Shown here piece after piece: positions 1 through 64,000 of a stretch of 64,000 nucleotides of DNA (positions are counted from its first letter, which is position 1; every line of letters begins with the position of its first letter). The notes below the pieces were generated by a model. That model made no database searches. It was given only the letters and a program-made list of their open reading frames with translations, and was not told where the DNA came from. The DNA is from Gammaproteobacteria bacterium (GTDB lineage Bacteria > Pseudomonadota > Gammaproteobacteria > UWMA-0217): positions 17,168 to 81,167 of the forward strand of contig JALSHZ010000121.1 in the NCBI GenBank assembly GCA_026981985.1, in the 5' to 3' direction. The position numbers and the translations under genes were made by a program.

Positions 1-1804
1 GGCGTCCGCTGGCGGCATGCCGGATCTTGAAATCCGCATCGCGGGCGTCGAAGTCAGCGATGCAAAACTGCATTACACCGACCAGCAGGCGGGTACCTCG
101 ATCCGTATCGACCCCTTCAACCTGCGCACGGGTATCTTGGCATTGAACCAGCCGGTGCCAGTCGAGGCCGATCTCACGCTGTATCAGGATGATCTTACCG
201 TCAAGCTGGATCTTTCCGGCGACCTCACGGCCGACATCGACAATGGACGTTACCGTTTCAGCGACCTCAAGCTGGAACAGAGCGTGAGTGGGCCGGCGAT
301 TCCGGGAGGTGCCATCAGCGCAGTGAGCAGGCTGGAGGTCAAGGCTGACCTCGACAAGCAGACGCTCGACATTGATCCGTTGACTATCGAAGCGCTCGAT
401 CTGACGCTTGATGGCAAGGTCAATGTCCGCAAGTTGCTGGATGCGCCGGTTTACACGGGTGAGTTGCGCAGCAACGAATTCAGTCCACGGGCGTTGATGA
501 CCAAGCTGGGGATCGAACCACCGGCCACCAGTGATGCCAATGTGCTGGCAAAAGCCGCGCTCGGGTTTCGCTTCCAGGGGGACACGCAACAGTTCTCGCT
601 GCGTGAACTGGAGGCCTCCCTCGATGATTCCACGTTGCATGGAGAGTTCAGTGTTGCCGATTTTGCACGGCAAGCCCTACGCTTCAAACTGGTGCTCGAT
701 CAAATCGATGTTGACCGCTATCTGCCCCCGGTAGCCACGGCGACCCAGGCCGATATCACCGCTGGCAAGGCCGAGGCTGGTGCCTCCGATGTGATCGTGT
801 TGCCGCTCGACGTGCTGCGTCAGCTCGATCTTCAGGGCACGGCGACGGTGAAGAAGCTGATCGCCAGCAAGCTGCTGTTCGAGAATGCATCAGTGACGCT
901 GAAGGCGAACGGTGGACGTCTCGCCATCGCGCCGCTGTCGGCCGATCTCTACCAAGGACGGGCTGTCATCGACGCCAGCCTCGACGTGACCGCAGATATG
1001 CCAAAATATGCGGCCAAGGCCGATCTGTCCGGCGTGCGCTCCGAAGGTATTCTGGAAACGCTGTTTGGCGATCGTTACATCTCGGGCGCGGCGAATTTCA
1101 CTGCGAACGTACAGACATCGGGCAATACCGTCACTGGCCTGACCCGGCAGTTGGGTGGGAAGTTTGCCGCCAAGTTCACCGAGGGCACGATCAAGGGATC
1201 GAAGCTGTCGCGCAAGATTCACGAGGCGCAAAATGTCCTGCGCAAATTCGCGGGCAAGCCACCACTGACAGAAGACATTGATGATGACACCAAGTTCTCC
1301 TTGATGCAGCTCAGCGGCAAGATTCGCAATGGCGTCATCAGCAGTGACGACTTGCAGATTCTCGCGCCGATATTCCGCGCCAAGGGCAATGGTAAGGTCG
1401 ATCTGCCAGCGCAGACCATCGATTACACCTTATTGCTCGCTGCCGCTGGTGCCAGTGAAAAAGCGCAGAACTATCTGCCGATACGCATCACCGGCCCGTT
1501 CAGCGATCTGTCAATCAAGGTCAAGGCCGACAGGATGGCAAAAGCGCGCGCCAAGGCCGAACTCGACAAGAAAAAGGCCGAGCTGAAGGCAAAGCTCGAT
1601 GCTGAAAAACAGAAGCTCGAAGCACAGAAAGCAGCGAAAGAGGCGGAATTGAGAGCGCGTGCGGAAGCTGAAAAGGCGAAGTTGAAAGCGAAGGCTGATG
1701 CCGAAGCAGCCCGGGCAAGGGAGAAGTTGAAAGCCAAAGAAGATGCGCTCAAGGAAAAACTGGAAGACCAGCTTCAAGACAAGTTGAAGGGGCTGTTCAA
1801 ATAG
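1..1804 (+). CDS. AsmA-family outer-membrane assembly protein. The 5' end is cut by the window edge and the C-terminus is a K/A/E-rich coiled-coil tail.
   Basis: The ORF is open from the window start, with the first Met at 17, and ends at TAG 1802-1804. The beta-rich AsmA-like sequence and the asmA-mutY synteny support the call. The last 90 residues are a low-complexity KAKAELDKKKAELKAK-type repeat. Confidence 0.75.
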   Translation, partial: ASAGGMPDLEIRIAGVEVSDAKLHYTDQQAGTSIRIDPFNLRTGILALNQPVPVEADLTLYQDDLTVKLDLSGDLTADIDNGRYRFSDLKLEQSVSGPAIPGGAISAVSRLEVKADLDKQTLDIDPLTIEALDLTLDGKVNVRKLLDAPVYTGELRSNEFSPRALMTKLGIEPPATSDANVLAKAALGFRFQGDTQQFSLRELEASLDDSTLHGEFSVADFARQALRFKLVLDQIDVDRYLPPVATATQADITAGKAEAGASDVIVLPLDVLRQLDLQGTATVKKLIASKLLFENASVTLKANGGRLAIAPLSADLYQGRAVIDASLDVTADMPKYAAKADLSGVRSEGILETLFGDRYISGAANFTANVQTSGNTVTGLTRQLGGKFAAKFTEGTIKGSKLSRKIHEAQNVLRKFAGKPPLTEDIDDDTKFSLMQLSGKIRNGVISSDDLQILAPIFRAKGNGKVDLPAQTIDYTLLLAAAGASEKAQNYLPIRITGPFSDLSIKVKADRMAKARAKAELDKKKAELKAKLDAEKQKLEAQKAAKEAELRARAEAEKAKLKAKADAEAARAREKLKAKEDALKEKLEDQLQDKLKGLFK

Positions 1805-2871
1805 GCACCGACAGCTTCAGCAGCCGACTGCTGGCCTGGTTTGATCAGCATGGCCGCAAGCAACTGCCTTGGCAGGACAACCCGACACCCTACCGTGTCT
1901 GGGTGTCGGAGATCATGTTGCAACAAACCCAGGTTGCCACCGTCATTCCCTATTATCAGCGCTTCATGCAGCGCTTTCCCGATGTAGCATCGCTCGCCAA
2001 GGCCACGCAAGACAGCGTATTGGAGCTGTGGACAGGGTTGGGTTACTACGCCCGTGCCCGCAATCTGCACAAGGCGGCTCAGGCAGTGGTCAACGAGTAC
2101 GGCGGCGAGATGCCCTGTGATCAAGCGACGCTGGAGAACCTCCCCGGCATTGGCCGTTCCACCGCCGGCGCGATTCGGGCACTGGCCTGTGGCCAGCATG
2201 CCGTTATTCTCGATGGCAATGTGAAGCGTGTATTGACGCGCTATCATGCGGTGGATGGCTGGCCCGGCCACAGCAAGGTCGCAGCGCGTCTCTGGACGTT
2301 GGCAGCCCGCCACACACCGACCTCCCGCGTGGCGGACTATACCCAGGCGATCATGGATCTGGGTTCGATGGTCTGCACGCGCAGCCGACCCGCCTGTGCA
2401 GATTGCCCGCTGGCGTCGGCCTGTCGCGGCCTGAAGGTTGGCGATCCGCTGCGTTGGCCCAATCGCAAGCCGAAAACGCAGCAACCGCATCGCAGCGTAC
2501 ACCTGCTGCTGCTGCGCAATTCAGCTGATGAATTGTTGTTGCATAAGCGCCCGCCGACCGGTCTCTGGGGCGGGCTTTGGAGCCTGCCGGAAGTACAAAT
2601 GGGCAGTGACATCAGCGCATGGCTGCCCCGGCAACTGGGACTGGATGCGGTTGCCATTCAGTCTTGGCCGGCGTTTGATCATCAGTTTACCCATTTCCGT
2701 CTGACGATTGCGCCGTTGCTTGTGGATGTCGTTGAAAGTGCTGCCTCAGTACAGGAAATGGCGCCCGGTCTGATGCTCTGGTATAACACAGCCCAATCGG
2801 CGCCCGGGGGCTTTCCTGCCCCGGTGGTGAGGCTCTTGCGTCAGTACAGGGCTTACCAATCCGGGCGATAG
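1801..2871 (+). CDS. mutY: A/G-specific adenine DNA glycosylase MutY. The start codon is non-canonical or uncertain; the first canonical start is GTG at 1903.
   Basis: Identity to E. coli MutY over the full length is strong ([20 protein letters not shown], the HhH-GPD fold, the 4Cys cluster CX6CX2CX5C, and the NUDIX-like C-terminus). The homology starts at codon ATA 1801, which aligns with E. coli Met1. Confidence 0.85.
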
Positions 2872-2893
2872 ACAACTTTTGGAGCAAAACAAT

Positions 2894-3160
2894 ATGACAC
2901 GCATGGTGAACTGTGTACTTCTGAAGAAAGAAGCCGAAGGTCTCGATCGGCCAACCTACCCCGGTGAGCTGGGCAAGCGTATTTTCGACAACGTATCGAA
3001 GGAAGCCTGGCAGCAGTGGGTCAGACATCAAACCATGCTGTTGAACGAATACCGGCTTAGCCCGATCGACCCCAAGGCGAGAAAGTTCATCGAAGAAGAG
3101 ATGGAAAAGTTCTTCTTCGGCGACGGTTCCAAGGTTGATAACTGGACACCGCCTGCTTGA
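2894..3160 (+). CDS. yggX: Fe(2+)-trafficking and oxidative-damage protection protein YggX
   Basis: The product [42 protein letters not shown] matches YggX. It shows the conserved mutY-yggX linkage, with a GGAG ribosome-binding site at 2881. Confidence 0.9.
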
Positions 3161-3231
3161 CCGGGCATTTCGTGTCACGTCGAGCTTGACGCGACACCTC
3201 AATGCAGTTTTAATAGCGCCCTCTTTTCGGC

Positions 3232-3307
3232 GGCCAGGTAGCTCAGTCGGTAGAGCAGGGGACTGAAAATCCCCGTGTCGGCAGTTCGATTCTGTCCCTG
3301 GCCACCA
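3232..3307 (+). tRNA. tRNA-Phe (anticodon GAA)
   Basis: A 76 nt cloverleaf: acceptor GGCCAGG/CCTGGCC, D arm GCTCAGTCGGTAGAGC, anticodon loop CTGAAAA, T arm GGCAG-TTCGATT-CTGTC, and an encoded CCA end. Confidence 0.95.
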
Positions 3308-3645
3308 TCCTATTTCCGCATCCCGCACCCTGTTGCGGGTCGCGTCCCAAGCATCGACACCGCAGGAATCGAACTGCCGCGGCAGGCTCGACTGCCTGCC
3401 CACCGGGCTCGCTACCTCTCGAATACCTACTCCTTGCCTCAGGACAACCGACCGGTTGAAGTGTAAGCGGTGGATCCAAGCAATATGTTGTGTCAGGCCT
3501 CCATCGGGGTGAGTTTCACTGGTTAGCCCCAGTTTTGGCGCTGAAACAAGCTGAACCGTAGGTATTCTTGACAAATATCTTTGACAGGAGATTTATTAGC
3601 GGTTTCTAATACGCGCTACGCATAACAATTCGAGGCCAATCGCTT

Positions 3646-4392
3646 ATGTCTACAGATACGAATTACATTCTAGAGAGGATTTCTCTACCCAAGCTGCCAC
3701 TATCGTTCAAGATTTTGTTCACCGGGTACATTCTTTCGGTGGGATTCGGTCTGTTGATGGCTGGCGTTCAGATCATGATGACCCATGGCATGGCGGACGG
3801 AAAAGTTGGCCTGTCGCTGGATGATATTGTCTATAGCTATTATGGCAACAAGGAAGGCACGAAGCTTGAGTCCAAGCTGAATGGTTCGATGAAGATGAAC
3901 GCGCCGGATGCCGAGCGCCTGACGCTGATCAAATGGGCCAGAGCGGGGGCTCCCAAGGAAGAATGGGCAACGACCATCGAGCCGATCGTGAAGAAGTACT
4001 GTGTGCTGTGTCATGTGCCTGGTGCGCCTATGGGCGACCTTGGAACGTACGAAAGCGTAAAGAAACATACCGAGTCTGATCATGGCGCGTCGTTTTCGTC
4101 ACTGACGCGGGTATCCCATATCCACTTGTTTGGTATCGGCTTCATCTTCTTCTTTATTGGCATGATCTTCATGCTGGCTGAAGGTATTGGTTGTTTCTGG
4201 AAGGCGGTGATTGTGCTGACGCCGTTCGTCTTTCTGATCATCGATATCCTGTCGTGGTGGCTGACAAAGCTGTCCCCGGGATTCGCCTGGCTCACCATCA
4301 TTGGCGGTATCGGTTACTCGATTGCGGCAACGATCATGCTCGCGGTGAGTTTGTGGCAGATGTGGATAACACCGCTGCGTAGAAAGGCGTAG
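3646..4392 (+). CDS. Hypothetical four-transmembrane-helix membrane protein with a CXXCH c-type heme-binding motif in its periplasmic loop. Low GC.
   Basis: A 248 aa ORF with four predicted transmembrane segments. The loop between TM1 and TM2 contains CVLCH. GC is about 45% against about 60% for the flanks. A Rho-independent terminator follows. Confidence 0.6.
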   Translation: MSTDTNYILERISLPKLPLSFKILFTGYILSVGFGLLMAGVQIMMTHGMADGKVGLSLDDIVYSYYGNKEGTKLESKLNGSMKMNAPDAERLTLIKWARAGAPKEEWATTIEPIVKKYCVLCHVPGAPMGDLGTYESVKKHTESDHGASFSSLTRVSHIHLFGIGFIFFFIGMIFMLAEGIGCFWKAVIVLTPFVFLIIDILSWWLTKLSPGFAWLTIIGGIGYSIAATIMLAVSLWQMWITPLRRKA

Positions 4393-4410
4393 CAGCCTCT
4401 GCCTCGTAGT

Positions 4411-4440
4411 AGAAAAACCCGGCCTCGGCCGGGTTTTTCT
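4411..4440 (+). terminator. Rho-independent terminator
   Basis: A GC-rich hairpin (aaaaacccggcc tc ggccggg) followed by TTTTT. Confidence 0.7.
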
Positions 4441-4513
4441 ATGGGCATCATGAATTTGCCACGGGTTTTGGGTATTCTCCCCGAACCATGAAAACTTTCT
4501 TGTTGCAACCTCG

Positions 4514-5209
4514 ATGATTGCCGAAGCGACCGCTGATGCAATGCAATTGTTGCTGACCGGTGATCCGGCGCTGTGGGAGATCATCATGATCTCCTTGAGC
4601 GTTTCCGGGCGGGCATTGTTCTTGTGTCTGCCCGCTGGTATCGCATTGGCCTTTTTGTTGTCCTATCTGGAGTTCCCCGGTCGGCGGTTGGTGGTGGTGA
4701 TGTTCCAGACACTGATGTCGATTCCCGCCGTGGTGATTGGCCTGACGGTCTACCTTCTACTGTCTCGACATGGTCCGTTTGGTGATCTCAAGCTGCTGTT
4801 TTCCCAGACGGCGATGGTGGTTGGGCAGATGATGCTGAGCTTTCCGATTATCGTCGCCTTGGGCTATGCTGCATTCCAGGCAGCTGGGCGTAGAGGCTGG
4901 GAAACGGCGAGGACATTGGGTGCTGGCAGGATAAGGGCTTTCTTCGCGTTATTGCATGAGGTGCGTTTTGGCCTGTTCGTGGCCTTTGCTGCTGCGTTTG
5001 GGCGCATCATTTCTGAAGTTGGTGTATCGATGATGGTCGGTGGTAACATCCTTGGCTACACGCGCAACATTCCAACGGCTATCGCGCTGGAGAGCAGCAA
5101 GGGCGAGTTCGCGCAGGGCATTGCACTGGGCTTTGTGCTGATGCTGATCGCGTTGGTTTTGAATATGTCGCTGCACTTTTTCCAGGGCCGTGAGCCCGTG
5201 ATCGTCTGA
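4514..5209 (+). CDS. ABC transporter permease of the ModB/TupB/CysTW type (tungstate or molybdate-like)
   Basis: Six transmembrane helices and an EAA-loop region (WETARTLGAGRIRAFF). The stop codon is 8 bp before the ATPase gene. Confidence 0.8.
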   Translation: MIAEATADAMQLLLTGDPALWEIIMISLSVSGRALFLCLPAGIALAFLLSYLEFPGRRLVVVMFQTLMSIPAVVIGLTVYLLLSRHGPFGDLKLLFSQTAMVVGQMMLSFPIIVALGYAAFQAAGRRGWETARTLGAGRIRAFFALLHEVRFGLFVAFAAAFGRIISEVGVSMMVGGNILGYTRNIPTAIALESSKGEFAQGIALGFVLMLIALVLNMSLHFFQGREPVIV

Positions 5210-5216
5210 GCATCCA

Positions 5217-5912
5217 ATGATTCGATTTGTCGAGATTTACAAGCGCTATGGCCGTCAGGAGATACTCTCGGATGTGTCGCTGGAGATCCATCCCGGCGAG
5301 TTCACATTGATTACAGGCGCTAATGGCTCAGGCAAGACTACGCTACTGCGAATCATTGCCGGGCTCGACCGGCCCGATCGTGCCGGGGTCATGCTGGTGG
5401 GCGAGATGCGCAGCTGGCGAAAATCGCGCAAGGCGCTGCGCAAGCGCTCTGTCTATCTGCATCAGCGGCCTTATCTTTTTTCCGGTACGGTGCTGGACAA
5501 CCTGCGTTTTGCACTGTCGGTCAATCGCATCAAGGGTAGAGACCGCCGCCGGCGTCTGGAGCGGGCGATTGACAACTTCTTTCTCGACAGCCTGCTGGAT
5601 CGCGAGGCACGCTCGCTATCGGGTGGTGAACAACAGCGCCTCGCGTTGGCACGGGCTTGCCTGACCGAGCCAGAGCTGCTCCTGCTCGATGAGCCAACAG
5701 CCAATATGGATGCCGCTTCGCGCGCACAGTTTATGTCGATGCTAATCCAGTCTGGCAACCGAAATCAGGCCATCGTGTTGGTCAGTCACGATATCGTTGG
5801 GCTCGACTTCCGCTACGACCATCACTTCGATCTTGATGATGGCAGGCTGCTGGATGTTACTCGCACGAAACCAGGCGAGCGTTCCCGTGTCAGCTTGACG
5901 CTGGTCAAGTGA
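5217..5912 (+). CDS. ABC transporter ATP-binding protein. It is short, with no TOBE domain, and is TupC-like.
   Basis: Walker A (GANGSGKTTLL), ABC signature (LSGGEQQRLALARA), and Walker B (LLLDEPT). Confidence 0.85.
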   Translation: MIRFVEIYKRYGRQEILSDVSLEIHPGEFTLITGANGSGKTTLLRIIAGLDRPDRAGVMLVGEMRSWRKSRKALRKRSVYLHQRPYLFSGTVLDNLRFALSVNRIKGRDRRRRLERAIDNFFLDSLLDREARSLSGGEQQRLALARACLTEPELLLLDEPTANMDAASRAQFMSMLIQSGNRNQAIVLVSHDIVGLDFRYDHHFDLDDGRLLDVTRTKPGERSRVSLTLVK

Positions 5913-6002
5913 TCAGTCGTGCCATGACTTGGCAACATCCGCTATCGCTATGCGGACAAGCAACTATTCCAATTCAGCCCCCAAACCAATGGAGTCACCG
6001 CT

Positions 6003-7274
6003 ATGACGAGCGAGGGTATCAAGCATCAGCCTTCTTGCGCTGATCCGGTCGATCTGAAAGCTCTGGATGTCGAGGACGCCAGGGCGCGCATCCTTGATCA
6101 GATCATTCCCGTCGATGGCTACGAAAAACTAGCGATTCGCTCCGCACTCCGGCGGGTTCTCGACGAAACAATCATCTCCCCCGTCAACGTCCCGTCCCAC
6201 CGCAATTCTGCAATGGATGGATTCGCTATCCGTGGCGACGAAATTCCAGCGGAAAATGAACAGGCGGAATTTACCTGCGTCGGTACCGCCTGGGCTGGCC
6301 ACCCTTTTGTTGGCGAGATAGCGGCAGGAGAGTGCATCCAGATCATGACCGGCGCGCCGCTACCCGATACCCTGGATACCGTGATCATGCAGGAGCAGGC
6401 GGAATACGATGGCAAGGTTGTCCGTATTGGCGGTAAGCATCGTGCTGGCCAAAATGTCCGCCAAGCAGGGGAGGATTTGGCCAAAGGTGGTGTCGTGTTC
6501 GAGCCAGGCCGTCGCTTGACGGCCGCCGACCTGGGTGTCATTGCATCGCTGGGTATCGGCGAGGTCGTCGTCCGACGTAAACCCGTTGTCGCATTCTTTT
6601 CCACCGGTGATGAACTGAGGTCCATTGGCGAACCCCTTGGCGAAGGCGAAATCTACGACAGCAACCGCTACACCTTGTACGGCATGCTGACGAATCTCGG
6701 CGTCGATATCCTCGACATGGGGGTCGTCGAGGACAATCCTGATGCAATGCGCGCAGCCTTCCACAGCGCCGCAGCCAACGCTGACGTGGTCATCACCAGC
6801 GGCGGGGTTTCCGTCGGTGAGGCCGACTACATCAAGCCGGTACTCGAAGAGCTGGGCGAGATCACCTTCTGGAAAATAAAAATGAAGCCGGGTCGCCCAC
6901 TGACCTTCGGTAAACTTGGTGACGCAACCTTCATGGGGTTGCCGGGAAACCCGGTGGCCGTCATGGTGACGTTTTACCAGTTTGTACTGCCAGCTTTACA
7001 GTACATGATGAGCGGGCAGCGGCCAGAACCGATGTTATTACAGGCTGTCGCAAAAACGGCGATTCGCAAGCGGCCTGGTCGTACCGAGTTTGCGCGCGGT
7101 CGATACAGTATTGATGATTCGGGCCTGCTGCACGTCGAAGTCACCGGTCAGCAAGGATCGGGTATTCTCACTTCGATGAGTTATGGCAACTGTTTTATTG
7201 TTCTTCCGCCGGAACAGGGATCAGTAGAACCTGGTGATGTCGTTACCGTCCAGCCATTTAATAGCATGATCTGA
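6003..7274 (+). CDS. moeA: Molybdopterin molybdenumtransferase MoeA
   Basis: MoeA N and C domains, with the GGVSVGEADY and GLPGNPVA motifs. Confidence 0.9.
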   Translation: MTSEGIKHQPSCADPVDLKALDVEDARARILDQIIPVDGYEKLAIRSALRRVLDETIISPVNVPSHRNSAMDGFAIRGDEIPAENEQAEFTCVGTAWAGHPFVGEIAAGECIQIMTGAPLPDTLDTVIMQEQAEYDGKVVRIGGKHRAGQNVRQAGEDLAKGGVVFEPGRRLTAADLGVIASLGIGEVVVRRKPVVAFFSTGDELRSIGEPLGEGEIYDSNRYTLYGMLTNLGVDILDMGVVEDNPDAMRAAFHSAAANADVVITSGGVSVGEADYIKPVLEELGEITFWKIKMKPGRPLTFGKLGDATFMGLPGNPVAVMVTFYQFVLPALQYMMSGQRPEPMLLQAVAKTAIRKRPGRTEFARGRYSIDDSGLLHVEVTGQQGSGILTSMSYGNCFIVLPPEQGSVEPGDVVTVQPFNSMI

Positions 7275-7434
7275 AAATATTTTTTATCACTCGCTCTCCT
7301 CACCGACAAGCAGCTGCTAATACTTTGCACTGCATCTACGGCTGTATCAGCGGAGTAATTACCAACAAGCAGGGAGTGCTCGTCAAATCCAGACTGGTGT
7401 TGGTTTTTTTATATGAGAGTGATGGAGAAAGATC

Positions 7435-7785
7435 ATGAAAATTTCACGTTTATTGGGTATCACCACCGCGGCTGTTTTATTGCCGCTGGCAAGTCTGAGT
7501 TTGGCGGAAATGCAGCCGGATTATGATTTTGGTGATGTGTATCAGCGTTCTGGTGCTGAAAATACATCATTAGCTTTTCAAGCGTACAATAGCGCCGCAA
7601 TATACCACGCAGCGCTTTGGGCGACTGATTTCGAGGCAACGGATTACCAGCCCGGTTGGGGCAATGGGTCTCTTGAACGTGCCGATATGGCATCGATGGA
7701 AGTCATTGGGGTGAGCCGTTACGGCGGACCCGTAGGCATCCCGGTTATCGACAGGATTATGGAGCCGTTCTCGGCTGACGATTAA
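7435..7785 (+). CDS. Hypothetical small secreted protein with a signal peptide
   Basis: The N-terminus MKISRLLGITTAAVLLPLASLSLA is followed by a hydrophilic domain. A GGAGA ribosome-binding site is present. GC is low. Confidence 0.5.
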   Translation: MKISRLLGITTAAVLLPLASLSLAEMQPDYDFGDVYQRSGAENTSLAFQAYNSAAIYHAALWATDFEATDYQPGWGNGSLERADMASMEVIGVSRYGGPVGIPVIDRIMEPFSADD

Positions 7786-7849
7786 TATGATTCCTTGCCC
7801 GGTGAAAAATCCGGGCAAGCCTGAAAGTAAAAATCTATTCTCTGCTTCA

Positions 7850-8392
7850 ATGCAACAAATAGAAAAATACGATATCCCATTGGTAGGATTTTGTGCCTAT
7901 AGTGGAACTGGGAAAACAACACTATTGAAGAACCTCATACCGTTGTTGCAGAACTGCGGTTTGCGCGTAGCTGTTATCAAGCATTCCCACCACGACTTCG
8001 AAATAGACTATCCGGGAAAAGATAGTTTTGAATTGCGCAAGGCGGGTGCCGAGCAAATACTGATCGCCTCGCAATATCGGATTGCACATATCACAGAGCT
8101 GAGAAATCTCGACGATGCTCCGCCGCTGGTGGAGTTGCTTCAGAGGCTGGATCGCTCGACGCTGGATCTTGTGCTGGTTGAAGGCTACCGCCATGAAAAA
8201 TTCCCGAAAATCGAGCTACATCGTCCGTCGCTGAATAAACCTCTTATTTTTCCTGCCGATCCGTCGGTTATTGCCATTGCCGTGGACGAACCGCTGGATC
8301 AGCCGACCAATGGCTTGCCGCTGCTCGATCTGAACAAGCCGGAAATAATCGCCGATTTTATTGCTGAGAATGTGATTGCCGCGACCTCCTGA
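7850..8392 (+). CDS. mobB: Molybdopterin-guanine dinucleotide biosynthesis adaptor MobB
   Basis: The P-loop AYSGTGKTTLLKNLIP and downstream IKHSHHDFEID match E. coli MobB. An alternative upstream start lies at 7787. Confidence 0.85.
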   Translation: MQQIEKYDIPLVGFCAYSGTGKTTLLKNLIPLLQNCGLRVAVIKHSHHDFEIDYPGKDSFELRKAGAEQILIASQYRIAHITELRNLDDAPPLVELLQRLDRSTLDLVLVEGYRHEKFPKIELHRPSLNKPLIFPADPSVIAIAVDEPLDQPTNGLPLLDLNKPEIIADFIAENVIAATS

Positions 8393-9419
8393 GAATGCAA
8401 GTGGCGCCAATTTCTGCGAGTGGCAGTGATTTTCCGTTGTCATTGGCACATTGAAGTCTGTACTGTTCTTTGGCCTGCTGCAGAATTCCCGCTAATACTG
8501 CCTGAGGGTTTTCAACCGATTTGTTGGGTGGTGTCAGAATAAAGGTGTTGTAGTGTATGGGTAGAATATTGTCGCAGCGTATTGCCCCCGCAATGTTCGC
8601 CGCCTCTGCGGGGCTGATGTGGTTCTGGCGGTAGTAGCTGTCGCCGATCGGGATGATGCAAAGGTCGTTGCGCTGACCATCGAGTTTTTTCGACCAGTCG
8701 ATAGCCAGGGGTTTTTTTAGCAAAAAGCCCTGCGCATTGCGATGGCGCTGGAATGAGGTGTCGCCCAGAAATACGACCCGGACGCCATTCTTTTCGATCA
8801 GGTAGCCGTTGAATCCGGAAGGCGCCTTTCTTTTTCCAAGCGGGAAAAATCCGTAGTGCTCGACGCGGAATGCGGTAATCTCGACGCCATCGGGTTGTTT
8901 CAAGTAACGCTGTTCCCCCGTTTGCCAGCCCAGTTCAATCACGCTTGAGGTCACGTTGTCCAGCAGTCGGGTGGTATTGGTTGGTGCAACCACCAGCAGG
9001 TTGTTGCTGGCGAGGAATTTCAGGGAAGGCAGGTCGAGATGATCATAGTGGGCATGGGATATCAGCACAGTGTCGATGGCGGGGAGCCGATCTGGTGCCA
9101 GAGGGAGCTTGGTAATGCGACGAATACCGAAGGCGTTGTCGAAGGCTTCGGGCGGGCCGATGCGCTCGAACAATACCGGGTCGGTGATGATCCAGCTGCC
9201 CTGCAGATTGATCAGCACTGTGGCATGTCCGAGCCAGCTCCAGGTCACTTCATCGTTGCGCCATGTCTGCGGTCGTGGGGTGTGGTTGGGTGTTAGCTGT
9301 GGCTGGTGGCGAAGCTTGTTGTCGCGGATCATCTCGACCGCATAGCGTGAGCACCCCGTAGTGAACAGCAATAGCGCCAGTGCGATGATCCACAGCCGGT
9401 TGTGTGCGGCGTTTGGCAT
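8358..9419 (-). CDS. MBL-fold metallo-hydrolase lipoprotein (NAPE-PLD-like Zn-dependent hydrolase)
   Basis: The HAHYDH motif and a lipobox (LLLFTTGC) after MPNAAHNRLWIIALA. A longer ORF runs up to 9560. Confidence 0.8.
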   Translation of the reverse strand: MPNAAHNRLWIIALALLLFTTGCSRYAVEMIRDNKLRHQPQLTPNHTPRPQTWRNDEVTWSWLGHATVLINLQGSWIITDPVLFERIGPPEAFDNAFGIRRITKLPLAPDRLPAIDTVLISHAHYDHLDLPSLKFLASNNLLVVAPTNTTRLLDNVTSSVIELGWQTGEQRYLKQPDGVEITAFRVEHYGFFPLGKRKAPSGFNGYLIEKNGVRVVFLGDTSFQRHRNAQGFLLKKPLAIDWSKKLDGQRNDLCIIPIGDSYYRQNHISPAEAANIAGAIRCDNILPIHYNTFILTPPNKSVENPQAVLAGILQQAKEQYRLQCANDNGKSLPLAEIGATCILRRSRQSHSQQ

Positions 9420-9507
9420 TTTTGAACGCCAGGGAATCACCTTGTGATGCACGGATTCGACAGCCTGGTCTGGCGTGATAAAGTCAGTCGCTGTCCCTTC
9501 AGTTGTC

Positions 9508-11553
9508 ATGAATGCCATGGATAATCCCTTGCTCGAACAGACCGGTCTGCCGGCCTTCACTCATATCACTGCTGATGTCATCGAACCGGCAATCGACACG
9601 ATATTGCAGGAAAACCGCGAACAGCTGGAAGTGTTGCTCGATCAGCCGGGGCCGTTTACCTGGCCGAACATCATCCAGCCGCTGGATGAGCTGGACGATC
9701 GGCTGTCGCGGGCCTGGTCGCCGGTGAGCCATATGAATTCGGTGGTCAACTCTGATGAACTGCGCCAGGCCTACAACGCCTGCCTGCCGAAACTTTCGCA
9801 CTATCAAAGCGATATTGCCCAGAATCGCAAGCTGTACGAGGCCATCAAGTCGTTGGCCGATAGTGCAGAGTTCGCGCAACTCGACGCGGCGCAGCAGACG
9901 GCGATCCAGCATGCGCTGCGAGACTTCCATCTGGGCGGCGTGGATCTGCCGGAACAGGATAAGCAGCGGTTCAAGGAGATATCCCAGCGCTTGTCCGAGT
10001 TGCAGGCGAAGTTCAGCGAGAACGTGCTCGATGCAACCAATGCCTGGCAAAAGCATGTCACGGACGAGTCGTTGCTTGCGGGCATGACAGAATCCGGCCT
10101 CGCTATGGCGCGCCAGGCGGCTGAAGCAAAGGGTCTGGACGGCTGGCTGCTGACGCTCGACTTCCCGTCCTGGTTTTCGGTCGTTACCTATGCTGATGAT
10201 CGGGAGCTGCGTGAGGAACTCTACCGCGCCTATGTCATTCGCGCGTCGGACCAATGGGACAACCCCGAGCTCGACAATAGTGCGATCATGGAAGAAATTC
10301 TGGCCTTGCGTCATGAGCAGGCCCGCATGCTCGGCTTCGCCAATTTTGCCGAGCGTTCACTGGCGAAGAAAATGGCCGACTCGCCGGCGGAGGTCATGCA
10401 TTTTCTCGAAGATCTGGCGGCGAAAGCCAGGCCAGCGGCCGAGGCCGAAATGACCGATCTGAAACGTTTCGCACTGGGTGTATTGGGGATGAGTGACGTG
10501 CAGGCCTGGGACATCCCCTATATCAGCGAAAAAATGCGCGGCGCCTACTACAGCCTGTCGCAGGAAGACTTGAAGCCCTGGTTCCCCGTCAGTCGGGTCG
10601 TGCCAGGATTGTTTTCACTGGTCGAGCGGCTGTTCGGCGTGTCGATCCGGGAGAAGGCGGGGGTCGATGTATGGCATCCCGATGTGCGCTTCTACGAAGT
10701 GTTCGATGCCGCTGGTGAGTTGCGGGCACAGTTCTATTTCGATCTGTATGCACGGGCGCAGAAGCGCGGTGGTGCATGGATGGATGTCTGCATGACGCGC
10801 ATGCGCCGCGATGATGGCATTCAGATTCCGGTCGCTTACATGACCTGCAATTCAACGCCGCCGCTTGGTGACGAACCGGCGCTGTTCACCCACAATGAGG
10901 TCATCACCCTGTTCCATGAATTTGGTCATGGCCTGCATCATATGCTGACGCGCATCGACTACCCCGCCGTCTCCGGCATCGCCGGCGTTGAATGGGATGC
11001 GGTCGAGTTACCAAGCCAGTTCATGGAGAATTTCTGCTGGGAGCGTGAAGCGCTGGATCTGTTTGCCTTGCATCACGAGACCGGAGAGCCGATTCCCGAG
11101 GAGCTCTACCAGCGTCTGATCAAGAGCCGAAATTTTCAGGCGGCGATGCAGCTGGTGCGACAGCTTGAATTCGCCATTTTCGATATGCGCCTGCACATCG
11201 AATACGACCCCGAGCAAGGTGCAAGAATCCAGCAGATTCTCGATGACGTTCGCGCCGCCGTGGCCGTAGTTGAACCACCGCACTACAACCGCTTTCAGCA
11301 CAGTTTCAGCCATGTGTTCGCGGGCGGTTATGCCGCTGGCTACTACAGCTATAAATGGGCCGAAGTGCTGTCCGCCGATGCCTTTGCGCGTTTCGAAGAG
11401 GAGGGCTTGTTCAACCCCGAGGTTGGGCGAGCCTTTCGTGAGAATATTCTGGAAATGGGTGGTGCCCGCCCGGCACGGGAGTCCTTCATCGCGTTCCGTG
11501 GGCGTGAACCGAGCATCGACGCGCTGCTGCGGCATACGGGGTTGGCGGCATGA
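9508..11553 (+). CDS. prlC: Oligopeptidase A (M3 family Zn metallopeptidase)
   Basis: The HEFGHGLHH zinc motif and an N-terminus MDNPLL that resembles E. coli PrlC MTNPLL. Confidence 0.9.
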   Translation: MNAMDNPLLEQTGLPAFTHITADVIEPAIDTILQENREQLEVLLDQPGPFTWPNIIQPLDELDDRLSRAWSPVSHMNSVVNSDELRQAYNACLPKLSHYQSDIAQNRKLYEAIKSLADSAEFAQLDAAQQTAIQHALRDFHLGGVDLPEQDKQRFKEISQRLSELQAKFSENVLDATNAWQKHVTDESLLAGMTESGLAMARQAAEAKGLDGWLLTLDFPSWFSVVTYADDRELREELYRAYVIRASDQWDNPELDNSAIMEEILALRHEQARMLGFANFAERSLAKKMADSPAEVMHFLEDLAAKARPAAEAEMTDLKRFALGVLGMSDVQAWDIPYISEKMRGAYYSLSQEDLKPWFPVSRVVPGLFSLVERLFGVSIREKAGVDVWHPDVRFYEVFDAAGELRAQFYFDLYARAQKRGGAWMDVCMTRMRRDDGIQIPVAYMTCNSTPPLGDEPALFTHNEVITLFHEFGHGLHHMLTRIDYPAVSGIAGVEWDAVELPSQFMENFCWEREALDLFALHHETGEPIPEELYQRLIKSRNFQAAMQLVRQLEFAIFDMRLHIEYDPEQGARIQQILDDVRAAVAVVEPPHYNRFQHSFSHVFAGGYAAGYYSYKWAEVLSADAFARFEEEGLFNPEVGRAFRENILEMGGARPARESFIAFRGREPSIDALLRHTGLAA

Positions 11554-12344
11554 AGATCGCAAGCTGGAATGTCAATTCTCTGAAAGTCCGCCTGCCCCAG
11601 GTCCTTGACTGGCTGCAGATGCGCGAGCCCGATATCGTCGGGCTACAAGAGACCAAAACGCCGGATGAGAATTTCCCGCGCGAGGCGCTGGAGCAGGCGG
11701 GTTACCACGTCGTCTACTCCGGTCAGAAGACCTATAACGGTGTCGCGCTGCTGAGCCGGGAGCCATTGAGCGATATCGTGACCGACGTACCCGGGCTGGA
11801 TGATCCGCAGCGGCGTATCCTCGCGGCAACCGTTGGTGATCTGCGGATTCTCAATCTGTATGTGGTCAACGGGCAGGTCGTTGGCAGCGACAAATACGAC
11901 TACAAGCTGCGCTGGCTGGAAAAGGTGCGGGAGTTCATTGCCGCTGACTTACGCGATCATGAGAACTACATCGTATTGGGCGACTTCAATATCGCACCAG
12001 ATGATCGCGATGTGCATGATCCGGCATTGTGGCACGACCGGGTACTCGTTTCTGAACCTGAGCGTGCTGCATTACGGGACATACTCGCGCTTGGCTTCGA
12101 GGATACTTTCCGTCTGCATGACCAGCCTGAGCAGGTGTTCTCCTGGTGGGATTACCGCCAGGCCGCATTCCGGCGCAACCGGGGTTTGCGCATCGATCTG
12201 ATCCTTGCCAGCGAGCCGCTGGCGCGACGCTGTGTGTCCAGCATTGTCGATAGGGAACCGCGTACCTGGGAACGGCCCTCGGATCACGCGCCGGTGATCG
12301 CCGAGTTTGATGTCATGCCGACAAATTCCCTGCGCCCGGTATAA
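11550..12344 (+). CDS. xthA: Exodeoxyribonuclease III
   Basis: MKIASWNVNSLKVRLPQVLDWL...GLQETK, an EEP-family nuclease. Confidence 0.92.
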   Translation: MKIASWNVNSLKVRLPQVLDWLQMREPDIVGLQETKTPDENFPREALEQAGYHVVYSGQKTYNGVALLSREPLSDIVTDVPGLDDPQRRILAATVGDLRILNLYVVNGQVVGSDKYDYKLRWLEKVREFIAADLRDHENYIVLGDFNIAPDDRDVHDPALWHDRVLVSEPERAALRDILALGFEDTFRLHDQPEQVFSWWDYRQAAFRRNRGLRIDLILASEPLARRCVSSIVDREPRTWERPSDHAPVIAEFDVMPTNSLRPV

Positions 12345-12380
12345 TGCCAGCGCATCTTTCGCCTGCTGCTGTCCGTAACA

Positions 12381-12707
12381 ATGACCGACAAAACGATCGT
12401 ATTGACGACATGGCCTGATCTGGCTGGTGCTGAAGCGTTTGCAAGGCTGCTGGTCGAAAAGCGTCTCGCAGCCTGTATCAACGTCTTGCCGGAGATGGGT
12501 TCCATCTACCAATGGCAAGGCAAGCTTGAGCAGGGTGCAGAGCATCAGTTGATCATCAAGACCACGGTGTCACGCTATGCCGATGTCGAGGCGATGATTG
12601 TCGCGCATCACCCTTATGCGTTACCCGAAATACTATGTATCCCCGTCACTGCTGGGTTTCCCGGCTACCTGAGCTGGATTGAAGAGGCAACCCATGCTGA
12701 AAAATAG
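12381..12707 (+). CDS. cutA: Divalent-cation tolerance protein CutA
   Basis: A 108 aa CutA1 fold lying immediately upstream of dsbD, as in E. coli cutA-dipZ. Confidence 0.88.
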   Translation: MTDKTIVLTTWPDLAGAEAFARLLVEKRLAACINVLPEMGSIYQWQGKLEQGAEHQLIIKTTVSRYADVEAMIVAHHPYALPEILCIPVTAGFPGYLSWIEEATHAEK

Positions 12708-15054
12708 ATTGTCACACCTGTTGCTTGCCCTGCTGTTGTTCCCCACCGTATTGCTGGCGGTGAGTGAAGACGAGTTGCTTCACGCCGAAGAAGCATTCCG
12801 GTTCAATGCGGAGGAAAAGGCGCCAGGGATTATCGAGCTGAACTGGGAGGTTGCCGATGGTTACTACCTGTATCGCGATAAGTTCAAGTTCAAGGCTGAA
12901 AAAGGGCTACAGCTGTCTGACAAGCCAGTACTGCCAAAAGGCAAGGTGAAGAAAGACCCCAATTTCGGCGATGTCGAAATCCTGCGCGGCAAGATCAGCC
13001 TCGCCGTGCCCTATCGGTTCGAGCCGGGTGCCAAAGGGCCAGCGACGCTGACGGTAGGTTATCAGGGCTGCGCCGATCTGGGGGTGTGCTACCCACCGGA
13101 GAAAAAGACCATCGTCGTCGACAAGGCTGAAGTGTCGGCAGCGGCGGAGCCGGCACAGCGCGGGTCCGTGGCCGAGGCGCTGGCGGCGGCTGCCAAGCCC
13201 AGCCCTTTCGAACGCCTGAGTCGGCTGACCGGGGGCTTGGGTGGTGACGAAGCGCAGGAGCTTTTGCCGAATGACGAGGCCTTCGCGTTCTCTGCCGAGC
13301 TGGCTTCGCCCAATATCCTCATAGCACACTGGAACATCGCGCCGGGATACCACCTCTACAAAGACAAGATCAAGGCAGCGCTGGAATCCGCTACCGGTTT
13401 GAAGCTGGGTCCTGGTGACTTCCCGCAAGGGGAGATGGAGGACGACCTCGAAGGTGGTCTCACCGAAGTCTATCGTGGTCCGCTGACCATCGAGTTTCCG
13501 GTACTGGGCCTGCAGGCGACCCCACCCGAGAAGCTGCGGCTGAAAATCCGCTACCAGGGCTGTGCCGATCAGGGGGTCTGCTATCCGCCGGTGAAAAAAA
13601 CGCTCGACTTCGATGGCGTTCAGCTAGGCTTGCTCAGTGGTGCGATTGCAGGTGCAGACACGGACAGCGTTGCGGCTGCGGCTACACCATCTCCTGAGCC
13701 TGACAGTGTCGCCACGGGCATGGTGTCAGAGCAGGATGCGATTGCCGAGCAACTGGCCTCCGGCAATATGATATTGACGCTGATCGCCTTTTTCGGCTTT
13801 GGCCTGTTGCTCTCACTGACGCCCTGCGTCTTTCCGATGATTCCGATCCTGTCGGGGATAATCGTTGGTCAGGGCGAGACCATTACCACACGCCGCTCGT
13901 TTATGCTGTCGCTGGCCTATGTACTGGCCATGGCGGCGGTCTACGCCGTCGTTGGTGTCATCGCTGCGGTGACCGGCGCAAACTTGCAAACGGCGTTTCA
14001 GAATCCCTGGGTATTGATTACCTTTGCCGGCCTCTTTGTTGCATTGGCCCTGTCGCTTTTCGGCTTTTATGAGCTGCAGATGCCCGCGGCAATTCAGAGT
14101 CGGCTGACCGATGTCAGCAACAAGCAGCGTGGTGGCTCGCTCACCGGTGCTGCCATCATGGGTGTGCTGTCGGCGCTGATCGTCGGCCCCTGTGTTACCG
14201 CGCCATTGATGGGCGCGCTTGTCTACATCAGCCAGACCGGCGATGGTGTGCTCGGTGGCGCGGCGCTGTTCTTCATGGGGCTGGGCATGGGTGTGCCATT
14301 GCTGCTGCTAGGATTGTCGGCAGGCAGTCTGCTGCCCAAAGCCGGCGTCTGGATGGATGCGGTCAAGGCAGTGTTCGGCGTGATGATGCTGGGCGTTGCA
14401 ATCTGGTTTCTGGAGCGAGTGCTGCCGTCGGCAGTAACCATGTTCCTGTGGGCTGCGTTGCTGATTCTCTCTGGCGTCTATATGGGCGCTTTCCATGGCC
14501 ATGGCAAGGTGGGTCACAAACTGCTGCCGCTGTGGAAGGGCATGGGGCTGATGCTGGTGGCATGGGGCATGTTGATTCTGATCGGTATGGCAGCCGGGAA
14601 TAGCAATCCATTGCAACCGCTGCGTGGACTGGCGCTTGGTGGTATGTCGCAGGGTGTAATGGCGGCTGGCGTGGAAACCCGGCGTGGGCTGGATTTCCAG
14701 CCCATCAAGGGGGTCGATGGGCTTGATGCTGCGCTGGCGAAAGCTGCGGCGCAAAACAAGATGGTCATGCTCGATTTTTCTGCTGAGTGGTGCATCACCT
14801 GCAAGGAGCTGGAAGAGTTCACGTTTACCGATCCTGCGGTGCATCAGGCGCTGGATGACGTCTTGTTGTTTCGCGCGGATGTCACCGCCAACGATGCCGA
14901 GGACAAGGCCTTGCTGAAACGGTTTGGCATTATCGGCCCGCCGGCAATCCTGTTCTTTACACCAGACGGCAAGGAACTCAAGGGACATCGCGTCGTGGGC
15001 TTTATGAATGCCGGTGACTTCCGTGCCCACATTCTGAATGCGAAACAGCAATGA
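12694..15054 (+). CDS. dsbD: Thiol:disulfide interchange protein DsbD
   Basis: A signal peptide, a DsbD alpha domain, a transmembrane core with the CVFPMIP motif, and a C-terminal thioredoxin domain containing WCITC. Confidence 0.92.
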   Translation: MLKNRLSHLLLALLLFPTVLLAVSEDELLHAEEAFRFNAEEKAPGIIELNWEVADGYYLYRDKFKFKAEKGLQLSDKPVLPKGKVKKDPNFGDVEILRGKISLAVPYRFEPGAKGPATLTVGYQGCADLGVCYPPEKKTIVVDKAEVSAAAEPAQRGSVAEALAAAAKPSPFERLSRLTGGLGGDEAQELLPNDEAFAFSAELASPNILIAHWNIAPGYHLYKDKIKAALESATGLKLGPGDFPQGEMEDDLEGGLTEVYRGPLTIEFPVLGLQATPPEKLRLKIRYQGCADQGVCYPPVKKTLDFDGVQLGLLSGAIAGADTDSVAAAATPSPEPDSVATGMVSEQDAIAEQLASGNMILTLIAFFGFGLLLSLTPCVFPMIPILSGIIVGQGETITTRRSFMLSLAYVLAMAAVYAVVGVIAAVTGANLQTAFQNPWVLITFAGLFVALALSLFGFYELQMPAAIQSRLTDVSNKQRGGSLTGAAIMGVLSALIVGPCVTAPLMGALVYISQTGDGVLGGAALFFMGLGMGVPLLLLGLSAGSLLPKAGVWMDAVKAVFGVMMLGVAIWFLERVLPSAVTMFLWAALLILSGVYMGAFHGHGKVGHKLLPLWKGMGLMLVAWGMLILIGMAAGNSNPLQPLRGLALGGMSQGVMAAGVETRRGLDFQPIKGVDGLDAALAKAAAQNKMVMLDFSAEWCITCKELEEFTFTDPAVHQALDDVLLFRADVTANDAEDKALLKRFGIIGPPAILFFTPDGKELKGHRVVGFMNAGDFRAHILNAKQQ

Positions 15055-15572
15055 GTATGCGCCTGGCCGGATTCCTCTTTGCCCTGGCCTTGCTAGTCGG
15101 CACTGGGGTCTATCTGCTCGCCAAGGGCTCGGCGGAAGCCCCGGGCGACAATCGGCTGCGGCCAGCCTTTACGCTGCCTGATCTGGAGGGGCATGACCAT
15201 GACATCAGCGAATGGGATGGCAAAATCCTGCTGGTCAACTTCTGGGCAACCTGGTGCCCGCCCTGCCGCCATGAAATCCCGGATTTCATCGAAGTGCGCA
15301 GCAAGTATGCCGATCGGGGCTTTGAGATCGTTGGTGTCGCCATCGATGATGCCGACAGTGTTCGCGACTATGTGGATGTATTGGAAATCGACTACCCGAT
15401 TCTGTGGGGTGGGGCGAATGCTTCTGCAATAGCGCGTCAGTATGGCAATCGAAGCAATGCACTGCCGTACAGCGCCCTGATCGATCGCCAGGGCCGCATC
15501 CGCTTCTCCGGTGCGGGTAGACTGCCGCGCGATTCGCTGGAGAAGGCGGTGCTGTCGCTACTCGACGAATAA
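15051..15572 (+). CDS. TlpA/ResA-family thiol-disulfide oxidoreductase
   Basis: An N-terminal anchor and the redoxin motif WCPPC. It overlaps the dsbD stop codon. Confidence 0.85.
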   Translation: MSMRLAGFLFALALLVGTGVYLLAKGSAEAPGDNRLRPAFTLPDLEGHDHDISEWDGKILLVNFWATWCPPCRHEIPDFIEVRSKYADRGFEIVGVAIDDADSVRDYVDVLEIDYPILWGGANASAIARQYGNRSNALPYSALIDRQGRIRFSGAGRLPRDSLEKAVLSLLDE

Positions 15573-15677
15573 TTCCCTGCGCCGATATTTTCTTGCTCGC
15601 AGTCACAATTTCCGGCAAAATCGCTACATTTCAAGAATGCTGCGATTTGGTGACAGATCGAAGCAAGATAAATACAA

Positions 15678-16124
15678 ATGCCTGATATTTTAGTGTTGAA
15701 CGGCCCCAACTTGAACCTGCTCGGCATGCGTGAGCCGGATCACTACGGGCGCAAGACACTGGACGATATCGTCGATGCGCTGATGGCGCAGGCTGAATCC
15801 AGAGGGTTATCCCTGGATGCTTTCCAGAGCAATGCGGAGCATGAGTTGATCGAGCGCGTTCATCGCGCCTTTGATGATGGCACCCGCTATATCATTCTCA
15901 ACCCGGCCGCATTCACCCACACCAGTATTGCGCTCAGAGATGCGCTACTGGGCGTGGATATTCCCTTTATCGAAGTACATCTCTCCAACATTTACCGGCG
16001 CGAGTCTTTCCGCCACCACTCCTACTTTTCCGATATTGCCGACGGCATGATTGCCGGGCTTGGCTCGCAGGGTTATCACCTTGCACTGGAAACGGTGGTC
16101 GAGCGGTTGAAGGAAACGCCGTAG
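15678..16124 (+). CDS. aroQ: Type II 3-dehydroquinate dehydratase
   Basis: [20 protein letters not shown]... Confidence 0.95.
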
Positions 16125-16145
16125 CCGACGAAGGCAGAATTGACT

Positions 16146-16628
16146 ATGGATATTCGCAAGATCAAGAAACTGATTGAGTTGATAGAGGATTCGGGTGTTT
16201 CCGAGATCGAAATCAAGGAAGGTGAGGAGTCGGTCAGAATCAGCCGCGGCCCTATCGGCGGTGATCCGGTAGCCGCCTATTCGATGCCACCCGCCTATAT
16301 GGCACCACCCCCTCCACCTGTGCCAGCAGCTGCCGCGCCCCCAGCCGTAGCGGGCGACACCGCCGAACCGGTTGCCGAGCCTGCCAACGTCAGTGGTCAT
16401 ACCATTACTTCACCGATGGTGGGTACCTTCTATCGTGCTTCGTCGCCAACGGCCAAGCCGTTCGTCGAAGTCGGCGATAGCGTGGCGGAAGGCGATACTC
16501 TGTGCATTATCGAAGCGATGAAAATGCTCAACCAGATCGAATCTGACAGCGCTGGTGTGGTGAAGGCGATTCTTGTGGAAAATGGCCAGCCCGTAGAGTT
16601 TGGCGAACCGCTTTTCGTGATCGAATGA
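16146..16628 (+). CDS. accB: Biotin carboxyl carrier protein of acetyl-CoA carboxylase
   Basis: [14 protein letters not shown], a Pro/Ala linker, and the biotinyl motif EAMKMLN. Confidence 0.95.
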
Positions 16629-16654
16629 ACCAGCGCGCTCAGTAGAGGCTCCCA

Positions 16655-17995
16655 ATGATCAACAAGATACTCATCGCCAACCGAGGCGAGATTGCGCTGA
16701 GGATTCTGCGCGCCTGCCGCGAGCTTGGCATCAGCACCGTGGCGGTACATTCCGAGGCCGATCGTGACTTGAAACATGTGCGACTCGCCGACGAGACGGT
16801 CTGCATCGGGCCACCGGCATCGACCGAGAGTTACCTCAATATCCCCGCGATCATCGCCGCCGCGGAGGTGACCGATTCCGTGGCCATCCATCCCGGTTAT
16901 GGCTTTCTGTCCGAGAATGCCGATTTTGCCGAACGGGTGGAATCCAGCGGTTTCATTTTCATTGGCCCCAAGGCCGATACCATTCGCCTGATGGGCGACA
17001 AGGTCTCGGCCAAGAACGCCATGATCAAGGCCGGGGTTCCCTGTGTTCCGGGTTCACCCGAGGCATTGGGTGATGATCCGCAAGAGAACATCCGCCTGGC
17101 GCGTGAGATCGGCTATCCGGTGATCATCAAAGCCTCGGGTGGTGGCGGCGGTCGCGGCATGCGCGTCGTCCATGCCGAAGGTGCATTGAACAATGCCATC
17201 ACATTGACGAAGGCAGAAGCCCTGGCAGCGTTCAATAATGGCGAAGTCTTCATGGAGAAGTACCTGGAGACGCCGCGGCATATCGAATTCCAGGTGTTGT
17301 CCGATGGTCAGGGTCACGCGATTCATCTTTGCGAGCGCGACTGCTCATTGCAGCGCCGTAATCAGAAGGTCATCGAAGAGGCGCCAGCGCCCGGCATTAC
17401 CGAAGAGGAACGGCAGCGTATTGGTGAGCGGGTGGCCCAGGCCTGTATCGATATCGGCTATCGTGGTGCCGGCACCTTCGAATTCCTCTATGAGAATGGC
17501 GAGTTCTATTTTATCGAAATGAACACACGCCTGCAGGTCGAGCATCCGGTGACCGAGCTGGTCACCGGAGTCGATCTGGTCAAGCTGCAGATCAGCGTCG
17601 CTGCGGGGAATCCACTGACGCTCCGGCAGGAAGATATCGAGATCCGCGGCCACGCCATGGAGTGCCGCCTGAATGCGGAAGACCCGGCGACCTTCATGCC
17701 ATCGCCCGGTCTCATCAGCCAGTACCATGCACCGGGCGGCCCCGGAGTACGGGTCGATACGCATATCTACAATGGCTATCGCGTGCCGCCTTACTATGAT
17801 TCTATGATCGGCAAGCTGATCACCCATGGCGAGGACCGGGAAACGGCGATGGCGCGGATGTGTGGTGCCCTGCAGGAGATCGTTATCGAAGGCATCAACA
17901 CCAACATTCCGCTGCATCAGGATTTGCTCAAGGACGAAGCGTTTCGTCGTGGCGGCGTCGAGATCCACTATCTTGAGAAAAAGCTGGGGCTTTGA
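16655..17995 (+). CDS. accC: Biotin carboxylase
   Basis: ATP-grasp biotin carboxylase with full-length homology. Confidence 0.97.
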
Positions 17996-18010
17996 TGCCC
18001 CGATGTCGCC

Positions 18011-18889
18011 ATGTCCTGGCTGCAACTGCGTTTTCAGATTCCGGGCGACAGACTCGAACAGGTGGAGTCCTGGCTGGAGGATCTGGGCGCATTGTCGGTG
18101 ACGCTGCGCGATGCGGAAGACGAGCCGCTGTTCGAGCCGCCACCTGGTGCGTTGCCGGTGTGGCGCCATATCAAGGTGGAAGCCCTTTTTCCTGCCGAGG
18201 CTGACCCGGCAGCGATCCGTCGTGAACTTGCGCAGCGGTTGGGACATGAGCCGCTGGCGTGGTCCAGCGAAGCCTTGCAGGATCAGGCCTGGGAGCGAAC
18301 CTGGATGGATCAGTTCGAACCAATGCGCTTCGGCGAGCGTCTGTGGATCGTCCCGTCGTGGCATGAACCACCCGAACCCGATGCGGTGAACCTGCTGCTC
18401 GATCCCGGCCTTGCCTTTGGTACCGGCACGCATCCCACGACCGCACTTTGTCTCGACTGGCTGGATCGTCATCCACCGGTTGCTGCCGAAGTGCTGGATT
18501 TCGGTTGCGGCTCAGGCGTGCTGGCGCTGGCCGCACTGAAACTGGGTGCCAGGCAGTTGGTGGCTGTCGATATTGATGAGCAGGCGCTGGTGGCCAGTCG
18601 CGATAATGTGGCACGCAATGGTATCGACACGGACCGCTTGTCGCTGTATCTGCCGGATGATTTTCCGGCCGATGGTCAGTACGACCTCGTGATGGCCAAT
18701 ATCCTGGCGGCACCCTTGATCGACCTGGCCGACAAACTCGTTTCGCATATCCGGCCCGGTGGTGAGATAATCCTTTCCGGCATTTTGCAGGAGCAGGCTG
18801 ACAGCGTGATGGCAGCCTATGCACCTGCGGTTCATTTCGCCGACGTCCGGCAGCGCGAAGATTGGGTCTTTCTTCACGGCAAGCGCTGA
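18011..18889 (+). CDS. prmA: Ribosomal protein L11 methyltransferase
   Basis: RFGERLWIVPSWHEPP...LLDPGLAFGTGTHPTT...DFGCGSGVLA. Confidence 0.95.
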   Translation: MSWLQLRFQIPGDRLEQVESWLEDLGALSVTLRDAEDEPLFEPPPGALPVWRHIKVEALFPAEADPAAIRRELAQRLGHEPLAWSSEALQDQAWERTWMDQFEPMRFGERLWIVPSWHEPPEPDAVNLLLDPGLAFGTGTHPTTALCLDWLDRHPPVAAEVLDFGCGSGVLALAALKLGARQLVAVDIDEQALVASRDNVARNGIDTDRLSLYLPDDFPADGQYDLVMANILAAPLIDLADKLVSHIRPGGEIILSGILQEQADSVMAAYAPAVHFADVRQREDWVFLHGKR

Positions 18890-18955
18890 GCGGAGCATGT
18901 TGTGATGGCCCTGCTATTACTCCGATAACAACAATCCAAAACCCCTGTTGATCTT

Positions 18956-19825
18956 ATGTACGCTGAGTGTCCACATTGTCATGCCATTTTTCGTGTTACC
19001 GAGGAAATTCTAGCTCGGGCGGCTGGCAAGGTGCGCTGCGGTGAATGTGGTGTCGTTTTCGAAGTGGCAGATTTTCATGCTGTCAACGACGCCGAGCCGA
19101 CCACTGATGAGATACTCGTTCCCACCAGCACACCCGCGCCAGAGGACGACGCCATCGAAGTGGTGCCGTCTGACGTCGACCGACCAGTGATCGAACCGGC
19201 GGATTCGGGTCTGCCGCTGGAGAATGGTCTGCCCAGCAGTTTTGATGATGCACCCGCTGCGCCACTGATCAAAGATGAGCCGGCTGAAGAAGATTTCGAG
19301 CTGATTATCGAGGAGCGCGAGCCGGTGCAGGATGATGGCGACCGCCGTAGCCCACTGCATCAGTGGGTCTGGGGCCTGCTCGCTGTCTGTCTGGTGCTGC
19401 TGTTACTGGCACAGATTCTTGTAGCCAAACGCAATGCAGTGTTGCAAGCCGTCCCTGCGATGCGTCCAGTCGTCACGGGGCTTTGCCAGGTTGCAGGCTG
19501 TAGCGTCGATCCGCGTCGCGACTTGAACCAGATCGAACTGGCCAGCCATTCCGTTTTCTCGCATCCGGACAGCGACGACGCACTGATGATCCGCGCCAGC
19601 ATCGTCAATCAGGCTGCTTTCGCCCAACCCTACCCCGTTATCGACCTCACATTGACCGATATCCAGGGGCGTGCGGTGGCATCGCGGCGATTCGAGCCGA
19701 GCGAATACCTCGATGATCCCGAGTCATTGCCCCCGATGATGGAGCCCGGACAGCCAGTGCCGCTACTCATCGAAGTACTGGATCCGGGAAAGAATGCGCT
19801 CGCCTTCGAATTTGAATTCCTCTGA
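18956..19825 (+). CDS. Zinc-ribbon (MJ0042-type) DUF3426-family membrane protein
   Basis: An N-terminal CPHC..CGEC zinc ribbon, an acidic linker, one transmembrane helix and a DUF3426-like C-terminal domain. It sits in the usual place after prmA. Confidence 0.8.
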   Translation: MYAECPHCHAIFRVTEEILARAAGKVRCGECGVVFEVADFHAVNDAEPTTDEILVPTSTPAPEDDAIEVVPSDVDRPVIEPADSGLPLENGLPSSFDDAPAAPLIKDEPAEEDFELIIEEREPVQDDGDRRSPLHQWVWGLLAVCLVLLLLAQILVAKRNAVLQAVPAMRPVVTGLCQVAGCSVDPRRDLNQIELASHSVFSHPDSDDALMIRASIVNQAAFAQPYPVIDLTLTDIQGRAVASRRFEPSEYLDDPESLPPMMEPGQPVPLLIEVLDPGKNALAFEFEFL

Positions 19826-20206
19826 GTTGCAACGAGACCGCCGAGCTGAGCCATCGTGCAGCTCAATTGTTAAATCTGGCTTATCCGCCGTTATTGCACA
19901 AGTTATCCACAGGTTATGAATTGCCGTTAGCGGCAACTGTCTGTATCTTTTCTGCCACTGGTAACGGAATGCTGATCGCTCCCTGCGGTCGGCAGAATCA
20001 ATACAAGGATTCCGGACCCCTTCCAGGGAAGGCGACACCGGAACGGTATCAAGGATGCTGCTGTCTTCGTTAACACCAATACGTTTGCCCCCCGTGGACA
20101 GAATGGTTATTACGACAAACCTCTTGGCAATGAGTGGTCTGTCCGGGTATCCGTTTCCGTTTGTGGTGGAGGCGAATGAACTCAGAACCCGGGGGAGATT
20201 TAGGCT

Positions 20207-20476
20207 GTGAAACTCCAAGAGCGTCCGCAAGGGCGATCCGTTGCCGATGAAGTGCGCATCGGCGAAGCAGTACATACCGCGCTGGAACAGTATTTCGATA
20301 TGCTAAAAGGGCTCGATCCGGATGGCCTGTACGACTTGGTCATCTCCGAGGTCGAACGGCCACTGTTTCAATGTGTGATGTACCATTGTGATGGCAACCA
20401 GACTAAGGCCGCGCGTATTCTTGGCATCAATAGGGGTACGCTGCGGAAGAAACTGAAGCGCTATCAAGTCAACTGA
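20207..20476 (+). CDS. fis: DNA-binding protein Fis (GTG start)
   Basis: The C-terminus GNQTKAARILGINRGTLRKKLKRYQVN is the Fis helix-turn-helix. There is no dusB upstream. Confidence 0.88.
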   Translation: MKLQERPQGRSVADEVRIGEAVHTALEQYFDMLKGLDPDGLYDLVISEVERPLFQCVMYHCDGNQTKAARILGINRGTLRKKLKRYQVN

Positions 20477-20503
20477 TCTGCCGCAACGGCAGGCCGGCAC
20501 ACC

Positions 20504-21364
20504 TCAATCACGGTGTCCCCGAAGCGGGGGCACCTGCAGAAAGAACGCCAGAATATCCTCAGACACCTTGAACCGGCGCGTCGTCGCGCCGAACTGACGT
20601 ATCGTGTCGTCGCTGACCTTGCGGCCGTACCATTGGTGCCCACCTCCTTCCACTACCGTAGCGCGCAGCAGCTGGCCGCTATCGGCATGACAATTTTCCT
20701 CGATTATTTTCAGCCCGCTGGTATCGCTGCGGTATTGCTGACTGCAAGCGTGAAATCTCCCCATCTGCTTCCAATGCTGGACGAGGTCGTCGAAGCCGAG
20801 AATTGACGCATCGGCACTGGCCATCAGGCTGTTGGGTGTGGTGCCACCAGTAAACGGGATAATCGGGTCTGCGGTGCCGGCGATCAGATAGAGTGATGGG
20901 ACGGCATCGACGAAGGCATGCTGAAAGGTACGCAAGCCCATGGTGGCAATCAGTGTTGCCACCGCGCGGAAGCGGCCTTCGAGTTCGAAAACCAGGCGTT
21001 GCGACAGGAATCCGCCATTGGAAACGCCGACCAGAAAGATCGCATCCTCACGCAGCGAATGGCTGCCGAGCAGCTGATCGATCAGTGCCTCGATAAACCC
21101 AACATCATCGACATCGTCGTCTTCATCGCGTCCATCGCGCCAGATACCGTTAACCGCATCCGGAAACACCAGCGTCATGCCGGCCGCTTGAGGCAGGTCA
21201 GCGAAGCCGCTGGTGCGTGCCATGATCGAGCCGCGTTGTGTTGCGCCATGCAGGCCGATCAGCAGGCGACCGTCGGGACTCTCTGGCGTATGGATGATAT
21301 AGCGCCGCTGGCGGCCGTCGAAGGCGAGTTGGTGGCGTTGGTATTGGCTGGATGCAGGCTGCAT
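20504..21364 (-). CDS. Alpha/beta hydrolase (PHB-depolymerase/esterase family)
   Basis: The nucleophile elbow GVSNGG and a LpqC-like esterase fold. Confidence 0.75.
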   Translation of the reverse strand: MQPASSQYQRHQLAFDGRQRRYIIHTPESPDGRLLIGLHGATQRGSIMARTSGFADLPQAAGMTLVFPDAVNGIWRDGRDEDDDVDDVGFIEALIDQLLGSHSLREDAIFLVGVSNGGFLSQRLVFELEGRFRAVATLIATMGLRTFQHAFVDAVPSLYLIAGTADPIIPFTGGTTPNSLMASADASILGFDDLVQHWKQMGRFHACSQQYRSDTSGLKIIEENCHADSGQLLRATVVEGGGHQWYGRKVSDDTIRQFGATTRRFKVSEDILAFFLQVPPLRGHRD

Positions 21365-21490
21365 GTGATCAATGATAAAGAGAGGATATTTGACGGCTCT
21401 GTATGGTCTCGCCCGTCGCTGACGGAAAAACGGTCAGCAACGAGGTGATCGGCTATAATACGCCTCTTTTTTCGAGCAGGTGCCACAATC

Positions 21491-23068
21491 ATGTCCGAGC
21501 CTCAAGCCTATCCCGTACGCCGTGCGCTGATCAGCGTTTCCGACAAATCCGGCGTTGCCGATTTTGCCCGTTTTCTGGTTGATCAGGGCGTCGAAATTCT
21601 CTCCACCGGTGGCACTGCGGCGCTGCTGGAAAAAGAAGGCATCGCCGTGACCGAGGTGTCGGATTACACCGGTTTTCCGGAAATGATGTCAGGCAGGATC
21701 AAGACGCTGCATCCGAAGATCCATGGCGGTATTCTGGGGCGCCAAGGGGTCGATGAGTGGGTGATGCAGGAACATGATATTGGACCGATCGATCTGGTTG
21801 TTGTGAACCTCTATCCGTTCGAGGCCACGGTGGCGAACCCTGATTGCACACTGGAGGACGCGATTGAAAATATCGACATCGGCGGTCCGGCGATGCTGCG
21901 TGCGGCCGCGAAGAATCATGCTCGCGTCACTGTCGTCGTCGATCCACAGGACTACGCTGAAATCGAGCAAGTAATGCGCGACAATGGAGGCGTGGTCCCG
22001 GAGGCCACTCGCTACGAGCTGATGGTCAAGGCATTCGAACACACGGCGCGCTACGATGGCATGATTGCCAATCATTTTGGCCGCATTGCTGCTGATGGCT
22101 CGCGCAGCGAATTTTCCCGCACCATCAATTTGCAGTTCAATAAAGCGCAGGACATGCGCTACGGCGAAAATCCACATCAGAAAGCGGCGTTCTATGTCGA
22201 ACCAAACCCTGCCGAAGCTTCTGTCGCCACGGCGAAGCAGCTGCAGGGCAAAGCGCTGTCGTACAACAATATCGGTGACACCGATGCGGCGCTGGAATGC
22301 GTCAAACAATTCGAGCAGCCGGCTTGTGTCATCGTCAAACACGCCAACCCCTGTGGTGTTGCGGTGGATGACAGCATTCTGGCGGCCTATGATCGCGCCT
22401 TTGCTACCGATCCCACCTCGGCCTTCGGCGGCATCATCGCCTTCAATCGGGAACTGGACGAAGCCACTGCAAAAGCCATTGTCGAGCGCCAGTTCGTCGA
22501 AGTCATTATCGCGCCGGCGGTATCGGCGGCTGCGCGGGAAGCCGTTGCTGCAAAGAAAAACGTGCGCCTGCTCGAATGCGGCGAATTCGGCCCGAGCGTA
22601 CCATCACTCGATTACAAACGCGTCGTCGGCGGTTTGCTGGTGCAGGAGCGTGATCTTGGCATGGTCACCGCAGCCGACCTGAAGGTGGTCACCGAATTGG
22701 CGCCCACGGATCAGCAGATGCAGGACCTGTTGTTTGCCTGGAAAGTGGCGAAATACGTCAAGTCGAATGCCATTGTCTATGTGAAAAACCAGATGACGAT
22801 CGGTGTCGGTGCCGGCCAGATGAGTCGGGTCTACTCGGCGAAAATTGCGGGCATCAAGGCACAGGATGAAAATCTCGAGGTGCCTGGATCAGTCATGGCC
22901 TCTGATGCCTTTTTCCCGTTCCGCGATGGCATCGACGCCGCACATGAAGCCGGTATTACCGCAGTGATCCAGCCGGGTGGCTCAATGCGCGACGACGAGG
23001 TGATAGCCGCGGCCAATGAGCATGGCATGGCAATGGTGTTTACGGGGATGCGGCATTTTCGGCACTGA
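21491..23068 (+). CDS. purH: Bifunctional AICAR transformylase/IMP cyclohydrolase
   Basis: Full-length PurH homology. Confidence 0.97.
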
Positions 23069-23111
23069 TTGATCCCTTCGGCGCAGCTCAGGAGGCGGGA
23101 TGGTTTGGAGG

Positions 23112-23492
23112 TTATGAGGTAAGCGCTGTTTTCATATCCTCTACCGATACCGGATGCACCAGCACGGCATGTACGGGGAATAGCTTTTTCAGCTTATCGA
23201 CGTATTCGCATTCTTTTTTGCTGACCATCACCACCACCTTTGCATCGGGTGCGTAGCGTTGCAGGCTGGCGAGCAGGGTGTCGAGATTGGAGACATTGAC
23301 GCCGGCATAGTTATTGCCATAACCATAAAAAAATTCCCCGACGACGATGGCGGGTGGCGTTGACTTCAGCTTGCCGATGGCTTTGCGCTGAGACATGAAT
23401 TTCAGCTCATCGAAACCCAGTTCTTCATACACGGAGGACATTTTCGGGTGGGCGGATGATTCGATGATCGAATAGAGGATCGGTTTGCTCAT
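23112..23492 (-). CDS. Hypothetical 126 aa protein, co-transcribed with the MFS transporter
   Basis: The start [11 protein letters not shown] overlaps the MFS gene stop by 4 bp (ATGA). Confidence 0.5.
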
Positions 23493-24700
23493 GGGGTGGA
23501 ACTTCCAAACTGATGCGCCAGATGCCAGCACAGCCATGCTGCCAGAAAGCAGCCGAGCTGGCCAGCGACGAACCAGACCAGTTCGTCATGGAGCAGCGGT
23601 ACCAGCATTCCGGCCACGGCCGCGTTGAGCAGCATCTGAAAAAATGACTGCATGGCCGCTGCGGCGCCACGATTCTGCGGAAAGCAATCCAGTGCGGCGA
23701 TCGTTATTCCAGGCATGGCGATGGTCAGGCCGGTGGCGTAGACCACGATCGGCGCAATAACGGTAAGGACTGTTGGTGCGAGCCAGAACGCCTGGGCCAG
23801 ATTGCTCAGGCAGGCGATGGCGATGATGATAAAGCCGGTGGTGACGGTGCGGATCGGGCTCAGCTGGTGGATCAGGCGGTTGGCGAGAAGCGAGCCCGCC
23901 AGAATGCCAAAGGTCACCGGCACAAACTGCACCCAGAAATCATCGCTGCCCAGGCCAAGGAAGTCGAAGATGACGGTCGGTGCGCCGGCAATATAGAGGA
24001 ACAAACCACCGAAGCCGATCCCCAGTGACATTACCAGCAACAGGAAGCGCAGCCGGCTGAGGATGTCGCGGTAGATGCCCAGAACATACCGCGGATGGAA
24101 TGAGCGACGTGCTGTGACCGGTAGTGTTTCCGGAACGCGCAGCAGTACCAGCCACAAGGCGAGCAGGCCATAACTGGTGAGAAACCAGAAAATGCTGCGC
24201 CAGCCCGCTAGCGCATGCAGCCAGCCGCCGATAATCGGCGCGATTGCCGGGGCGAGCGAAAACAACATCATCACCCGGGCCATCGCCTTTTGCGCACCGA
24301 TGCTGTCGAAAGCATCGCGAATCGTCGCCCGGCTGGCGACAAAGCCACCGCTGGCCGCCACGCCTTGCAGGCTGCGGGCCAGCATCAGCGACTCGAAACT
24401 GGTGGCAAAGGCGCACAGCAGCGATGCCATGGCGTAGAGGAAAATGGCGCCGAGCATGATGCGGCGGCGGCCATAGCGATCCGAAAACGGTCCCCAGAAC
24501 AGCGTCATCACCGCGAACCCGACCAGATAGGCGCTCAGTGTTTGTGACAGCGCTGCCCGGCTGACAAGCAATTCCGCTTCGATGGAAGGGAAAGCCGGCA
24601 GATAGGTATCGATGCTGAACGGCCCGATCATGGCGATCAGCGCCACGGACAGGATCAGGCCACGGCTGCCGAGCTGCGATTTGGGAACGGATGAGGTCAT
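23489..24700 (-). CDS. MFS transporter, Bcr/CflA drug-resistance subfamily
   Basis: Twelve transmembrane helices and Bcr/CflA-type N-terminal motifs (GPFSIDTYLPAFPSI). Confidence 0.88.
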   Translation of the reverse strand: MTSSVPKSQLGSRGLILSVALIAMIGPFSIDTYLPAFPSIEAELLVSRAALSQTLSAYLVGFAVMTLFWGPFSDRYGRRRIMLGAIFLYAMASLLCAFATSFESLMLARSLQGVAASGGFVASRATIRDAFDSIGAQKAMARVMMLFSLAPAIAPIIGGWLHALAGWRSIFWFLTSYGLLALWLVLLRVPETLPVTARRSFHPRYVLGIYRDILSRLRFLLLVMSLGIGFGGLFLYIAGAPTVIFDFLGLGSDDFWVQFVPVTFGILAGSLLANRLIHQLSPIRTVTTGFIIIAIACLSNLAQAFWLAPTVLTVIAPIVVYATGLTIAMPGITIAALDCFPQNRGAAAAMQSFFQMLLNAAVAGMLVPLLHDELVWFVAGQLGCFLAAWLCWHLAHQFGSSTP

Positions 24701-24901
24701 GGTTGATCTGCATATTGGGCGCTGCCGGGGGAGTCTACCACCGCAGAAAATTCACCTCCCATCAGCCGAGTGCTGCGGCTGGTCGATTGCCGCTCAAGGG
24801 TCCTCCGGTGCTGCCGATGTTGCCAGTATGTTCCGAACGGCAGTATTGACACGAAACCGTCCGGATGTACTTGACTGAAGACTATTTTCCGGGGGCTAAA
24901 A

Positions 24902-26836
24902 ATGCGGCTGCAATTGTCGGTCAAACAACGAATCTTCGCTTCGATCATACTGTCACTAGGCGTGATGGCAGCGGTGTTGGCGATTGTTTTTCTCGACCGG
25001 CTGGGGAGTGTCACCAGTGGCATGCAAACCGAGATGCTTGAATCCGTGGCCGCTTCGGTCAATTCTGAAATCGACAATCGCACCCGTTTTGCCGCTGCCC
25101 TCGCCATTACGGTCGCCAGTTCGCCAGAATTGAAGCAGGCGTTTGCAGCAGGTGACCGCGCTGCCCTGCAGCGGCTGACCTCGGCGACTTTTGCTGAGCT
25201 CAAGCAGCGTTATGGCGTGCGCCAGTTTCAATTCCATACACCGGATGCACACTCTTTTTTCCGTGTCCACAAGCCGGAAAAGTTTGGCGACGATCTTTCC
25301 AGCTTTCGCCATACCGTGGTCTCGGCCAATGCGAAGCAGCAGGTGGTCGAAGGTATCGAATCCGGGGTTGCGGGGCTCGGTTTGCGTGGTGTAGCGCCAG
25401 TTCATTATGAGGGCCGCCATGCCGGTACGGTGGAGATCGGTCTGGCCCTGAATGAAGCCTTCTTCCAGCGGCTGTCGTCTCGCTACCGTGTCGATCTCGC
25501 CATTCATCTGAAGAAAGGCAGTGGCTTTGTTCCTTCATTGTCGACGATCGAGAAGCAGATTGTCGATGAGACCATATTGCAGCGCGTCATGAATGGCGAA
25601 TCCGTCATTCAGGTCAATGATCAGGAGGGTGCGCCGCTGGGTATCTACACCGCGCCGCTGCGGGACTACTCTGGCAAGGTCATCGGTGCGCTGCAGGTGA
25701 TTCGTGATTTGTCCGCGTTGGCTGCCGTCGAACGCTCGATTGCGCACGACGTGCTCATGGTCACGGTGCTGGTGATACTGATCGGTGCGGCTCTGGCATG
25801 GCTGGTCAGCCGGGGCATCAGCAAGCCGCTCGGCAGCGAGCCGCAAGCACTGGCCGAGATTGCGGCACAGGTCGCTGATGGCAATCTGGAAGTTGAAATC
25901 GAGCGGCAGCATGCAGCTGGCGTCTATGGCGCGTTGGGGGAGATGGTTACCGCGCTGCGTGAGCTGGTCAGCAGGGTCAAACAGACGGCCAACGATGTCG
26001 CTGCCGAGGCGCGGCGCCAGGGGGAGATAGGTTCGCACCTGCATGATCGCATCGAACAGCAGGAAGCGGAACTGATTGGCGTGGCGAAACGTATCAACAA
26101 GCTCGCTGAAACTGTTCAGGCCAGCGCAGCCAATGCTCGGGCGGTCCATGAGCTTGCCGACAGCGTCAACCAGAAGGCACGGCATGGTGATGCGGTTGTC
26201 GCTGAAGTCATGGAGGCGATGACCGAGATCACCGAATCGAGCGGTAAGGCGACCGAGATCATCAGCGTGATCGAGGAGATTGCCTTTCAGACCAATCTGC
26301 TTGCCCTCAATGCCTCTGTCGAGGCGGCGCGCGCAGGTGAATCGGGCAGGGGCTTTGCCGTGGTCGCCAATGAGGTGCGTAACCTTGCTCAGCGTAGCGC
26401 GGCGGCGGCTGGTGAAATCAAAAGCCTGCTCGAAGACAACAATCAGAAAGTCAATAGTGGCGCCGTGCTGATCGACAAGGCTGGCAAGGTGCTCGAGGAT
26501 ATTTTCTCATCGATGGCGGGGTTGGTCGATGTGGTTGACGAAATGGCCAAAGCGTCGCAGCAGCAGTCGGAACGGATCAGTAAGATCGACCGGGCGGTCT
26601 CAGCGTTGCAGTCGTGTACCGAGGAGAACTCCACCCTGGTCGAGCGCTCCTCTGCGTCGGCGCAGGGGCTGGGGCAGCATGCCGAGCACCTGACTGTGTT
26701 GATGGCGCAGTTCAAGGTACGCCAAGAAAACCGCGATGCTCCCGGCTATTCAAGCAATATCCTGCGGCCACCCCTGGCTTCTTCTGCTGCGATATCGGAG
26801 CCGGACCAGTCGGAGCGCTGGCATCGACAGGCTTGA
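24902..26836 (+). CDS. Methyl-accepting chemotaxis protein with a roughly 250 aa periplasmic sensor (Cache-like)
   Basis: TM1, a periplasmic domain, TM2, a HAMP domain and an MCP signalling domain ([14 protein letters not shown]). Confidence 0.9.
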
Positions 26837-26854
26837 GTCTGCCGCCCAGGTTGG

Positions 26855-27910
26855 CTATTCGGTACTGCTGTCGAGATAGGCCTTGTCGGAGATCAACGTC
26901 CAGGCGCGTGACTTTTCCATATATCGATGCTGCGAGTCGATGATCTCTTTTGCCAATGGGTCGGCGCTGGCTTTTTCCGCCAGCAAGGCATCGTTGGCTT
27001 TTTTCAGGGCTTCGATCACCTCGTGCGGGAAGCTTCTGATCTTGATAGCGGGGAATTCTTGCCGCATCTTTGCAAGGTTGGTGGCGCTTTCGTGGGTGGT
27101 TCTGATCCAGGTGTCGTAGGCTGTCATGCGCATCGCTGTTTTAAGGATTTCCCGTAGATCGTTCGGTAGTCTGTTCCAGCTGCGCCGGTTTACCAGAAAC
27201 TGCATCTCGCCGGCGGGTTCGTGCCAGCCGGTGTAGTAATACGGTGCGATCTTGTGGAAGCCCATGCGCAGGTCGAGTGACGGCCCGACCCATTCCAGTG
27301 CGTCGATGGTGTTGCGCTCCAGTGCGGTATACAGCTCGGCGGGTGCGATATTGACCGGTTTTGCGCCAAGCCGGGCGAGCACCTCTCCGGCAAAGCCGGG
27401 AATGCGCATTTTCAGTCCCTCGATATCGTCGAGTGAACGGATTTCCTTTTTGAACCAGCCACCCATCTGATTGCCGGTATTGCCGCCGGGAAACGACAGC
27501 AGGCCGTATGGCTCGTAAACCTTTGCCATCAGCTGCATGCCTCCGCCGTGGTAGAACCAGCCATACTGTTCCACAGCGATCATGCCGAATGGCATGGTGG
27601 TGAAATAGAGGGTATTGGGCACCTTGCCTTTCCAGAAATAGGACGACGAGCTGCCCATGTCATATTGACCGGAGCGCACCAGATCGAAAACGCCAAACGG
27701 CGCCTTGTGCTTGTTGGCGGAATCGATCCGTATCGTCAGCCGGCCATCGGACATTTTTGCCACCGTGTCCGCCAGTTGGCGATTGGCTTCGCCGAATATC
27801 GGGTAGTTCTTGGGCCAGGTTTCGGCCATCGTCAGTTGCCAGCTCGTTTTGGCAAAAGCTGGTGGCAGGCAGAGTGCCAGCAGGATGAAAAGTGGAATGC
27901 TTCGGAACAT
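26855..27910 (-). CDS. TRAP transporter substrate-binding protein (DctP family). No permease genes are nearby.
   Basis: A signal peptide and a DctP-like fold. No dctQM genes lie adjacent. Confidence 0.8.
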   Translation of the reverse strand: MFRSIPLFILLALCLPPAFAKTSWQLTMAETWPKNYPIFGEANRQLADTVAKMSDGRLTIRIDSANKHKAPFGVFDLVRSGQYDMGSSSSYFWKGKVPNTLYFTTMPFGMIAVEQYGWFYHGGGMQLMAKVYEPYGLLSFPGGNTGNQMGGWFKKEIRSLDDIEGLKMRIPGFAGEVLARLGAKPVNIAPAELYTALERNTIDALEWVGPSLDLRMGFHKIAPYYYTGWHEPAGEMQFLVNRRSWNRLPNDLREILKTAMRMTAYDTWIRTTHESATNLAKMRQEFPAIKIRSFPHEVIEALKKANDALLAEKASADPLAKEIIDSQHRYMEKSRAWTLISDKAYLDSSTE

Positions 27911-27993
27911 GGGGTATTGTTGCAGCTGTTCGATTTGCGCCCGAGTTTAGCCCGTGCGGGATATAATCGCTATTTCCTCGATCTTCAAGGATA

Positions 27994-29796
27994 TTGAAGT
28001 TGCTCTGTTCTACGAAAAACCCCGGTTTGGTTTGCACATCTGCCTGGCTGTTGCTCGCCCTGCTGTTGATGGGCCGCGTTGCCCTTGCTGAAGAGCTGGC
28101 CGCCGACGATACAGGGGTTCAGGTGGTGGTCAGAATCAGCGGGCTGGAGGGCCGTTTACTGGAGAATGTCCAGGGATTTCTCGATATCTGGGCTTTCAAC
28201 GGTAAGAGCATCCGTTCCATCGCGCGCTTGAAGTACCTGCATCGCAGTGCGGCAGAGCAGATCGCAACAGCATTGCGGCCATTTGGCTATTATCGCGCCA
28301 AAGTCGAATCGACGCTGGAAAAAACCGATGAGGGGTGGCTTGCCGTTTATCAGGTTGATCTGGGCGAGCCCGTCGAGGTGACGAAGCTGGATATCCGTCT
28401 CAGCGGTGACGGCCAGGAGGATGCCGTTTTTCAACAGGCGCTGAATCAATCGACGTTGCGTGAGGGTGTGGCGCTCGACCAGGAGGCTTATGAAGCACTG
28501 AAAAGCCGGTTTCAGGTGATTGCCTCGCAACGTGGATACTTCGATGCCAAGCTGGAAAAGAACGAAATCCGTATCGACCTGAAAAAATACACTGCCGAGA
28601 TTTCGCTGCATTTCAATACGGGCAAGCGTTACCGGCTGGGAGAGGTGATTTTTCATCAGGACCAACAGTGGATCGACGATGATTTGTTACGCCGCTACAG
28701 TACGATCAAGCCGGGGCAGTTCTACGATGCTGGTGACCTGCAACAGTTGCAGGGTGATCTCAGCAGTTCCGAATATTTCAAGCAGGTGGAAATCAGCGTG
28801 ACGCCGGAGTCGGCGCAGGATCACCAGCTGCCAGTCGAGGTTTTTCTCAAGCCAAAAAAGGCGCGCAAGTATATTTACGGTATTGGTTACGGCACCGATA
28901 CGGGAGTACGTGCCAAGGCGGGGATCACTGGCCGCAGGGTCAATCGTCGTGGGCATCATTACACGGCCGAGTTGTTGGTGTCGGAAATTCTCTACGGCGT
29001 TGCGGGTGAATATATCATTCCGGGCAAGGACCCACGCAGTGATGCCTGGGGCTTGCGCGCGTCCTATCTCGATGAGCATTCCGAAACGAAAAATTATCAA
29101 GCCTGGTCGATGGGTGGCTACTATAAATATCGGGATGATGTCTGGCTCAAGACCTACGCTTTGGATTATCGCGTCGAGCGCTTCGAGCTGGGGGATGAAA
29201 AGCCCATCAGCCAGTTGCTGATTCCCAGTGCAGAATGGACGCGGACACTGCCAGCCGAGCTGGAAAATAGAATTTTTGCCACCAATGGTGCGTGGTTGCG
29301 GCTGTTTGTCCGAGGTGGTGCAGAAGCGCTGCTTTCCGATACCAGTTTTCTGCAACCCATGGTATCGGCGAAATGGATTCGCAGTTTCGCCAACCGCCAT
29401 CGTCTGATCGGTCGTGCCGCGCTGGGGACGACCTGGGTCAGTGATTTTTCTGCCTTGCCGACCTCGCTGCGGTTTTTTACTGGCGGCGATCGTACCGTGC
29501 GTGGCTATAAATATTCGGTCATCGGGCCACTCGATGGGGAGGATGTCGTCGGCGGCAAGCATTTGATTGAGGCAAGTATCGAATATGAATTTCCCATTCG
29601 GGAGAAATGGAGTATCGCGTTGTTTGCCGACAGTGGCGATGCCTTCGATGATCAGCCTGATTACAAAACCGGTGTGGGCATCGGATTGCACTGGCGTTCG
29701 CCGATCGGGCCGGTGCGCCTTGATTTTGCCCGCGGCCTGGAGCAGCCGGTTGGCAATAAATTGCTATTGCATCTGACGATAGGGCCAGACCTGTGA
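27994..29796 (+). CDS. tamA: Translocation and assembly module outer-membrane protein TamA (Omp85 family)
   Basis: POTRA domains and a C-terminal beta-barrel. It lies immediately upstream of the tamB (DUF490) gene. Confidence 0.88.
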   Translation: MKLLCSTKNPGLVCTSAWLLLALLLMGRVALAEELAADDTGVQVVVRISGLEGRLLENVQGFLDIWAFNGKSIRSIARLKYLHRSAAEQIATALRPFGYYRAKVESTLEKTDEGWLAVYQVDLGEPVEVTKLDIRLSGDGQEDAVFQQALNQSTLREGVALDQEAYEALKSRFQVIASQRGYFDAKLEKNEIRIDLKKYTAEISLHFNTGKRYRLGEVIFHQDQQWIDDDLLRRYSTIKPGQFYDAGDLQQLQGDLSSSEYFKQVEISVTPESAQDHQLPVEVFLKPKKARKYIYGIGYGTDTGVRAKAGITGRRVNRRGHHYTAELLVSEILYGVAGEYIIPGKDPRSDAWGLRASYLDEHSETKNYQAWSMGGYYKYRDDVWLKTYALDYRVERFELGDEKPISQLLIPSAEWTRTLPAELENRIFATNGAWLRLFVRGGAEALLSDTSFLQPMVSAKWIRSFANRHRLIGRAALGTTWVSDFSALPTSLRFFTGGDRTVRGYKYSVIGPLDGEDVVGGKHLIEASIEYEFPIREKWSIALFADSGDAFDDQPDYKTGVGIGLHWRSPIGPVRLDFARGLEQPVGNKLLLHLTIGPDL

Positions 29797-32700
29797 TTGG
29801 CAGAATGCTCAAATGGCTTGCCAGCCTGTTGCTGCTTCTGCTGCTATTGGTGGTGGGCGCAGTGGCGTATTTCACCGCCACGGAAGACGGCCTGCAGCGC
29901 CTGCTGGCGCTGGGCCAGCGCGTTGCACCCGGAACGCTGAGCTGGCAGCAGGCCGAAGGCCGAATCGCCGGGCCGCTGGATCTGGCGGGTTTCGACTACC
30001 AGCAGGAAAATGGTTTGCAGGTCAATATACGCTCGGTGGCACTGCGCTGGCAGCCACAGGCATTGCTGCAACGCAAACTGCATTTGCAGCGCTTGGCGCT
30101 TTCCGGGTTGACGCTGCATCTGCCCAAGCCGGCAGCGGATGATCTGGAGCAACCGGCAGGCCCAATCGAGTTGCCGGATATCGATCTGCCGATGGATATC
30201 AGCATCGATGAACTGGATCTCGACGATATTCGCATTTATCCCTGGGGCAAGGCGCAGCCGATCGTGATCGACCGCATCAAGCTGGCAGCGGTCGGTGGCG
30301 GCAGCCGTTTGCAAGTGGTCCAGCTCGACCTGCATGCACCAGAGGGGGCGGCCAGCCTCAGCGGTACGGTCGAGCCGCAAGGGGATTATCCGCTCGACCT
30401 CAAGCTCGATTGGCATTTCAATCATCCGCAGTTTGGGGCGTTTGCCGGCAGCGGTGCAGCCACGGGGGATCTGGCGATGCTGCATCTCACGCAGCATGTG
30501 AGTGGGCCCGTTGGCATCGACCTGGTCGCCGATCTGAGCGATGTTCTCAGCAAGCCTGCCTGGGATGCGCGCTTGCAACTGATGGCAGATGATCTGGCAG
30601 CATTTTCACCGGCTCTGAACGGGGCGCCGCTGCAAGCCGAGTTTCGATCTGCCGGCAGTCTGGACAGCTTTTCCGCCGAGGGTGACCTCAAGACAGCGCT
30701 GCCGCAAACTGGGCCGGTGGCGGTGGACTTCTCCGCGCGTGGCAATACCCAGGCCATTGAGCTGGAGCGTCTCAGGCTGCAACCCGAAAACCAGGCCAGT
30801 GAGTTGCTGCTGGCAGGCAAGGTCGAACTCGCACCGCTGCAGTTCGATTTACGGGGAGACTGGCAGCAGCTCGGCTGGCCGTTGCAGGGTGAGCCCATAT
30901 TCTCCAGCCCGAGCGGGAATGTCTCTGTGATCGGGTCGCTCGAAGACTATCGCTTGTCACTCGCCGCCGAGGCGGCCGGGCGGGATATTCCGTCGGGCCG
31001 CTGGACCTTGACCGGCCATGGCTCCGATTCGGCCTTGTCCGACTTCAAGCTCGTGGGCAGTTTGCTTGATGGTGAGATGACGGCGAGCGGGCAGGCCAGC
31101 TGGAAGCCACAGCTGTCATGGCATGTGAGCATTGATGCAAAAGGGATCAACCCCGCAGTGCAGTGGCCGGAATTGCCGGGAAAACTGGATCTGGCCCTGA
31201 CTTCGCAAGGCAAGCTAACGTCGGCTGGCCCCGATCTGACAGCACATCTGGCGCATCTGACCGGGCGTTTTCGTGACCAGCCTGTGCGTGGGCAGGGCGA
31301 GATCGTAGTGGCTGATGGCGAGCTGGATATTCGCCGTCTCGATATCAGCAGTGGAAAAACAGCGCTCACTGCCAATGGCCATCTCGGCAAGCAATGGGAT
31401 CTCGACTGGCGGTTGCTCGCGCCGGATCTAGCCAGCCTTGTGCCATCACTGCGTGGGCGGATCAGTGGCAGCGGCAAGCTCAGCGGCGATGCCAGCAATC
31501 CGGTGGCTGTGATCGATCTCGACGTGCGTGACCTGGTGGCCGGCGATACGCGGATCGGGCGCTTGAATGGCAAGGCGTTGGTGGATATTGGCGGCCAGCG
31601 GCGCTCGCAGATCGACTTTTCCGGAACGAAGCTGAAGCTCGCCGGGGAGGCGTGGTCGAGCCTGAAAATTTCCGGCGGCGGCAAACCCGCGCAGCATAAG
31701 CTCGCGGTGAAGCTGGAAGGTGATCTGGCAAGACTGCGACTTGCGCTGGAGGGTGGGCTCAAAAAAGCGCGGTGGCAAGGGAAGCTGACGCAGCTGGAAG
31801 CGACAAAAACCGAGCTTGGTGACTGGAAGATGGTGCGGGCAGCGCCGCTGACCGCCAGCGCCGAAGCCGCGCAGCTCAGCGGGCTTTGTCTGGCCAGTGC
31901 GCCGACCAGGGTCTGCGTCGATGCCGACTGGAACAAGCAGAAGGGTGTAACTGGCAAGCTGCAACTCACGGAACTTGATGCGCAGCGATTCCGCCGCTTC
32001 CTGCCGCCCGACATCACGCTGCAAACGGCCGTGGATGGCGGTGTCGATTTCGCCCTGGCTGCTGATGGCAAGCCGCGGGTGAAGGCTGATCTGCGTTTGC
32101 GTCCGGGTAAACTCTCCGCGCCGGGCGATGTCGAGCCGCTCGAAGTCCGGCTGGGCGAAAGCCAGATCAAGGCGACCCTTGACGGTGATCGCGCCAATAC
32201 CGAGTTGTCGGTTGACCTCGATGCGCTCGGGCGAATCGAAGCCCGCGTCGCTGTACGCGGTATCGGTGCCAGCCAGCCGCAGTTGACAGGGAAGGTCGAG
32301 GGACGGATTCGTGACCTCGCGATCATCAGTGCTTTCGTGCCGCAGTTACAGGCGGTCGAGGGCCGGCTGGATGCCGATTTGACGCTCAGTGGCCCCGTCA
32401 GTCTGCCAGTGGTGAGCGGTAAGCTGCTGGTCGATGATTTTTCCGCCGAGGTGCCCGAGGTATCGCTGAACATCACGGCGGGGCGCTTTGAACTGGCCAG
32501 TGATGGTAAAGGTCCGCTGCGAATCGCCGGTGGTGCCCGCTCGGGAGAGGGTACGCTGAAGCTGTCGGGCACGCTTGATCCGGCCACCAGGGCATTGCAG
32601 CTGAAGATCAATGGCGATCGTTTCCAGGTGGCGGCAACGCGGAATATTCGCGCCGTGATCAGCCCCGACATGCAGATCGCCATGGACAGCAAGGGCATGC

Positions 32701-33419
32701 GGGTTGAAGGTGAGCTGCTGATTCCCAGTGCCTATATCAAGGCCGGTGGCGGCAGTGGAGGCGAGGGCAAGCTGGTGAAAGTATCCAGTGATGTGGTGAT
32801 CGTGGATGAGAATGGCGAGGCGGCGAAAAAAGCGCCAGCCGGGAATTTTCATCTCAACCTGCGCGTCGTGCTGGGGGATGATATTCGTGTCGAAGCAGCC
32901 GATTTCAGCGGCAAGCTGAAAGGCAATCTGCTGGTGACGCAAAAACCAGGGCTGGTGCCAAGAGCTACCGGCGCCATCGAGGTGGTGAACGGCGACTATA
33001 TCGTTTACGGCCAGCAGTTGAAGATCCAGCGCGGGCGCATTCTGTTTGGCGGTGGCCCGGTTGACAATCCCCGGCTCGATATGGATGTCGCCCGGCGTGT
33101 CGAAGCTTATGATGTACTCGCTGGCGCGAGAATTCGCGGCACGGCGCAGGCACCGATTCTGCAACTTTACTCCGAGCCGTCGATGCCGGATTCGAGCATT
33201 CTTTCCTATATGTTGCTGGGGCAGCCGCCAGGAACCAAAGGCGGCAGTTACACCTTGGGAAAATACCTGACGCCTGATCTCTATGTGGGCTATGGCATCG
33301 GTCTTTTCAATGCCATCAACACCTTCAACATGCGCTATCGCCTGACTGACAAGCTAGCGCTGCAAGCCGCCTCCGGTGCGGCCAGCAGCGCGGATCTCAT
33401 CTACACTTTCGAGCGTTGA
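29793..33419 (+). CDS. tamB: Translocation and assembly module protein TamB
   Basis: 1208 aa with an N-terminal anchor and a C-terminal DUF490 domain. Its start overlaps the tamA stop by 4 bp. Confidence 0.9.
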   Translation: MIGRMLKWLASLLLLLLLLVVGAVAYFTATEDGLQRLLALGQRVAPGTLSWQQAEGRIAGPLDLAGFDYQQENGLQVNIRSVALRWQPQALLQRKLHLQRLALSGLTLHLPKPAADDLEQPAGPIELPDIDLPMDISIDELDLDDIRIYPWGKAQPIVIDRIKLAAVGGGSRLQVVQLDLHAPEGAASLSGTVEPQGDYPLDLKLDWHFNHPQFGAFAGSGAATGDLAMLHLTQHVSGPVGIDLVADLSDVLSKPAWDARLQLMADDLAAFSPALNGAPLQAEFRSAGSLDSFSAEGDLKTALPQTGPVAVDFSARGNTQAIELERLRLQPENQASELLLAGKVELAPLQFDLRGDWQQLGWPLQGEPIFSSPSGNVSVIGSLEDYRLSLAAEAAGRDIPSGRWTLTGHGSDSALSDFKLVGSLLDGEMTASGQASWKPQLSWHVSIDAKGINPAVQWPELPGKLDLALTSQGKLTSAGPDLTAHLAHLTGRFRDQPVRGQGEIVVADGELDIRRLDISSGKTALTANGHLGKQWDLDWRLLAPDLASLVPSLRGRISGSGKLSGDASNPVAVIDLDVRDLVAGDTRIGRLNGKALVDIGGQRRSQIDFSGTKLKLAGEAWSSLKISGGGKPAQHKLAVKLEGDLARLRLALEGGLKKARWQGKLTQLEATKTELGDWKMVRAAPLTASAEAAQLSGLCLASAPTRVCVDADWNKQKGVTGKLQLTELDAQRFRRFLPPDITLQTAVDGGVDFALAADGKPRVKADLRLRPGKLSAPGDVEPLEVRLGESQIKATLDGDRANTELSVDLDALGRIEARVAVRGIGASQPQLTGKVEGRIRDLAIISAFVPQLQAVEGRLDADLTLSGPVSLPVVSGKLLVDDFSAEVPEVSLNITAGRFELASDGKGPLRIAGGARSGEGTLKLSGTLDPATRALQLKINGDRFQVAATRNIRAVISPDMQIAMDSKGMRVEGELLIPSAYIKAGGGSGGEGKLVKVSSDVVIVDENGEAAKKAPAGNFHLNLRVVLGDDIRVEAADFSGKLKGNLLVTQKPGLVPRATGAIEVVNGDYIVYGQQLKIQRGRILFGGGPVDNPRLDMDVARRVEAYDVLAGARIRGTAQAPILQLYSEPSMPDSSILSYMLLGQPPGTKGGSYTLGKYLTPDLYVGYGIGLFNAINTFNMRYRLTDKLALQAASGAASSADLIYTFER

Positions 33420-33425
33420 GCGCTA

Positions 33426-33893
33426 TCAGCGACCTTGCTCCCGTGCTTCCTTGATGGCCAGTGCCTGCAGCTGAGTTTGCTGCTTCATCAGGTCGCGCAA
33501 CTCGGACAGCAGCACTTCCTGCGCGGGTGGTTCGGCCGGTGCTTCTTCCTGCGCCTTGCGCATGCGGTTGATGCCGCGCACCACCAGAAAAATCGCAAAG
33601 GCGATAATGACAAAGCTGATGATGGTGTTGATGAAGTTACCCCAGTTGATCGTGATCGCCCCTGCTTTCTGAGCGGCTTCCAGGGTCGCATATGGACCCG
33701 CCGTGCTGCCTTCACGCAATACGGTAAAGACATTGCCGAAATCGATGCCGCCCATCAGCAGGCCAATCGGCGGCATGATGATGTCGGCCACAAGGCTACT
33801 GACGATGGTGCCAAATGCAGCACCGATGACAATACCGACCGCCATATCGACGACGTTGCCGCCCATGGCGAATTCCTTGAACTCTTTGAACAT
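33426..33893 (-). CDS. mscL: Large-conductance mechanosensitive channel
   Basis: [40 protein letters not shown]. Confidence 0.95.
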
Positions 33894-34123
33894 GGTCTGA
33901 ATTCTCTCCTGATTTGGTGTTGTTGGTGGTCAATGAGTGCGAGGTGCAGCATTGCCGGTGTTTTCGGTCCGGCGTCGGGCACTGTTGCAGCGGTCTGCAC
34001 CAATAACGCTTGCTCACCTACAGCTTAGTTGATGCAGCTGCCCAAGTGATGATGTGAAAAGTGAAAGATGTTTTCCAGATTGGCCGGGCCAGGTGGAAGC
34101 CCAAAACGGTTACGAGGCTGCGC

Positions 34124-35293
34124 TCAGCCGTTGGATGAATCGTCGGCGACCAGGTTTTTTTCAAGCTGCCGCAGGTTTTCCAGGCGATAGATTTCCGGTA
34201 CCCAGTAAGGCGTGATGCCGGACTGTTCCCGACTGCGGAAATAATGGGTCAGAAAGTGTCTGGCATGACTGGAATAGCTGCTGTCAGCATCCTTGTCTGC
34301 CGGCCTGCCTTGAGGTTTTCGTTGTGCCGGCTGCTGTTTGGTCTGGAGTTTGTAGTAGTGCCGTAGCAGGAACAGATAGAGCGATTCGGCGCGTTGTTGC
34401 AGGCGTTCCATCGTATCGCGTTCGCTGCGCAACAGTCGATGATCGACGATCACGTCGAGCCATAACTCCAGATCTTCTTCGCCGAGAGGGATCGGTAGCA
34501 CACGCTGTTGACGTTGAAGTGCGTCGAGTTCATCGCGCAAGCGTTCGAGCAGGTGGCGGAAGCCGGTATTGGCGGGAAACTGGCGAGCCTTGCGCTGGAC
34601 ATCTTGCAGGCGTTGCGCCAGCAGCTGTCGCCGCGTTGTCTGTTGTTTCAGTGCCTTGTCATGGATAAGGATGCGCTCGTGGAAATCGCGCATCACCTGC
34701 ACGGTGACTACCAGCTTCTGGGAGTGATACTGATCCAGGATGTTGCGATGCAGTGCACAGCGCCGCCGCAGTTTGCGATCGATCTTTTTCAGAAATGAGA
34801 GCAGGCCAGCGTCATGCTGGCGTACGCTTTTGCGCAGGGCTTTTCGTGCTGCCAACAGTTTGCGGTAATAATCACTGACGTCGTTGGCGAGGCTGGCCAA
34901 GCCTTCCAGCTCATCCAGCGCTTCCTGTGGCGACAGTGTTGTTGTCTTGCTGCCACTATCGTGCCGTAGCCGCTGCTGGATATCGCGGAGCTTTTCCAGG
35001 AGTGCGCGAATGGCTGCCGTCGTGCGTGGTAATGCAGCCATGTCGTAGGCGCCAACAGCTTCCTCGCCAAGGCGGTCGCGCAGTGTGTTGAGGTCGTGCA
35101 TGACGCTCGACTGGCGCTGGAAAATCAGCGTTTCAATGGTGGCAGCGACATCGGGTGGCGCATTCTCGATCAGATCCAGCGGAATGTGGTCGGGCAGGCT
35201 TTCAGGGGGCACTCTGGCGAGTTCCCGGGAGGGAATGGTGGTGATCAGTCTGCGAAATTCCGCGAGCGGAATCTGCCGTGTTCTGGAGCCCAT
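34124..35293 (-). CDS. Hypothetical 389 aa Arg/Gln/Leu-rich all-alpha (coiled-coil) protein
   Basis: A long ORF with coding-like codon usage. No recognisable family. Confidence 0.55.
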   Translation of the reverse strand: MGSRTRQIPLAEFRRLITTIPSRELARVPPESLPDHIPLDLIENAPPDVAATIETLIFQRQSSVMHDLNTLRDRLGEEAVGAYDMAALPRTTAAIRALLEKLRDIQQRLRHDSGSKTTTLSPQEALDELEGLASLANDVSDYYRKLLAARKALRKSVRQHDAGLLSFLKKIDRKLRRRCALHRNILDQYHSQKLVVTVQVMRDFHERILIHDKALKQQTTRRQLLAQRLQDVQRKARQFPANTGFRHLLERLRDELDALQRQQRVLPIPLGEEDLELWLDVIVDHRLLRSERDTMERLQQRAESLYLFLLRHYYKLQTKQQPAQRKPQGRPADKDADSSYSSHARHFLTHYFRSREQSGITPYWVPEIYRLENLRQLEKNLVADDSSNG

Positions 35294-35448
35294 TGTTTCA
35301 ATCCATTGTCTTTGTTCCTGATGTCGCTCTGGCGTCCATCAGGATCGTTCCGACAGGTAATCGTTGTTGTGCCTGTCGCCTCCCCCACTCTTGTCCGTAG
35401 AGTGAATATGCTGTCAGACCGCTTCAAGCCGTCCCGCATGTGTTTTTG

Positions 35449-36516
35449 TTATTCAGCTTCCAGTGTGTTCGCGAAATCCAGCATGCGTTGTGTCGAGCGC
35501 AGTGCCTTGAGCCGGATTTCCTCATCGACATGAATTTCGTTATTGCCCTTTTTCAGTGTCGAAAGCAGGTTATCGAGGCTGTTCATGGCCATCCAGGGGC
35601 AGTGTGCACAGCTGCGACAGGTCGCGCCCACACCGCCGGTTGGTGCCTCGATCAGAATCTTGTCAGGAGCCGCTTTCTGCATCTTATAGAAGATGCCATT
35701 GTCGGTGGCAACGATCAGATGCTTGTTCGGTAGGGTTTGTGCCGCTTTAATCAGCTGAGTTGTGGAGCCGATCACAGTTGCGAGCTGCAACATCGCCTCA
35801 GGCGACTCGGGATGAACCAGTACGGCGGCGTCAGGGTATTGCTGCAGCAGATTGCCGACGGCGCGTGACTTGAATTCATCGTGAACGACGCAGGAGCCAT
35901 TCCACAGCAGCATGTCGGCGTCGGTTACCTTCTGGATATAGCTGCCCAGGTGCTTGTCTGGTGCCCACAGGATCTTGTGGCCTTCACCGGCGAGATGGTC
36001 GATCAGTTTGACCGCGATGCTCGATGTCACCACATAGTCAGCGCGTGCTTTGACTTCCGCGCTGGTGTTGGCATAGACGACGATCGTGCGATCCGGGTGT
36101 TCATCGCAGAATGCCGAAAATTCATCGGCAGGACAGCCCAGATCGAGAGAGCATTCGGCTTTGAGTTCCGGCATCAACACCCGCTTTTCCGGATTGAGGA
36201 TTTTTGCGGTTTCCCCCATGAAGCGGACGCCGGCGACCACCAGCGTCGTGGCTGGATGCTCATTGCCGAAGCGGGCCATGTCCAGCGAATCGGAAATATA
36301 GCCTCCGGTTTCCTCGGCGACTTGCTGAATATCGGCGCTGGTGTAGTAGTGGGCTACCAGCACCGCGTCCTGGCGTTCGAGTTCCGCCTTGATCTCGGCG
36401 ATGATGGCGCGTTTTTCGGCGGCGCTGTGTTCCGGTGTGCTGGCGGCAATCGATGCCGTGGTGGGAACTTCTTGCAGCGGAATGGTAAAAGGAGCGATCT
36501 TGAGTTCTGCGGACAT
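35449..36516 (-). CDS. nadA: Quinolinate synthase
   Basis: Full-length NadA homology with the three conserved Cys ligands. Confidence 0.95.
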
Positions 36517-36710
36517 GGAAGCTGAAATGCTTTGGTATCAATCAGCACTATGACGGCGCTGGCGGTCAAATTCAAGCAGGAAGTCGGGCGGCTGTTCCAT
36601 GCGCCCTTCGCTCTCACCGCTACTATGGCAAACCCTATCAGGTTGTCCTCCAGACAAGACCTCGGCAGAGATTCGGGCTAGACTCAGCATATTTTTCAAG
36701 GGGATACCCA

Positions 36711-37231
36711 TGCTACTTCGACGTCCTGGTTCGACACGCCGTCGCTGGCTCGTGTTTCTGATTCAGGCGCTGGTTTTGTTGATGCTGTATCTGGGTTTGA
36801 AGCTGTGGATGCAGCGTGACATGGTGTCAGGGCAAGTCCCGGATCTGACGACGCATCTGGTCAGTGGTGAGCGCTTTTCACCGCATGACTATGCCGGTCG
36901 GGTCTGGTTATTGCATTTCTGGGCCGAATGGTGCGCGATCTGCGCTGCCGAGCAGGGGGCGATCTCATCGGTCGCTGCCAAGTGGCCGGTGGTGACCGTT
37001 GCGATGCAGTCCGGGGATCGGTTGGCTGTTGAAGATTATCTGCGTGACAACGGTCTTGATTGGCAGACGATTGTCGATCAGACCGGTGCCATATCGAAAC
37101 GGTTCGGTGTTTCCGCCGTGCCGGCTTCTTTTGTCATCGACAGCTCGGGGAAGATTCGTTTCCGCGAAATGGGGTATACCACCAGTTGGGGGTTGAGATT
37201 CAGGCTGTGGTTAGCCAGCCTGCTGGAATGA
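36711..37231 (+). CDS. TlpA-family thiol-disulfide oxidoreductase
   Basis: An N-terminal anchor, then WCAIC in a redoxin fold. A longer ORF starts at 36599. Confidence 0.8.
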
Positions 37232-37243
37232 GAGATATTCAAA

Positions 37244-39082
37244 ATGCAAAAAAAACACAAAGCCGTTGAATACCCGGTGCTGCCCAGCACGCTGAATCCT
37301 GAGCAGGTAGAAACCCTGCCTGGATTATTTCGTGCCCGCGTGGCCGCAACGCCAGACAAGATTGCCTATCGCCATTTCGATGTGGCGGGCAAGCGCTGGT
37401 TGGCAACGACCTGGGAGGAGATTGCTACCGAAGTCGGGCACTGGCAGGCAGCGTTGAAAAAGGAAGGTCTGGTTGCCGGTGACCGTGTCGCTGTGATGCT
37501 GAAGAATTGTCGGGAGTGGGTGGTGTTCGACCTTGCCGCGCTTGGCCTGGGGCTGGTGGTGGTGCCGCTGTATACCGATGACCGTCCCGAGAACGCTGCC
37601 TACATTATGGAAGATGCGGGTGTAAAACTGCTGCTGGTGGAAGGCAAGAAGCAGTGGAAGCGGTTGCAGCAGGTGTCGTCCCGCCTGAAAAATTTGCAGC
37701 GCATCGTCAGTGTCAACACTATCGAGAAAGACGACAGGCCGCAGGACGTGCACTTGCAGAGCATGTCCGAGTGGCTGTTTGGCGTGGAAGGCTCGGTGTT
37801 GGCCGAGGAGGGTGATCCGATGGGCCTGGCGACCATCGTCTACACCTCCGGCACCACCGGCAAACCGAAAGGGGTCATGCTCAGCCACGACAATATCCTT
37901 TTCAACGCCTGGGGCGCAGCGCAGTGTGGCAGTTTCTCGCCCGACGATCGCTTTCTTTCTTTCCTGCCGTTGTCGCACATGCTCGAACGCATGGCGGGCC
38001 TCTACTTTCCGATGATGATTGGTGCCGAGGTGGTCTACTCACGCGGCATCAACCAGCTGGGCGACGATCTGGTGACGCAAAAGCCAACCACGCTGGTTTC
38101 CGTGCCACGCATTTACGAGCGGGTCTATGCGCGCATCATGGGCAAGCTGCGCAAGGATTCGGCGTTCAAGCAGAAAATTTTCCACAAGGCGGTGGAGACA
38201 GGTTGGAAGCGTTTCGAATACCAGCAGGGTCGCGGTAAATGGGACAAATCCATTCTGCTTTGGCCGGTTTACAAACGGCTGGTGGCCGACAAGATCTTGC
38301 AGCGCCTGGGCGGGCGGTTGCGCTACGCGATCTGTGGTGGCGCAGCGCTGCCGCCGGATATTGCGCGGATGTTCATCGGGCTTGGATTGCCGATGGTGCA
38401 AGGCTATGGCATGACCGAAACCAGCCCGGTGATCTGCGTCAACCGCCCTGACGACAACATTCCAGAAAGCATTGGCCAGGTCTTGCCCGGTGTCGAGGTG
38501 CGCATCGGTGAAAACGACGAGCTACAGACCCGCAGCCGCTCAGTCATGCTGGGTTATTGGAACAACCAGCAGGCTACCGATGACACGATCGACTCAGATG
38601 GCTGGCTGCACACCGGTGATCAGGTTCGGGTCAATGAGACTGGCCACTATTTCATCACTGGCCGAATCAAGGAAATCATCGTGCTGGGTAATGGCGAAAA
38701 GGTACCGCCCGCCGATATGGAGATGGCAATCGCCATGGACCCGCTGATCGATCAGGTCATGGTCATTGGCGAGGCGCGCTCGTACCTGACAGCGCTGGCG
38801 GTGCTGGAACCGCAGGAGTGGCAGGCTCTGGCGAAGACCCTGCGGCTCGACCCGAATGACCCGGAAAGTCTGCAACAGAAGAAAACGGAGAGGGCGGTAT
38901 TGGCACGCATCAGCAAGCGGTTGGGTAGTTTCCCTGGGTATGCTCAGGTGCGCAAAGTGCATTTGACCCTGGAGCCATGGACCGTCGATGATGGCCTGTT
39001 GACCCCAACCCTGAAGATGAAGCGGCCGCAGATCGTCAAGCGTTTCGAGCAGGAGATCGAAGCGATGTATCGGCAGCGCTGA
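37244..39082 (+). CDS. Long-chain fatty-acid--CoA ligase (AMP-binding)
   Basis: The AMP-binding motif TSGTTGKPKGVMLSH and a long-chain acyl-CoA synthetase-like C-terminus. Confidence 0.9.
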   Translation: MQKKHKAVEYPVLPSTLNPEQVETLPGLFRARVAATPDKIAYRHFDVAGKRWLATTWEEIATEVGHWQAALKKEGLVAGDRVAVMLKNCREWVVFDLAALGLGLVVVPLYTDDRPENAAYIMEDAGVKLLLVEGKKQWKRLQQVSSRLKNLQRIVSVNTIEKDDRPQDVHLQSMSEWLFGVEGSVLAEEGDPMGLATIVYTSGTTGKPKGVMLSHDNILFNAWGAAQCGSFSPDDRFLSFLPLSHMLERMAGLYFPMMIGAEVVYSRGINQLGDDLVTQKPTTLVSVPRIYERVYARIMGKLRKDSAFKQKIFHKAVETGWKRFEYQQGRGKWDKSILLWPVYKRLVADKILQRLGGRLRYAICGGAALPPDIARMFIGLGLPMVQGYGMTETSPVICVNRPDDNIPESIGQVLPGVEVRIGENDELQTRSRSVMLGYWNNQQATDDTIDSDGWLHTGDQVRVNETGHYFITGRIKEIIVLGNGEKVPPADMEMAIAMDPLIDQVMVIGEARSYLTALAVLEPQEWQALAKTLRLDPNDPESLQQKKTERAVLARISKRLGSFPGYAQVRKVHLTLEPWTVDDGLLTPTLKMKRPQIVKRFEQEIEAMYRQR

Positions 39083-39156
39083 TACATCGCTTGAAGTCTG
39101 TTCAAGTTGCGGAGTCTAGCCGGATGGTTTTTGTGGCTGGCCGGCCGCAAACCTCC

Positions 39157-39311
39157 GCTGTAACTACTCAGCGTTCGCTCAAGTAGAACTGGCACTGCTC
39201 AGATTGCCGCTGGAATGCGTCAGATCAAGGCGGGAAATGTGAGTTTACACGTGTAAATGACCATTTCCCAACGCAGAGATGGCGCATTCCAGTGGTGAGC
39301 TGAGTAGTTGC
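39157..39311. repeat. MITE-like intergenic repeat, copy A. It has terminal inverted repeats (GCTGTAACTACTCAGC ... GCTGAGTAGTTGC) and an internal palindrome TTTACACGTGTAAA.
   Basis: About 85% identical to the reverse complement of 58573-58721. Confidence 0.8.
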
Positions 39312-39319
39312 GTGCCGCT

Positions 39320-39715
39320 TCAATCAACCCGCTTCAGCAGAATCTGATTCGGCGCATCGTCGCTCGCAAAGCGCGTCGGGCGTGATTTCAGGTCGGAGCC
39401 GGCACGTAGCCGCAGTTTGTGCAGCGAGACCATTTGGGCAATCATCGGCACTTCCTGGATATTGCCGGAGGGCGTGTGCATTTTAAGGGTGAGGTGAGCC
39501 GGGTCACGGCTGCTGTCCAGCGTCCAGGTTCCTACCAGTGTCCGCTCGTCCTGACTCAGTGCGAGATCTTCATTGCTGAATTGCAGCGTGATCTGATGTC
39601 CAGCCGCATCCGTCCCCTGCCATCTTCCCTGGATATCGGTATCGATCGATGTGGAGCAGCCTGCGAGCAGTGTGGTGGCGAGAATCACACCAAATCCAAA
39701 TATCCCCTTGTTCAT
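39320..39715 (-). CDS. Hypothetical lipoprotein
   Basis: The lipobox LLAGC following MNKGIFGFGVILATT. Confidence 0.7.
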   Translation of the reverse strand: MNKGIFGFGVILATTLLAGCSTSIDTDIQGRWQGTDAAGHQITLQFSNEDLALSQDERTLVGTWTLDSSRDPAHLTLKMHTPSGNIQEVPMIAQMVSLHKLRLRAGSDLKSRPTRFASDDAPNQILLKRVD

Positions 39716-39891
39716 GGTTGGTCCCTGTCTGTTCCCGGTAGCCGTAATCCGGAAAGACTATCAGGATTACGCCGTGTGGAGTGTGATCTGACTTATAGTT
39801 AACCGCCGATTGTAACGCCGGATCGCGGCGTTACTACGAGATTTATCAAGAATGCACCAGTCCCCGCCGCCCTGTTGACCAATTATATTCC

Positions 39892-41940
39892 ATGAATCAG
39901 CTCAGCAAAGAAACTAGCCCCTACCTTCTCCAGCATGCCGATAACCCGGTCGACTGGTATCCGTGGAACCCGGAAGCGCTGGCACTTGCCCGCAATGAGG
40001 ACAAGCCGATCCTGCTGTCGATTGGCTATTCCGCCTGCCACTGGTGTCATGTCATGGCCCACGAGTCGTTCGAGGATGCAGCAACGGCCGAACTGATGAA
40101 CCGCTATTTCGTCAACATCAAGGTCGATCGCGAGGAGCGTCCCGATCTCGACCGGATCTATCAGACGGCGCACTATCTGTTGACTCAGCGCAGCGGTGGT
40201 TGGCCGCTCACCGTGTTTCTGACGCCGGATGATCTGCTGCCATTCTACGCCGGCACCTATTTTCCGCCTGTAGCACGACACGGCCTGCCCGGATTTCGGG
40301 ATCTGCTGGTCGGTGTCGCCGATCTCTACCGCGAGCGGCACGATGAGGTGCGCCAGCAGGGCGCGGCGTTACAGCGGGCCTTGTCTCAGGCGGTCAATCA
40401 GCGTCACCCCAGTGTCGAGCTGGGGCCGCAGCTGCTGGCCAGGGCGGTTGAGGCACTCGCCGAGCGCTATGATGCCGACAATGGTGGTTTCGGCCAGGCG
40501 CCGAAGTTTCCCCATCCCACCACGCTGGCATTTTTGCTGCGTCGCTGGCTATTGTCGCGTGGCGGAGATGAGGTCGACCTGAAAGCGCTGGAAATGCTGG
40601 CCTATACGCTGAAGAAAATGGCGTTGGGTGGTGTCAACGATCAGATCGGTGGTGGTTTCTGTCGTTATTCGGTGGATGACTACTGGATGATTCCTCACTT
40701 TGAAAAGATGCTGTACGACAATGCCCAGTTGCTGCCGCTCTATGCCACCACAGCGATCACCACCGGCAGCGCTTTGTTCCGGCGTGTTGCAGCGGAAACA
40801 GGGCAGTGGGTGATGCGCGAAATGCAGTCCCCAGAAGGGGGGTATTTCTCCGCGCTGGATGCCGATAGCGAGGGAGAGGAGGGCAAGTTCTATGTCTGGA
40901 CGACCGACGAGGTAGCAGCACTGCTCAGTGAGGAGGAGTACCTCTATTTTGCACACCGCTATGGCTTGAACCGGCCGTCCAATTTTGAGGGCAAATGGTT
41001 GCCTCATGTCTATATGGAGTATGAGGTGCTGGAGAAACAGTTCTCGCGGCCGGAAAGCGAGATTCGTCAGATTATCGACATGGCCCGCAACAAACTGCTG
41101 GCAGCACGATCCGGGCGGGTCAGGCCGGGCAAGGACGAGAAAGTCCTGACTTCATGGAATGGGTTGATGATCTCCGGCATGGCGATTGCGGGGAGATTGC
41201 TGGGGCGCGAGGATTTCATCGACTCGGCGGAGCAGGCGTTGGCATTCATTCAGCGTGAGCTATGGGTTGACGGGCGTTTGCTGGCCACCAGCAAGGACGG
41301 ACATGCCCATCTGGCTGCCTATCTCGACGACTACGCCTTCCTGCTGGACGCGATCCTGGAGCTGCTGCAAGCACGCTGGAATGCGGCGCAACTGCGTTTC
41401 GCTGGCAAGCTCGCCGATGTCATGCTCAAACACTTCGAAGATCACGACAACGGTGGCTTCTTTTTCACCGCTGATGATCACGAGCGCCTGCTGGAACGGC
41501 TCAAGCCCTTCGCTGACGAGGCATTGCCAGCCGGCAATGCGGTGGCGGCCAAGGCGCTGGGCCGACTGGGCTATCTGCTGGGTGACAACCGCTATATCGA
41601 TGCATCTCAGCGTTGCATGGCGGCCGGTTCCGGGCTGGTCGCTCAGGCGCCGGTAGCACACTGCGGCATGCTGGCAGCGCTGCAAGAACAGATCGAGCCG
41701 CCCAGGATCATGGTGGTTCGAGGTGAGGGGCAGGCGCTGGAGGAGTGGGCAATGGCGCTTGCTGCGCATTCAGATCCACGCACACTCGGCTTTGCGATAC
41801 CGAATGATGCCAGTGATTTGCCGCCGGCGCTGGCGATTAAATCGGGACGTGACGAAGGCCCGGTTGCCTATCTGTGTGAAGGCATACAGTGTGCCGAACC
41901 GGTTGTTGAGCTGGCAGATTTCACGCAATTACTGGCTTGA
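39892..41940 (+). CDS. Thioredoxin-domain protein of the DUF255/YyaL family (N-terminal thioredoxin fold plus six-hairpin glycosidase-like domain)
   Basis: The CHWCH motif near the N-terminus and SPATA20-like architecture. Confidence 0.88.
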
Positions 41941-42124
41941 GTTGTGAGTGCGCGGTAGTCGATAGCTGCGGTTTTGGCAGAACATTACTCGTTCGTAATC
42001 TGTGCCGGGCTGGCTAGAAATTAATGTTCTATGTTATATACTCACTTTAATTGGTTGAAAATATTGCTTTTAAAGGTGCTGTAGCTGGTTGGTTGGCGGC
42101 GCCTTCTCACTGGGGAGTAGCGTC

Positions 42125-42565
42125 ATGAAATTTCTTGGAAGCCTGATGATCGCAGCATTTATCGTGATGATGCCGCAGTCGGCCATTAGCAAGATCAGGG
42201 TTGTCGATACCAGCAGCACCACACCGATGGACATCGTCTGGACCTCAAAGAACAGTACCGGCCAGGTTGTCGTACACCTCTATATGTATTGGGGCTTGCA
42301 GTGTCCGCATTGCCATGAGGCGATGCCGTTCATCAAGAAGATTGCGCGCAACTACCCCTGGGTGAAAGTGCATTTGCGCGAGATCAGTGAAAACCGCAAG
42401 AATCTGGTGTCGATGTACAACATGGCCGATGCGATCGGTGAGTCCAATGTAGCGATTCCGGCATTCTTCTACTGTGGTTATCTGTACACTGGCTGGGGTG
42501 ACGATGAGACCACGGGTGCATGGCTGGTGGATGAGCTGAAACAGTGCCGTGGTAATCCTATTTGA
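42125..42565 (+). CDS. Secreted thioredoxin-fold protein with a CPHC active site (DsbA-like motif)
   Basis: A signal peptide and CPHC. An AT-rich promoter region lies upstream. The gene is lower in GC. Confidence 0.65.
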   Translation: MKFLGSLMIAAFIVMMPQSAISKIRVVDTSSTTPMDIVWTSKNSTGQVVVHLYMYWGLQCPHCHEAMPFIKKIARNYPWVKVHLREISENRKNLVSMYNMADAIGESNVAIPAFFYCGYLYTGWGDDETTGAWLVDELKQCRGNPI

Positions 42566-42673
42566 CGAAACCGCCACCTCGGCGACACAAATTATGTAGA
42601 GCGTATCAGCCGTTCGGCTGATGCTTTGCACTTACGATTACGTCCTCTCCTAGCAGGTAAAAAGGGCGTATCA

Positions 42674-43702
42674 ATGAATAAGATCCTTACCGTCACCGTC
42701 AATTACAAGACAGCCGAACTCACCATCAAGTGCATTGAATCCGTTGCCCGGGAGCGTGAGCTGAATGCCCCGGGGCTGGAGATGTGTGTTGTCGACAATG
42801 ACTCGCAAGATGGCTCGGTCGAGAAAATTGCCGCGGCGGTACGGGAAAACGGCTGGTCCGATTGGGTTGAGGTGCTTCCCGCGGGTTGCAATGGCGGATT
42901 CTCCTTCGGCAACAATGTGGCGATCCGCCCTGCGCTCGCCCGGCCACGTGATCAGCAGCCTGACTTCATCTGGTTGCTCAACCCTGATTCTGAAGTCGAA
43001 CCCGGTGCGGCCCTTGAGCTGATCCGGTTCATGCAGGAGCGTCCGCGGGTGGGCATGACGACAGGGCTTTCCTATGGTTTGGATGATGAGATTCAGACCG
43101 TGGCCTATCGCCACTTCAGTCCGCTGACCGAGTTTGTTGGCATGTCACAAATTGGTGTGCTTGAACGCCTGATGCCGTTCTCGAATGTCGTGCTGCCGTT
43201 GGGTGATGAGCCCAGCCAGGCGGTCTGGCTTTCCGGCGCCTCGCTGATGATCCGTCGCGAGGTGTTCGATGATACGGGCCTGATGGATGAAGACTATTTT
43301 CTCTACTTCGAGGAAACCGATCTGTGCATCCAGGCCGGGCGTGCCGGCTGGGAGATGTGGTATGTGCCAGCCAGCCGGGTGATGCATGTCGAAGGCGCTG
43401 CGACGGGTTTCACGCTCGAAGAGGTGGCCAAGCCGCGGCGTGCGCGGTACTGGTTTGAGTCGCGGCGTCGTTTCTTCCGCAAAAACTACGGCTTGCTGGT
43501 CGCCATGCTGGCGGATCTGGGCCATCTGAGCGGATATATGCTGTGGCGTCTGCGCCGCATGCTCCAGAACAAGCCGGATCTCGACCCGCCGTTCTACTTG
43601 CGCGACTTCGTTGCCAACAGCATTTTCGTGGCAGGATTCGGTTTGGGGCGCAGCAAGCTGGCTATTCCGCAATCTCCAGAACGGCTCGCTGGCCGGGCGT
43701 AA
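42674..43702 (+). CDS. Family 2 glycosyltransferase (paralog 1 of 3)
   Basis: A GT-A fold with VVDNDSQDGS (DXD), and a conserved C-terminus YWFESRRRFF shared with the two other copies. Confidence 0.85.
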   Translation: MNKILTVTVNYKTAELTIKCIESVARERELNAPGLEMCVVDNDSQDGSVEKIAAAVRENGWSDWVEVLPAGCNGGFSFGNNVAIRPALARPRDQQPDFIWLLNPDSEVEPGAALELIRFMQERPRVGMTTGLSYGLDDEIQTVAYRHFSPLTEFVGMSQIGVLERLMPFSNVVLPLGDEPSQAVWLSGASLMIRREVFDDTGLMDEDYFLYFEETDLCIQAGRAGWEMWYVPASRVMHVEGAATGFTLEEVAKPRRARYWFESRRRFFRKNYGLLVAMLADLGHLSGYMLWRLRRMLQNKPDLDPPFYLRDFVANSIFVAGFGLGRSKLAIPQSPERLAGRA

Positions 43703-44459
43703 TGTCCTTGTCGGTGGTGAAGCTGACGCTGAGTTCAAGTAGTGCGGGGTTGCTTGCGGCCGGCGCTATCTGCTGGATCATTCCCTTGAAGCGTTCATCA
43801 CCAACAGTGACGCCGATCGTTTGCCCCACGGTGAGTTGATCGCCCTGTTGCGGCGTGATTCGCGCGATTGCCAGCAAGTGGCCACCGCGGGCAATGCGTA
43901 GTATGGGGGTGATATCGCAACGATTGCTGACCGTTTCACCGGGGTGGACATTCTGCTCGGTGATCACGCCACTGAACGGGGCGCGGATCTGGCTGTATTC
44001 GAGCTGGATTTGCGCCAGCGCCAGTTCCGCGTTGGCGCGTGCAAGGTCGGCCTGAGCGCTGTCGTAACGGGCCTGGACGTCTTCCAGTGCGGTGGTCGAC
44101 AGTACCGTGCGATCGAACAGTTCCTCGGCGTGGCGTAACTCCCGCTCGGCAATGCGGAGCTGGCTGCTGAGGCGCTGAACCTCCGCTGCGGCGCGTTTCT
44201 TCTCTGCTTGCAGCGGGCGTGGGTCCAGTGTGGCAAGCAAGGCCCGTTTCTTCACCCGATCACCAACCGAGACCTTCACGCTGGCGATACGGCCGCTCAA
44301 CGGTGTCGACAGCGTGGCGGTCTCGGCCCAGCGCAGGGTTGCCGGCAGTTCTTCGGCCGTGGCGTCCTGGCTGATCGGCGCAAGCATCACCAGGAGTATT
44401 GAAAAACAACGGCTGAATTGACGTGATGCCTTGGTGATTCGGCTGTGTGATTGTGTCAT
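43662..44459 (-). CDS. Short HlyD-family periplasmic adaptor (membrane fusion protein)
   Basis: A signal peptide, a biotinyl/lipoyl-like domain, an alpha-hairpin and a beta-barrel domain. It overlaps the TolC-family gene by 4 bp. Confidence 0.8.
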   Translation of the reverse strand: MTQSHSRITKASRQFSRCFSILLVMLAPISQDATAEELPATLRWAETATLSTPLSGRIASVKVSVGDRVKKRALLATLDPRPLQAEKKRAAAEVQRLSSQLRIAERELRHAEELFDRTVLSTTALEDVQARYDSAQADLARANAELALAQIQLEYSQIRAPFSGVITEQNVHPGETVSNRCDITPILRIARGGHLLAIARITPQQGDQLTVGQTIGVTVGDERFKGMIQQIAPAASNPALLELSVSFTTDKDITPGQRAVLEIAE

Positions 44460-45799
44460 TGCGTGGCCTCGTTTGCGGCGGCTGCATCAGGTGGTGTGAG
44501 GGCGCTCCAGCTGGGGTTGCCGGTCAGAACAACCAGTGTTTCGCGTGCCAACGCCAGCTCAAAGCGGGTTTTTTCCGCAAACTGGCGGGCATCGCTCTGT
44601 TCAACCATGGCATCGCCCAGATCGGTCTTGATTTCCAGTTCATATTCGGCGCGGCTGCGATCCAGGTAAAGTTCACGGTAGTCTTCACGGATAGTCGCCT
44701 GTTTCAGTTGTAGCTGAAGTGTCGCGATCTGCTGCAATGTCGTCAGTAGCTTTTGCCTGATTTCGTATTCGGTCTGTGTCTTTTGTGCAGTGAGGCTGCG
44801 CCGTTTGGCAAGGCGGGCACTGATGTCGGCATCGACACGTCCACCCTGATACAAGGGCACATTGATGCCGAGAATGCCGCGCAATGGCGTGCGGCTGCCA
44901 TACTCCTGGCGATATTCATGGGCTTCCAGTTGTAGATAGAGTTCTGGGTAGCGTTGCGCACGAACGGCTTTTTGCTCGTCTTGCAAGGCCAGTAGCTGCG
45001 CATTCAGGGCCTGGAGCGCCGGATTGTTGGCCAGGCTGTCGTTGAGCAGATCTTCATATTCGGGCAGCGGGCTTGTCAGCCCGGGCAGTTGGGGTGGCTC
45101 CAGAGTGGCGGAGAGCTCATCTGGACGGTTCAGTGTCAGTGCTAGCTGGGCGCGGGTCTGGCGTTGTGCCGATTCCGCACGCTGGCGCTGTAGCAACTGC
45201 TGCTGATAGGCATCCTCCAGCTTGAGCAGCTCAAGCTCCGGGATTCTCCCAAGTTCCAGTTCATCCCTCGCTCGGTCGAGACGAACATAGGCAACGGCCA
45301 TGGCTTCGTTAGCGCTAGCGGCGGCGAGGTCGGCGAGCAGGACGTTGAAGTAGTCTTGCATCACTTGCTGGCGTAGCTGTAGTCGTGTCAGGGCCAGCGT
45401 CGCCCGGCTCGCGGCGGTTTCTTTGGAAGCTGCATCAATGCGGTGGCGGGTGCGCCCAAAATCATACAGGCGCTTGTATAAGGTGATGCTCGCTCGTGAG
45501 TCGTCGCGACTGTCGTAGGGTGGGCCGGCTATTGGCTTGATACGATGTAATTCTGCGGTCAAGTCGATGCGGGTATCGTCGCTTGCTGCAACCTGTGCGG
45601 CATCCGCTTCGCGGCTTGCCGTGTCGGCTTGTGCTCCAACGAGGCGGGGGTGGTTGTCATCGATCGAGGCCAGTGCTGCCGCCAGACTGAGTGGTTCGGG
45701 CAATGTTGCGGCTGGGGTTTCCATCTCGTCGCCAGCGCTAGTGTTTTGGCACCATAGCAGGCTGAGGAGAATCAGCTGAGGCAGTAACCGCTTGCTCAT
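44456..45799 (-). CDS. TolC-family outer-membrane efflux protein
   Basis: The signal peptide MSKRLLPQLILLSLLW and two OEP repeats. The ORF could extend to 46054. Confidence 0.85.
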   Translation of the reverse strand: MSKRLLPQLILLSLLWCQNTSAGDEMETPAATLPEPLSLAAALASIDDNHPRLVGAQADTASREADAAQVAASDDTRIDLTAELHRIKPIAGPPYDSRDDSRASITLYKRLYDFGRTRHRIDAASKETAASRATLALTRLQLRQQVMQDYFNVLLADLAAASANEAMAVAYVRLDRARDELELGRIPELELLKLEDAYQQQLLQRQRAESAQRQTRAQLALTLNRPDELSATLEPPQLPGLTSPLPEYEDLLNDSLANNPALQALNAQLLALQDEQKAVRAQRYPELYLQLEAHEYRQEYGSRTPLRGILGINVPLYQGGRVDADISARLAKRRSLTAQKTQTEYEIRQKLLTTLQQIATLQLQLKQATIREDYRELYLDRSRAEYELEIKTDLGDAMVEQSDARQFAEKTRFELALARETLVVLTGNPSWSALTPPDAAAANEATQ

Positions 45800-45812
45800 G
45801 CGAGGGGGGTTC

Positions 45813-46352
45813 CTAGCGTTGTCGTTGGCTGAGCTTGAAGCGGGTAAAGCTGCCATTCTTGTAGTGGCCCTCTGCGACATAGCGGCCGAGCAACATGAAC
45901 TCCTTTGCGTCGCGACTTGCACCGATGAAACGTGCAGTCCGTTTGCCTTCGAGGTCGAAAAAGGCGATGACAGGCGTTGCTCTGACGCGGTGCTCTCTGC
46001 TGGCGAAGTCCTTCTGGGTCGTCTGTTTGCCCGCGAAATTGACCAGTTCCACATCGCCTTCGATATCGATACTGATGATGCGGAAGTGTTTGCGGTAGTA
46101 GTCCTGAACGTCGGGTTGGTTGAGCACCTCCCGTTTCATGCGGTGGCAGAACGGACAGTCGTCCATCTCGAAGAAGATCACGATGCCCTGTTTGCCTTCT
46201 TCTCGCGCTGTCTCCAACTCTTCGGAAAGGTCGCCAAAGGACTCCTGAAAGAAGTGGGTGGCAGGGTCACGGCCCGCAGCAGAAAGGCCGGGGATGGAGA
46301 GAGCGATGGCGAGTATCAGCAGAAAAAACAGCTTTGGGGTGTGTCTGTGCAT
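45813..46352 (-). CDS. Secreted thioredoxin-fold protein with a CPFC motif (SoxW/TlpA-like)
   Basis: A signal peptide and DDCPFCHRMK. It is the first gene of the TolC-family and adaptor operon. Confidence 0.7.
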   Translation of the reverse strand: MHRHTPKLFFLLILAIALSIPGLSAAGRDPATHFFQESFGDLSEELETAREEGKQGIVIFFEMDDCPFCHRMKREVLNQPDVQDYYRKHFRIISIDIEGDVELVNFAGKQTTQKDFASREHRVRATPVIAFFDLEGKRTARFIGASRDAKEFMLLGRYVAEGHYKNGSFTRFKLSQRQR

Positions 46353-46550
46353 GAATGTGGCGATGCTCCAGTGCGTTGTCGAGGCACTCAACAATACTGG
46401 ATCAAGGGGTTCGGGCGATCAAGCGACTTTTTCCCAGCCATTGCAGCGTGTTCCCTGACTGCCGGCCTGGCAACAAGGTATGACGTGGCTTGAAAAACCA
46501 CTCTCGTGGCGCCATGCTGAACAGACAATCTTCTTTTCTGCGAGACCCAC

Positions 46551-47024
46551 GTGCCCCTTCTTCTGCTCTTTATCGTTGTCCCAATCGTCGAACTCTATTT
46601 CCTCATCAAGGTTGGCAGCATCATTGGTGTTATTCCCACGATTTTGATCGTCATTGCCACAGCGGTCATTGGCACGGCGCTGCTGCGCCAGCAAGGGCTT
46701 GCAACCCTGCACCGCTATCAGCAAAGCCTGTCCAGCGGTCGCTTGCCGGCGCAGGAGATGATCGAAGGGCTGGCGCTGGTCTTTGGCGGGGCATTGCTGC
46801 TCACCCCGGGGTTTGTCACCGATGCGGTCGGATTTCTCTGTCTGATCCCGATCACCCGGCAGGCAGTGATCCGCTGGTTGTTGAAACGGGTACGCATCCG
46901 TGGGGTTTCAATGATGTCGCAGCGAAGCCGCTGGAATCATCAAAGTGATGATTTCGACGCGCCGGAGCAACCGCAGGGTGGTCGAACGATCGAAGGGGAG
47001 TTCACCCGCAAAGACCGGGATTAA
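46551..47024 (+). CDS. fxsA: FxsA family cytoplasmic-membrane protein
   Basis: MPLLLLFIVVPIVELYFLIKVG... Confidence 0.9.
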   Translation: MPLLLLFIVVPIVELYFLIKVGSIIGVIPTILIVIATAVIGTALLRQQGLATLHRYQQSLSSGRLPAQEMIEGLALVFGGALLLTPGFVTDAVGFLCLIPITRQAVIRWLLKRVRIRGVSMMSQRSRWNHQSDDFDAPEQPQGGRTIEGEFTRKDRD

Positions 47025-47149
47025 CCCGAGATCATCTCTATTTGCAATCCGGGTTCTTTCCGGTCGTCCACCGGCTCAAGACGTGGTGATGGTGCGATGC
47101 TGACGAGAACCGAACTCTCGCCAGCTGGTGAGATGGGCGGGCTTGCGGC

Positions 47150-47236
47150 TTACCAACCGCGGCGATGACCATAGAGTGCCAGCGCGCCGGCACAGCTGAC
47201 GATGATCCAGATGACGACAATGTCGTTGATGCTCAT
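47150..47236 (-). CDS. Candidate 28 aa hydrophobic small protein (MSINDIVVIWIIVSCAGALALYGHRRGW)
   Basis: An AAGGAGG ribosome-binding site lies 7 nt upstream of the ATG. It has a single transmembrane helix. It is divergent from csrA. Confidence 0.4.
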   Translation of the reverse strand: MSINDIVVIWIIVSCAGALALYGHRRGW

Positions 47237-47453
47237 GATGGGCCTCCTTGCGACTACATGATGTCGAATCAGGTGGCTATTTTCCGGGCCTTGGTGGTGA
47301 AATTGCAGTGCAGAATGCAAACAATTGTTGTCTCCGGGAGATTGTTGCCAGCGCAGCAATCCAGATGTGTTCAAGCTCACATCCTAGTGTAATCACTTGG
47401 TCTAGCATGTTTCTGGCCAAAGAAAATGCTGGAAACAGAATTTTACAATCTAC

Positions 47454-47459
47454 TATAAT
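47454..47459 (+). promoter_or_regulatory. Perfect TATAAT -10 box upstream of csrA
   Basis: TATAAT lies 58 bp upstream of the csrA ATG in an AT-rich leader. Confidence 0.4.
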
Positions 47460-47517
47460 CCAGGTCACAAAAAAAACGCGACTGCAGTTCGGTATTACGA
47501 CAAACGGGGAAAGGACG

Positions 47518-47745
47518 ATGTTGATATTGACTCGCCGGATTGGCGAAACGGTAATGATCGGAGATGATGTTTCAGTCACGATTCTGGGTGTAAAAGGCAA
47601 TCAGATACGGGTGGGCATCAATGCACCGAATGATGTCGCGGTACATCGGGAAGAGGTGTATCAGAAACTACAGGCTGAAAAGTCGGTTAAGAAACCGAGA
47701 ATGACAACAAGAAAGCCGACGATCTCTTTGGTTCGAGGCGGCTAA
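47518..47745 (+). CDS. csrA: Carbon storage regulator CsrA/RsmA family. An orphan paralog with an extended C-terminus.
   Basis: [48 protein letters not shown], with a GGAAAGGA ribosome-binding site. Confidence 0.9.
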
Positions 47746-47879
47746 GACGACTTTAGCGTCGTTAGTCCCGGGCACTACGCGATGGTGTTGCTTCAGGACA
47801 GCTTTCTGCCTGCCGCGGGGCGGTGGATGGTCTATTATTTGATCATTCCTTAATCTGGCCACGCAGGAGTGAACCACCG

Positions 47880-48158
47880 GTGATTCACGTCACGAAGCTC
47901 GTTCTCGATGTGCTCAAACCACATCAACCCAATGCACTCGATTTTTCCTGCACTGTTGCCGAGGTCGGCGCCAACTATCGTGTACAGCTCGTTGTGGTCG
48001 AGGTCGATGAGCATACCGAGACGGTACGTGTGCGGATCGAGGGTGATCACCTCGATTTCGCTGCCATCGAGAAAGCAATCGCTGGCATGGGTGGTTCGCT
48101 CCACAGTATCGACGAGGTGGATGTCTGCAACATGGCGGCTCCGCAGCTGGAGGAGTGA
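47880..48158 (+). CDS. DUF211 (COG1888) family protein
   Basis: VIHVTKLVLDVLKPH...IHSIDEV. An AGGAG ribosome-binding site lies 10 nt before GTG 47880. A longer ORF starts at 47823. Confidence 0.65.
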   Translation: MIHVTKLVLDVLKPHQPNALDFSCTVAEVGANYRVQLVVVEVDEHTETVRVRIEGDHLDFAAIEKAIAGMGGSLHSIDEVDVCNMAAPQLEE

Positions 48159-48215
48159 TGCCATGCACTCCCGTCACTATCCAAGCTGCTTCTGTTTACG
48201 GAAATTCCTGATGTG

Positions 48216-48794
48216 ATGGGCCTGAGCCGGCGGCTGGTATTCCTGCTGCGTATTTCCGAATCACACGGCATTATTCGTCGCTATTTTGTGGTCAATGGCT
48301 TTGATGGCGCATTGACGATGCTGGGGATCATCATGGGTTTCGCACTGGCGGAGCCGACCAACACCGATGTCGTCATCAGCGCCTGCCTTGGGGCGGCGAT
48401 CGCGCTTGCGGTCAGTGGCGTCAGCAGCGCCTATATCAGTGAGGTAGCCGAGCGCCGCAAACGTCTGCATGAACTGGAGCAGGCCATGATCCGTGACCTG
48501 ACGCATAGCGCCCACGGCGAAGCAGCACGGTGGATGCCGCTGCTGGTGGGGCTGGTCAATGGCATGTCGCCGTTACTGATTTCCTTGCTGATCATGTTGC
48601 CGTTGTGGCTGGCCAAGGCGGGGCTGGCGCTACCTGTGTCGCCGCTGCTGCTGGCTGTTCTGATTGCGCTGGCAATCGTTTTCCTGCTGGGCGTCTTTCT
48701 TGGCCGTATCTCGGGCATTTCCTGGCTGCGTAGTGGTTTGCAGACCATTGTGATTGCGGTGGCGACGATTTCTCTGGTCTATCTGTTCAGCTGA
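48216..48794 (+). CDS. VIT1/CCC1-family (DUF125, COG1814) membrane protein
   Basis: The N-terminal motif VVNGFDGALTMLGIIMG and about five transmembrane helices. It forms the conserved pair with the DUF211 gene. Confidence 0.7.
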   Translation: MGLSRRLVFLLRISESHGIIRRYFVVNGFDGALTMLGIIMGFALAEPTNTDVVISACLGAAIALAVSGVSSAYISEVAERRKRLHELEQAMIRDLTHSAHGEAARWMPLLVGLVNGMSPLLISLLIMLPLWLAKAGLALPVSPLLLAVLIALAIVFLLGVFLGRISGISWLRSGLQTIVIAVATISLVYLFS

Positions 48795-48863
48795 CGAGCT
48801 GCCTGGGCGTGATTCAACGGTGGTGGATTGCCGATCTGTGGCACGTTTTCTTCACGCAGGCAT

Positions 48864-48891
48864 TGACATCCAAAAACGCATCCCTATTATT
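48864..48891 (+). promoter_or_regulatory. Candidate groESL promoter (TTGACA, about 15-16 nt spacer, TATTAT)
   Basis: The -35 box TTGACA lies at 48864-48869 and a -10-like box at 48885-48890. Confidence 0.45.
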
Positions 48892-48916
48892 GGCACTCAT
48901 CCGGGGTGAGTGCTAG
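48890..48916 (+). promoter_or_regulatory. CIRCE element (HrcA operator) TTGGCACTC-N9-GAGTGCTAG
   Basis: It matches the CIRCE consensus TTAGCACTC-N9-GAGTGCTAA at 16 of 18 positions. It lies about 90 bp upstream of groES. Confidence 0.75.
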
Positions 48917-49008
48917 CAGAGGCGTGTCGCCTGCTGCCACGTGGCGCTGATCACCTGACCGGAACTCGAATCAATTCAACTGGACTCAAATCAAAGGAGA
49001 TTTGTCGA

Positions 49009-50965
<1,957 letters not shown>

Positions 50966-50995
50966 GCCCTTTTCCAACCAGGAAAAGCGTCAAGG

Positions 50996-51029
50996 AAAGC
51001 CCCGCCTCGTGCGGGGCTTTCCGCGTTTT
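50996..51029 (+). terminator. Rho-independent terminator after groEL
   Basis: aagccccgc-ctcgt-gcggggctt followed by a T run. Confidence 0.75.
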
Positions 51030-51164
51030 GGCATTGCCAAGATGATGAACATCAGGGGTGAAAAATGCCTCCCCCTTCCATTTTGTCTACTGCTCGACAC
51101 CCATACCCCCCCAGCCTTTGGTAGCATCAGGGAACCTTCCATGATCCGTACTCAGGAGTAGCGC

Positions 51165-52394
51165 GTGGCAACGACCCGTCAGAGCAGTTCCGCACAGCAA
51201 CCCTATGCCTGTGTCATCGGTGACTTGAGCATGGTGCGTGCGCTTGGGCGGGCCGGCATTCCGGTCGCGCTGGTGACGGACACGCTCGAGACTCGGGCGG
51301 TCCACTCCCGCTACAGCAAAGCGATCGTGCAGACGCCTAGCTGGGTCGATAACCCTGATGCCGCTGTCGATGCGCTCATCGAATGGGGCAAGCGGCAGGT
51401 GGAAGCGCCGATTCTGTTCTATCAGGGCGACCACGATCTGGTTGCGCTCTCCAAGGCGCGGGAGAGGTTGGAGCCGCACTTCAGGTTTATCTTCCCGCCG
51501 CAGGAACTTGTTGCCGATTTCAGCGACAAGTTGCGTTTTGCCGATCTGGTGGAGCAGCGAGACCTGCCGGTGCCACGCACGCTGACGCTGAAACAGCATT
51601 GCAATGTCACCAAATTGCTGGCCGATTGGGACGACTTTCCCTGTGTGTTCAAGCCGGCAATGCGCACCAATTGGTACGAAACGATTGGTTGCCTGCAAAA
51701 GGCGCTGCGTATCGAGTCTAGATCGGAGCTGGTTGATCTGATTCCAAAGATTGATGTGAGCAATGCCGCTTTTGTTCTCCAGGCTTCGATCGAAGGCGGT
51801 GAGGAAAATATTGTCAGCTATCACGCCTATATCCGGCCTGGCGGAGAAATCGTTGCCGAATTCACTGGCCAGAAGGTGCGCACCGGACCACGACTCTACG
51901 GAATCTCGTCTTGTGTGGAAATCACCGACGATGAGCGAGTGAGAAACCTTGGTCGCTCAGTGGTTGAGAAACTCGATTTTTCCGGCGTACTGAAGATCGA
52001 TTTCAAGATCGACAGCCGCAGCGGAGAACTTTTCATGCTGGAGATCAATCCTCGCTTCAACCTGTGGCATCATCCGGCTGCGGTGGCTGGCGTGAACATC
52101 CCGCAAGCTGTCTATCAGGACTGTATCGAAGAGGGCTCTGCCGAGATCTCGCGCACGGTTCGCCCTGGTGTTCGCTGGATCGAGCTTGGTCTCGATTTCA
52201 TGGCCTATCGTGAATACCATGCCGATGGGGATCTTCCGCTGCTGACCTGGCTGCGTGAATTGGCCACGGCCGATGTCAATGAGGGGTTCTGTTGGCGAGA
52301 TCCGAAACCTGGCATATTGGGCATTGCCTGCCGCATCAAGCGCAATTTCCACAAACGGGTGTTGAGACGCCAAAACGTTGCTGAGTGTGGCTGA
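51165..52394 (+). CDS. ATP-grasp domain ligase (carboxylate-amine ligase family). GTG start.
   Basis: An ATP-grasp core with ELFMLEINPRFN. It lies 8 bp upstream of the metallophosphoesterase gene. Confidence 0.8.
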   Translation: MATTRQSSSAQQPYACVIGDLSMVRALGRAGIPVALVTDTLETRAVHSRYSKAIVQTPSWVDNPDAAVDALIEWGKRQVEAPILFYQGDHDLVALSKARERLEPHFRFIFPPQELVADFSDKLRFADLVEQRDLPVPRTLTLKQHCNVTKLLADWDDFPCVFKPAMRTNWYETIGCLQKALRIESRSELVDLIPKIDVSNAAFVLQASIEGGEENIVSYHAYIRPGGEIVAEFTGQKVRTGPRLYGISSCVEITDDERVRNLGRSVVEKLDFSGVLKIDFKIDSRSGELFMLEINPRFNLWHHPAAVAGVNIPQAVYQDCIEEGSAEISRTVRPGVRWIELGLDFMAYREYHADGDLPLLTWLRELATADVNEGFCWRDPKPGILGIACRIKRNFHKRVLRRQNVAECG

Positions 52395-52401
52395 GGTGCC
52401 G

Positions 52402-53226
52402 ATGCAGATTGCGCTGATCGCCGATATCCATGCCAATCTTGAAGCGCTCGACGCTGTTCTTGAGGATATTGAACGCACGGCGCCCGGGGCGATGATCATC
52501 TGCGCTGGCGATATCGTTGGTTATGGACCAGACCCGGAAGCCTGTATCACCCGCCTGCGTGAACGCGATGTGCCATGCGTCATGGGAAATCATGAAGAGA
52601 TGCTGCTGGGCAAGCGCGATTTTTCGCGCTGTGTCTATGCTGGTGTCAAGTCGGCTCTCTGGGCGAGGCGGCGAGTCAGCGCAGAGGCGAAGTCATTTCT
52701 TGCCGCGCTGCCGGCGAGCCGCGAGGTCGCTCCAGGTATTGTCGTCTGTCACGGCGACCTGGAGAGCGCCGACATCTACATCAGCGACGCGAAACGGGGC
52801 AGTGCGGTGCTGGCACAGTTGGGCGAGCAATGGCCTGATGCCAAAATACTGGTCTGTGGTCATACCCACCACGCCGCGATCTATACCGAGGCATCAGGAT
52901 TCGATCTCGTTGCTGTTCCGGATCAGCGTCCGCTCCCGAATGCAGAACCCTGTATCGTCAATCCGGGGGCGGTTGGTCAATCCCGTGATACTCGCGCCGT
53001 AGCGCGTTATGCGATTGTTGATCGCGAGTCGAATTCGATTGCCTTTCACGAGCTGGAATATGACCACGCCACGACCATCCGCAAGCTCCGCCGAGCAGGT
53101 CTGGTGCCCCAAGTGGTGCTACGGCGCCCGGAAGGAAAAATCGCGCAGCGTATCGAATGGTACAAACTGCGCTGGGCCCGCTACTGGGGTGAGAGGGACA
53201 ATGCCAAAATGCGGGAAGTCTCGTAG
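52402..53226 (+). CDS. Metallophosphoesterase (calcineurin-like, YfcE/MJ0936 type)
   Basis: MQIALIADIHANLEALDAV..GDIVGYGP..GNHE..GHTH motifs. Confidence 0.85.
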   Translation: MQIALIADIHANLEALDAVLEDIERTAPGAMIICAGDIVGYGPDPEACITRLRERDVPCVMGNHEEMLLGKRDFSRCVYAGVKSALWARRRVSAEAKSFLAALPASREVAPGIVVCHGDLESADIYISDAKRGSAVLAQLGEQWPDAKILVCGHTHHAAIYTEASGFDLVAVPDQRPLPNAEPCIVNPGAVGQSRDTRAVARYAIVDRESNSIAFHELEYDHATTIRKLRRAGLVPQVVLRRPEGKIAQRIEWYKLRWARYWGERDNAKMREVS

Positions 53227-53278
53227 GCAGGGTTTGTTGGGCACGTCATCACTGTTTTAACATCCCGCCATCTCCGCG

Positions 53279-54262
53279 TCAGGTCTTACGCTTGTCGAGC
53301 GAGAACCCCTTGACGAAAACACTGTGCCGGAAAAAATCCGTCAGATAGGCTGGCGGATCGAGGTTTTGCTTGCGTTGGATGAACTGACGTATCAGCCAGA
53401 GTGAATAGCCAGCCATGTGCAGGGCGTCAGCCAGCGCCGCATAGGCAGCGCCGTGATTCTTGATGAAGTAGCGGCGGCGGGATTCGAACCAGTAGCCGGG
53501 CCTTCGTGGTTGCCGGGCGCTGGTGTGCCGAAAACCTGTCGAGGCGCCAATCACGTGCAGGATTCTGCTCTCCGGCACATACCAAAGCTCCCAGCCTTTG
53601 CGCTGCGCCTGGAGACAGAAGTCGCTCTCCTCGAAGTAGAGGAAGTAATCTTCGTCCATCAGGCCGATGGTGTCGAAAACCTCGCGCCGAATCATCAGTG
53701 AGGTGCCGGATAGCCACTCCGCCAGGTGTGGTTGGGGTTCCGGCGTGACTGGAATTACCGTTTTTGGCAGCAGGCGATCGACGATCCCGAGCCGCAGGTT
53801 CGAAAAGAATTCACTCAGCGCAGTGAAGTGGCGGAAGGCCATGGCTTTTTGCTCGCCTTCGGGATCGATATAGCGGCTGGTGGCCAGCCCGGCTTTGGGA
53901 TGCGCTTCCATGAAATCCAGCAAGGCCTTGCCTGCACCCTCTAGCGATTCCGCATCAGGGTTGAGCAACCAGAAGTAGTCGGGCGGCTGGTCAGCTGTGA
54001 GTGCCGGGCGGATGGCGATATTGTTGCCATAGGAAAAACCGCCATTGCGTTCGGCCGCGACGACCTCAGCCCAAGACTGCCAGCCATTCTCTTTGATAGC
54101 GTTTCTGATCGTGTCGACAGACCCATCGCCGGACTGATTGTCGACCACAACCATTCGGGTTTGCTCGGGAAGGTTGCGCAGGTCGGCGGCAATGGATGCC
54201 AGGCACTTGATGGTCAGTGCGGCAGTGCGGTAGTTGACGGTGACAATGAGCAGTTTGGGCAT
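53279..54262 (-). CDS. Family 2 glycosyltransferase (paralog 2 of 3)
   Basis: LLIVTVNYRTAALTIKCL..VVDNQSGDGS..YWFESRRRYF. A longer ORF runs to 54289. Confidence 0.85.
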   Translation of the reverse strand: MPKLLIVTVNYRTAALTIKCLASIAADLRNLPEQTRMVVVDNQSGDGSVDTIRNAIKENGWQSWAEVVAAERNGGFSYGNNIAIRPALTADQPPDYFWLLNPDAESLEGAGKALLDFMEAHPKAGLATSRYIDPEGEQKAMAFRHFTALSEFFSNLRLGIVDRLLPKTVIPVTPEPQPHLAEWLSGTSLMIRREVFDTIGLMDEDYFLYFEESDFCLQAQRKGWELWYVPESRILHVIGASTGFRHTSARQPRRPGYWFESRRRYFIKNHGAAYAALADALHMAGYSLWLIRQFIQRKQNLDPPAYLTDFFRHSVFVKGFSLDKRKT

Positions 54263-54481
54263 GGGGGTTGGGCCATTTGGGATTGGCATTGTTGTCTCTG
54301 GCCGCGATGGTAGTAGAGATGCTTGAAAAGATCACGGAACCCATCCGGTTTCCGTGGCGGATGCACTCTTTTGGTTGGTTTGGCCCAGTTGATCTCATGA
54401 TCAGATGAACAGAGTTTCACAGTTGGCCACTCAAGACTGTGTTAGCTTGGTGTTTGGAGGAAGTTGCACAGATATTGACCG

Positions 54482-55519
54482 ATGAGTGAGAAGCCGATTC
54501 AACTGGCGATTGTAACCGTCAACTACAAAACGCCGGACCTGACCAATAGATGTATCGATGCGGTCTTGAACGATGCGCAAGCATTACCGCCCTTTCGCAT
54601 GTTTGTGGTCGATAACAACTCCGGGGACGGGTCGCCGGAGGTGATTGGCCAACATATTGACGCGCGTGACGCAGGTGATTGCGTCGAACTGCTGGTGGCG
54701 CCAGTGAATGGTGGCTACGCCTATGGCAACAATGTTGCGTTGCGCGCCATTCGCGAGCGTGGCTTGGATCCGGCTTATATCTGGTTCCTCAATCCCGATA
54801 CCGAGGTCGAGCTGGGTGCCGGCAAGGCGCTGATCGACTTTCTCGATGCGCATCCACAGGCAGGTATGGCGGGCAGTGGGCTGATCGACGCTGACGGTAC
54901 GCCCCAGATCTCCGCGTTTCGCTTCCACGCGCCTCTGAATGAATTTCTCGAATACATGCAGCTGGGCATTCTGGATCGGCTGTTCAGCAACTATCAGGTA
55001 ACGATGCCGGTCGCGTCAGTGCCGCATCGTGCCGACTGGGTGACCGGCGCCTCGTTCATGATCACGTCGCGGTGCATCGACAGCGTAGGGCTGATGGATG
55101 AAGGCTACTTTCTCTATTATGAAGATGTCGACTATGGTTTTGCGGCAGCCCGGGCCGGATGGGAGGTTTGGACAGTGCCGCAGAGTCGGGTGTTCCACGT
55201 CTGTGGTGCGGCAACGGGTGTGCTCGATTTCAATATGAAACAGCCGCGCCGGCCGGATTACTGGTTCGAATCACGCCGCCGCTTTTTTCTGAAGAACTAC
55301 GGTAAGACGACGCTGCTGCTGGCCGATATTGCCCTGCTGACGGGTTTCTCCCTGTGGCGCCTGAGGCGCCTGATTCAGCGTAAACCCGATTTCGACTCGC
55401 CTGGATTCCTTGGTGATGCATTCCGCCATTCCGTGTTCGCGAAGGGCTTCCGTCTACAGACACGTGCGTTGCCATCGGAAGTCGAGCTGCCGCTGGCGGA
55501 GCAGGATTCCCCATCCTGA
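54482..55519 (+). CDS. Family 2 glycosyltransferase (paralog 3 of 3)
   Basis: LAIVTVNYKTPDLTNRCI..VVDNNSGDGS..YWFESRRRFF. Confidence 0.85.
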   Translation: MSEKPIQLAIVTVNYKTPDLTNRCIDAVLNDAQALPPFRMFVVDNNSGDGSPEVIGQHIDARDAGDCVELLVAPVNGGYAYGNNVALRAIRERGLDPAYIWFLNPDTEVELGAGKALIDFLDAHPQAGMAGSGLIDADGTPQISAFRFHAPLNEFLEYMQLGILDRLFSNYQVTMPVASVPHRADWVTGASFMITSRCIDSVGLMDEGYFLYYEDVDYGFAAARAGWEVWTVPQSRVFHVCGAATGVLDFNMKQPRRPDYWFESRRRFFLKNYGKTTLLLADIALLTGFSLWRLRRLIQRKPDFDSPGFLGDAFRHSVFAKGFRLQTRALPSEVELPLAEQDSPS

Positions 55520-55525
55520 ACGCGA

Positions 55526-56293
55526 TTACTGTCGGCGCAGAAACACCCATTCATCACCTTGTGACTGCTCTTCCGAAAAGTGGTAACCGGCGCTATCGAA
55601 CGCCTTGATGGCTTCCGGATCGGTCAGGCGGTGCTCGGCGATATAGCGGGTCATCATGCCGCGTGCTTTCTTCGCATAGAAGCTGATCATCTTGTACTGC
55701 CCGTTTTTCCAGTCCTTGAACTGCGGCGTGATGATTCGGCCATCGAGATCGTTCTTTCTTACTGCCTTGAAATATTCGTTCGACGCGAGGTTGACCAGTA
55801 CGCCGTCATCCGTGGCCAGCAGTGCGTTGAGCGCATCGGTGATCTTGCTGCCCCAGAATTCATAGAGGTTGTTGCCGCGCGGATTGGGAATCTTACGCCC
55901 CATTTCGAGGCGGTAGGGCTGCATCAAATCCAGCGGACGCAGCAAGCCATACAGGCCGGAGAGAATCCGCAAGTGATCCTGGAGGAATTCGAGGCTTGCT
56001 TCATCGAGATGGTACGCATCGATGCCATCGTAGACATCCCCTTTGAAAGCGAACACCGCCGGGCGGGCATGGTCCGGCGTGAATGGCGTGTGCCACTCGG
56101 CGAAACGCTCGTGGTTGAGTTCCGCGATCTTCATGCTGACCTTCATGATTTCGGCGATATCCAGCGCCGAGTATTGCCGCATGGTGTCGATCAGCTCGGC
56201 GGAATCGTCGAGAAAATCGGGGATCGTGTAGTGATCGATTGGCAGAGGGGATTCGAGATCCAGCGTCTTGGCGGGGGAAATAACAATGATCAT
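55526..56293 (-). CDS. yaaA: Peroxide stress protein YaaA (UPF0246/DUF328)
   Basis: MIIVISPAKTLDLESP... Confidence 0.92.
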   Translation of the reverse strand: MIIVISPAKTLDLESPLPIDHYTIPDFLDDSAELIDTMRQYSALDIAEIMKVSMKIAELNHERFAEWHTPFTPDHARPAVFAFKGDVYDGIDAYHLDEASLEFLQDHLRILSGLYGLLRPLDLMQPYRLEMGRKIPNPRGNNLYEFWGSKITDALNALLATDDGVLVNLASNEYFKAVRKNDLDGRIITPQFKDWKNGQYKMISFYAKKARGMMTRYIAEHRLTDPEAIKAFDSAGYHFSEEQSQGDEWVFLRRQ

Positions 56294-56315
56294 GGTTGGT
56301 GGTTCGCTTGTAGGA

Positions 56316-56624
56316 TCAGATTTTCAGGCGTTCGACCGGGCGACCATTGACGAGGTGCTCTTCGATGATCTCGTCGATGTCCTCCTTGTCGATATAGGTG
56401 TACCAGGTTTCATCCGGATAGACGACGATCACCGGGCCTTCATCGCAGCGGTCGAGGCAGCCGGCGGTATTGATGCGTATCTTGCTCTTGCCGCTCAAGC
56501 CCAGATCCTTGATGCGCTGCTTCGCATAGGCGCGCAGCTCGCTGGCGTGATAGTTCTCGCAGCAGGGGCGGCCATCGTCGCGCTTGTTGGTGCAGAAGAA
56601 TACGTGATGCTGGTAGAAGTGCAT
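56316..56624 (-). CDS. Thioredoxin-like (2Fe-2S) ferredoxin
   Basis: Four Cys ligands (C..CC...C..C pattern: FFCTNKR..PCC..GCLDRCDEGP). Confidence 0.8.
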   Translation of the reverse strand: MHFYQHHVFFCTNKRDDGRPCCENYHASELRAYAKQRIKDLGLSGKSKIRINTAGCLDRCDEGPVIVVYPDETWYTYIDKEDIDEIIEEHLVNGRPVERLKI

Positions 56625-56688
56625 GGCTACCTATTGCCCAAAGAAAGTCTTACGATACGCAGACGATTGATTTTAGCAGGAAAGCCCC

Positions 56689-57327
56689 ATGCGAGATTTC
56701 ACCCCCATAGACAAGGTGGTCATGCTTCTGGACCAGAGCCTGCGTGCCGTACACAGTGCGCATCAAGGCACCGCGCGACCGAACCCGGCGGCGCAGCATG
56801 ATGAAGCAAACCTCGATGAAAATGAGCGCAAACAGGTCATCGGGATGATGCGCATCAATCACGCGGGTGAGGTGGCGGCGCAAGCGCTGTACAACGGACA
56901 GGCGCTTACGGCCCGGGATGAAGAGGTACGGCAGCGGATGCAGGAATCCGCTATCGAGGAGACGGGTCATCTCGCCTGGTGCAAGGCGCGGGTCGATGAA
57001 CTGGGCGGTCACACCAGCTATCTTGGCCCGTTCTGGTACTGGGGCTCATTCGCCATCGGCGCCACCGCCGGGCTGGCTGGCGACAAATGGAGTCTCGGCT
57101 TCGTCAAGGAGACAGAAGACCAGGTCGGCGCCCACCTCGAAGAGCACCTGAAGCGCCTGCCGGAACAGGATTTGAAAAGCCGCGCCATCGTCACGCAGAT
57201 GGCGCTAGACGAAGCCCATCACGGCCAGAAAGCTGCCGACCTCGGCGGTGTCGAACTACCCGCCCCGATCCGCGGGTTGATGAAGCTGACATCCAAAGTG
57301 ATGACGACGCTTAGTTATCGGTTTTGA
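56689..57327 (+). CDS. coq7: Demethoxyubiquinone hydroxylase Coq7
   Basis: MRINHAGEVAAQALYNGQ and di-iron carboxylate motifs. Confidence 0.92.
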   Translation: MRDFTPIDKVVMLLDQSLRAVHSAHQGTARPNPAAQHDEANLDENERKQVIGMMRINHAGEVAAQALYNGQALTARDEEVRQRMQESAIEETGHLAWCKARVDELGGHTSYLGPFWYWGSFAIGATAGLAGDKWSLGFVKETEDQVGAHLEEHLKRLPEQDLKSRAIVTQMALDEAHHGQKAADLGGVELPAPIRGLMKLTSKVMTTLSYRF

Positions 57328-57756
57328 CTACTGGGAAGGACAGGCTTCCCTGATCTCATAGCCATGGGTGACTGTCGCTGTCTTGCCGAGCATGATCGAT
57401 GCGGAGCAGTATTTCTCGGCAGAGAGTTCGATGGCCCGTTTGACGTGCTTTTCTGCCAGGTTTCGGCCGGTGACGATAAAGTGCAGGTGAATCTTGGTGA
57501 ACACTTTTGGTTCGGTCTCAGCACGTTCTGCTTCGATCATTGCTTCGCAGTTGGTCACCTGCTGGCGTGCCTTCTTCAAAATGTGTACGACATCGAAGCT
57601 GGCGCAGCCACCCATGCCGAGCAGCAGCATCTCCATTGGGCGTGGGCCGTGGTCGGAACCACCGCTTTCGGGAGCGCCATCCATCACAATGGCGTGGCCT
57701 GTTCCAGACTCGCCTACGAACCCCATTGGGGGTAGCCATCTCACGCGTGCCTTCAT
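57328..57756 (-). CDS. OsmC/Ohr-family protein
   Basis: OsmC-like, with the conserved Cys pair (GGCASFD ... KYCSAS). Confidence 0.85.
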   Translation of the reverse strand: MKARVRWLPPMGFVGESGTGHAIVMDGAPESGGSDHGPRPMEMLLLGMGGCASFDVVHILKKARQQVTNCEAMIEAERAETEPKVFTKIHLHFIVTGRNLAEKHVKRAIELSAEKYCSASIMLGKTATVTHGYEIREACPSQ

Positions 57757-57869
57757 TTTCCTACCCTTTGTCGTTAACGGGATTCCATAACTTGCATAGG
57801 TTTCGCTTTGCTGTTAAAAGGTTAGCACAGGAATGTGAACCTATACCTAAAACCGGATGGCTGCATTCG

Positions 57870-57887
57870 TGTGAAAAGGACTTCACA
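57870..57887 (+). promoter_or_regulatory. Putative CRP/Vfr autoregulatory site TGTGA-N8-TCACA
   Basis: An imperfect CRP-like palindrome 24 bp upstream of the crp ATG. Confidence 0.4.
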
Positions 57888-57910
57888 TCCGCCGGAATTC
57901 AAACAAGGAA

Positions 57911-58567
57911 TTGATCAATATGGTTGCGCTACAACGTACAGTGCCGGAGTTCAGCCCGGTAATCGACCGTTTTCTTCAAAACTGTCATATCAAGCACTAT
58001 CCGCCCCGCTCGGTCATCATCCATGCGGGTGATCCACCGGAAACATTGTACTTCATCACCCGTGGCTCGGTCACCGTCATGATCGAAGACAAGGACGGGC
58101 ACGAGCTGGTGCTGGCTTATCTGAACAAGGGTGAGTTCTTTGGTGAAATGGGGCTGTTCGACGACAAGGCCCGTAGCGCATGGGTTGTCGCCCGCAGCGA
58201 ATGTGAAGTGGCCGAAATCCACTACAGCCAGTTCAAGAAGCTGTCGGCTGAAGACCCCGAGATTCTGTTCTCATTGGCGACACAAATGGCAACCCGCCTG
58301 CGTGACACGAGCCGTAAGGTCATCGACCTCGCTTTCCTTGATGTGACGGGACGGATTGCCCACACCTTGATGGAGCTATGCAGCCAGCCAGACGCAATGA
58401 CGCACCCCGACGGTATGCAGATCCGCATCACTCGTCAGGAAATCGCCAAAATCGTTGGTTGTTCCCGCGAAATGGCAGGTCGGGTGTTGAAAGACCTGGA
58501 AGAGCAGGGATTGGTCAGCGCACACGGCAAAACCATCGTGGTATTCGGCGCACGTCCTGGCACTTAA
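57911..58567 (+). CDS. crp: cAMP receptor protein (Crp/Vfr)
   Basis: A cNMP-binding domain (FFGEMGLF) and a C-terminal helix-turn-helix ([17 protein letters not shown]). An alternative start lies at 57920. Confidence 0.93.
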
Positions 58568-58572
58568 AACCT

Positions 58573-58721
58573 GCTGTAACTACTCAGCTTACCCCCCTTA
58601 TTTGCGCCAACTCTGCGTTGGAAGTGCTCATTTACACTTGTAAACTGCGCGCTTCCGCCTTGATTTGACGCAAAACGGGGGCAATCTGAGCAGTTACGAG
58701 ACTGTGCTGAGTAGTTACAAC
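58573..58721. repeat. MITE-like intergenic repeat, copy B, inverted relative to copy A
   Basis: Terminal inverted repeats GCTGTAACTACTCAGC/GCTGAGTAGTTAC and an internal TTTACACTTGTAAA. Confidence 0.8.
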
Positions 58722-58737
58722 CTGCTTACCTCAAGCA

Positions 58738-58772
58738 AACAAAAAAAGGCGGCCTCTAGGCTGCCTTTTTTG
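58738..58772. terminator. Bidirectional Rho-independent terminator between crp and trpC
   Basis: An A7 run, the hairpin ggcggcc-tcta-ggctgcc, then a T6 run. Confidence 0.7.
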
Positions 58773-58829
58773 TGCCCTGGGACCGCCGGCGTCCCGCCGG
58801 CAATGCCAGCAGGATGCTGGCGCTCCCGT

Positions 58830-59633
58830 TCAAAAAAACAGCTCCGCCAACGCCTCACCCGGGTCATCAGCCCGCATGAAGGCCTCCCCAACGAGGAAGC
58901 CGTTGACGTTAGCGGCGCGCATTTTTTCCACATTATCCCGGGTATGGATGCCACTTTCGGTGATCAACAGCCGATCGTCGGGGATCTTGTCCAGCATGCG
59001 CAGGGTGGTATCGAGTGACGTCTCGAACGTTCGCAGATTGCGGTTGTTGATGCCGATCATCGGCACTTCCGTCGCCAATGCGCGTTCGAGTTCGATCTCG
59101 TCGTGGACTTCCATCAGCACGTCGAGGCCGAGTTCGGTGGCCAGGTCAGCGAAAGCGCGCAGGTCGCGGTCGCCGAGACTGGCGGCAATCAGCAGGATGC
59201 AGTCTGCGCCCAGTGTGCGTGCTTCGTAGATTTGCCAGGCATCGACGACAAAATCCTTGCGCAGCACCGGCAACTCGCAGGCATTGCGCGCCTCGATCAG
59301 ATAGTCATCGCTGCCCTGGAAGAAATCGACATCGGTCAGTACCGAAAGGCAGGTCGCACCGCTGGCTGCATAGCGTTCGGCGATCCAGCCAGGATCGAAA
59401 TCCGGGCGGATCAGCCCCTTGCTGGGAGACGCTTTCTTGATCTCGGCGATGACCGCCGGCTCACCGGCGGTGATGCGTTCCCGCAGTCGCCCAATGAAGC
59501 CCCGGGGAGGCGAGGCAGAGCCCAGCCGTTCCCGCAGTGCATCGAGCGGGGTGTGTTGCTGGCGCTCGGCGACTTCTTTGAGTTTCCGTCTGAGTATCTT
59601 TTGCAGGATGTCGTCGGTGGCTGCTCGGGTCAT
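58830..59633 (-). CDS. trpC: Indole-3-glycerol phosphate synthase
   Basis: Full-length TrpC homology. Confidence 0.96.
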
Positions 59634-60652
59634 GCGGCAAAGCTCCGGCTCTTGGCGACGAGTGCGTCGAGACGCCCCTTGGCTGCGCCATTGGCAATCA
59701 CTTCTCCGGCTTTGTCGATGCCCTGTTGCAGGCTGTCGGCAAGTCCCGCTGCATAGATGGCTGCGCCGGCGTTGAGTTGCACTGCGTCACGCGCCGGGCC
59801 GGGCTGATTGTCGAGCACCGAGCGGATCATCGCCAAGCTCTCATCCGGGCTGGCGACCTTGATCTGTTCGAGTGGCGATTCATCGATGCCGAAGTCGCCG
59901 GGGGCGATGCTGTATTCGGAGATCGCGCTATTGTTCAACTCGGCGACATGGGTCGCGCCCTCGATGCTGATCTCATCCAGCCCTTTTTCGGCATGCACGA
60001 CCAGCACATGCTCGGCGCCAAGCTGTTGCAGCACGTCGGCCATTGGCCGTACCAGTTCACGGCTGAACACGCCGAGCAGCATATTGGGCGCCGCGGCTGG
60101 GTTGGTCAGCGGCCCGAGGATATTGAAGATTGTTCTCACCGCCATTTCCTTGCGCGGCCCGATGGCGTGTTTCATGGCGCTGTGATGCAGCGGGGCGAAC
60201 ATAAAGCCAACGCCCACCGCGTCGATGCATTCGGCGACCTGTTTGGGTGTCAGTTGCAGGTTTACGCCGGCGGTTTCGAGCAGGTCGGCGCTGCCAGAGC
60301 TGCTGGAAACTGAGCGGTTGCCGTGTTTGGCGACCCGCCCGCCCGCCGCAGCCACGACGAAGGTGCTGGCGGTGGAGATATTGAAGGTATGGGCGCTGTC
60401 GCCCCCGGTGCCGACGATATCGACCAGATGGTTGCGATCGACTTCGACCGGCGCCGCCAGTTCGCGCATCACCGACGCCGCAGCGGCGATTTCATCGACG
60501 GTCTCGCCTTTCATGCGCAGACCGATCAGAAAGCCGCCGATCTGCGCCGGGGTCGCCTCACCGGTCATGATCTGGCGCATGACTTCAACCATCTCGTTGC
60601 CGTTGAGATTGCGGTGGTCGAGCACCGCCTGGATCGCCTGTTGGATGTTCAT
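59630..60652 (-). CDS. trpD: Anthranilate phosphoribosyltransferase
   Basis: Full-length TrpD homology. Confidence 0.96.
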
Positions 60653-61245
60653 TTTCTCATGCCTTCTTGCTGGTCGAGGAAGTTACGGAGCAGGTCGTGT
60701 CCGTGTTGGGTAAGAATGGACTCGGGATGATATTGCACCCCTTCGATCATGTATTCGTGGTGGCGCACACCCATGATCTCGTCGAATTCGCCGTCGTCGG
60801 TTTCCGTCCAGGCGGTGATCTCCAGGCAATCCGGCAGGCTCGCCCGGTCGATCACCAGGGAGTGGTAGCGGGTCGCCTCGTAGGGGTTCGACAGCCCGCG
60901 GAACACGCCTTCGCCGCGATGGTGGATCATTGATGTCTTGCCGTGCATGATCTCGCGCGCGTGAACGATCTTGCCACCGAAGACCTGGCCGATACTCTGG
61001 TGGCCGAGGCAGACGCCCAGGATCGGCACCCGCCCTTTCCACTGCTCGATCAGCTGCATTGAGATGCCGGCTTCGTTCGGCGTACAGGGTCCGGGTGAGA
61101 TCATGATGTGATCCGGCTGCATCGCCTCGACTTCGTCCAGCGAAATCTCGTCATTGCGCGCCACGGTGACATCGGCACCCAGTTCGCCCAGGTACTGCAC
61201 CAGGTTGTAGGTAAACGAGTCGTAGTTGTCGATCATTAGCAGCAT
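60649..61245 (-). CDS. trpG: Anthranilate synthase component II (glutamine amidotransferase)
   Basis: A class I glutamine amidotransferase with the catalytic triad Cys (GVCLGHQ). Confidence 0.95.
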
Positions 61246-61249
61246 GTGA

Positions 61250-62728
61250 TCACCTGTGCGTGCTATCGAGGCCGGCGGCGGCCATCTCCACCGCCTTGAA
61301 GATGGCGCGTCCCTTGTTCATCGTCTCTTTCCACTCCAGCTGGGGCTGGGAATCGTAGACGACCCCGGCACCCGCCTGAATATAGAGGGTGCCATCCTTG
61401 ATGACCGCGGTGCGGATGGCAATGGCGGTGTCCATATTGCCATTCCAGGAAAGATAACCGATTGCGCCAGCATAGATGCCGCGCTTGACCGGCTCTAGCT
61501 CGTCGATGATCTCCATGGCGCGAATCTTGGGCGCACCGCTGACGGTGCCGGCGGGGAAGGTGGCGCGCAGAACATCGATGGCGCTGAGGCCTTCCTGCAA
61601 TTCGCCGACCACGTTGGAGACGATGTGCATGACATGGGAGTAGCGCTCGACCAGCATCTTGCCTGTCAGTTTCACCGTGCCGGTCTTGCTCACCCGGCCA
61701 GTGTCGTTGCGGCCAAGGTCGATCAGCATCAGATGTTCGGCCAGCTCCTTCGGGTCGCCGAGCAGATCGGCTTCCATTGCCAGGTCATCGGCTTCGTCCC
61801 GGCCGCGGCGGCGGGTGCCGGCAATGGGGCGCACCGTGACTTGACCGTCTTCGAGATGCACCAGAATCTCGGGACTGGAGCCGACGATGTGGAAGTCATC
61901 GAGATCGAGAAAGTACATGTACGGCGACGGGTTCAGCGTCCGTAGCGCGCGGTAGAGATCCAGCGGCGGCGCCTCATAGGGAATGCTCATGCGCTGCGAT
62001 AGCACCACCTGCATCACATCGCCATCGATGATGTACTGACGCGCCTTTTCCACGGCCTGCTTGAAGCCAGCTTCGGTAAACCCTGAGACGAAATCGGATT
62101 CACTGATCGGGTGCTGATGCGGTGTGGCGCGATAGCCCGGTGTGGCGCTGTGCAGCCGCGCTTCCAGCTCATCGAGCCGCTGCTTTCCGGTGGTCTCTTC
62201 GCCGGGTGAGACGTGGACGATCAAAAACAGCTTGCCGGCGAGGTTGTCGAACACCACGACTTCCTCGGAGACCATCAGCAGAATGTCGGCTGTGCCGATC
62301 GGGTCGGGTTTCGGTTTGCCGCGTCTGAGTCTCGGTTCGATATAGCCGATGGTGTCGTAGCCGAAATAACCGACCAGCCCGCCGGTGAAGCGGGGCAGGC
62401 CGTCGCGGATCTGAACATCGAAACGCTGTTGATAAGCTTCGATCCAGGCCAATGGATCATCGACCTGTTCGCTGGCGATGACGCTACCGTCCTCCAGCTG
62501 TTCGACACGGTTGCCGGTGATGCGGATGACGCGCCGGCAGGGCAGGCCGATGATCGAATAGCGACCCCATTTTTCGCCGCCTTGTACCGATTCGAACAGA
62601 TAGCTGTAGGGGCCGTCAACCAGCTTGAGGTAGGTGCTGAGCGGGGTGTCGAGGTCGGCCAGTACCTCGCGTACCAGCGGGATGCGTTTTTCAGTGGCCC
62701 CGGCTGGGGCGTCGGCGGGTTGGTTCAT
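61250..62728 (-). CDS. trpE: Anthranilate synthase component I
   Basis: Full-length TrpE homology. Confidence 0.96.
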
Positions 62729-62865
62729 GGGGCAGGTTCCGTATTCAGGGTGTTGCTCCGGTGCCTATCAGTATTGGGCGCCGGATCTGGAGATGAAAGG
62801 ATGATGCGGCTAGCCGCGCCATCGTGTTCTGGTCCAGAATTTCTGAAAACGGTCGGTCATGAGCG

Positions 62866-63540
62866 CTATTCAAACAATGCCGGCAACTCGGCCATGGAGT
62901 CGATCACTGCGTCTGGCGAATACTCGCGAATGTCCACGCCATGATTATAGCCATAACTCATGCAGACGATCTTGAAACCGGCGGCGCGGGAAGCTTCCAC
63001 ATCGCTCTTGGAATCGCCGATCATCAGGCTCTGCTCCGGTGTGACGCCCAGCTGCTCCGCCGCGTGCAGCAGCGGTGCGGGGTGAGGTTTTTTCTGTGGC
63101 AGTGTATCGCTGGCGATGACGATCTCGAACACATCGTAGATGCCGAGATCCTTCAGCAGTGGCAGGGTGAACTGGCTGGCCTTGTTGGTGACGCAGCCGA
63201 GACGGGCATCGGTGCTCTGTAAATATTCGAGGCCTTCTTTCACCCCCGGGTAGAGCAGCGAGCGTTTCGAGGTGTTGTCGGCATAGAGGTCGAGAAACAG
63301 CGGATAGGCCTTGTCGAACAGCGCCTTGTCCGGGGTGCCGTCGAGGTCATTGCACAGCGCGCGCTCGACCAGCCGGGGCACGCCGTTGCCGACCCAGTTG
63401 CGCACTGCCGCTTCACCGCGCAAGGGCATGTCGAGCGCCTTCATCATCTCGTCGACGCAGTACGCCAGATCGGGCACGCTGTCGACCAGGGTGCCGTCGA
63501 CATCGATCAGCACCATGCCTGGTTTGGCCAGTTTGGGCAT
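62866..63540 (-). CDS. gph: Phosphoglycolate phosphatase (HAD family)
   Basis: MPKLAKPGMVLIDVDGTLVDS (DxDGT). A longer ORF runs to 63732. Confidence 0.9.
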   Translation of the reverse strand: MPKLAKPGMVLIDVDGTLVDSVPDLAYCVDEMMKALDMPLRGEAAVRNWVGNGVPRLVERALCNDLDGTPDKALFDKAYPLFLDLYADNTSKRSLLYPGVKEGLEYLQSTDARLGCVTNKASQFTLPLLKDLGIYDVFEIVIASDTLPQKKPHPAPLLHAAEQLGVTPEQSLMIGDSKSDVEASRAAGFKIVCMSYGYNHGVDIREYSPDAVIDSMAELPALFE

Positions 63541-63544
63541 GTTC

Positions 63545-64000
63545 TTATCCAGCTTTGGCGAGCTCTTCGCGCATGGCGGCGACAACGGAATCGTAGCGGT
63601 TCGGATCGCTGTCCTTCGCTGCGCCAAAGATGGCGGAGCCGGCCACGAACATGTCGGCGCCCGCTTCCTTGATCTCGCGGATATTGTCGACCTTGACGCC
63701 GCCGTCGATCTCCAGGCGAATGTCATAACCACTCTCGTCGATGCGCTTGCGCGCCTCGCGCAGCTTGTTCAGCGTGGCTGGAATGAAACTCTGGCCACCA
63801 AAACCGGGGTTGACCGACATCAGCAGGATGACATCGACCTTGTCCATTACGTAGTCGAGGTAGTCCAGCGGTGTGGCCGGGTTGAACACCAGGCCGGACT
63901 TGCAACCTTCGTTACGGATCAGTTGCAGCGAGCGGTCGATATGCTCGGAAGCTTCCGGGTGGAAGGTGATGTAGCTGGCGCCGGCCTTGGCGAAGTCGGG
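63545..64000 (-). CDS. rpe: Ribulose-phosphate 3-epimerase. The 5' end lies beyond the window edge.
   Basis: The C-terminal half of Rpe is present. The frame stays open to the window end. Confidence 0.9.

Follow-up and report, generated by a model that had tools for sequence, protein, structure and literature searches.

How can a mutY gene be translated whose reading frame offers no canonical start codon where the homology of its product begins? This question is raised by the asmA–mutY junction of a gammaproteobacterial contig, of which a stretch of 64,000 nucleotides, referred to as the window, was analyzed. On the plus strand, the mutY frame is open from the in-frame TGA at 1696–1698, and its first ATG, GTG, or TTG is the GTG at 1903–1905 (Val35), which opens the ORF 1903–2871. 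Upstream of it, an ATA at 1801–1803 overlaps the asmA stop codon TAG at 1802–1804, thereby creating a 4-nt ATAG start/stop overlap. The preliminary description had placed these codons correctly, and the 36-residue peptide that it gave is present.

Architecture of the asmA–mutY junction

The 3′ part of asmA occupies positions 2–1804 of the plus strand (ORF 17–1804, cut by the window edge; NCBIfam PRK10833 AsmA, E 4.5e-29). Its C terminus consists of the conserved tail KLKGLFK, followed by the TAG. In relatives, an AsmA (PF05170) of 744–750 amino acids is found in the same position, and the gene order moaC–asmA–mutY–yggX is kept. The full-length mutY CDS as proposed here extends from 1801 to 2871 on the plus strand and comprises 356 codons and the stop TAG at 2869–2871. 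Downstream of mutY and in the same operon-like array lies a yggX-like gene for oxidative damage protection/Fe(2+) trafficking (2894–3160, plus strand; NCBIfam PRK05408, E 2.6e-40), which has a normal ATG and Shine–Dalgarno (SD) sequence. Between asmA and mutY, a weak consensus scan found neither a sigma-70-like promoter nor a plus-strand terminator-like site. The junction lies in no significant RNA structure (z −0.42), no inhibitory structure is predicted, and Rfam returned only the tRNA across the window. Among other ORFs of the window flagged for long leaders lacking a start codon, the four longest leaders translated look, by their composition, like antisense shadow ORFs.

Read from the ATA, the protein matches the NCBIfam equivalog PRK10880 with 434 bits (cutoff 427) over profile positions 5–347 of 351, and TIGR01084 with 369.4 bits (cutoff 286.5). 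Its residues 4–225 correspond one-to-one to residues 4–225 of the E. coli MutY catalytic domain (PDB 1kg2/1muy). Hence, the ATA aligns with E. coli Met1, as had been proposed. The codons Phe6–Trp34 (1816–1902, plus strand), which encode the conserved N-terminal helix region, lie outside the GTG-started ORF, and GAG ATC ATG at 1909–1917 (plus strand) encodes Glu37, Ile38, and Met39 within the one-to-one alignment with E. coli MutY. The translation contains VSE(37)IM, ILD(138)GNVKRVL, and the four-Cys segment of the [4Fe-4S] loop. In MutY, Glu37 and Asp138 are the catalytic residues, and the four Cys belong to the [4Fe-4S] cluster. Judged by these profile matches, which exceed the equivalog cutoffs over the full length, the product is MutY, the A/G-specific adenine DNA glycosylase.

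Relatives carrying the ATAG junction

The ATAG junction without a canonical start before the conserved N terminus is shared by the window and five further, separately assembled lineages, whose MutY identities to the window are 58–94%. Seven ATA-bearing loci were sampled—the window, L081 (94% amino acid identity to the window), L082–87 (76%), L091 (71%), L092 (68%), L088/89 (65%), and L174/175 (58%). L082–87 are six separate run assemblies, and L088/89 and L174/175 come from two sources each. The contigs were assembled independently of one another (ENA, JGI, Logan, and NCBI), the relatives all being metagenomic. At all ATA-bearing loci, the junction reads TTC-(AAA|CGA)-TAG, with the ATA in the mutY frame and no ATG, GTG, or TTG before Phe6; among the near-cognate codons of the open frame upstream of Phe6, only the ATA is common to all seven. 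Together with L090 and L173, these form a clade of nine lineages, and the asmA stop is TAG in 9/9.

Elsewhere, MutY loci have a canonical start ahead of the conserved Phe6 almost without exception: among 144 others whose N terminus could be evaluated, only one lacks it; the state of the window is, thus, more than chance. P0079, considered as a further start-less case, was rejected, as it has a normal upstream ATG that the gene caller missed. The lineages are few and partly related (pS of 0.26 for window–L081, 0.18 for L091–L092, and 0.16 for L090–L173). A metagenome scan with a clade-specific C-terminal alignment gave, among the matches listed, none closer than 49% identity, a genome scan for further relatives gave a best match of 57% identity, and a protein search starting from L174 turned up nothing closely related to that lineage. 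Two outgroup candidates have uninformative junctions: in the P0007 lineage, asmA and mutY are separated by an SRPBCC gene, and in the P0015 contig the DNA upstream of mutY is unrelated.

Comparison of the orthologous asmA–mutY junctions, through which the preliminary description had thought its reading of the ATA could be checked, showed that close relatives lack an ATG at this codon and that no other frame supplies an upstream start. A sequencing or assembly error at 1803 that conceals a true ATG has a probability close to nil. Apart from the rarity of ATA starts, nothing speaks for it; the same ATAG stands in every ATA-clade contig of the independent assemblies, and a G at this position would turn the asmA stop TAG into TGG. 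The recurrence of the junction in five further lineages excludes both a misread base and a recent change from ATG to ATA.

Constraint on the N terminus and on the ATA

Codons 6–34 of mutY show a pN/pS of 0.15–0.38 between lineages at a pS of 0.56–0.94, meaning that synonymous sites are near saturation; by these ratios, this segment is under purifying selection. The motif F-[SA]-x-x-[VL]-L-x-W-[FY]-D of the MutY N terminus is kept family-wide. The Phe6 codon is TTC or TTT, and the sole length difference before codon 10 amounts to 6 nt. Codon 9 encodes Arg or Lys in all lineages by way of five different codons (CGA, CGG, AGG, CGC, and AAG), which argues for a translation start 5′ of the CTG/GTG of codon 10.

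These data bear on the suggestion that an ATG-to-ATA change has reduced or abolished full-length MutY. A pseudogene, or a gene severely down-regulated after start loss, would yield a G:C to T:A mutator lineage; it would fit the missing in-frame canonical start before Val35 and the weakness of near-cognate starts in E. coli reporters (10.1101/063800). However, such a decay is very unlikely. The frame of 356 codons is intact and scores above curated equivalog cutoffs, neither the catalytic Glu37 nor the LDGN Asp nor any of the four cluster Cys is missing, and the N terminus is under purifying selection between lineages with near-saturated synonymous sites. The start-less state moreover persists down to 58% MutY identity, which a decaying gene would not survive. 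No relative carries an ATG at this codon, the state is old, and purifying selection acts on the whole gene, so that the proposed loss is not borne out. The mutator tendency expected from reduced MutY likewise finds no support, and nothing gives cause to assume a mutator phenotype for the genome of the window.

The ATA itself can be assessed through asmA, whose last codon has the first base of the ATA in its third position. This base is A in every ATA lineage. In the same asmA genes, AAA accounts for 19–52% of Lys codons and CGA for 6–16% of Arg codons; the product of the codon-usage expectations for that A over six lineages is ~7e-5 if they are independent, and kinship among lineages makes such probability products overstate independence. 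The A completing the ATA, thus, looks constrained at a synonymous asmA site. Across six lineages with synonymous sites near saturation, this comparison indicates that the ATA is conserved among orthologs beyond neutral drift.

The two remaining lineages of the clade have a canonical start two codons downstream of the ATA position—ATG in L090 and GTG in L173. Only in these two is the last asmA codon AAG or AAC, whereby GTA or CTA replaces ATA. Hence, among the nine lineages, loss of the ATA is confined to those that gained a canonical start. L090 is nested within the ATA clade in a single neighbor-joining tree that carries no support values, and the covariation of ATA and canonical start rests on essentially one gain event.

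A mutY start would be dispensable if a programmed −1 frameshift at the end of asmA created an AsmA–MutY fusion. The mutY frame is indeed −1 relative to asmA and, depending on the lineage, stays free of stops over the 18 to 196 codons before the ATA. However, this open upstream length varies freely, and the junction contains no slippery heptamer: it reads UUC AAA UAG, or UUC CGA UAG in L092 and L174, leaving no conserved shift site. No stimulatory structure is predicted (z −0.42), and L090 and L173 have a separate canonical start after the asmA stop. AsmA-family proteins are envelope proteins, and a DNA glycosylase fused to one would be in the wrong compartment. Taken together, a fusion is highly improbable.

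Shine–Dalgarno sequence and competing start codons

Upstream of the ATA, the SD-like GAAGGGG at 1786–1792 (plus strand) lies within asmA Lys–Gly codons. Its duplex with the anti-Shine–Dalgarno sequence is predicted at −7.1 kcal/mol, ranking in the top 3.4% of window positions. The earlier judgment of a good SD sequence thus holds, and only its spacer has to be corrected from 9 to 8 nt. The spacing is conserved at 7–8 nt in relatives. The Gly codon of the SD is GGG or GGA in 9/9 lineages, GGR usage being 18–39% in the six longer asmA sequences, and its purine ending looks constrained at a synonymous asmA site. The KLKGLFK tail is also conserved as protein, and part of the SD conservation is, therefore, AsmA amino acid constraint.

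The competing codons CTG 1828, CTG 1831, and GTG 1903 show no SD pairing (dG of at least 0). For GTG 1903, the value of +0.4 agrees with the preliminary description, which had assigned it no ribosome-binding site. Since this codon is replaced by GTT or GTC in four relatives (L082, L091, L092, and L173), it is not a conserved start, and the alignment suggests that it is probably not used as one. Gene callers selected Met39 as the start in P0001, P0004, and P0011, which drops Glu37; database proteins started at Met39 comprise 318–327 amino acids and begin with MLQQTQ. Because of such truncated gene calls, repair-capacity scoring of these genomes could wrongly call MutY defective.

The other rival position is codons 10–11, CTG CTG at 1828–1833 of the plus strand. 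Here, translation would start by re-initiation ~25 nt past the asmA UAG without an SD, and the ATA would be incidental. Codon 10 is CTG in the window and L081, GTG in L082, L091, L092, and L174, and GTA in L088, where a TTG follows at codon 11. The in-frame GTG and TTG codons could be additional or alternative re-initiation sites, 20–30 nt past the asmA stop. Post-termination re-initiation can work over such distances without an SD (PMC12548453), and gene callers picked the codon-10 GTG for P0003, P0005, and P0026. Yet, a start at this place would still be non-canonical in the window and L081, which have only CTG there, and the GTA of L088 would require its position to shift between lineages. 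Val/Leu–Leu is found family-wide, so that the amino acids by themselves predict GTG, CTG, or TTG; these codons are also present in loci with a clear upstream ATG, and in P0079 the caller chose the codon-10 GTG despite an ATG nine codons upstream. The position has no SD (dG +0.3), and codons 6–9 upstream of it are constrained as protein, with Phe6 kept and Arg or Lys at codon 9. It also leaves unexplained why the A of the ATA is kept and is lost exactly where a canonical start appears. A start at codon 10 or 11 is, thus, rather unlikely.

Proposed initiation at AUA

We consider it likely that, in this uncultured lineage, mutY is intact and functional and that its translation starts at the AUA at 1801–1803. 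Translation from AUA had been one of two options left by the preliminary description, and comparison favors it: ATAG occurs in six lineages including that of the window, the codons following the ATA show coding constraint, and the SD sequence and the A are conserved at synonymous asmA sites. That the AUA is the codon actually used is what we infer from this comparison. Read by initiator tRNA, the AUA would provide the protein with an initial (f)Met where E. coli MutY has Met1. Ribosomes could reach it by two routes, either through weak de novo initiation directed by the GAAGGGG in the last asmA codons, or through re-initiation by ribosomes that have just terminated on asmA. Either route would be expected to result in a low level of full-length MutY. 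The best reading of the junction is, thus, that mutY initiates weakly at AUA, by ordinary SD initiation, by coupling to asmA termination, or by both.

A more specific proposal, to which we give a low probability, is that AUAG is a dedicated coupling device and that MutY derives mainly from asmA-terminating ribosomes that re-initiate one base back on a near-cognate codon. MutY output would then follow AsmA translation at a small, fixed ratio and would vary with the level of IF3 or the state of the ribosome, as in cold, starvation, or stationary phase. Translation would thereby tune the repair capacity and, with it, the rate of G:C to T:A mutation, and the junction would show, in nature, the one "−4" overlap that a TAG or TAA stop permits. 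The ATAG context suits a clean test of whether termination–reinitiation tolerates near-cognate codons. Few non-canonical bacterial starts are known, and an AUA start in mutY would be an evolutionarily old addition from a DNA-repair gene.

Comparison with known systems

A search of the literature yielded no relevant report of a mutY that starts non-canonically or is coupled to asmA. As for the protein, the product resembles E. coli MutY (1kg2/1muy) by Glu37, the LDGN Asp, the Cys-x6-Cys-x2-Cys-x5-Cys cluster, and the C-terminal domain, and the arrangement with yggX immediately downstream resembles that of E. coli mutY–yggX. Unlike the gene in the window, E. coli MutY starts with ATG.

The junction resembles the NTGA "−4" overlaps, among them the common ATGA, in that the start occupies bases 1–3 of ATAG and the upstream stop bases 2–4 on the same strand. 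As in coupled overlap pairs, asmA and mutY are codirectional and the SD lies inside the upstream gene. However, ATAG shares only the geometry of the NTGA class and is not a member of this sequence class, having neither an NTG start nor a TGA stop. With TAG as the asmA stop, an overlapping start must be NTA, of which only ATA is a usable near-cognate. The 1-nt overlaps TAATG and TGATG couple translation of neighboring genes, as do NTGA overlaps. Canonical asmA–mutY junctions elsewhere in Gammaproteobacteria read AAATGA (L003), TAATG (Marinobacter L051), and TAGTG (Porticoccus L025). A review describes only NTGA, TGATG, and TAATG overlaps (PMC12548453), and ATAG and ATAA are absent as terms from a paper on translational coupling (PMC6728339).

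Near-cognate starts that throttle expression include AUU in E. coli infC and pcnB and AUA in S. aureus infC, ccpN, and citZ (10.1101/063800; PMC13009471; PMC5499595). In E. coli reporters, AUA initiation reaches 0.1–3% of AUG (bioRxiv 10.1101/063800). The Ribo-RET-mapped AUA starts of S. aureus ccpN and citZ initiate at ~10–30% of AUG; infC of this species is also AUA-started, and the sites described have an extended SD (PMC13009471). Like infC, pcnB, ccpN, and citZ, mutY has a conserved putative AUN start that is preceded by a good SD and kept among orthologs, and the expected effect is likewise a lower, IF3-sensitive initiation (10.1101/063800; PMC13009471; PMC5499595). Unlike them, mutY encodes a DNA glycosylase, its AUA overlaps an upstream stop, and its start was deduced from sequence; an infC-like autoregulatory logic is not implied. 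On these grounds, mutY is best read as a new example of the known class of near-cognate bacterial starts.

Identity of the mutY gene

The window edge truncates an asmA-family gene, recognized as an ORF (17..1804, +) with a family match, which ends in a TAG stop at 1802–1804. The next gene is mutY (+), the frame of which is open from an in-frame TGA at 1696, with GTG 1903 being the earliest ATG, GTG, or TTG; these coordinates of the preliminary description were confirmed. Translated from ATA 1801–1803, which was rightly described as overlapping the asmA stop, MutY comprises 356 residues and passes the curated thresholds of the two MutY equivalog models, PRK10880 and TIGR01084, the PRK10880 match beginning at profile position 5 of 351. 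Residues 4–225 align without gaps with residues 4–225 of the E. coli MutY catalytic domain (PDB 1kg2/1muy). Hence, the E. coli numbering is directly applicable: ATA takes the place of Met1, as had been proposed, followed by Phe6, Trp13, Val35 (GTG 1903), the catalytic Glu37 (GAG 1909), and Met39 (ATG 1915). By its sequence, the gene qualifies as a genuine mutY. A pseudogene, or the reduced or abolished MutY with a mutator tendency suggested earlier, is contradicted by the uninterrupted frame, by the presence of the catalytic residues, and by purifying selection. Farther downstream, a tRNA-Phe (GAA) at 3232–3307 (+), immediately 3′ of yggX, is the sole RNA family match in the 64 kb window.

The asmA–mutY junction in relatives

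The junction reads TTCAAATAGG in the contigs L081, L082–87 (six separate run assemblies), and L088/89, TTCAAATAGA in L091, and TTCCGATAG in L092 and the more distant L174/175 (MutY protein P0026, 58% identical). In all these relatives, ATA lies in the mutY frame and overlaps the asmA TAG, and zero canonical starts occur from the upstream in-frame stop to Phe6. Their contigs were assembled independently of one another (ENA, JGI, Logan, and NCBI), which speaks against a read error for ATG; a G at 1803 would convert the asmA stop to TGG. Across these assemblies, the missing canonical mutY start is neither an error nor recent. Outside the ATA group, a canonical start lies upstream of Phe6 in 143 of the 144 MutY loci with an evaluable N terminus, and almost all of the 120 homologues listed start at least nine residues ahead of Trp13. 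The single exception among these 144 loci is L038 (JBCCIP010000009.1), where the conserved N terminus is not preceded by any canonical start. Roughly 80 nt ahead of its match start (3001), the open frame reads ...TRAEKSGEAILRWFD and has CTG at −24 and ATT at −3; this locus may represent another noncanonical start or a diverged N terminus.

In the sister group (P0006–P0013, about 60% identity), asmA and mutY are separated by an SRPBCC/polyketide-cyclase-like gene (L177:1954–2511) that shares 11 nt with the start of mutY; the asmA–mutY overlap is therefore confined to some lineages. The asmA stop is TAG in nine of nine lineages (window, L081–L092, L173, and L174), even in the two in which mutY has its own canonical start. 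A crude ORF set of the window favors TGA, with 32 of 48 stops, over TAG and TAA, with eight each. ATAA would be an equally suitable overlap; the G at 1804 is nonetheless preferred. In L091 (2485–2979) and L092 (48–665), the mutY frame is open for 155–196 codons upstream of ATA within asmA with zero ATG, GTG, or TTG, probably because the AsmA tail is compositionally biased toward Lys, Ala, and Glu.

Translation of the N-terminal codons

Between lineages, codons 6–34 exhibit a pS of 0.56–0.94, near saturation, and a pN of 0.12–0.25, with pN/pS ratios of 0.15–0.38. In the junction alignment, Phe6 is encoded by TTC or TTT, residue 7 by AGC, AGT, or GCG (Ser/Ala), and residue 9 by CGA, CGG, AGG, CGC, or AAG—Arg or Lys throughout—and the single length difference before codon 10 measures 6 nt. 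Protein-level selection therefore reaches upstream of codon 10, and the mutY start thus precedes codons 6–9. By these substitution patterns, the N-terminal codons are translated. The Val35 codon is GTG, GTT, or GTC across lineages; hence, GTG 1903 is no conserved start, and it lacks a Shine–Dalgarno sequence, as noted previously. A −1 frameshift producing an AsmA–MutY fusion was rejected: no conserved slippery site was found, and MutY would end up in the wrong compartment.

ATA as the probable start codon

Three observations point to ATA as the probable start: a conserved A, a Shine–Dalgarno sequence, and the loss of ATA where a canonical start exists. ATA is the sole near-cognate codon that seven of seven ATA-bearing loci have in common in the open stretch ahead of Phe6. 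The first base of ATA doubles as the third base of the final asmA sense codon, which ends in A in six of six lineages: four have AAA and two the rare CGA. Among the Lys codons of these asmA genes, 19–52% are AAA, and among the Arg codons, 6–16% are CGA; multiplied together, these expectations for A give ~7e-5, with the six lineages taken as independent though partly related. A Shine–Dalgarno-like AAGGGG (or AAAGGG, AAGGGA) is located 7–8 nt upstream of ATA. In the window, the GAAGGGG recognized earlier is present at 1786–1792, with a spacer of 8 nt rather than 9, and its predicted pairing of −7.1 kcal/mol ranks in the top 3.4% of positions. The Gly codon within this motif is GGG or GGA in nine of nine partly related lineages, GGR making up merely 18–39% of Gly codons in six longer asmA sequences. 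Canonical mutY starts occur in two relatives, L090 (ATG) and L173 (GTG), at codon index 2 past the overlap position, and only there is the final asmA codon AAG or AAC, turning the overlapping triplet into GTA or CTA. L090 nests within the ATA clade in a neighbor-joining tree without support values, so ATA looks ancestral and ATG derived. In L173 (326–1393; P0014), F6–W34 (~29 codons) is identical to L090 in protein and nearly so in DNA (pS 0.16), and the remainder groups with Competibacteraceae-like MutY in the neighbor-joining tree; this mixed affinity could be due to recombination or chimeric assembly.

As a minor route, ribosomes may scan onward from the asmA stop and initiate at codon 10/11, which is CTG in the window and GTG or TTG in relatives. 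However, Val/Leu codons are predicted here by the family motif alone, no Shine–Dalgarno sequence is present, and the position varies among lineages because codon 10 of L088 is GTA. In the window, such a start would be noncanonical all the same, and it leaves the constraint on codons 6–9 and on the A of ATA without explanation. Gene callers choose the codon 10 GTG even where an ATG lies upstream (P0079).

Database gene calls

With ATA as the start, the public MutY gene calls of the ATA clade are truncated. P0001 (94% identical), P0004 (76%), and P0011 (65%) are annotated with 318–327 aa from Met39 (L081:1540, L082:3001, and L088:2905), which would remove the catalytic Glu37, and P0003, P0005, and P0026 from the GTG of codon 10 (L091:3001, L092:687, and L174:3001). 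The preference for ATG 1915 is probably caused by a GGAG 2–3 nt upstream (dG −6.6) within the conserved SEIM codons. Elsewhere in the window, four long ORFs (31446–33353, 25535–26506, 21689–22603, and 12907–13623, all on the minus strand) have open leaders of 65–107 codons and no start codon. Their Arg/Leu/Asp/His-rich translations resemble antisense shadows of opposite-strand genes rather than additional noncanonical starts.

Comparison with known overlaps and near-cognate starts

The AUAG overlap has the geometry of the very common AUGA ("−4") overlap, in which ATA is the sole usable near-cognate start when the stop is TAG or TAA. Canonical versions of the junction elsewhere in Gammaproteobacteria are AAATGA (L003), TAATG (Marinobacter L051), and TAGTG (Porticoccus L025). 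The L174 junction, ATA GTC, is one substitution away from ATA GTG, which points to the loss of an adjacent canonical codon in this clade, with ATA as a possible fallback. Initiation could be directed de novo by the Shine–Dalgarno sequence, result from re-initiation by asmA-terminating ribosomes, or both. The junction has no predicted inhibitory RNA structure (z −0.42), and no promoter-like or terminator-like site was found between the two genes. A low AUA output would fit a glycosylase of which E. coli contains only small amounts.

In E. coli reporters, AUA initiates at 0.1–3% of AUG, and the confirmed natural cases are infC and pcnB only, both with AUU (bioRxiv 10.1101/063800). In S. aureus, AUA starts mapped by Ribo-RET in ccpN and citZ reach about 10–30% of AUG, infC is also AUA-started, and the described sites carry an extended Shine–Dalgarno sequence (PMC13009471). 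In vitro, AUA mRNAs are able to compete well (PMC5499595). The translational-coupling papers searched (PMC6728339, PMC12548453) do not describe an ATAG overlap, and no report of a noncanonical mutY start was found in the literature searched. On comparative sequence grounds, the mutY start falls into an established class, that of conserved near-cognate start codons; the novelty lies in the gene concerned, mutY, in how old the feature is, and in its position within a 4-nt overlap with a TAG stop.

Follow-up and report, generated by a model that had tools for sequence, protein, structure and literature searches.

Two hairpin repeats beside crp and a lipoprotein gene are very probably miniature transposons tied to the IS66 family

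The two short repeats that we followed in the window (the whole stretch of 64,000 nucleotides of gammaproteobacterial DNA under analysis) are very probably transposable elements of the miniature inverted-repeat kind (MITEs). The best overall explanation is that both are non-autonomous DNA transposons with a 13-bp terminal inverted repeat (TIR), moved in trans. A MITE signature had been named by the original prediction, and it is borne out by the TIRs, by 8-bp target-site duplications (TSDs), by empty orthologous sites, by at least 120 loci in other genomes and by IS66-family insertion sequences with the same ends. The elements are small and non-coding, and they have a TSD of fixed length, dispersed copies, site polymorphism and an autonomous partner. 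A transposase encoded elsewhere would bind the 13-bp ends, and the element would then insert at a cut staggered by 8 bp, which would give rise to the 8-bp duplication of the target. What lifts this family above routine is its breadth across phyla, ends that in some copies hold the last codons and the stop codon of a transposase, and strand-specific covariation in the group of elements, here called type I, to which both window copies belong.

Direct reading of the sequence confirmed two copies in opposite orientation, with boundaries slightly shifted from those first given (Table 1). Copy A scores 135 bits with nhmmer on the forward strand versus 27 bits on the reverse strand, and copy B scores 121 bits on the reverse strand. 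The TIR pair has the form GTAACTACTCAGC ... GCTGAGTAGTTAC and spans 13 bp, not the 14-15 bp originally assigned; the additional GCT lies in the flank and, in copy B, belongs to the target duplication. The 13-bp repeat is exact at three of the four ends in the window, with a single mismatch at the fourth. Sequences within two mismatches of GTAACTACTCAGC occur 6 times in the window, compared to 0.61 expected, and none of 100 shuffles reaches 6. The central palindrome TTTACAC(G/T)TGTAAA is present as described (2 in the window versus 0.02 expected), and the alignment shows that the sequence of this apical palindrome is kept across the type I family. Neither window copy holds an ORF of its own, and a type I profile search of the 64-kb window returned only copies A and B.

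Table 1. Coordinates of the two window copies, their neighbours and related features in other loci
Feature	Sequence	Position	Strand	Details
AMP-binding ligase gene	window	37244-39082	+	upstream neighbour of copy A
Copy A TSD, left half	window	39152-39159		CCTCCGCT; decayed, 5/8 match to GTGCCGCT
Copy A	window	39160-39311	+	152 nt; type I MITE, long-spacer subfamily; sense strand is +
Copy A left TIR	window	39160-39172	+	GTAACTACTCAGC; exact match
Copy A inner subterminal repeat	window	39191-39203	+	GGCACTGCTCAGA; degenerate; family consensus GTAACTGCTCAGA; alignment columns 34-46
Copy A apical palindrome	window	39244-39257		TTTACACGTGTAAA; hairpin tip
Copy A right TIR	window	39299-39311	+	GCTGAGTAGTTGC; one mismatch
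Copy A TSD, right half	window	39312-39319		GTGCCGCT; adjoins stop codon (39320-39322) of the lipoprotein gene
Small gene with LAGC lipobox	window	39320-39715	-	convergent neighbour of copy A
crp	window	ends 58567	+	neighbour of copy B
Copy B TSD	window	58568-58575		AACCTGCT; starts straight after crp stop codon (58565-58567)
Copy B	window	58576-58718	-	143 nt; type I MITE, short-spacer subfamily; sense strand is -
Copy B right TIR, element orientation	window	58576-58588	-	reads GTAACTACTCAGC on +
Copy B apical palindrome	window	58631-58644		TTTACACTTGTAAA
Copy B inner subterminal repeat	window	58685-58697	-	GTAACTGCTCAGA
Copy B left TIR, element orientation	window	58706-58718	-	GTAACTACTCAGC
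Copy B TSD, second copy	window	58719-58726		AACCTGCT; perfect, 8/8
Bidirectional intrinsic terminator	window	58741-58771		between copy B and trpC; serves crp and trpC
trpC	window	58830-59633	-	neighbour of copy B
Assembly ends inside copy A	L121	4917-4980
Assembly ends inside copy A	L122, L123	near contig ends
Cassette of about 500 bp, exact 13-bp ends	L144	2080-2584
Cassette of about 500 bp, exact 13-bp ends	L145	10482-11002
Cassette of about 500 bp, exact 13-bp ends	L147	675-1171
Cassette of about 500 bp, exact 13-bp ends	L148	588-1085

The two copies are less alike than had been estimated. We measured 75% identity (106 of 141 aligned columns, plus 13 gap columns), compared to the figure of about 85% in the original prediction, and A and B fall in two different type I subfamilies. 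Among the copies listed, copy A is nearest to copies from Sedimenticola (85% identity) and copy B to copies from Methylococcales (81-83% identity). Because each copy is nearer to those of other genera than to its partner in the window, local duplication is excluded. A reading in which the pair arose by chance or local duplication, with no family behind it, draws on the presence of only two copies in the 64-kb window, but it is almost certainly wrong: the motif counts are far above those of shuffled sequence, the 75% identity and the closer kin in other genera do not suit it, copy B has a perfect TSD of its own, and the element is found at no fewer than 120 loci elsewhere.

These loci come from a census of one genome per species, in which the two 11-nt cores had to be exact and 103-133 nt apart; at least 120 loci in other genomes were found, as expected for the dispersed family that had been proposed. 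TSDs had been suggested as a check, and 8-bp duplications are found, with that of copy B perfect. Among GTAAC...GTTAC elements in the loci listed, the flanks match at 8/8 in 87 and at 7/8 in 23 of 169 end pairs; that is, 110 of the 169 end pairs among the matches listed reach at least 7/8, while in a control whose left flank was displaced by 10 nt none is above 5/8. The length of the duplication is fixed at exactly 8 bp, and the duplicated sites in the loci listed are A+T-rich. An origin of the REP or ERIC kind, the other option offered for the repeat, is not supported, given the true TIRs and the target duplications.

The two insertions would differ in age. Copy A appears to be the older one and an immobile fossil, given its decayed duplication and mutated right end. 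Copy B is predicted to be a copy that could still move, because its ends are intact and its duplication is perfect. In the 64 kb of the window we saw no transposase bounded by these ends, and any current mobility of the element here is therefore putative. Short-read assemblies of the same organism (SRR7968108 and SRR33214775) break inside copy A, on both sides. Since repeats stop short-read assembly, these breaks suggest that there are further copies elsewhere in the source genome. The repeat is of practical concern, in that it interrupts short-read assemblies and may be annotated in error as a regulatory hairpin or as a gene for a small RNA.

The search for a transposase that shares the TIR led to IS66-family insertion sequences with near-identical or exact ends. 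In the loci listed, end pairs 0.2-6 kb apart yielded no autonomous copy, only neighbouring MITEs; an all-against-all clustering of ORFs found no shared transposase, only two RAYT-like ORFs; and a scan for IS66 motifs was negative. These two ORFs (L005 272-1117 and L036 2381-3259, both on the reverse strand) are similar to each other, look like RAYT or IS200 by eye and are unrelated to the elements with 13-bp ends. ORFs beside orphan ends in L054 and L055 were considered as partner transposases and rejected as ordinary genes. The decisive loci emerged when metagenomes were scanned for exact ends separated by 470-500 nt, which gave five elements. One, in L146, is a deletion derivative of 526 bp in which the repeats are exact and the C-terminal 112 aa of an IS66 transposase remain (NF033517, E 7.7e-18; PF03050); the other four carry a small passenger gene of the GxxExxY / PD-(D/E)XK family.

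Autonomous single-gene IS66 elements that have ends of this kind and 8-bp duplications do exist, at a length of about 1.6-1.7 kb. Locus L156 holds an intact insertion sequence of 1700 bp that is bounded by GCAACTATTCAGC / GCTGAATAGTTAC and whose 8-bp duplication, GCGTATTT, is perfect; its ORF of 472 aa scores 267.8 bits to the NF033517 IS66 family transposase model (cutoff 180). The insertion sequence in loci L150-L154 is 1564 bp long and bounded by GTAACTATTCAGC / GCTGAATAGTTAC; its duplication matches at 7/8, and its transposase is split into three reading frames. In the intact IS66 copies the repeat differs from GTAACTACTCAGC by one or two bases; the examples with the exact repeat are the gene fragment in L146 and a short contig (L155) with the 3' end of the gene only. 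Both L156 and L150 have the transposase frame only, with a DUF6444 N-terminal part and no tnpA or tnpB. Lacking tnpA and tnpB, they therefore resemble the single-gene group of IS66, which we take to be that named ISBst12. We infer that this IS66 clade supplied the enzyme that moved copies A and B. We detected no similarity between the type I interior and the IS66 copies found, and thus type I is not a simple deletion derivative of these copies.

In some of the IS66 elements, the right TIR also encodes protein. In L155, the IS66 transposase frame ends ...I-A-E-stop within the exact repeat (gct gag tag ttac). In both L155 (481-493) and L150 (3443-3455), the right TIR comprises the last two residues and the stop codon, as GCT GAG TAG or GCT GAA TAG. 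The frame of L156 already stops a few bases short of the repeat. At the level of codons, the end variant C8→T is a synonymous change from GAG to GAA, in the codon that precedes the stop; the left repeat mirrors this variant, which is also found in some type I MITEs. The use of the end as C-terminal codons of the transposase may be the reason why the 13 bp are conserved across phyla. In a separate observation, a neighbouring predicted ORF ends in TAA within the TIR (distance -3) in 7 of the 81 type I copies listed.

A different partner was suggested by a single locus. In L095, a frameshifted transposase gene of the ISNCY family (NF033594, 266 bits) has an orphan GTAACTACTCAGC 136 nt upstream, which would point to an rve-type enzyme of that family, not IS66, as the mobilising transposase. 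We consider this very improbable. The intact ISNCY homologues (L134-L142; 66% and 54% identity) lack this repeat even when 3 mismatches are allowed, and the real ends of the ISNCY elements read TGTTATAAC...AATGTCA. An ISNCY partner was accordingly rejected, as its intact homologues have different ends and no GTAACTACTCAGC. The frameshifted ISNCY element (L095 2478-3660) sits 27 nt inside the orphan GTAACTACTCAGC and beside an intact 131-nt MITE; since its end lies 27 nt inside the repeat, the ISNCY element is merely beside or within a MITE remnant.

The family that includes the window copies is tied to IS66, and its main departure is the short 13-bp repeat. By the published rule, IS66 ends begin with GTAA and the elements are flanked by 8-bp direct repeats (PMC11946415), and a GTAAC-type end is on record for ISPsy43 (PMC12888890). 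The ends of the window family likewise begin 5'-GTAA and have 8-bp duplications, and elements with the same kind of ends (L156, L150) encode a DDE_Tnp_IS66 transposase. However, the shared repeat is 13 bp of the form GTAACTA..., whereas usual IS66 repeats are 20-30 bp and of the GTAAGCG type; conservation of the ends stops at 13 bp. The window elements are also non-coding, with an interior unrelated to the IS copies found, and the insertion sequences of 1700 bp and 1564 bp differ from the canonical three-gene IS66 (tnpA-tnpB-tnpC) in having neither tnpA nor tnpB. As is reported for tIS66 elements, versions that carry a passenger occur here too, namely the GxxExxY cassettes of L144 and L147.

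Other families of small repeats resemble the window elements in part. The Correia element (NEMIS) of Neisseria is likewise a MITE of about 100-155 bp with TIRs, intergenic, often co-transcribed and able to form long hairpins; it has a TA duplication and 26-bp repeats and is not known outside one genus, whereas the window family has an 8-bp duplication, 13-bp repeats, hosts in several phyla and an IS66-type partner. ERIC sequences, at about 127-150 nt, are likewise imperfect palindromes that lie between genes in transcribed DNA, and they bear signs of selection on RNA structure. Their ends differ from those of the window elements, they are not known to have a regular 8-bp duplication or a transposase, and their hosts are enterobacteria and vibrios, whereas the hosts of the window family are mostly uncultured Gamma- and Zetaproteobacteria, Chloroflexota and members of other phyla. 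The REP/BIME repeats, which RAYT tyrosine transposases mobilise, are also abundant, intergenic and palindromic, but they are hairpins of 20-40 nt without TIRs or TSDs, while the window elements are 143-152 nt long and have both. MIC231 of Bacillus cereus, a passenger unit bounded by IS ends and moved in trans, is similar to the GxxExxY cassettes; it depends on IS231/IS4 instead of IS66, and the window copies are free of genes.

Gene context was as originally described, with copy A between the ligase and lipoprotein genes and copy B between crp and trpC. With its TSDs included, copy A adjoins the stop codon of the lipoprotein gene, and copy B that of crp. The crp-trpC spacer also holds a bidirectional terminator, which consists of an A-run, a 7-bp GC stem, a TCTA loop and a T-run (-20 kcal/mol on the forward strand and -16 on the reverse) and which a consensus terminator scan missed. 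Relatives with Crp homologues at 88-89% identity are Thiotrichales bins, and convergent crp-trpC synteny is kept in these relatives, where the two genes are 12-141 nt apart and only a terminator lies between them. In all, 7 related contigs lack the element in this spacer, which are too diverged for a base-exact empty site, and relatives without the element still have an equivalent crp-trpC terminator. If copy B and one copy of its TSD are removed, the window spacer has the layout of the relatives: stop codon, short spacer, terminator. Copy B thus lengthens the predicted 3' UTR of crp by 143 structured nucleotides, upstream of the terminator that belongs to crp itself.

The original prediction also held that the repeat probably acts as a terminating or transcript-stabilising hairpin. 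Two observations seem to favour a structured element under selection by the host, of the REP, ERIC or terminator kind, that ends or stabilises the transcripts of its neighbours: both strands fold into very stable hairpins, and both window copies lie in the 3' regions of convergent genes. In addition, 80 of the 81 type I copies listed are intergenic. However, no T-run follows the stem on either strand of the copies, and a site scan of copies A and B found no terminator-like or promoter-like site. Orientation relative to the flanking genes is random: among the 81 type I copies listed, genes read into 28 in the sense and 34 in the antisense direction, and genes face away from 33 and 34, respectively. 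Placement between convergent genes is found in only 7 of the 62 copies listed with both neighbours, and is therefore not a family trait. The lack of a U-tract and the random orientation leave a terminator or stabiliser role unsupported, and copy B lies upstream of an independent bidirectional terminator that is present in relatives without the element. With orthologous spacers that lack the element, and with TIRs and 8-bp duplications that show arrival by transposition, we regard a host-selected role as improbable. Both window copies are most likely passive passengers that have no host-selected role in the window, although the element may have a secondary effect on mRNA decay.

The pairing of the type I hairpin is maintained through compensatory changes, with wobble pairs tolerated on only one of the strands, and the hairpin does not look like a service to neighbouring host genes. 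RNA folding, which had been proposed as a check, gives one long hairpin for each copy: -79.4 kcal/mol (z -7.0) for copy A, a single hairpin, and -76.6 kcal/mol (z -9.2) for copy B, with z-scores from -4.3 to -9.2 over both strands of both copies. We examined pairing in an alignment of 59 type I copies from the loci listed, built from sequence only. The consensus structure has 43 pairs, of which 27 show double compensatory changes. Paired cells make up 95.7%, compared to 83.0% for column shuffles and 32-45% for slid partners, and the covariation score is 0.381 versus 0.151, with none of 500 shuffles reaching 0.381. Conservation of sequence from Gamma- to Zetaproteobacteria is seen in the apical palindrome and the internal loops (CAAGGCG..., ...AACGC), while the stems vary.

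The covariation differs between the two strands. G·U cells outnumber A·C cells by 228 to 35 (6.5 to 1), although the cells are not independent events and subfamily ancestry inflates these counts; in the consensus sequences of clusters, the ratios are 120:19, 88:13 and 45:7. Similarly, the sense strand folds better, by 10.7 kcal/mol, in 64 of the 66 type I copies listed. No such bias would be expected from a process at the level of the duplex, for instance the formation of a cruciform or parallel change in two arms that bind transposase. The random orientation of the copies means that transcription or replication of the host cannot explain it either. Elements with other interiors and the same ends are not hairpins over their whole length and show no excess asymmetry, and so the signal is specific to type I. 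We infer from these comparisons that, among propagating copies, the sense strand has probably been selected as a single strand, most simply as RNA. Type I is thus a test case for RNA selection on the hairpins of MITEs.

One extension of this result is that the type I hairpin functions as a small RNA in its own right, for example as a regulator or decoy of the IS66 transposase or as a nuclease substrate, for which the TIRs would merely be a vehicle. The compensatory changes at 27 of the 43 pairs with their strong covariation, the G·U excess of 6.5 to 1 that survives in the cluster consensuses, the consistent folding asymmetry between the strands, and the conservation of loops and apical palindrome while the stems vary all point in this direction, as does an asymmetry that, given random orientation, does not come from host transcription or replication. 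Nevertheless, we think it doubtful, though possible, that such an RNA is at work: there is no promoter-like or terminator-like signal within either copy, no Rfam match, and no conservation at orthologous loci, the other interiors with the same ends are neither full hairpins nor asymmetric, and the counts of cells are inflated by subfamily ancestry. The Rfam comparison gave no family match for the element, with only noise in the E-value scans of both copies. (The sole match at the Rfam gathering score in the window is a tRNA gene at 3232-3304, with 70.2 bits.) We would also propose, very tentatively and as a rather unlikely account, that the type I hairpin acts as a one-strand molecule, likely RNA, used for propagation or for taming the IS66 transposase, with transfer between Gamma- and Zetaproteobacteria on a vehicle that has the 13-bp ends. 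If true, a class of structured RNA would be hidden inside a MITE.

The ends are shared far more widely than the interiors. When 141 elements among the matches listed were stripped of their ends, they fell into at least 35 unrelated interior clusters, and the same ends occur across roughly six phyla among these matches. Type I, the largest interior cluster (141-157 nt), holds both window copies; a profile search found 81 type I copies in 880 kb of the loci listed, in hosts labelled as Thiotrichales, Methylococcales, Chromatiales, Sedimenticola, Pseudomonadales and Zetaproteobacteria. Other interiors with the same ends and 8-bp TSD occur in Chloroflexota, Beggiatoaceae, Bacteroidota, Ignavibacteria, Elusimicrobia, Leptospiraceae and a Clostridiaceae bin. 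Interiors track taxa, with hosts that are mostly metagenome bins, for which single assignments may be wrong. One 13-bp end with at least 35 interiors in about six phyla, mostly in uncultured bins, points to a widely travelling clade of IS66, and the 13-bp end is a simple marker of the activity of that clade. Searches of the literature by end sequence, including the supplements of a Thiomargarita genome paper, returned only unrelated primer matches, and no description of the element was found in topic searches of the literature, in Rfam or in plasmid records. A blastn search of copy A against the PLSDB plasmids gave no match, and a scan of IMG/VR for the MITE pattern gave only one, in L133. Phages thus do not appear to be the main carriers. 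The element in L133 (13270-13415) is 146 nt long with its own distinct interior and a 7/8 TSD (TTATAAT shared), and lies on a 56-kb viral contig.

Some elements with exact 13-bp ends carry the GxxExxY gene noted above (Table 1). The TSD of these cassettes is 8/8 in L148 and 7/8 in L144 and L147, and none is seen in L145. The gene encodes about 125 aa of the GxxExxY / PD-(D/E)XK family (TIGR04256, E 1e-44; PF13366); L144 and L147 have it intact, while the versions in L145 and L148 are broken. The 156-nt MITE in L118 looks like a deletion derivative of a cassette similar to that of L148. Such cassettes may help explain why GxxExxY genes are multi-copy.

Two further observations concern repeats of other kinds and sizes. 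The longest direct and inverted repeats of the window are accounted for by three family-2 glycosyltransferase paralogues identified with Pfam (42626-43702 on the forward strand, 53279-54289 on the reverse and 54482-55519 on the forward). Among type I copies, that in L043 (2880-3153) reaches 274 bp, has a perfect TSD, TCCTTTCC, and contains about 120 extra bases in the apical part of the hairpin.

Follow-up and report, generated by a model that had tools for sequence, protein, structure and literature searches.

An outer-membrane channel and a periplasmic adaptor that are encoded behind a thioredoxin, with no inner-membrane pump beside them, raise the question of what such a set could do. We addressed this question for an operon in a stretch of gammaproteobacterial DNA of 64,000 nucleotides, which we call the window.

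Gene content of the locus

The three genes of the operon (the trio), their promoter region and their neighbours are:

45813..46352, minus strand: trx, which leads the trio; secreted oxidoreductase of the thioredoxin fold, 179 aa
44456..45799, minus strand: OMF, TolC-family outer-membrane channel, 447 aa
43662..44459, minus strand: adaptor (MFP), short soluble periplasmic HlyD/RND_mfp type, 265 aa
46353..46550: intergenic region of the divergent genes trx and fxsA, where the trio promoter presumably lies
42674..43702, plus strand: GT2 glycosyltransferase, 342 aa (Pfam Glyco_tranf_2_3, 3e-10)
42125..42565, plus strand: secreted CPHC thioredoxin-fold orphan, 146 aa
42015..42042, plus strand: sigma-70-like match TAGAAA-16-TATACT in the AT-rich spacer 5' of the CPHC gene

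All five genes are real and belong to the families given in the first-pass annotation of this DNA, with the 265-aa HlyD-type adaptor, the TolC-family OMF and the CPFC thioredoxin together on the minus strand. The two gene sets are convergent, as was described, with the adaptor and GT2 genes overlapping by 41 bp at their 3' ends. The 4 bp overlaps reported within the operon hold for the OMF/adaptor junction, where stop and start overlap as ATGA, but the trx/OMF junction has a 13-nt spacer. The likely start of the OMF is the ATG at 45799, which gives the protein of 447 aa; a longer ORF of 532 aa gains nothing but an overlap with trx, out of frame. Within 46353..46550 just short blocks are kept in the alignment of close relatives, and a promoter consensus search of this region called none.

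Predicted properties of the trio proteins

The thioredoxin carries an N-terminal hydrophobic secretion signal, as read from the sequence, and matches Pfam Thioredoxin_2 (PF13098; 3e-20, 72.8 bits) and Thioredoxin_7 (PF13899; 8e-12, 45.5 bits), both with a cut-off of 27. The CPFC active site is invariant (35/35 family members) and the cis-Pro motif RVRATPV is conserved. Among solved structures, H. pylori HP0377 (4fyb) and Chlamydia DsbH (2ju5) come closest to it. With 35.2 bits on the NCBIfam DsbH equivalog NF043050, whose cut-off is 190, the protein classifies as a relative of DsbH and not as a member. A protein search at E<=1e-8 gave 2783 clusters. By mean pairwise identity trx is the most constrained member of the trio, at 55%, with the OMF at 38% and the adaptor at 34%. 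Since the first X of CPFC is proline, as in the oxidising DsbA and glutaredoxin motifs, the thioredoxin may act in either redox direction.

The OMF has a signal peptide and two repeats of Pfam OEP (PF02321; 2e-37, score 129 with a cut-off of 22). It lies below the cut-offs of the NCBIfam sub-families TIGR01844 (66.8 vs 225) and TIGR01845 (26.9 vs 210), and no PDB sequence matched it at E<1e-3. The AF2 monomer model (pLDDT 89, pTM 0.81) shows four beta-strands (77-86, 99-112, 286-296, 306-313) and long helices at 116-182, 188-222, 321-387 and 394-426. Foldseek matched it to ST50, TolC, VceC and CusC with TM ~0.7 and E of about 1e-17 (4e-18 given for ST50 and TolC), so that the modelled protomer has the TolC fold. 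Neither a conserved lipobox nor a conserved cysteine was found in the family alignment. Both predicted helical tips have conserved glycine-containing turns: L183-G184 is nearly invariant at the first, while at the second G395 is invariant and D393 and D396 are nearly so.

The adaptor consists of a Sec signal peptide, a lipoyl domain, an alpha-hairpin and a beta-barrel. In the AF2 model (pLDDT 88) the hairpin helices span 81-116 and 122-155, with beta-strands on either side. The protein scores 138 bits on TIGR01730 RND_mfp (cut-off 94.9), where the match covers positions 10-240 of 322, and the Foldseek matches to MacA and AcrA were confined to three domains. TriAB (6vej) is the best PDB sequence match (8e-55; next best 5e-28). 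There is no membrane-proximal (MP) domain, as the profile match stops at 240/322 and the model ends at the beta-barrel. No Cys lipobox or TM anchor was found in the family alignment, where the N-termini end in AxA-type cleavage sites. The hairpin tip is the family-invariant ELFDRTVLS and conforms to R-x3-L-x6-S. In the alignment L114 and S121 do not vary, and most members have Arg at the R position, where the window protein and its nearest relatives have His110. Among the best 150 representatives all relatives have 238-306 aa, and full-length short adaptors form hundreds of 50%-identity clusters. In three lineages (L038, L041 and L045) only the lipoyl domain and the hairpin are left (168-187 aa), with the operon otherwise intact. 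Lacking the anchor and the membrane-proximal domain, and reduced further in these lineages, the adaptor has no known way to couple to a pump. None of the known pump-contact surfaces is left in it.

Conservation of the trio and search for a pump

The order trx-OMF-adaptor was kept in every locus with upstream DNA (about 45 independent loci, down to about 30% adaptor identity), and trx was never lost. All sources named below class level are sulfur-oxidising Gammaproteobacteria. The trio is flanked by housekeeping genes, in a core-genome synteny with groESL-fxsA, hda, proS and dsbD-accBC that extends across several orders. The region had been called an accessory block, which does not agree with a trio that recurs in about 45 loci within such synteny. 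Intact frames, an invariant hairpin tip and a fixed order over several orders argue for selection on the whole set.

No RND, ABC or MFS gene was found in the operon or in the flanks of the ~45 loci. Among 77 large flanking ORFs from 34 loci there was no recurrent pump family; they included one ACR_tran gene, on the opposite strand and with adaptors of its own, and three MMPL genes, also on the opposite strand, from related MAGs. The gene tables of 12 further loci contained no pump gene. In one locus (L010) a complete RND operon lies 3 kb from the trio. The window contains:

23489-24700: MFS gene, unrelated context
4514-5912: ABC importer-type permease/ATPase pair, unrelated context

The 64 kb contain no others of this kind and none adjoins the trio, in agreement with what was first noticed. 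The description of a thioredoxin-led operon of an OMF and a short adaptor without a pump, a non-standard layout for efflux, thus stands, and the layout is conserved. It had been proposed that a common conserved operon with a known distal pump partner and no link to the glycosyltransferases would speak against the first interpretation; the operon is indeed common and conserved and shows no such link, but no known pump partner emerged.

An ordinary tripartite efflux system would explain the OMF and the adaptor if an RND, ABC or MFS pump, maybe with a second, anchored adaptor as in TriABC-OpmH, were encoded elsewhere and trx were a passenger. OMFs are often common to distal pumps, as is E. coli TolC, the adaptor is above the RND_mfp cut-off, and one locus has the RND operon nearby. 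TriA-TriB is by far the best solved relative of the adaptor, and since TriAB are two cooperating adaptors, this would fit a second, anchored one encoded elsewhere. However, no pump gene recurs in the ~45 loci, the adaptor lacks the MP domain and the anchor (in three lineages the beta-barrel as well), and the most conserved, never lost trx does not behave like a passenger. We consider this explanation unlikely.

Linkage to cutA-dsbD-tlpA

The recurrent inner-membrane neighbour of the trio is not a solute transporter but the electron transporter DsbD. In the window the corresponding genes are:

12381..12707, plus strand: cutA, 108 aa, phmmer match with A. prosperus CutA
12679..15054, plus strand: dsbD, inner-membrane thiol:disulfide electron transporter, likely start ATG 12694
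15051..15572, plus strand: membrane-anchored TlpA-like thiol-disulfide oxidoreductase with WATWCPPC, 4-bp overlap with the dsbD stop

The dsbD product matches Pfam DsbD_TM (2e-100), DsbD_N (5e-60, two stretches) and Thioredoxin_7. Its N-terminal alpha domain is a tandem duplicate with an internal repeat 40% identical (E 3e-27). The TlpA-like product matches AhpC-TSA (3e-25) and Redoxin (2e-24). A TlpA-like WATWCPPC gene lies directly upstream of trx, 20-100 nt away, in ~24 other loci. In phmmer the window TlpA-like protein matched these operon-linked genes at 1e-19 to 3e-25, whereas another redoxin of the window (36599-37231) gave 1e-4 to 1e-7. By these values 15051..15572 is the closest relative in the window of the TlpA-like genes found upstream of trx elsewhere.

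In four lineages (L052, L053, L054 and L055) dsbD follows the trio on the same strand. The lineages with the trio and then (cutA-)dsbD are A. prosperus, Ectothiorhodosinus, a Thioalkalivibrio MAG and L055. The cutA gene is directly 3' of the adaptor gene in L052, L054 and L055. L055 has the single row trx-OMF-MFP-cutA-dsbD-tlpA, with 4-8 bp overlaps at three of the five junctions and spacers of 56 nt after trx and 4 nt before tlpA. The window carries cutA-dsbD-tlpA-aroQ-accBC-prmA in the order of L055, and the position of cutA-dsbD-tlpA at 12.4-15.6 kb, away from the trio, points to one ancestral block that was split. The adjacency of the trio and dsbD may partly reflect an old gammaproteobacterial groESL-fxsA...cutA-dsbD neighbourhood, which E. 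coli shares but with no trio in it. In that case the four dsbD-linked loci could all go back to a single ancestral insertion.

A candidate exit duct without a pump

We propose that the trio forms a module in its own right, passed on vertically in sulfur-oxidising Gammaproteobacteria and without a dedicated pump, in which a DsbD-fed periplasmic thiol oxidoreductase is combined with a pump-independent exit duct. We give this reading a probability of roughly one half. The soluble adaptor would oligomerise in the periplasm and dock with its hairpin tips on the periplasmic tips of the TolC-like channel; the features of the two proteins are consistent with such docking. The docked adaptor would hold or gate the channel open, and the lower end of the duct would face the periplasm and not a transporter. 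The thioredoxin, in most lineages together with the TlpA-like partner, would be a client of inner-membrane DsbD, and from the genetic linkage we infer that DsbD probably reduces trx. It might act on the duct cargo by thiol-disulfide or sulfane-sulfur chemistry, so that a concentration gradient or redox conversion, and not ATP or the proton-motive force, would drive passage, presumably outward. Our leading guess is that the substrate belongs to the reactive sulfur or thiol species in the periplasm of these sulfur oxidisers. Against the duct, a passive opening to the periplasm would need tight gating.

In one form of this reading, which we regard as speculative and clearly unlikely, zero-valent sulfur (S8, polysulfide or organic persulfide) would cross the outer membrane of these sulfur oxidisers through the module, with no pump. 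The DsbD-fed CxxC proteins would use thiol chemistry to open sulfur chains or to make them shorter, and the TolC-like duct, opened by the adaptor, would pass hydrophobic sulfur species across the outer membrane, either outward for external deposition or inward for the use of external sulfur. The membrane proteins involved in the transit of sulfur across the outer membrane have not been experimentally confirmed (PMC10045233).

Alternatively, the set could serve periplasmic soft-metal detoxification of a Cus/Scs-like kind. The CxxC thioredoxin and the TlpA-like protein, kept reduced by DsbD, would bind or handle Cu(I), Ag(I) or Hg(II) and pass the metal to the adaptor-OMF duct, which would release it. 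The co-operonic cutA-dsbD fits this idea, as cutA/dsbD is a locus of copper tolerance in E. coli, and so do Salmonella ScsBCD, in which DsbD-like and CxxC periplasmic proteins confer copper tolerance, and CusCFBA with a small periplasmic carrier within an OMF/adaptor operon. The PDB matches of the CPHC protein (all E>0.04) include Scs proteins among the weak ones. However, conserved Met, His or Cys clusters were not found in the adaptor and OMF alignments, there is no RND CusA equivalent as an energy source, the flanks are without metal-sensor or metal-resistance genes, and the restriction to sulfur oxidisers would be left unexplained. We find a metal function improbable.

The adaptor, the fastest-evolving protein of the trio and one that loses domains, might instead be a decayed remnant that plugs or stabilises a general OMF. 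The thioredoxin, which resembles the CcmG-like HP0377, would then serve periplasmic housekeeping (cytochrome c, SoxYZ) and be linked to the other genes by history. The intact frames, tip and gene order described above and the hundreds of clusters that keep full-length short adaptors make this very improbable.

The CPHC and GT2 neighbours

The CPHC gene has a GGGGAG ribosome-binding site 8 nt upstream, and its product has a signal peptide and a sub-threshold match only to Pfam Thioredoxin (0.0095). Its homologues were found only in L001/L002, L007, L008 and L009. The GT2 gene has two paralogues in the window, at 53279-54289 and 54482-55519 (three GT2 genes in total). GT2 and CPHC adjoin the trio only in the window and in four close Thiotrichales relatives (L001, L007, L008 and L009), and they are absent beside it in all other loci (~40). 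The two genes are thus, by gene order, lineage-specific neighbours outside the conserved module.

An AT-rich promoter region had been assigned upstream of these genes. The spacer is AT-richer (GC 0.46 at 41941-42124 vs 0.574 for the window), but the sole sigma-70-like match, at 42015-42042, is no more than the 1.9 expected from shuffles. Of the two genes described as lower in GC, CPHC is so in total GC (0.515) with a normal GC3 (0.673), while GT2 (GC 0.590, GC3 0.706) equals its neighbours; with CPHC GC3 and GT2 GC normal, the composition gives no sign of foreign origin.

It was suggested that the adjoining GT2 and other glycosyltransferases make a glycosylated or disulfide-bonded product, which the trio would export or mature by oxidation. 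The adjacency in the window and four close relatives and the two further GT2 genes 7-9 kb off speak for this suggestion, but it is scarcely credible, since GT2 converges on the trio with no common transcript, is beside it in no other locus, and in L050 a DUF255 gene adjoins fxsA with no GT2.

Comparison with known systems

The trio shares its TolC-fold OMF with AcrAB-TolC, MacAB-TolC and TriABC-OpmH. Its adaptor has the lipoyl domain, hairpin, beta-barrel and RLS-type hairpin tip of MacA and AcrA, and is closest in sequence to TriA/TriB. Unlike these tripartite pumps, the trio is without an inner-membrane transporter gene (~45 loci), is led by a thioredoxin, and is linked to dsbD and not to a pump. 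The adaptor differs from tripartite adaptors in being soluble and without the membrane-proximal domain, and in three lineages also without the beta-barrel. EmrA has an N-terminal TM helix in the inner membrane and a very long hairpin and is encoded beside EmrB, whereas the trio adaptor has a cleavable signal peptide, an AcrA-sized hairpin (~35-residue helices) and no MFS gene. The absence of the MP domain is common to both, with 8zal as a structural match; EmrA-type (MFS) adaptors are described without it (PMC4158417).

CusCFBA, like the trio, combines an OMF, an adaptor and a small periplasmic accessory protein in one operon. The trio differs in having neither a CusA-type RND pump nor conserved Met-rich sites, and its accessory protein has a CxxC thioredoxin fold and not the Met/Trp CusF fold.

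The thioredoxin itself resembles the DsbD-dependent periplasmic reductases, which include Chlamydia DsbH, H. pylori HP0377/CcmG, TlpA, ScsC/ScsD and SoxW/SoxS with SoxV. It has in common with them the thioredoxin fold, CxxC, cis-Pro and secretion, and its gene shows genetic linkage with dsbD and with a gene of the TlpA-like type. None of these reductases is known to us to share a locus with an outer-membrane channel and an adaptor, and a literature search found no description of such a trio. A conserved pump-less trio that is repeatedly joined to DsbD genes suggests a redox-linked way out through the outer membrane that has so far gone undescribed.

Organisation of the thioredoxin, TolC-family and adaptor genes

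Five genes lie at 41.9-46.4 kb of the window, two on the plus strand converging on three on the minus strand:

42125-42565, plus strand, secreted CPHC thioredoxin-fold protein, 146 aa (sole Pfam match below threshold)
42674-43702, plus strand, GT2 glycosyltransferase
43662-44459, minus strand, adaptor, 265 aa (RND_mfp profile matched at positions 10-240 of 322 only)
44456-45799, minus strand, OEP/TolC-family protein (OMF), 447 aa
45813-46352, minus strand, secreted CPFC thioredoxin (trx), 179 aa (Thioredoxin_2 and Thioredoxin_7 matches, well over threshold)

The ORFs and profile matches agree with the coordinates and families that the first-pass annotation had given. It had described 4-bp overlaps in the minus-strand operon; such an overlap exists at OMF/adaptor (ATGA), but trx and the OMF gene have 13 nt between them. 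Lower GC had been claimed for the CPHC and GT2 genes. The total GC of the CPHC gene is indeed low but its GC3 is normal, while GC and GC3 of the GT2 gene equal those of its neighbours, and base composition gives no sign of a horizontal origin of the pair. The promoter placed in the AT-rich spacer amounts to one sigma-70-like match, which is not above chance expectation.

Upstream of trx, a promoter-like site (TTGACT-16-TATACT) was seen at two loci bearing the same three genes, L050 (about 6560-6600) and L003 (about 6010-6050). Its two hexamers enclose a 14-bp palindrome (TGACCGATCGGTCA) that may be an operator. The palindrome was found in these two loci only and not in the window, so no operator shared with the window was seen upstream of trx.

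The trio is a conserved module of sulfur oxidisers

A protein search with the adaptor as query returned a distinct family of 239-304 aa. The gene tables of several contigs from this family all gave the row thioredoxin, OMF, short adaptor, with varying flanks. A scan at one genome per species yielded 38 loci, and phmmer found the trx-OMF-adaptor order kept in every one of them with upstream DNA. Ten additional loci, reached through homologues of the thioredoxin, OMF or adaptor, showed this arrangement as well. When 1.84 billion representatives were searched with an adaptor profile, 1135 matched at E<=1e-30, and the best 150 matches were all full-length (238-306 aa). In the 90%-identity collection, the thioredoxin family accounts for 2783 clusters (E<=1e-8). 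The trio is flanked by core genes (groESL, fxsA, hda, proS, a gene for an SLT-domain lytic transglycosylase, accBC); as a conserved module with such flanks, it does not fit the earlier description of an accessory block.

All sources named below class level are sulfur-oxidising gammaproteobacteria; a few MAGs carry only the labels "Gammaproteobacteria bacterium" or "Proteobacteria bacterium". The closest to the window belong to Thiotrichales (94% identity). The uncultured carriers, or those named at order or family level, are Thiotrichales, Thiothrix, Chromatiales, Chromatiaceae, Sedimenticola, Candidatus Thiodiazotropha, a lucinid symbiont, Thiohalobacter, Thioalkalispiraceae and Thiohalomonadales; the cultured ones are Acidihalobacter prosperus, Sulfurivermis fontis, Endothiovibrio diazotrophicus, Ectothiorhodosinus mongolicus and Thioalkalivibrio. 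Looking up clusters for further organism names yielded almost none. The module appears to be restricted to sulfur-oxidising Gammaproteobacteria, among which are both these cultured species and symbionts that live by chemosynthesis (Thiodiazotropha and the Bathyaustriella symbiont).

The thioredoxin is the most conserved of the three proteins, with a mean pairwise identity of 55% (OMF 38%, adaptor 34%), and its CPFC and cis-Pro motifs are invariant in the family. Its nearest solved relatives are the periplasmic reductases HP0377 of H. pylori and DsbH of Chlamydia. Its score is far under the curated DsbH cut-off.

No recurrent pump gene accompanies the trio

No efflux transporter came up when the other large ORFs of the window were scanned with Pfam; the only transport genes among them are an unrelated MFS gene (23.5 kb) and an ABC pair of importer type (4.5-5.9 kb). 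All-versus-all clustering of flanking ORFs mixed unrelated thioredoxin-fold proteins with spurious high-GC frames in one cluster, which was sorted out by hand and with Pfam. At 34 loci, the 5 kb on either side of the trio contained 77 large ORFs, which were scanned. One was an AcrB-type gene on the opposite strand with its own adaptors, and three were MMPL genes, also on the opposite strand, in related MAGs. Beyond these cases no recurrent pump gene was found among the 77.

A small acylphosphatase gene (about 88 aa), absent from the window, abuts or overlaps the adaptor stop in about 20 loci (for example L051 11098-11364, L020 9614-9880, L021 10744-11010 and L049 9643-9930). In one MAG (L048 9147-13845) the genes after the trio encode a molybdopterin oxidoreductase of the polysulfide/thiosulfate reductase or Soe type, with three subunits: molybdopterin, 4Fe-4S and DmsC/NrfD-like. 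In a Thioalkalivibrio MAG (L054 2633-5282), and at this locus only, genes for an HbpS-like protein, a HisKA_3 kinase and a response regulator lie divergently upstream of trx; the set resembles the Streptomyces redox-stress sensor HbpS-SenS-SenR.

The adaptor lacks the pump-contacting parts

The AF2 model of the adaptor (pLDDT 88) consists of a lipoyl domain, a hairpin of two helices of about 35 residues each and a beta-barrel, at which the chain ends. Foldseek aligned it with MacA, AcrA, MexA and EmrA across the lipoyl, hairpin and barrel domains only. In the family alignment the N-termini are short hydrophobic signals ending in AxA-type cleavage sites, and neither a lipobox Cys nor a TM helix was found; with such a cleavable signal and no anchor of either kind, the mature adaptor is soluble. 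Three separate lineages with an otherwise intact operon have, in place of the 250-aa adaptor, mini-adaptors of 168-187 aa made of a signal peptide, the lipoyl halves and the hairpin:

L038, 9917-10480, mini-adaptor
L041, about 9962-10426, mini-adaptor
L045, 7001-7522, mini-adaptor

The hairpin tip ELFDRTVLS is invariant in the family alignment and fits the adaptor-tip pattern R-x3-L-x6-S. The OMF, modelled at pLDDT 89, shows the canonical TolC fold. Its first predicted periplasmic tip is a Gly-containing turn with L183-G184 nearly invariant; in the second, D393-x-G395-D396, G395 is invariant and both aspartates are nearly so. We infer that what selection maintains is the docking of hairpin and OMF rather than a bridge to a transporter. 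Conserved Cys residues were looked for in the OMF and adaptor alignments and are absent from both, which makes the two proteins unlikely substrates of the thioredoxin.

Link to dsbD, cutA and TlpA-like genes

In about 24 loci a gene for a membrane-anchored CxxC oxidoreductase (TlpA-like, WATWCPPC) precedes trx at a distance of 20-100 nt. In A. prosperus, Ectothiorhodosinus and a Thioalkalivibrio MAG, dsbD, in some cases preceded by cutA, follows the adaptor gene on the same strand. A further locus (L055) reads trx-OMF-MFP-cutA-dsbD-tlpA and then aroQ-accB-accC-prmA, with 4-8 bp overlaps at OMF/MFP, MFP/cutA and cutA/dsbD and short spacers at trx/OMF (56 nt) and dsbD/tlpA (4 nt). The window has the second half of this row, followed by aroQ, accB, accC and prmA:

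12381-12707, cutA
12694-15054, dsbD
15051-15572, TlpA-like gene

This TlpA-like gene is also the nearest relative in the window of the operon-linked ones (1e-19 to 1e-25). Therefore, one ancestral block was split in the lineage of the window; about 28 kb now separates the halves, and the place of cutA after the adaptor gene is occupied by the GT2, CPHC and DUF255 genes. The redoxin at 36599-37231, considered as a displaced fourth gene, was ruled out as it reaches only 1e-4 to 1e-7 against the operon-linked TlpA-like genes.

In E. coli, groESL, fxsA, cutA and dsbD are neighbours too, and no trio is known among them, so the four dsbD-linked loci may all go back to one insertion. Even so, the close packing of the genes in L055 and the separate association with TlpA-like genes argue for a functional tie.

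The DsbD of the window (ORF 12679-15054, 791 aa) has its N-terminal alpha (Ig-like) domain duplicated in tandem (12694-13770). The two copies share 40% identity, and each has retained the cysteine pair YQGCAD.GVCYPP; they could serve different periplasmic clients. Thioredoxin-fold proteins are unusually many in the window: DsbD, the TlpA-like protein, the CPFC and CPHC thioredoxins, the redoxin at 36599-37231 (TlpA/redoxin-type, WAEWCAIC, between nadA and an acyl-CoA synthetase gene) and a cytoplasmic DUF255/YyaL-type protein (39892-41940, 682 aa) whose thioredoxin-like N-domain contains CHWC. The DUF255 gene is found near the trio in Thiotrichales, but on different sides in the window and in L050, where it adjoins fxsA without GT2; this is probably synteny only.

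Interpretation

We consider the trio to be a pump-independent exit duct partnered by DsbD-fed thiol oxidoreductases, with a probability of about one half. The soluble adaptor would dock onto the TolC-like channel and gate it, and the duct would act together with the periplasmic oxidoreductases that would receive electrons from DsbD. Since the trio is strictly associated with sulfur oxidisers, reactive sulfur or thiol species are our leading guess for its substrate.

A pump encoded at a distance and working with a second adaptor, as in TriABC, seems a rather unlikely alternative; the adaptor described here cannot be coupled to a pump in any known way. Soft-metal handling of a Cus/Scs-like kind is unlikely, and a historical remnant or regulatory cap is somewhat less likely still. 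Export of a glycoconjugate, proposed in the first-pass annotation from the neighbouring glycosyltransferases, is very improbable, as GT2 and CPHC are lineage-specific neighbours, well conserved only in the four closest relatives and absent beside the trio elsewhere. Three GT2 paralogues lie inside 13 kb of the window (42674-43702, 53279-54289 and 54482-55519), the latter two as divergent neighbours adjoining an ATP-grasp and a metallophosphoesterase gene; envelope-biogenesis genes for an AsmA-family protein and a TamA/TamB pair are present as well (17-1804 and 27994-33419).

The module offers a concrete candidate, open to experimental test, for a step in the envelope physiology of sulfur oxidisers that is still unsolved; this step could be reactive-sulfur handling or the outer-membrane passage of sulfur or thiol compounds.

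The component families are known. In the literature searched, which mostly excludes subscription journals, neither a thioredoxin-OMF-adaptor operon nor anchorless adaptors without a membrane-proximal (MP) domain are described, and as far as we searched the arrangement is new: the adaptor has neither anchor nor MP domain and in some lineages no beta-barrel either, a transporter gene is missing, the thioredoxin comes first, and the operon is one with dsbD. TolC-type channels and adaptors are understood as parts of energy-coupled, two-membrane pumps. This rule is broken by a large conserved family (hundreds of 50%-identity clusters) whose adaptor is stripped of all pump-contacting parts and whose operon is linked with electron transfer through DsbD, which points to a redox-linked, pump-independent use of an exit duct.

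Follow-up and report, generated by a model that had tools for sequence, protein, structure and literature searches.

A four-gene cassette with a divergent CsrA-family gene between fxsA and groES in a clade of uncultured Gammaproteobacteria

In the window (the whole 64-kb stretch of DNA analysed here), fxsA (46551-47024, forward strand; Pfam FxsA, 131 bits) and groES-groEL (49009-50965, forward strand, with groES itself at 49009-49299) are separated by 1984 bp (fxsA stop codon to groES start codon). The interval contains a cassette of four genes: a short gene designated small28, csrA, a DUF211 gene and a VIT/TIGR00267-like gene. The last three had been placed between fxsA and groES by the initial annotation, and profile matches locate each of them there, at the coordinates given below. 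Downstream of the cassette the groES control region (48863-48916) is intact, comprising a promoter-motif match (TTGACA-N16-TATTAT, 48863-48890, forward strand) and an inverted repeat (TTGGCACTC-N9-GAGTGCTAG, 48890-48916, forward strand) that resembles the CIRCE consensus (TTAGCACTC-N9-GAGTGCTAA; PMC7464140). The fxsA...groES neighbourhood is old and takes up lineage-specific cargo, being occupied in E. coli K-12 by yjeH. No PADLOC match to a defence system was obtained.

Five diverged lineages of one uncultured gammaproteobacterial clade share the gene order csrA-DUF211-VIT-groES, and each also carries small28. The right neighbour is groES in all five, and the left neighbour is fxsA in the three lineages with an identifiable left flank (the window, L003 and L004). 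Synonymous divergence among the five lineages is saturated, and dN/dS indicates purifying selection on all four genes. The cassette is lineage-fixed in this clade and is not a one-off insertion.

The first gene, small28 (47150-47236, reverse strand), is an unannotated gene with an AGGAGG ribosome-binding site, encoding a 28-residue peptide (MSINDIVVIWIIVSCAGALALYGHRRGW) with one predicted hydrophobic helix and a basic C-terminus. It had been overlooked in the first reading of this DNA, and searches of Pfam, NCBIfam, PADLOC and PHROG gave no match to it. The peptide is 86-96% identical in the five lineages, with a dN/dS of ∼0.05 and variable columns distributed 6/2/19 over the three codon positions.

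small28 is transcribed divergently from csrA, and the region between them (47237-47517) has a GC content of 45.9%, against 57.4% for the window, in agreement with the AT-rich region originally described upstream of csrA. The promoter proposed for csrA corresponds to a σ70-like candidate site on the forward strand (TGGAAA, an 18-nt spacer and TATAAT, 47430-47459; 10 of 12 matches), in which the perfect TATAAT (47454-47459) is invariant in the five lineages and the flanking sequence (TTTACAAT...GTCACAAAA) is conserved, consistent with csrA having a promoter of its own. Two further non-coding blocks, with no strand assigned, are conserved in the five-lineage alignment. One (GCAGTGCAGAATGCAAACAATTGTTGTCTCC, 47305-47335) is near-invariant while neighbouring non-coding columns vary, and includes the palindrome AACAATTGTT (47320-47329), making it a candidate regulator-binding site in a divergent control region. 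The other is GTGTAATC(A/C)CTTGGTCTAGCAT (47387-47408). The ribosome-binding region of csrA, as read from the sequence (GGGGAAAGGA, 47506-47515, forward strand), is conserved in four of the five lineages and variant in L093. It contains a GGA motif, so autoregulation of csrA is possible, by analogy with E. coli csrA.

Searches for RNA elements found no known RNA family at threshold in 46900-49100 or at the related loci, no riboswitch ahead of the DUF211 operons, and neither an Rsm/Csr sRNA nor a GGA-dense stretch anywhere in the window. A structured RNA in the conserved control region and small28 leader was considered and rejected (z = -0.9, with an unfavourable covariation term). A role of the small28 leader as a GGA-rich sponge or CsrA target was likewise unsupported, the 4-6 GGA motifs comparing with 2.3-3.2 expected (P 0.07-0.2).

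The csrA-family gene (47518-47745, forward strand) encodes a protein of 75 amino acids in which a canonical core (residues 1-57) is followed by a disordered tail, in keeping with the extended C-terminus noted earlier. Its scores exceed all of the curated thresholds for the family (Pfam PF02599, 87.4 bits, cut-off 27; NCBIfam equivalog PRK01712, 109.7 bits, cut-off 73; TIGR00202, 90.7 bits, cut-off 70.1), and it aligns end to end with the canonical model, matching positions 1-52 of the 53 in the Pfam profile with no insertion. The RNA-binding residues of CsrA, which from alanine-scanning work we take to be L2, L4, R6, R7, V40, V42, R44 and I47 (E. coli numbering), lie in strand 1 and at the strand 5/helix junction. 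The window protein has L2, L4, R6, R7, V40, V42 and R44, with V instead of I at position 47. Two alignments, one of 23 homologues and one of 98, show no variation at L2, L4, R6, R7, V42 and R44; R44 has been described as essential (PMC7366521). The protein is likely to bind RNA. The fold of the family places a C-terminal α-helix after the β-strands, and its members form interleaved homodimers. An AlphaFold monomer model (mean pLDDT 71, moderate confidence) predicts strands at residues 11-35 and a helix at 44-57, with the tail (residues 59-75) falling below pLDDT 50. Within this tail the motif KPxISLVxG (residues 66-74; DNA 47713-47739) is common to all variants in the clade.

The initial annotation suggested an RsmN- or RsmF-like protein. 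RsmN/RsmF of Pseudomonas aeruginosa has an extra internal α-helix, a rearranged topology and little identity to RsmA, and is 24.5% identical to Bacillus subtilis CsrA (PMC13443453). The window protein resembles it in being a CsrA-family member at a non-canonical locus, but differs in its ordinary predicted strand-then-helix order, the contiguous Pfam alignment (positions 1-52), the absence of an internal helix in the AlphaFold model, and 70-84% identity to canonical CsrA cores. With this predicted fold order and the RNA-binding residues, the protein is therefore not RsmN/RsmF-like, and assignment to that subfamily was rejected. A closer parallel is RsmE/RsmI of Pseudomonas fluorescens, P. protegens and P. 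putida, also small CsrA-family proteins with a conserved core and RNA-binding residues, encoded away from alaS-lysC-rsmA, more divergent than the housekeeping copy and bearing paralog-specific disordered C-terminal tails. Unlike RsmE/RsmI, the window gene has no Rsm-type sRNA near it, and the KPxISLVxG tail motif, the fxsA/groES setting, small28 and DUF211-VIT are specific to its clade. RsmE/RsmI also coexist with a housekeeping copy, whereas in the window clade csrA is known from one locus.

The DUF211 gene (47880-48158, forward strand, GTG start; PF02680, COG1888) encodes 92 amino acids and is assigned to its family by both its Pfam score (87.5 bits, cut-off 22.1) and its similarity to solved structures (2RAQ, E = 2.6e-16; 3BPD, 6.9e-15; 2X3D, 2.4e-07). 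We take the solved ferredoxin-fold members of the family to be MTH889, 3BPD and SSO6206. It is followed by a gene for a TIGR00267-like membrane protein, probably of the VIT1/CCC1 superfamily (48213-48794, forward strand, starting at GTG 48213 or ATG 48216), a family associated with transport of Fe2+ or Mn2+. The predicted membrane protein scores 42 bits against Pfam VIT1 (PF01988, cut-off 28.1), with the best stretch covering only profile positions 93-211, and 84 bits against TIGR00267, which is under the cut-off of 156.95; sequence searches for a solved structural relative found none. Between lineages, dN/dS is 0.03-0.06 for the VIT gene and 0.04-0.08 for DUF211 in three of four comparisons, the fourth (with L087) giving 0.30.

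Elsewhere the DUF211-VIT pair leads an operon that continues with a gene for a type IIA P-type ATPase (best match, a PMR1-type model). Such operons occur in Shewanella, Chromatiaceae and others, contain neither csrA nor small28, and give no evidence of a link to csrA; no small28 homolog was found upstream of them. The operon of Shewanella frigidimarina has the same order and tight spacing of DUF211 and TIGR00267 (VIT) genes (62% and 64% identical to those of the window, respectively), but the window cassette lacks the ATPase and has csrA and small28 upstream instead. 'Archaeal-type', as the pair was first labelled, survives only as a historical name, close homologs being common in Proteobacteria. 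A metagenome scan with DUF211 recovered one distant locus (L095, 44% identity), with no adjoining csrA or VIT gene, and COG1888 has been linked to ArsR regulators in Thermococcales (PMC9425974). Because the pair heads type IIA P-type ATPase operons in other Proteobacteria, its gene context points to a probable role in the handling of a divalent metal (Mn, Fe or Ca).

The housekeeping csrA of Gammaproteobacteria follows alaS(-lysC) and precedes a tRNA-Ser gene. A scan of reference genomes, which cover species other than that of the window, gave 80 nearest CsrA genes: 78 follow alaS or lysC, in 72 cases with lysC intervening, and not one of the 80 lies close to fxsA or groES. The window csrA, as the initial annotation recognized, lies outside this usual site and does not follow alaS(-lysC).

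The cassette CsrA core also evolves much faster than that of alaS-linked CsrA. Cores of the latter are 97-99% identical where LysC identity is at least 85%, whereas cassette cores are 75-91% identical between lineages whose GroEL is in each case 97-99% identical to that of the window, and the extreme core conservation of a housekeeping CsrA is not seen. Non-synonymous divergence (pN) averages 0.174 (minimum 0.11) when clade cores are compared with canonical ones, and 0.064 when canonical cores are compared with one another. For pairs matched in their (saturated) synonymous divergence, non-synonymous change exceeds that of canonical pairs only about two-fold. Between lineages, dN/dS of the cassette csrA is 0.10-0.18. 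The clade proteins are each other's nearest neighbours, consistent with monophyly. The fast, divergent evolution of this copy, together with its position, favours the reading that it is an accessory paralog. Multiple CsrA paralogs are documented and extra copies are common (PMC13443453).

It might instead be the only csrA of the lineage, that is, the housekeeping gene moved away from alaS-lysC and subsequently under altered constraint. Its fixed position between fxsA and groES throughout the clade, its passing of the CsrA equivalog model and the retention of all RNA-binding residues are consistent with this, as is the finding that the 64-kb window contains no second csrA, nor alaS or lysC. A sole global regulator should, however, match alaS-linked CsrA in its conservation, and the window copy evolves several-fold faster; loss of the alaS-linked gene would be unusual, given the 78 of 80 nearest relatives that keep it, and extra copies are frequent. 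We consider relocation of the housekeeping gene rather unlikely.

A second alternative concerns what the protein does: CsrA could be a dedicated local regulator of the translation of small28 and/or DUF211-VIT (or of groESL), the four genes forming one functional module. The genes are inherited together and move between strains as one block, GGA occurs in the ribosome-binding sites of small28 (CAAGGAGG), DUF211 (CAGGAG) and csrA, and the small28 leader contains the 4-6 GGA motifs mentioned above. But any Shine-Dalgarno sequence contains GGA, and the leader count is not significant. No conserved RNA structure is present, DUF211-VIT operons elsewhere do without both csrA and small28, and adjacency within one fully syntenic clade is weak evidence of a functional link. 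Such a dedicated local role seems unlikely. A more elaborate version, in which the cassette would be a self-contained post-transcriptional module swapped as a unit beside groESL, with CsrA controlled or recruited through KPxISLVxG and tied to small28 and DUF211-VIT, appears very doubtful.

The initial annotation also proposed that csrA was acquired horizontally. This does not hold as a simple recent insertion, since the cassette occupies the same site in five lineages without an integrase or repeats; what stands is that the cassette is mosaic, with a history unlike that of its flanks, and this points to exchange among related strains. Arrival on a foreign island or mobile element, of the kind by which ICEs, plasmids and phages carry csrA homologs, would fit this discordant history, a csrA GC3 of 0.50 where the host averages 0.68, the patchy occurrence of DUF211-VIT across proteobacterial classes (60-73% identity) and the frequency of CsrA-like genes on plasmids and phages. 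However, small28, DUF211 and VIT (three of the four genes) have host-like GC3, and a GC3 lower than that of neighbouring genes is also seen for canonical csrA (mean difference 0.05-0.07, maximum 0.21), so that the value for the window csrA lies inside the range that canonical csrA shows against lysC. A search around the cassette, which is present in all five lineages examined, turned up neither an integrase or transposase gene nor a flanking direct or inverted repeat, and the position upstream of groES is shared despite saturated synonymous divergence. Among 72,556 plasmids and 50,697 phage records no CsrA was closer than chromosomal CsrA, and a plasmid or phage origin of the window protein was rejected. 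The window gene does share with CsrT and other ICE, plasmid and phage homologs its probable nature as an extra copy, a promoter-like site of its own and signs of strain exchange at the locus. Unlike them, it is not surrounded by genes for conjugation, integration or phage functions, and its position at a housekeeping site of the chromosome is fixed. Recent acquisition as a foreign island is highly improbable.

Taken jointly, the observations are probably best explained by a lineage-fixed four-gene cassette with a functional accessory CsrA, small28 and a metal-handling DUF211-VIT pair. In this accessory-paralog reading, the cassette CsrA most likely represents an additional Rsm/CsrA paralog with a faster rate of evolution, retained beside a housekeeping csrA at alaS-lysC. 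By analogy with characterized family members, it would most likely work as a homodimer, recognizing GGA motifs in the leaders of mRNAs and altering their translation, with its own targets or partners set by the core substitutions and the short conserved tail motif. The 28-residue membrane peptide would be transcribed divergently from the strongly conserved control region that it shares with csrA, and the DUF211-VIT/TIGR00267 pair would supply the probable handling of Mn, Fe or Ca. The four genes may also be linked in their regulation.

That additional copies of CsrA retune regulation is established, and for this reason one more is unsurprising: the cassette is real and tidy, and is another example of the well-known extra CsrA copies in bacteria. 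It offers a clean natural case of a CsrA that retains its RNA-binding residues even as its core changes at several times the rate of the housekeeping gene. A conserved 28-aa membrane-peptide gene, of a kind that gene callers miss, is also brought to light. To our knowledge DUF211 has three solved structures and no known function, and its place, with VIT, as the usual front of a type IIA P-type ATPase operon is a usable functional lead. Control of CsrA by a protein partner is known mainly from FliW and CesT; control mediated by KPxISLVxG, if true, would be a protein-partner mode of regulation like theirs. A conserved motif in an otherwise disordered tail fits recent evidence that the disordered tails of Rsm/CsrA proteins are functional (bioRxiv 10.64898/2026.09.16.752055), and provides a defined motif for partner tests.

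Between fxsA (46551-47024, left flank; Pfam FxsA 131 bits) and groES-groEL (49009-49299 and 49316-50965, right flank), three genes lie on the plus strand: a csrA-family gene (47518-47745, 75 aa; Pfam CsrA 87.4 bits), a DUF211 gene (47880-48158, 92 aa; 87.5 bits) and a gene for a VIT1-superfamily membrane protein (48213-48794, 193 aa; Pfam VIT1 42 bits, cut-off 28.1). The CsrA protein scores 109.7 bits against the NCBIfam equivalog PRK01712 (cut-off 73), and the VIT protein scores 84 bits against TIGR00267, under the cut-off of 156.95. These matches bear out the content that the initial annotation gave for 47025-48794. A fourth gene was overlooked there: small28 (47150-47236, minus strand, 87 bp), which has an AGGAGG ribosome-binding site and encodes the predicted 28-aa membrane peptide MSINDIVVIWIIVSCAGALALYGHRRGW. 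It is absent from all gene calls returned for the compared contigs, L003 and L004 among them. Its product is 86-96% identical across the five lineages of the uncultured gammaproteobacterial clade carrying the cassette, with dN/dS ∼0.05, and its variable alignment columns are concentrated at the third codon position (6, 2 and 19 at positions 1, 2 and 3), identifying it as a genuine coding gene. Elsewhere the window consists of ordinary core-chromosome genes (asmA, prlC, dsbD, accC, purH, tamA, tamB). Thiol-disulfide genes (DsbH-like, thioredoxin-like) cluster 5' of fxsA in 39892-46394, together with an outer-membrane-factor/RND-adaptor pair, and dsbD lies further upstream (12679-15054).

Further cassette contigs were located through exact and near matches to the window CsrA protein: L001 and L002, from the same organism; L003 (MAG GCA_054018095.1), with a CsrA 97% identical; L004 (MAG GCA_054022275.1), 79% identical in the core region; a set of short contigs (L087-L092) at 70% identity; and L093, from a hydrothermal-vent metagenome. 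The order small28 (minus strand), csrA, DUF211, VIT, groES, groEL is the same in all of them, so the cassette is not a one-off insertion. Its left neighbour is not constant, being fxsA in the window and L003 and a partial ORF without identity in L088. In L004 a further gene (5002-5652), for a DsbA-like thioredoxin-fold protein of 216 aa, sits between fxsA and small28, which makes the left edge more variable than the right, where the groES control region is intact and invariant. No integrase, transposase or flanking repeats were found at the cassette. In E. coli K-12 the order is fxsA, yjeH, groS, groL, and the presence of yjeH in the gap implies that the fxsA-groES neighbourhood is old and accepts lineage-specific cargo. 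In Pseudomonas, we take fxsA to adjoin groES directly.

The position of csrA here is unusual. In a scan covering a single genome for each species, csrA follows alaS or lysC in 78 of the 80 nearest loci (with lysC in between in 72), in agreement with the earlier statement about the core gene, and none of the 80 is near fxsA, groES, DUF211 or VIT. The best match is only 65% identical over its full length, from which we conclude that the window's species and genus are absent from this collection.

The clade csrA also diverges rapidly. A set of 81 canonical, alaS-linked csrA cores from several orders has a mean pN (non-synonymous divergence) of 0.064; these cores are 97-99% identical where the adjacent LysC shares 85% identity or more, and still ∼90% identical at LysC identities of 60-70%. 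The cassette cores of different clade lineages share just 41-50 of 55 residues. Identity to the window in each of these lineages is 97-99% for GroEL and 96-100% for GroES; within the near-identical pair of window and L003, one core residue differs. Clade and canonical cores are separated by a mean pN of 0.174 (minimum 0.11), and the nearest neighbours of clade members are other clade members. A dN/dS of 0.10-0.18 shows that the clade csrA is under purifying selection. Such fast core divergence is what one would expect if the gene were an accessory paralog, though it is not proof, and the window csrA is probably an accessory paralog beside an alaS-lysC copy. Within the 64-kb window no second csrA, alaS or lysC was found; that this gene is instead the sole copy, relocated, is less likely but has an appreciable chance.

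The proposal that this CsrA is RsmN- or RsmF-like is not supported, as the structural feature distinguishing those proteins is absent: CsrA aligns to Pfam model positions 1-52 with no insertion, and in the AlphaFold monomer (mean pLDDT 71; strands 11-35, helix 44-57) the predicted strand/helix order is canonical. It retains L2, L4, R6, R7, V40, V42 and R44, the last reported to be essential for RNA binding (PMC7366521), and has V rather than the usual I at position 47. Tail residues 59-75 are predicted to be disordered. They nevertheless include the motif KPxISLVxG, common to all clade variants, and the remaining tail varies in length and sequence. A preprint reports cases in which the disordered tail of an Rsm protein is essential and specific to the paralog (10.64898/2026.09.16.752055).

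The csrA GC3 is 0.50, compared with 0.68 ± 0.04 for 17 long window genes, and the other cassette genes are host-like (small28 0.72, DUF211 0.63, VIT 0.72). Canonical csrA also falls under its lysC neighbour in GC3, with a mean deficit of 0.05-0.07 (sd 0.077) and a maximum of 0.21, so composition is not decisive on origin. Among plasmid and phage CsrA proteins, none was closer to the window CsrA than chromosomal ones. Over 47146-48794 and its flanks, DNA identity to L004 is 89-97% in the flanks and just 73-84% in the cassette, and identity to L003 is 86-94% in the flanks and 96-99% in the cassette; synonymous divergence shows a matching discordance. The cassette is thus clearly mosaic relative to its flanks, indicating replacement by homologous exchange among relatives carrying it at the same site. 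The suggested horizontal acquisition therefore stands as exchange among relatives, and not as the entry of a foreign island. Within the clade there seem to be two divergent alleles of the cassette in circulation. Between csrA and DUF211, L003 has an insertion of ∼159 bp (6332-6490) that is absent from the window and L004. It resembles a miniature transposable element, having inverted repeats at its termini (GTAACT..TCAGC / GCTGAGCAGTTAC) and a duplication of 8 bp (GATCATTC).

The 281-bp small28-csrA intergenic region has 45.9% GC (window 57.4%) and includes a promoter-like site, TGGAAA-N18-TATAAT (47430-47459), matching the AT-rich region and promoter described initially. It contains blocks that hardly vary between lineages with a 20-25% difference in their coding regions: GCAGTGCAGAATGCAAACAATTGTTGTCTCC, holding the palindrome AACAATTGTT; GTGTAATCCCTTGGTCTAGCAT; the promoter block TTTACAAT...TATAAT...GTCACAAAA; and the csrA ribosome-binding region GGGGAAAGGA. 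In this control region no Rfam family matched, folding gave no signal (z = -0.9) and covariation was unfavourable; GGA enrichment in the putative small28 leader was not significant. The likeliest reading of these blocks is promoter and protein-binding DNA serving the divergent pair, and a regulatory link of CsrA with small28, DUF211-VIT or groESL would be speculation. A near-perfect palindrome, GTGAACCACCGGTGATTCAC (47869-47888), spans the DUF211 start codon and is not kept in L004 or L093.

A groES promoter-like site (48863-48890) is directly followed by a CIRCE-like inverted repeat, TTGGCACTC-N9-GAGTGCTAG (48890-48916; consensus from PMC7464140), invariant in five lineages and suggesting HrcA-type repression of groESL. 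This pattern differs from Pseudomonas and E. coli, a hint that the organism is not 'Pseudomonas-like'. Two AGGA motifs, followed by a strong GC-rich terminator hairpin, lie 3' of groEL (50966-51030), and the equivalent spot in L003 weakly matches the RsmY 3' end (E 0.75); the element is most likely no more than the terminator of groEL.

DUF211 matches three solved archaeal proteins without assigned function (2RAQ, 3BPD, 2X3D). The protein collection also contains >1800 of its relatives, of which many are bacterial and 60-73% identical (Chromatiaceae, Rhodospirillales, Mariprofundaceae, Shewanella). All four contexts inspected (Shewanella frigidimarina, one Chromatiaceae MAG and two metagenome contigs) have DUF211, VIT and then a P-type ATPase of ∼880 aa, whose best NCBIfam match is a PMR1-type Ca/Mn pump, under that model's cut-off; the clade cassette, in contrast, lacks the ATPase gene. 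The window VIT is 64% identical to that of Shewanella. In such loci of other Proteobacteria (L099 5001-8481, L100, L102, L112) the ATPase gene overlaps or abuts DUF211-VIT, and the 350-600 bp 5' of DUF211 are non-coding, without Rfam match, and may contain a leader or regulator site as yet unrecognised. COG1888 is reported to be linked to ArsR-type regulators in Thermococcales (PMC9425974), and this link and the ATPase context together point to a probable role of DUF211-VIT in divalent-metal handling. Neither csrA nor small28 is present in the four contexts, whose neighbourhoods differ, so having csrA next to DUF211 is a peculiarity of this clade.

The feature is real and neatly conserved, a lineage-specific cassette with one more CsrA-family paralog or, at the least, a csrA outside its usual site. 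Of particular interest are the fast-evolving core, the conserved tail motif, the unannotated membrane peptide and the contextual lead for DUF211.
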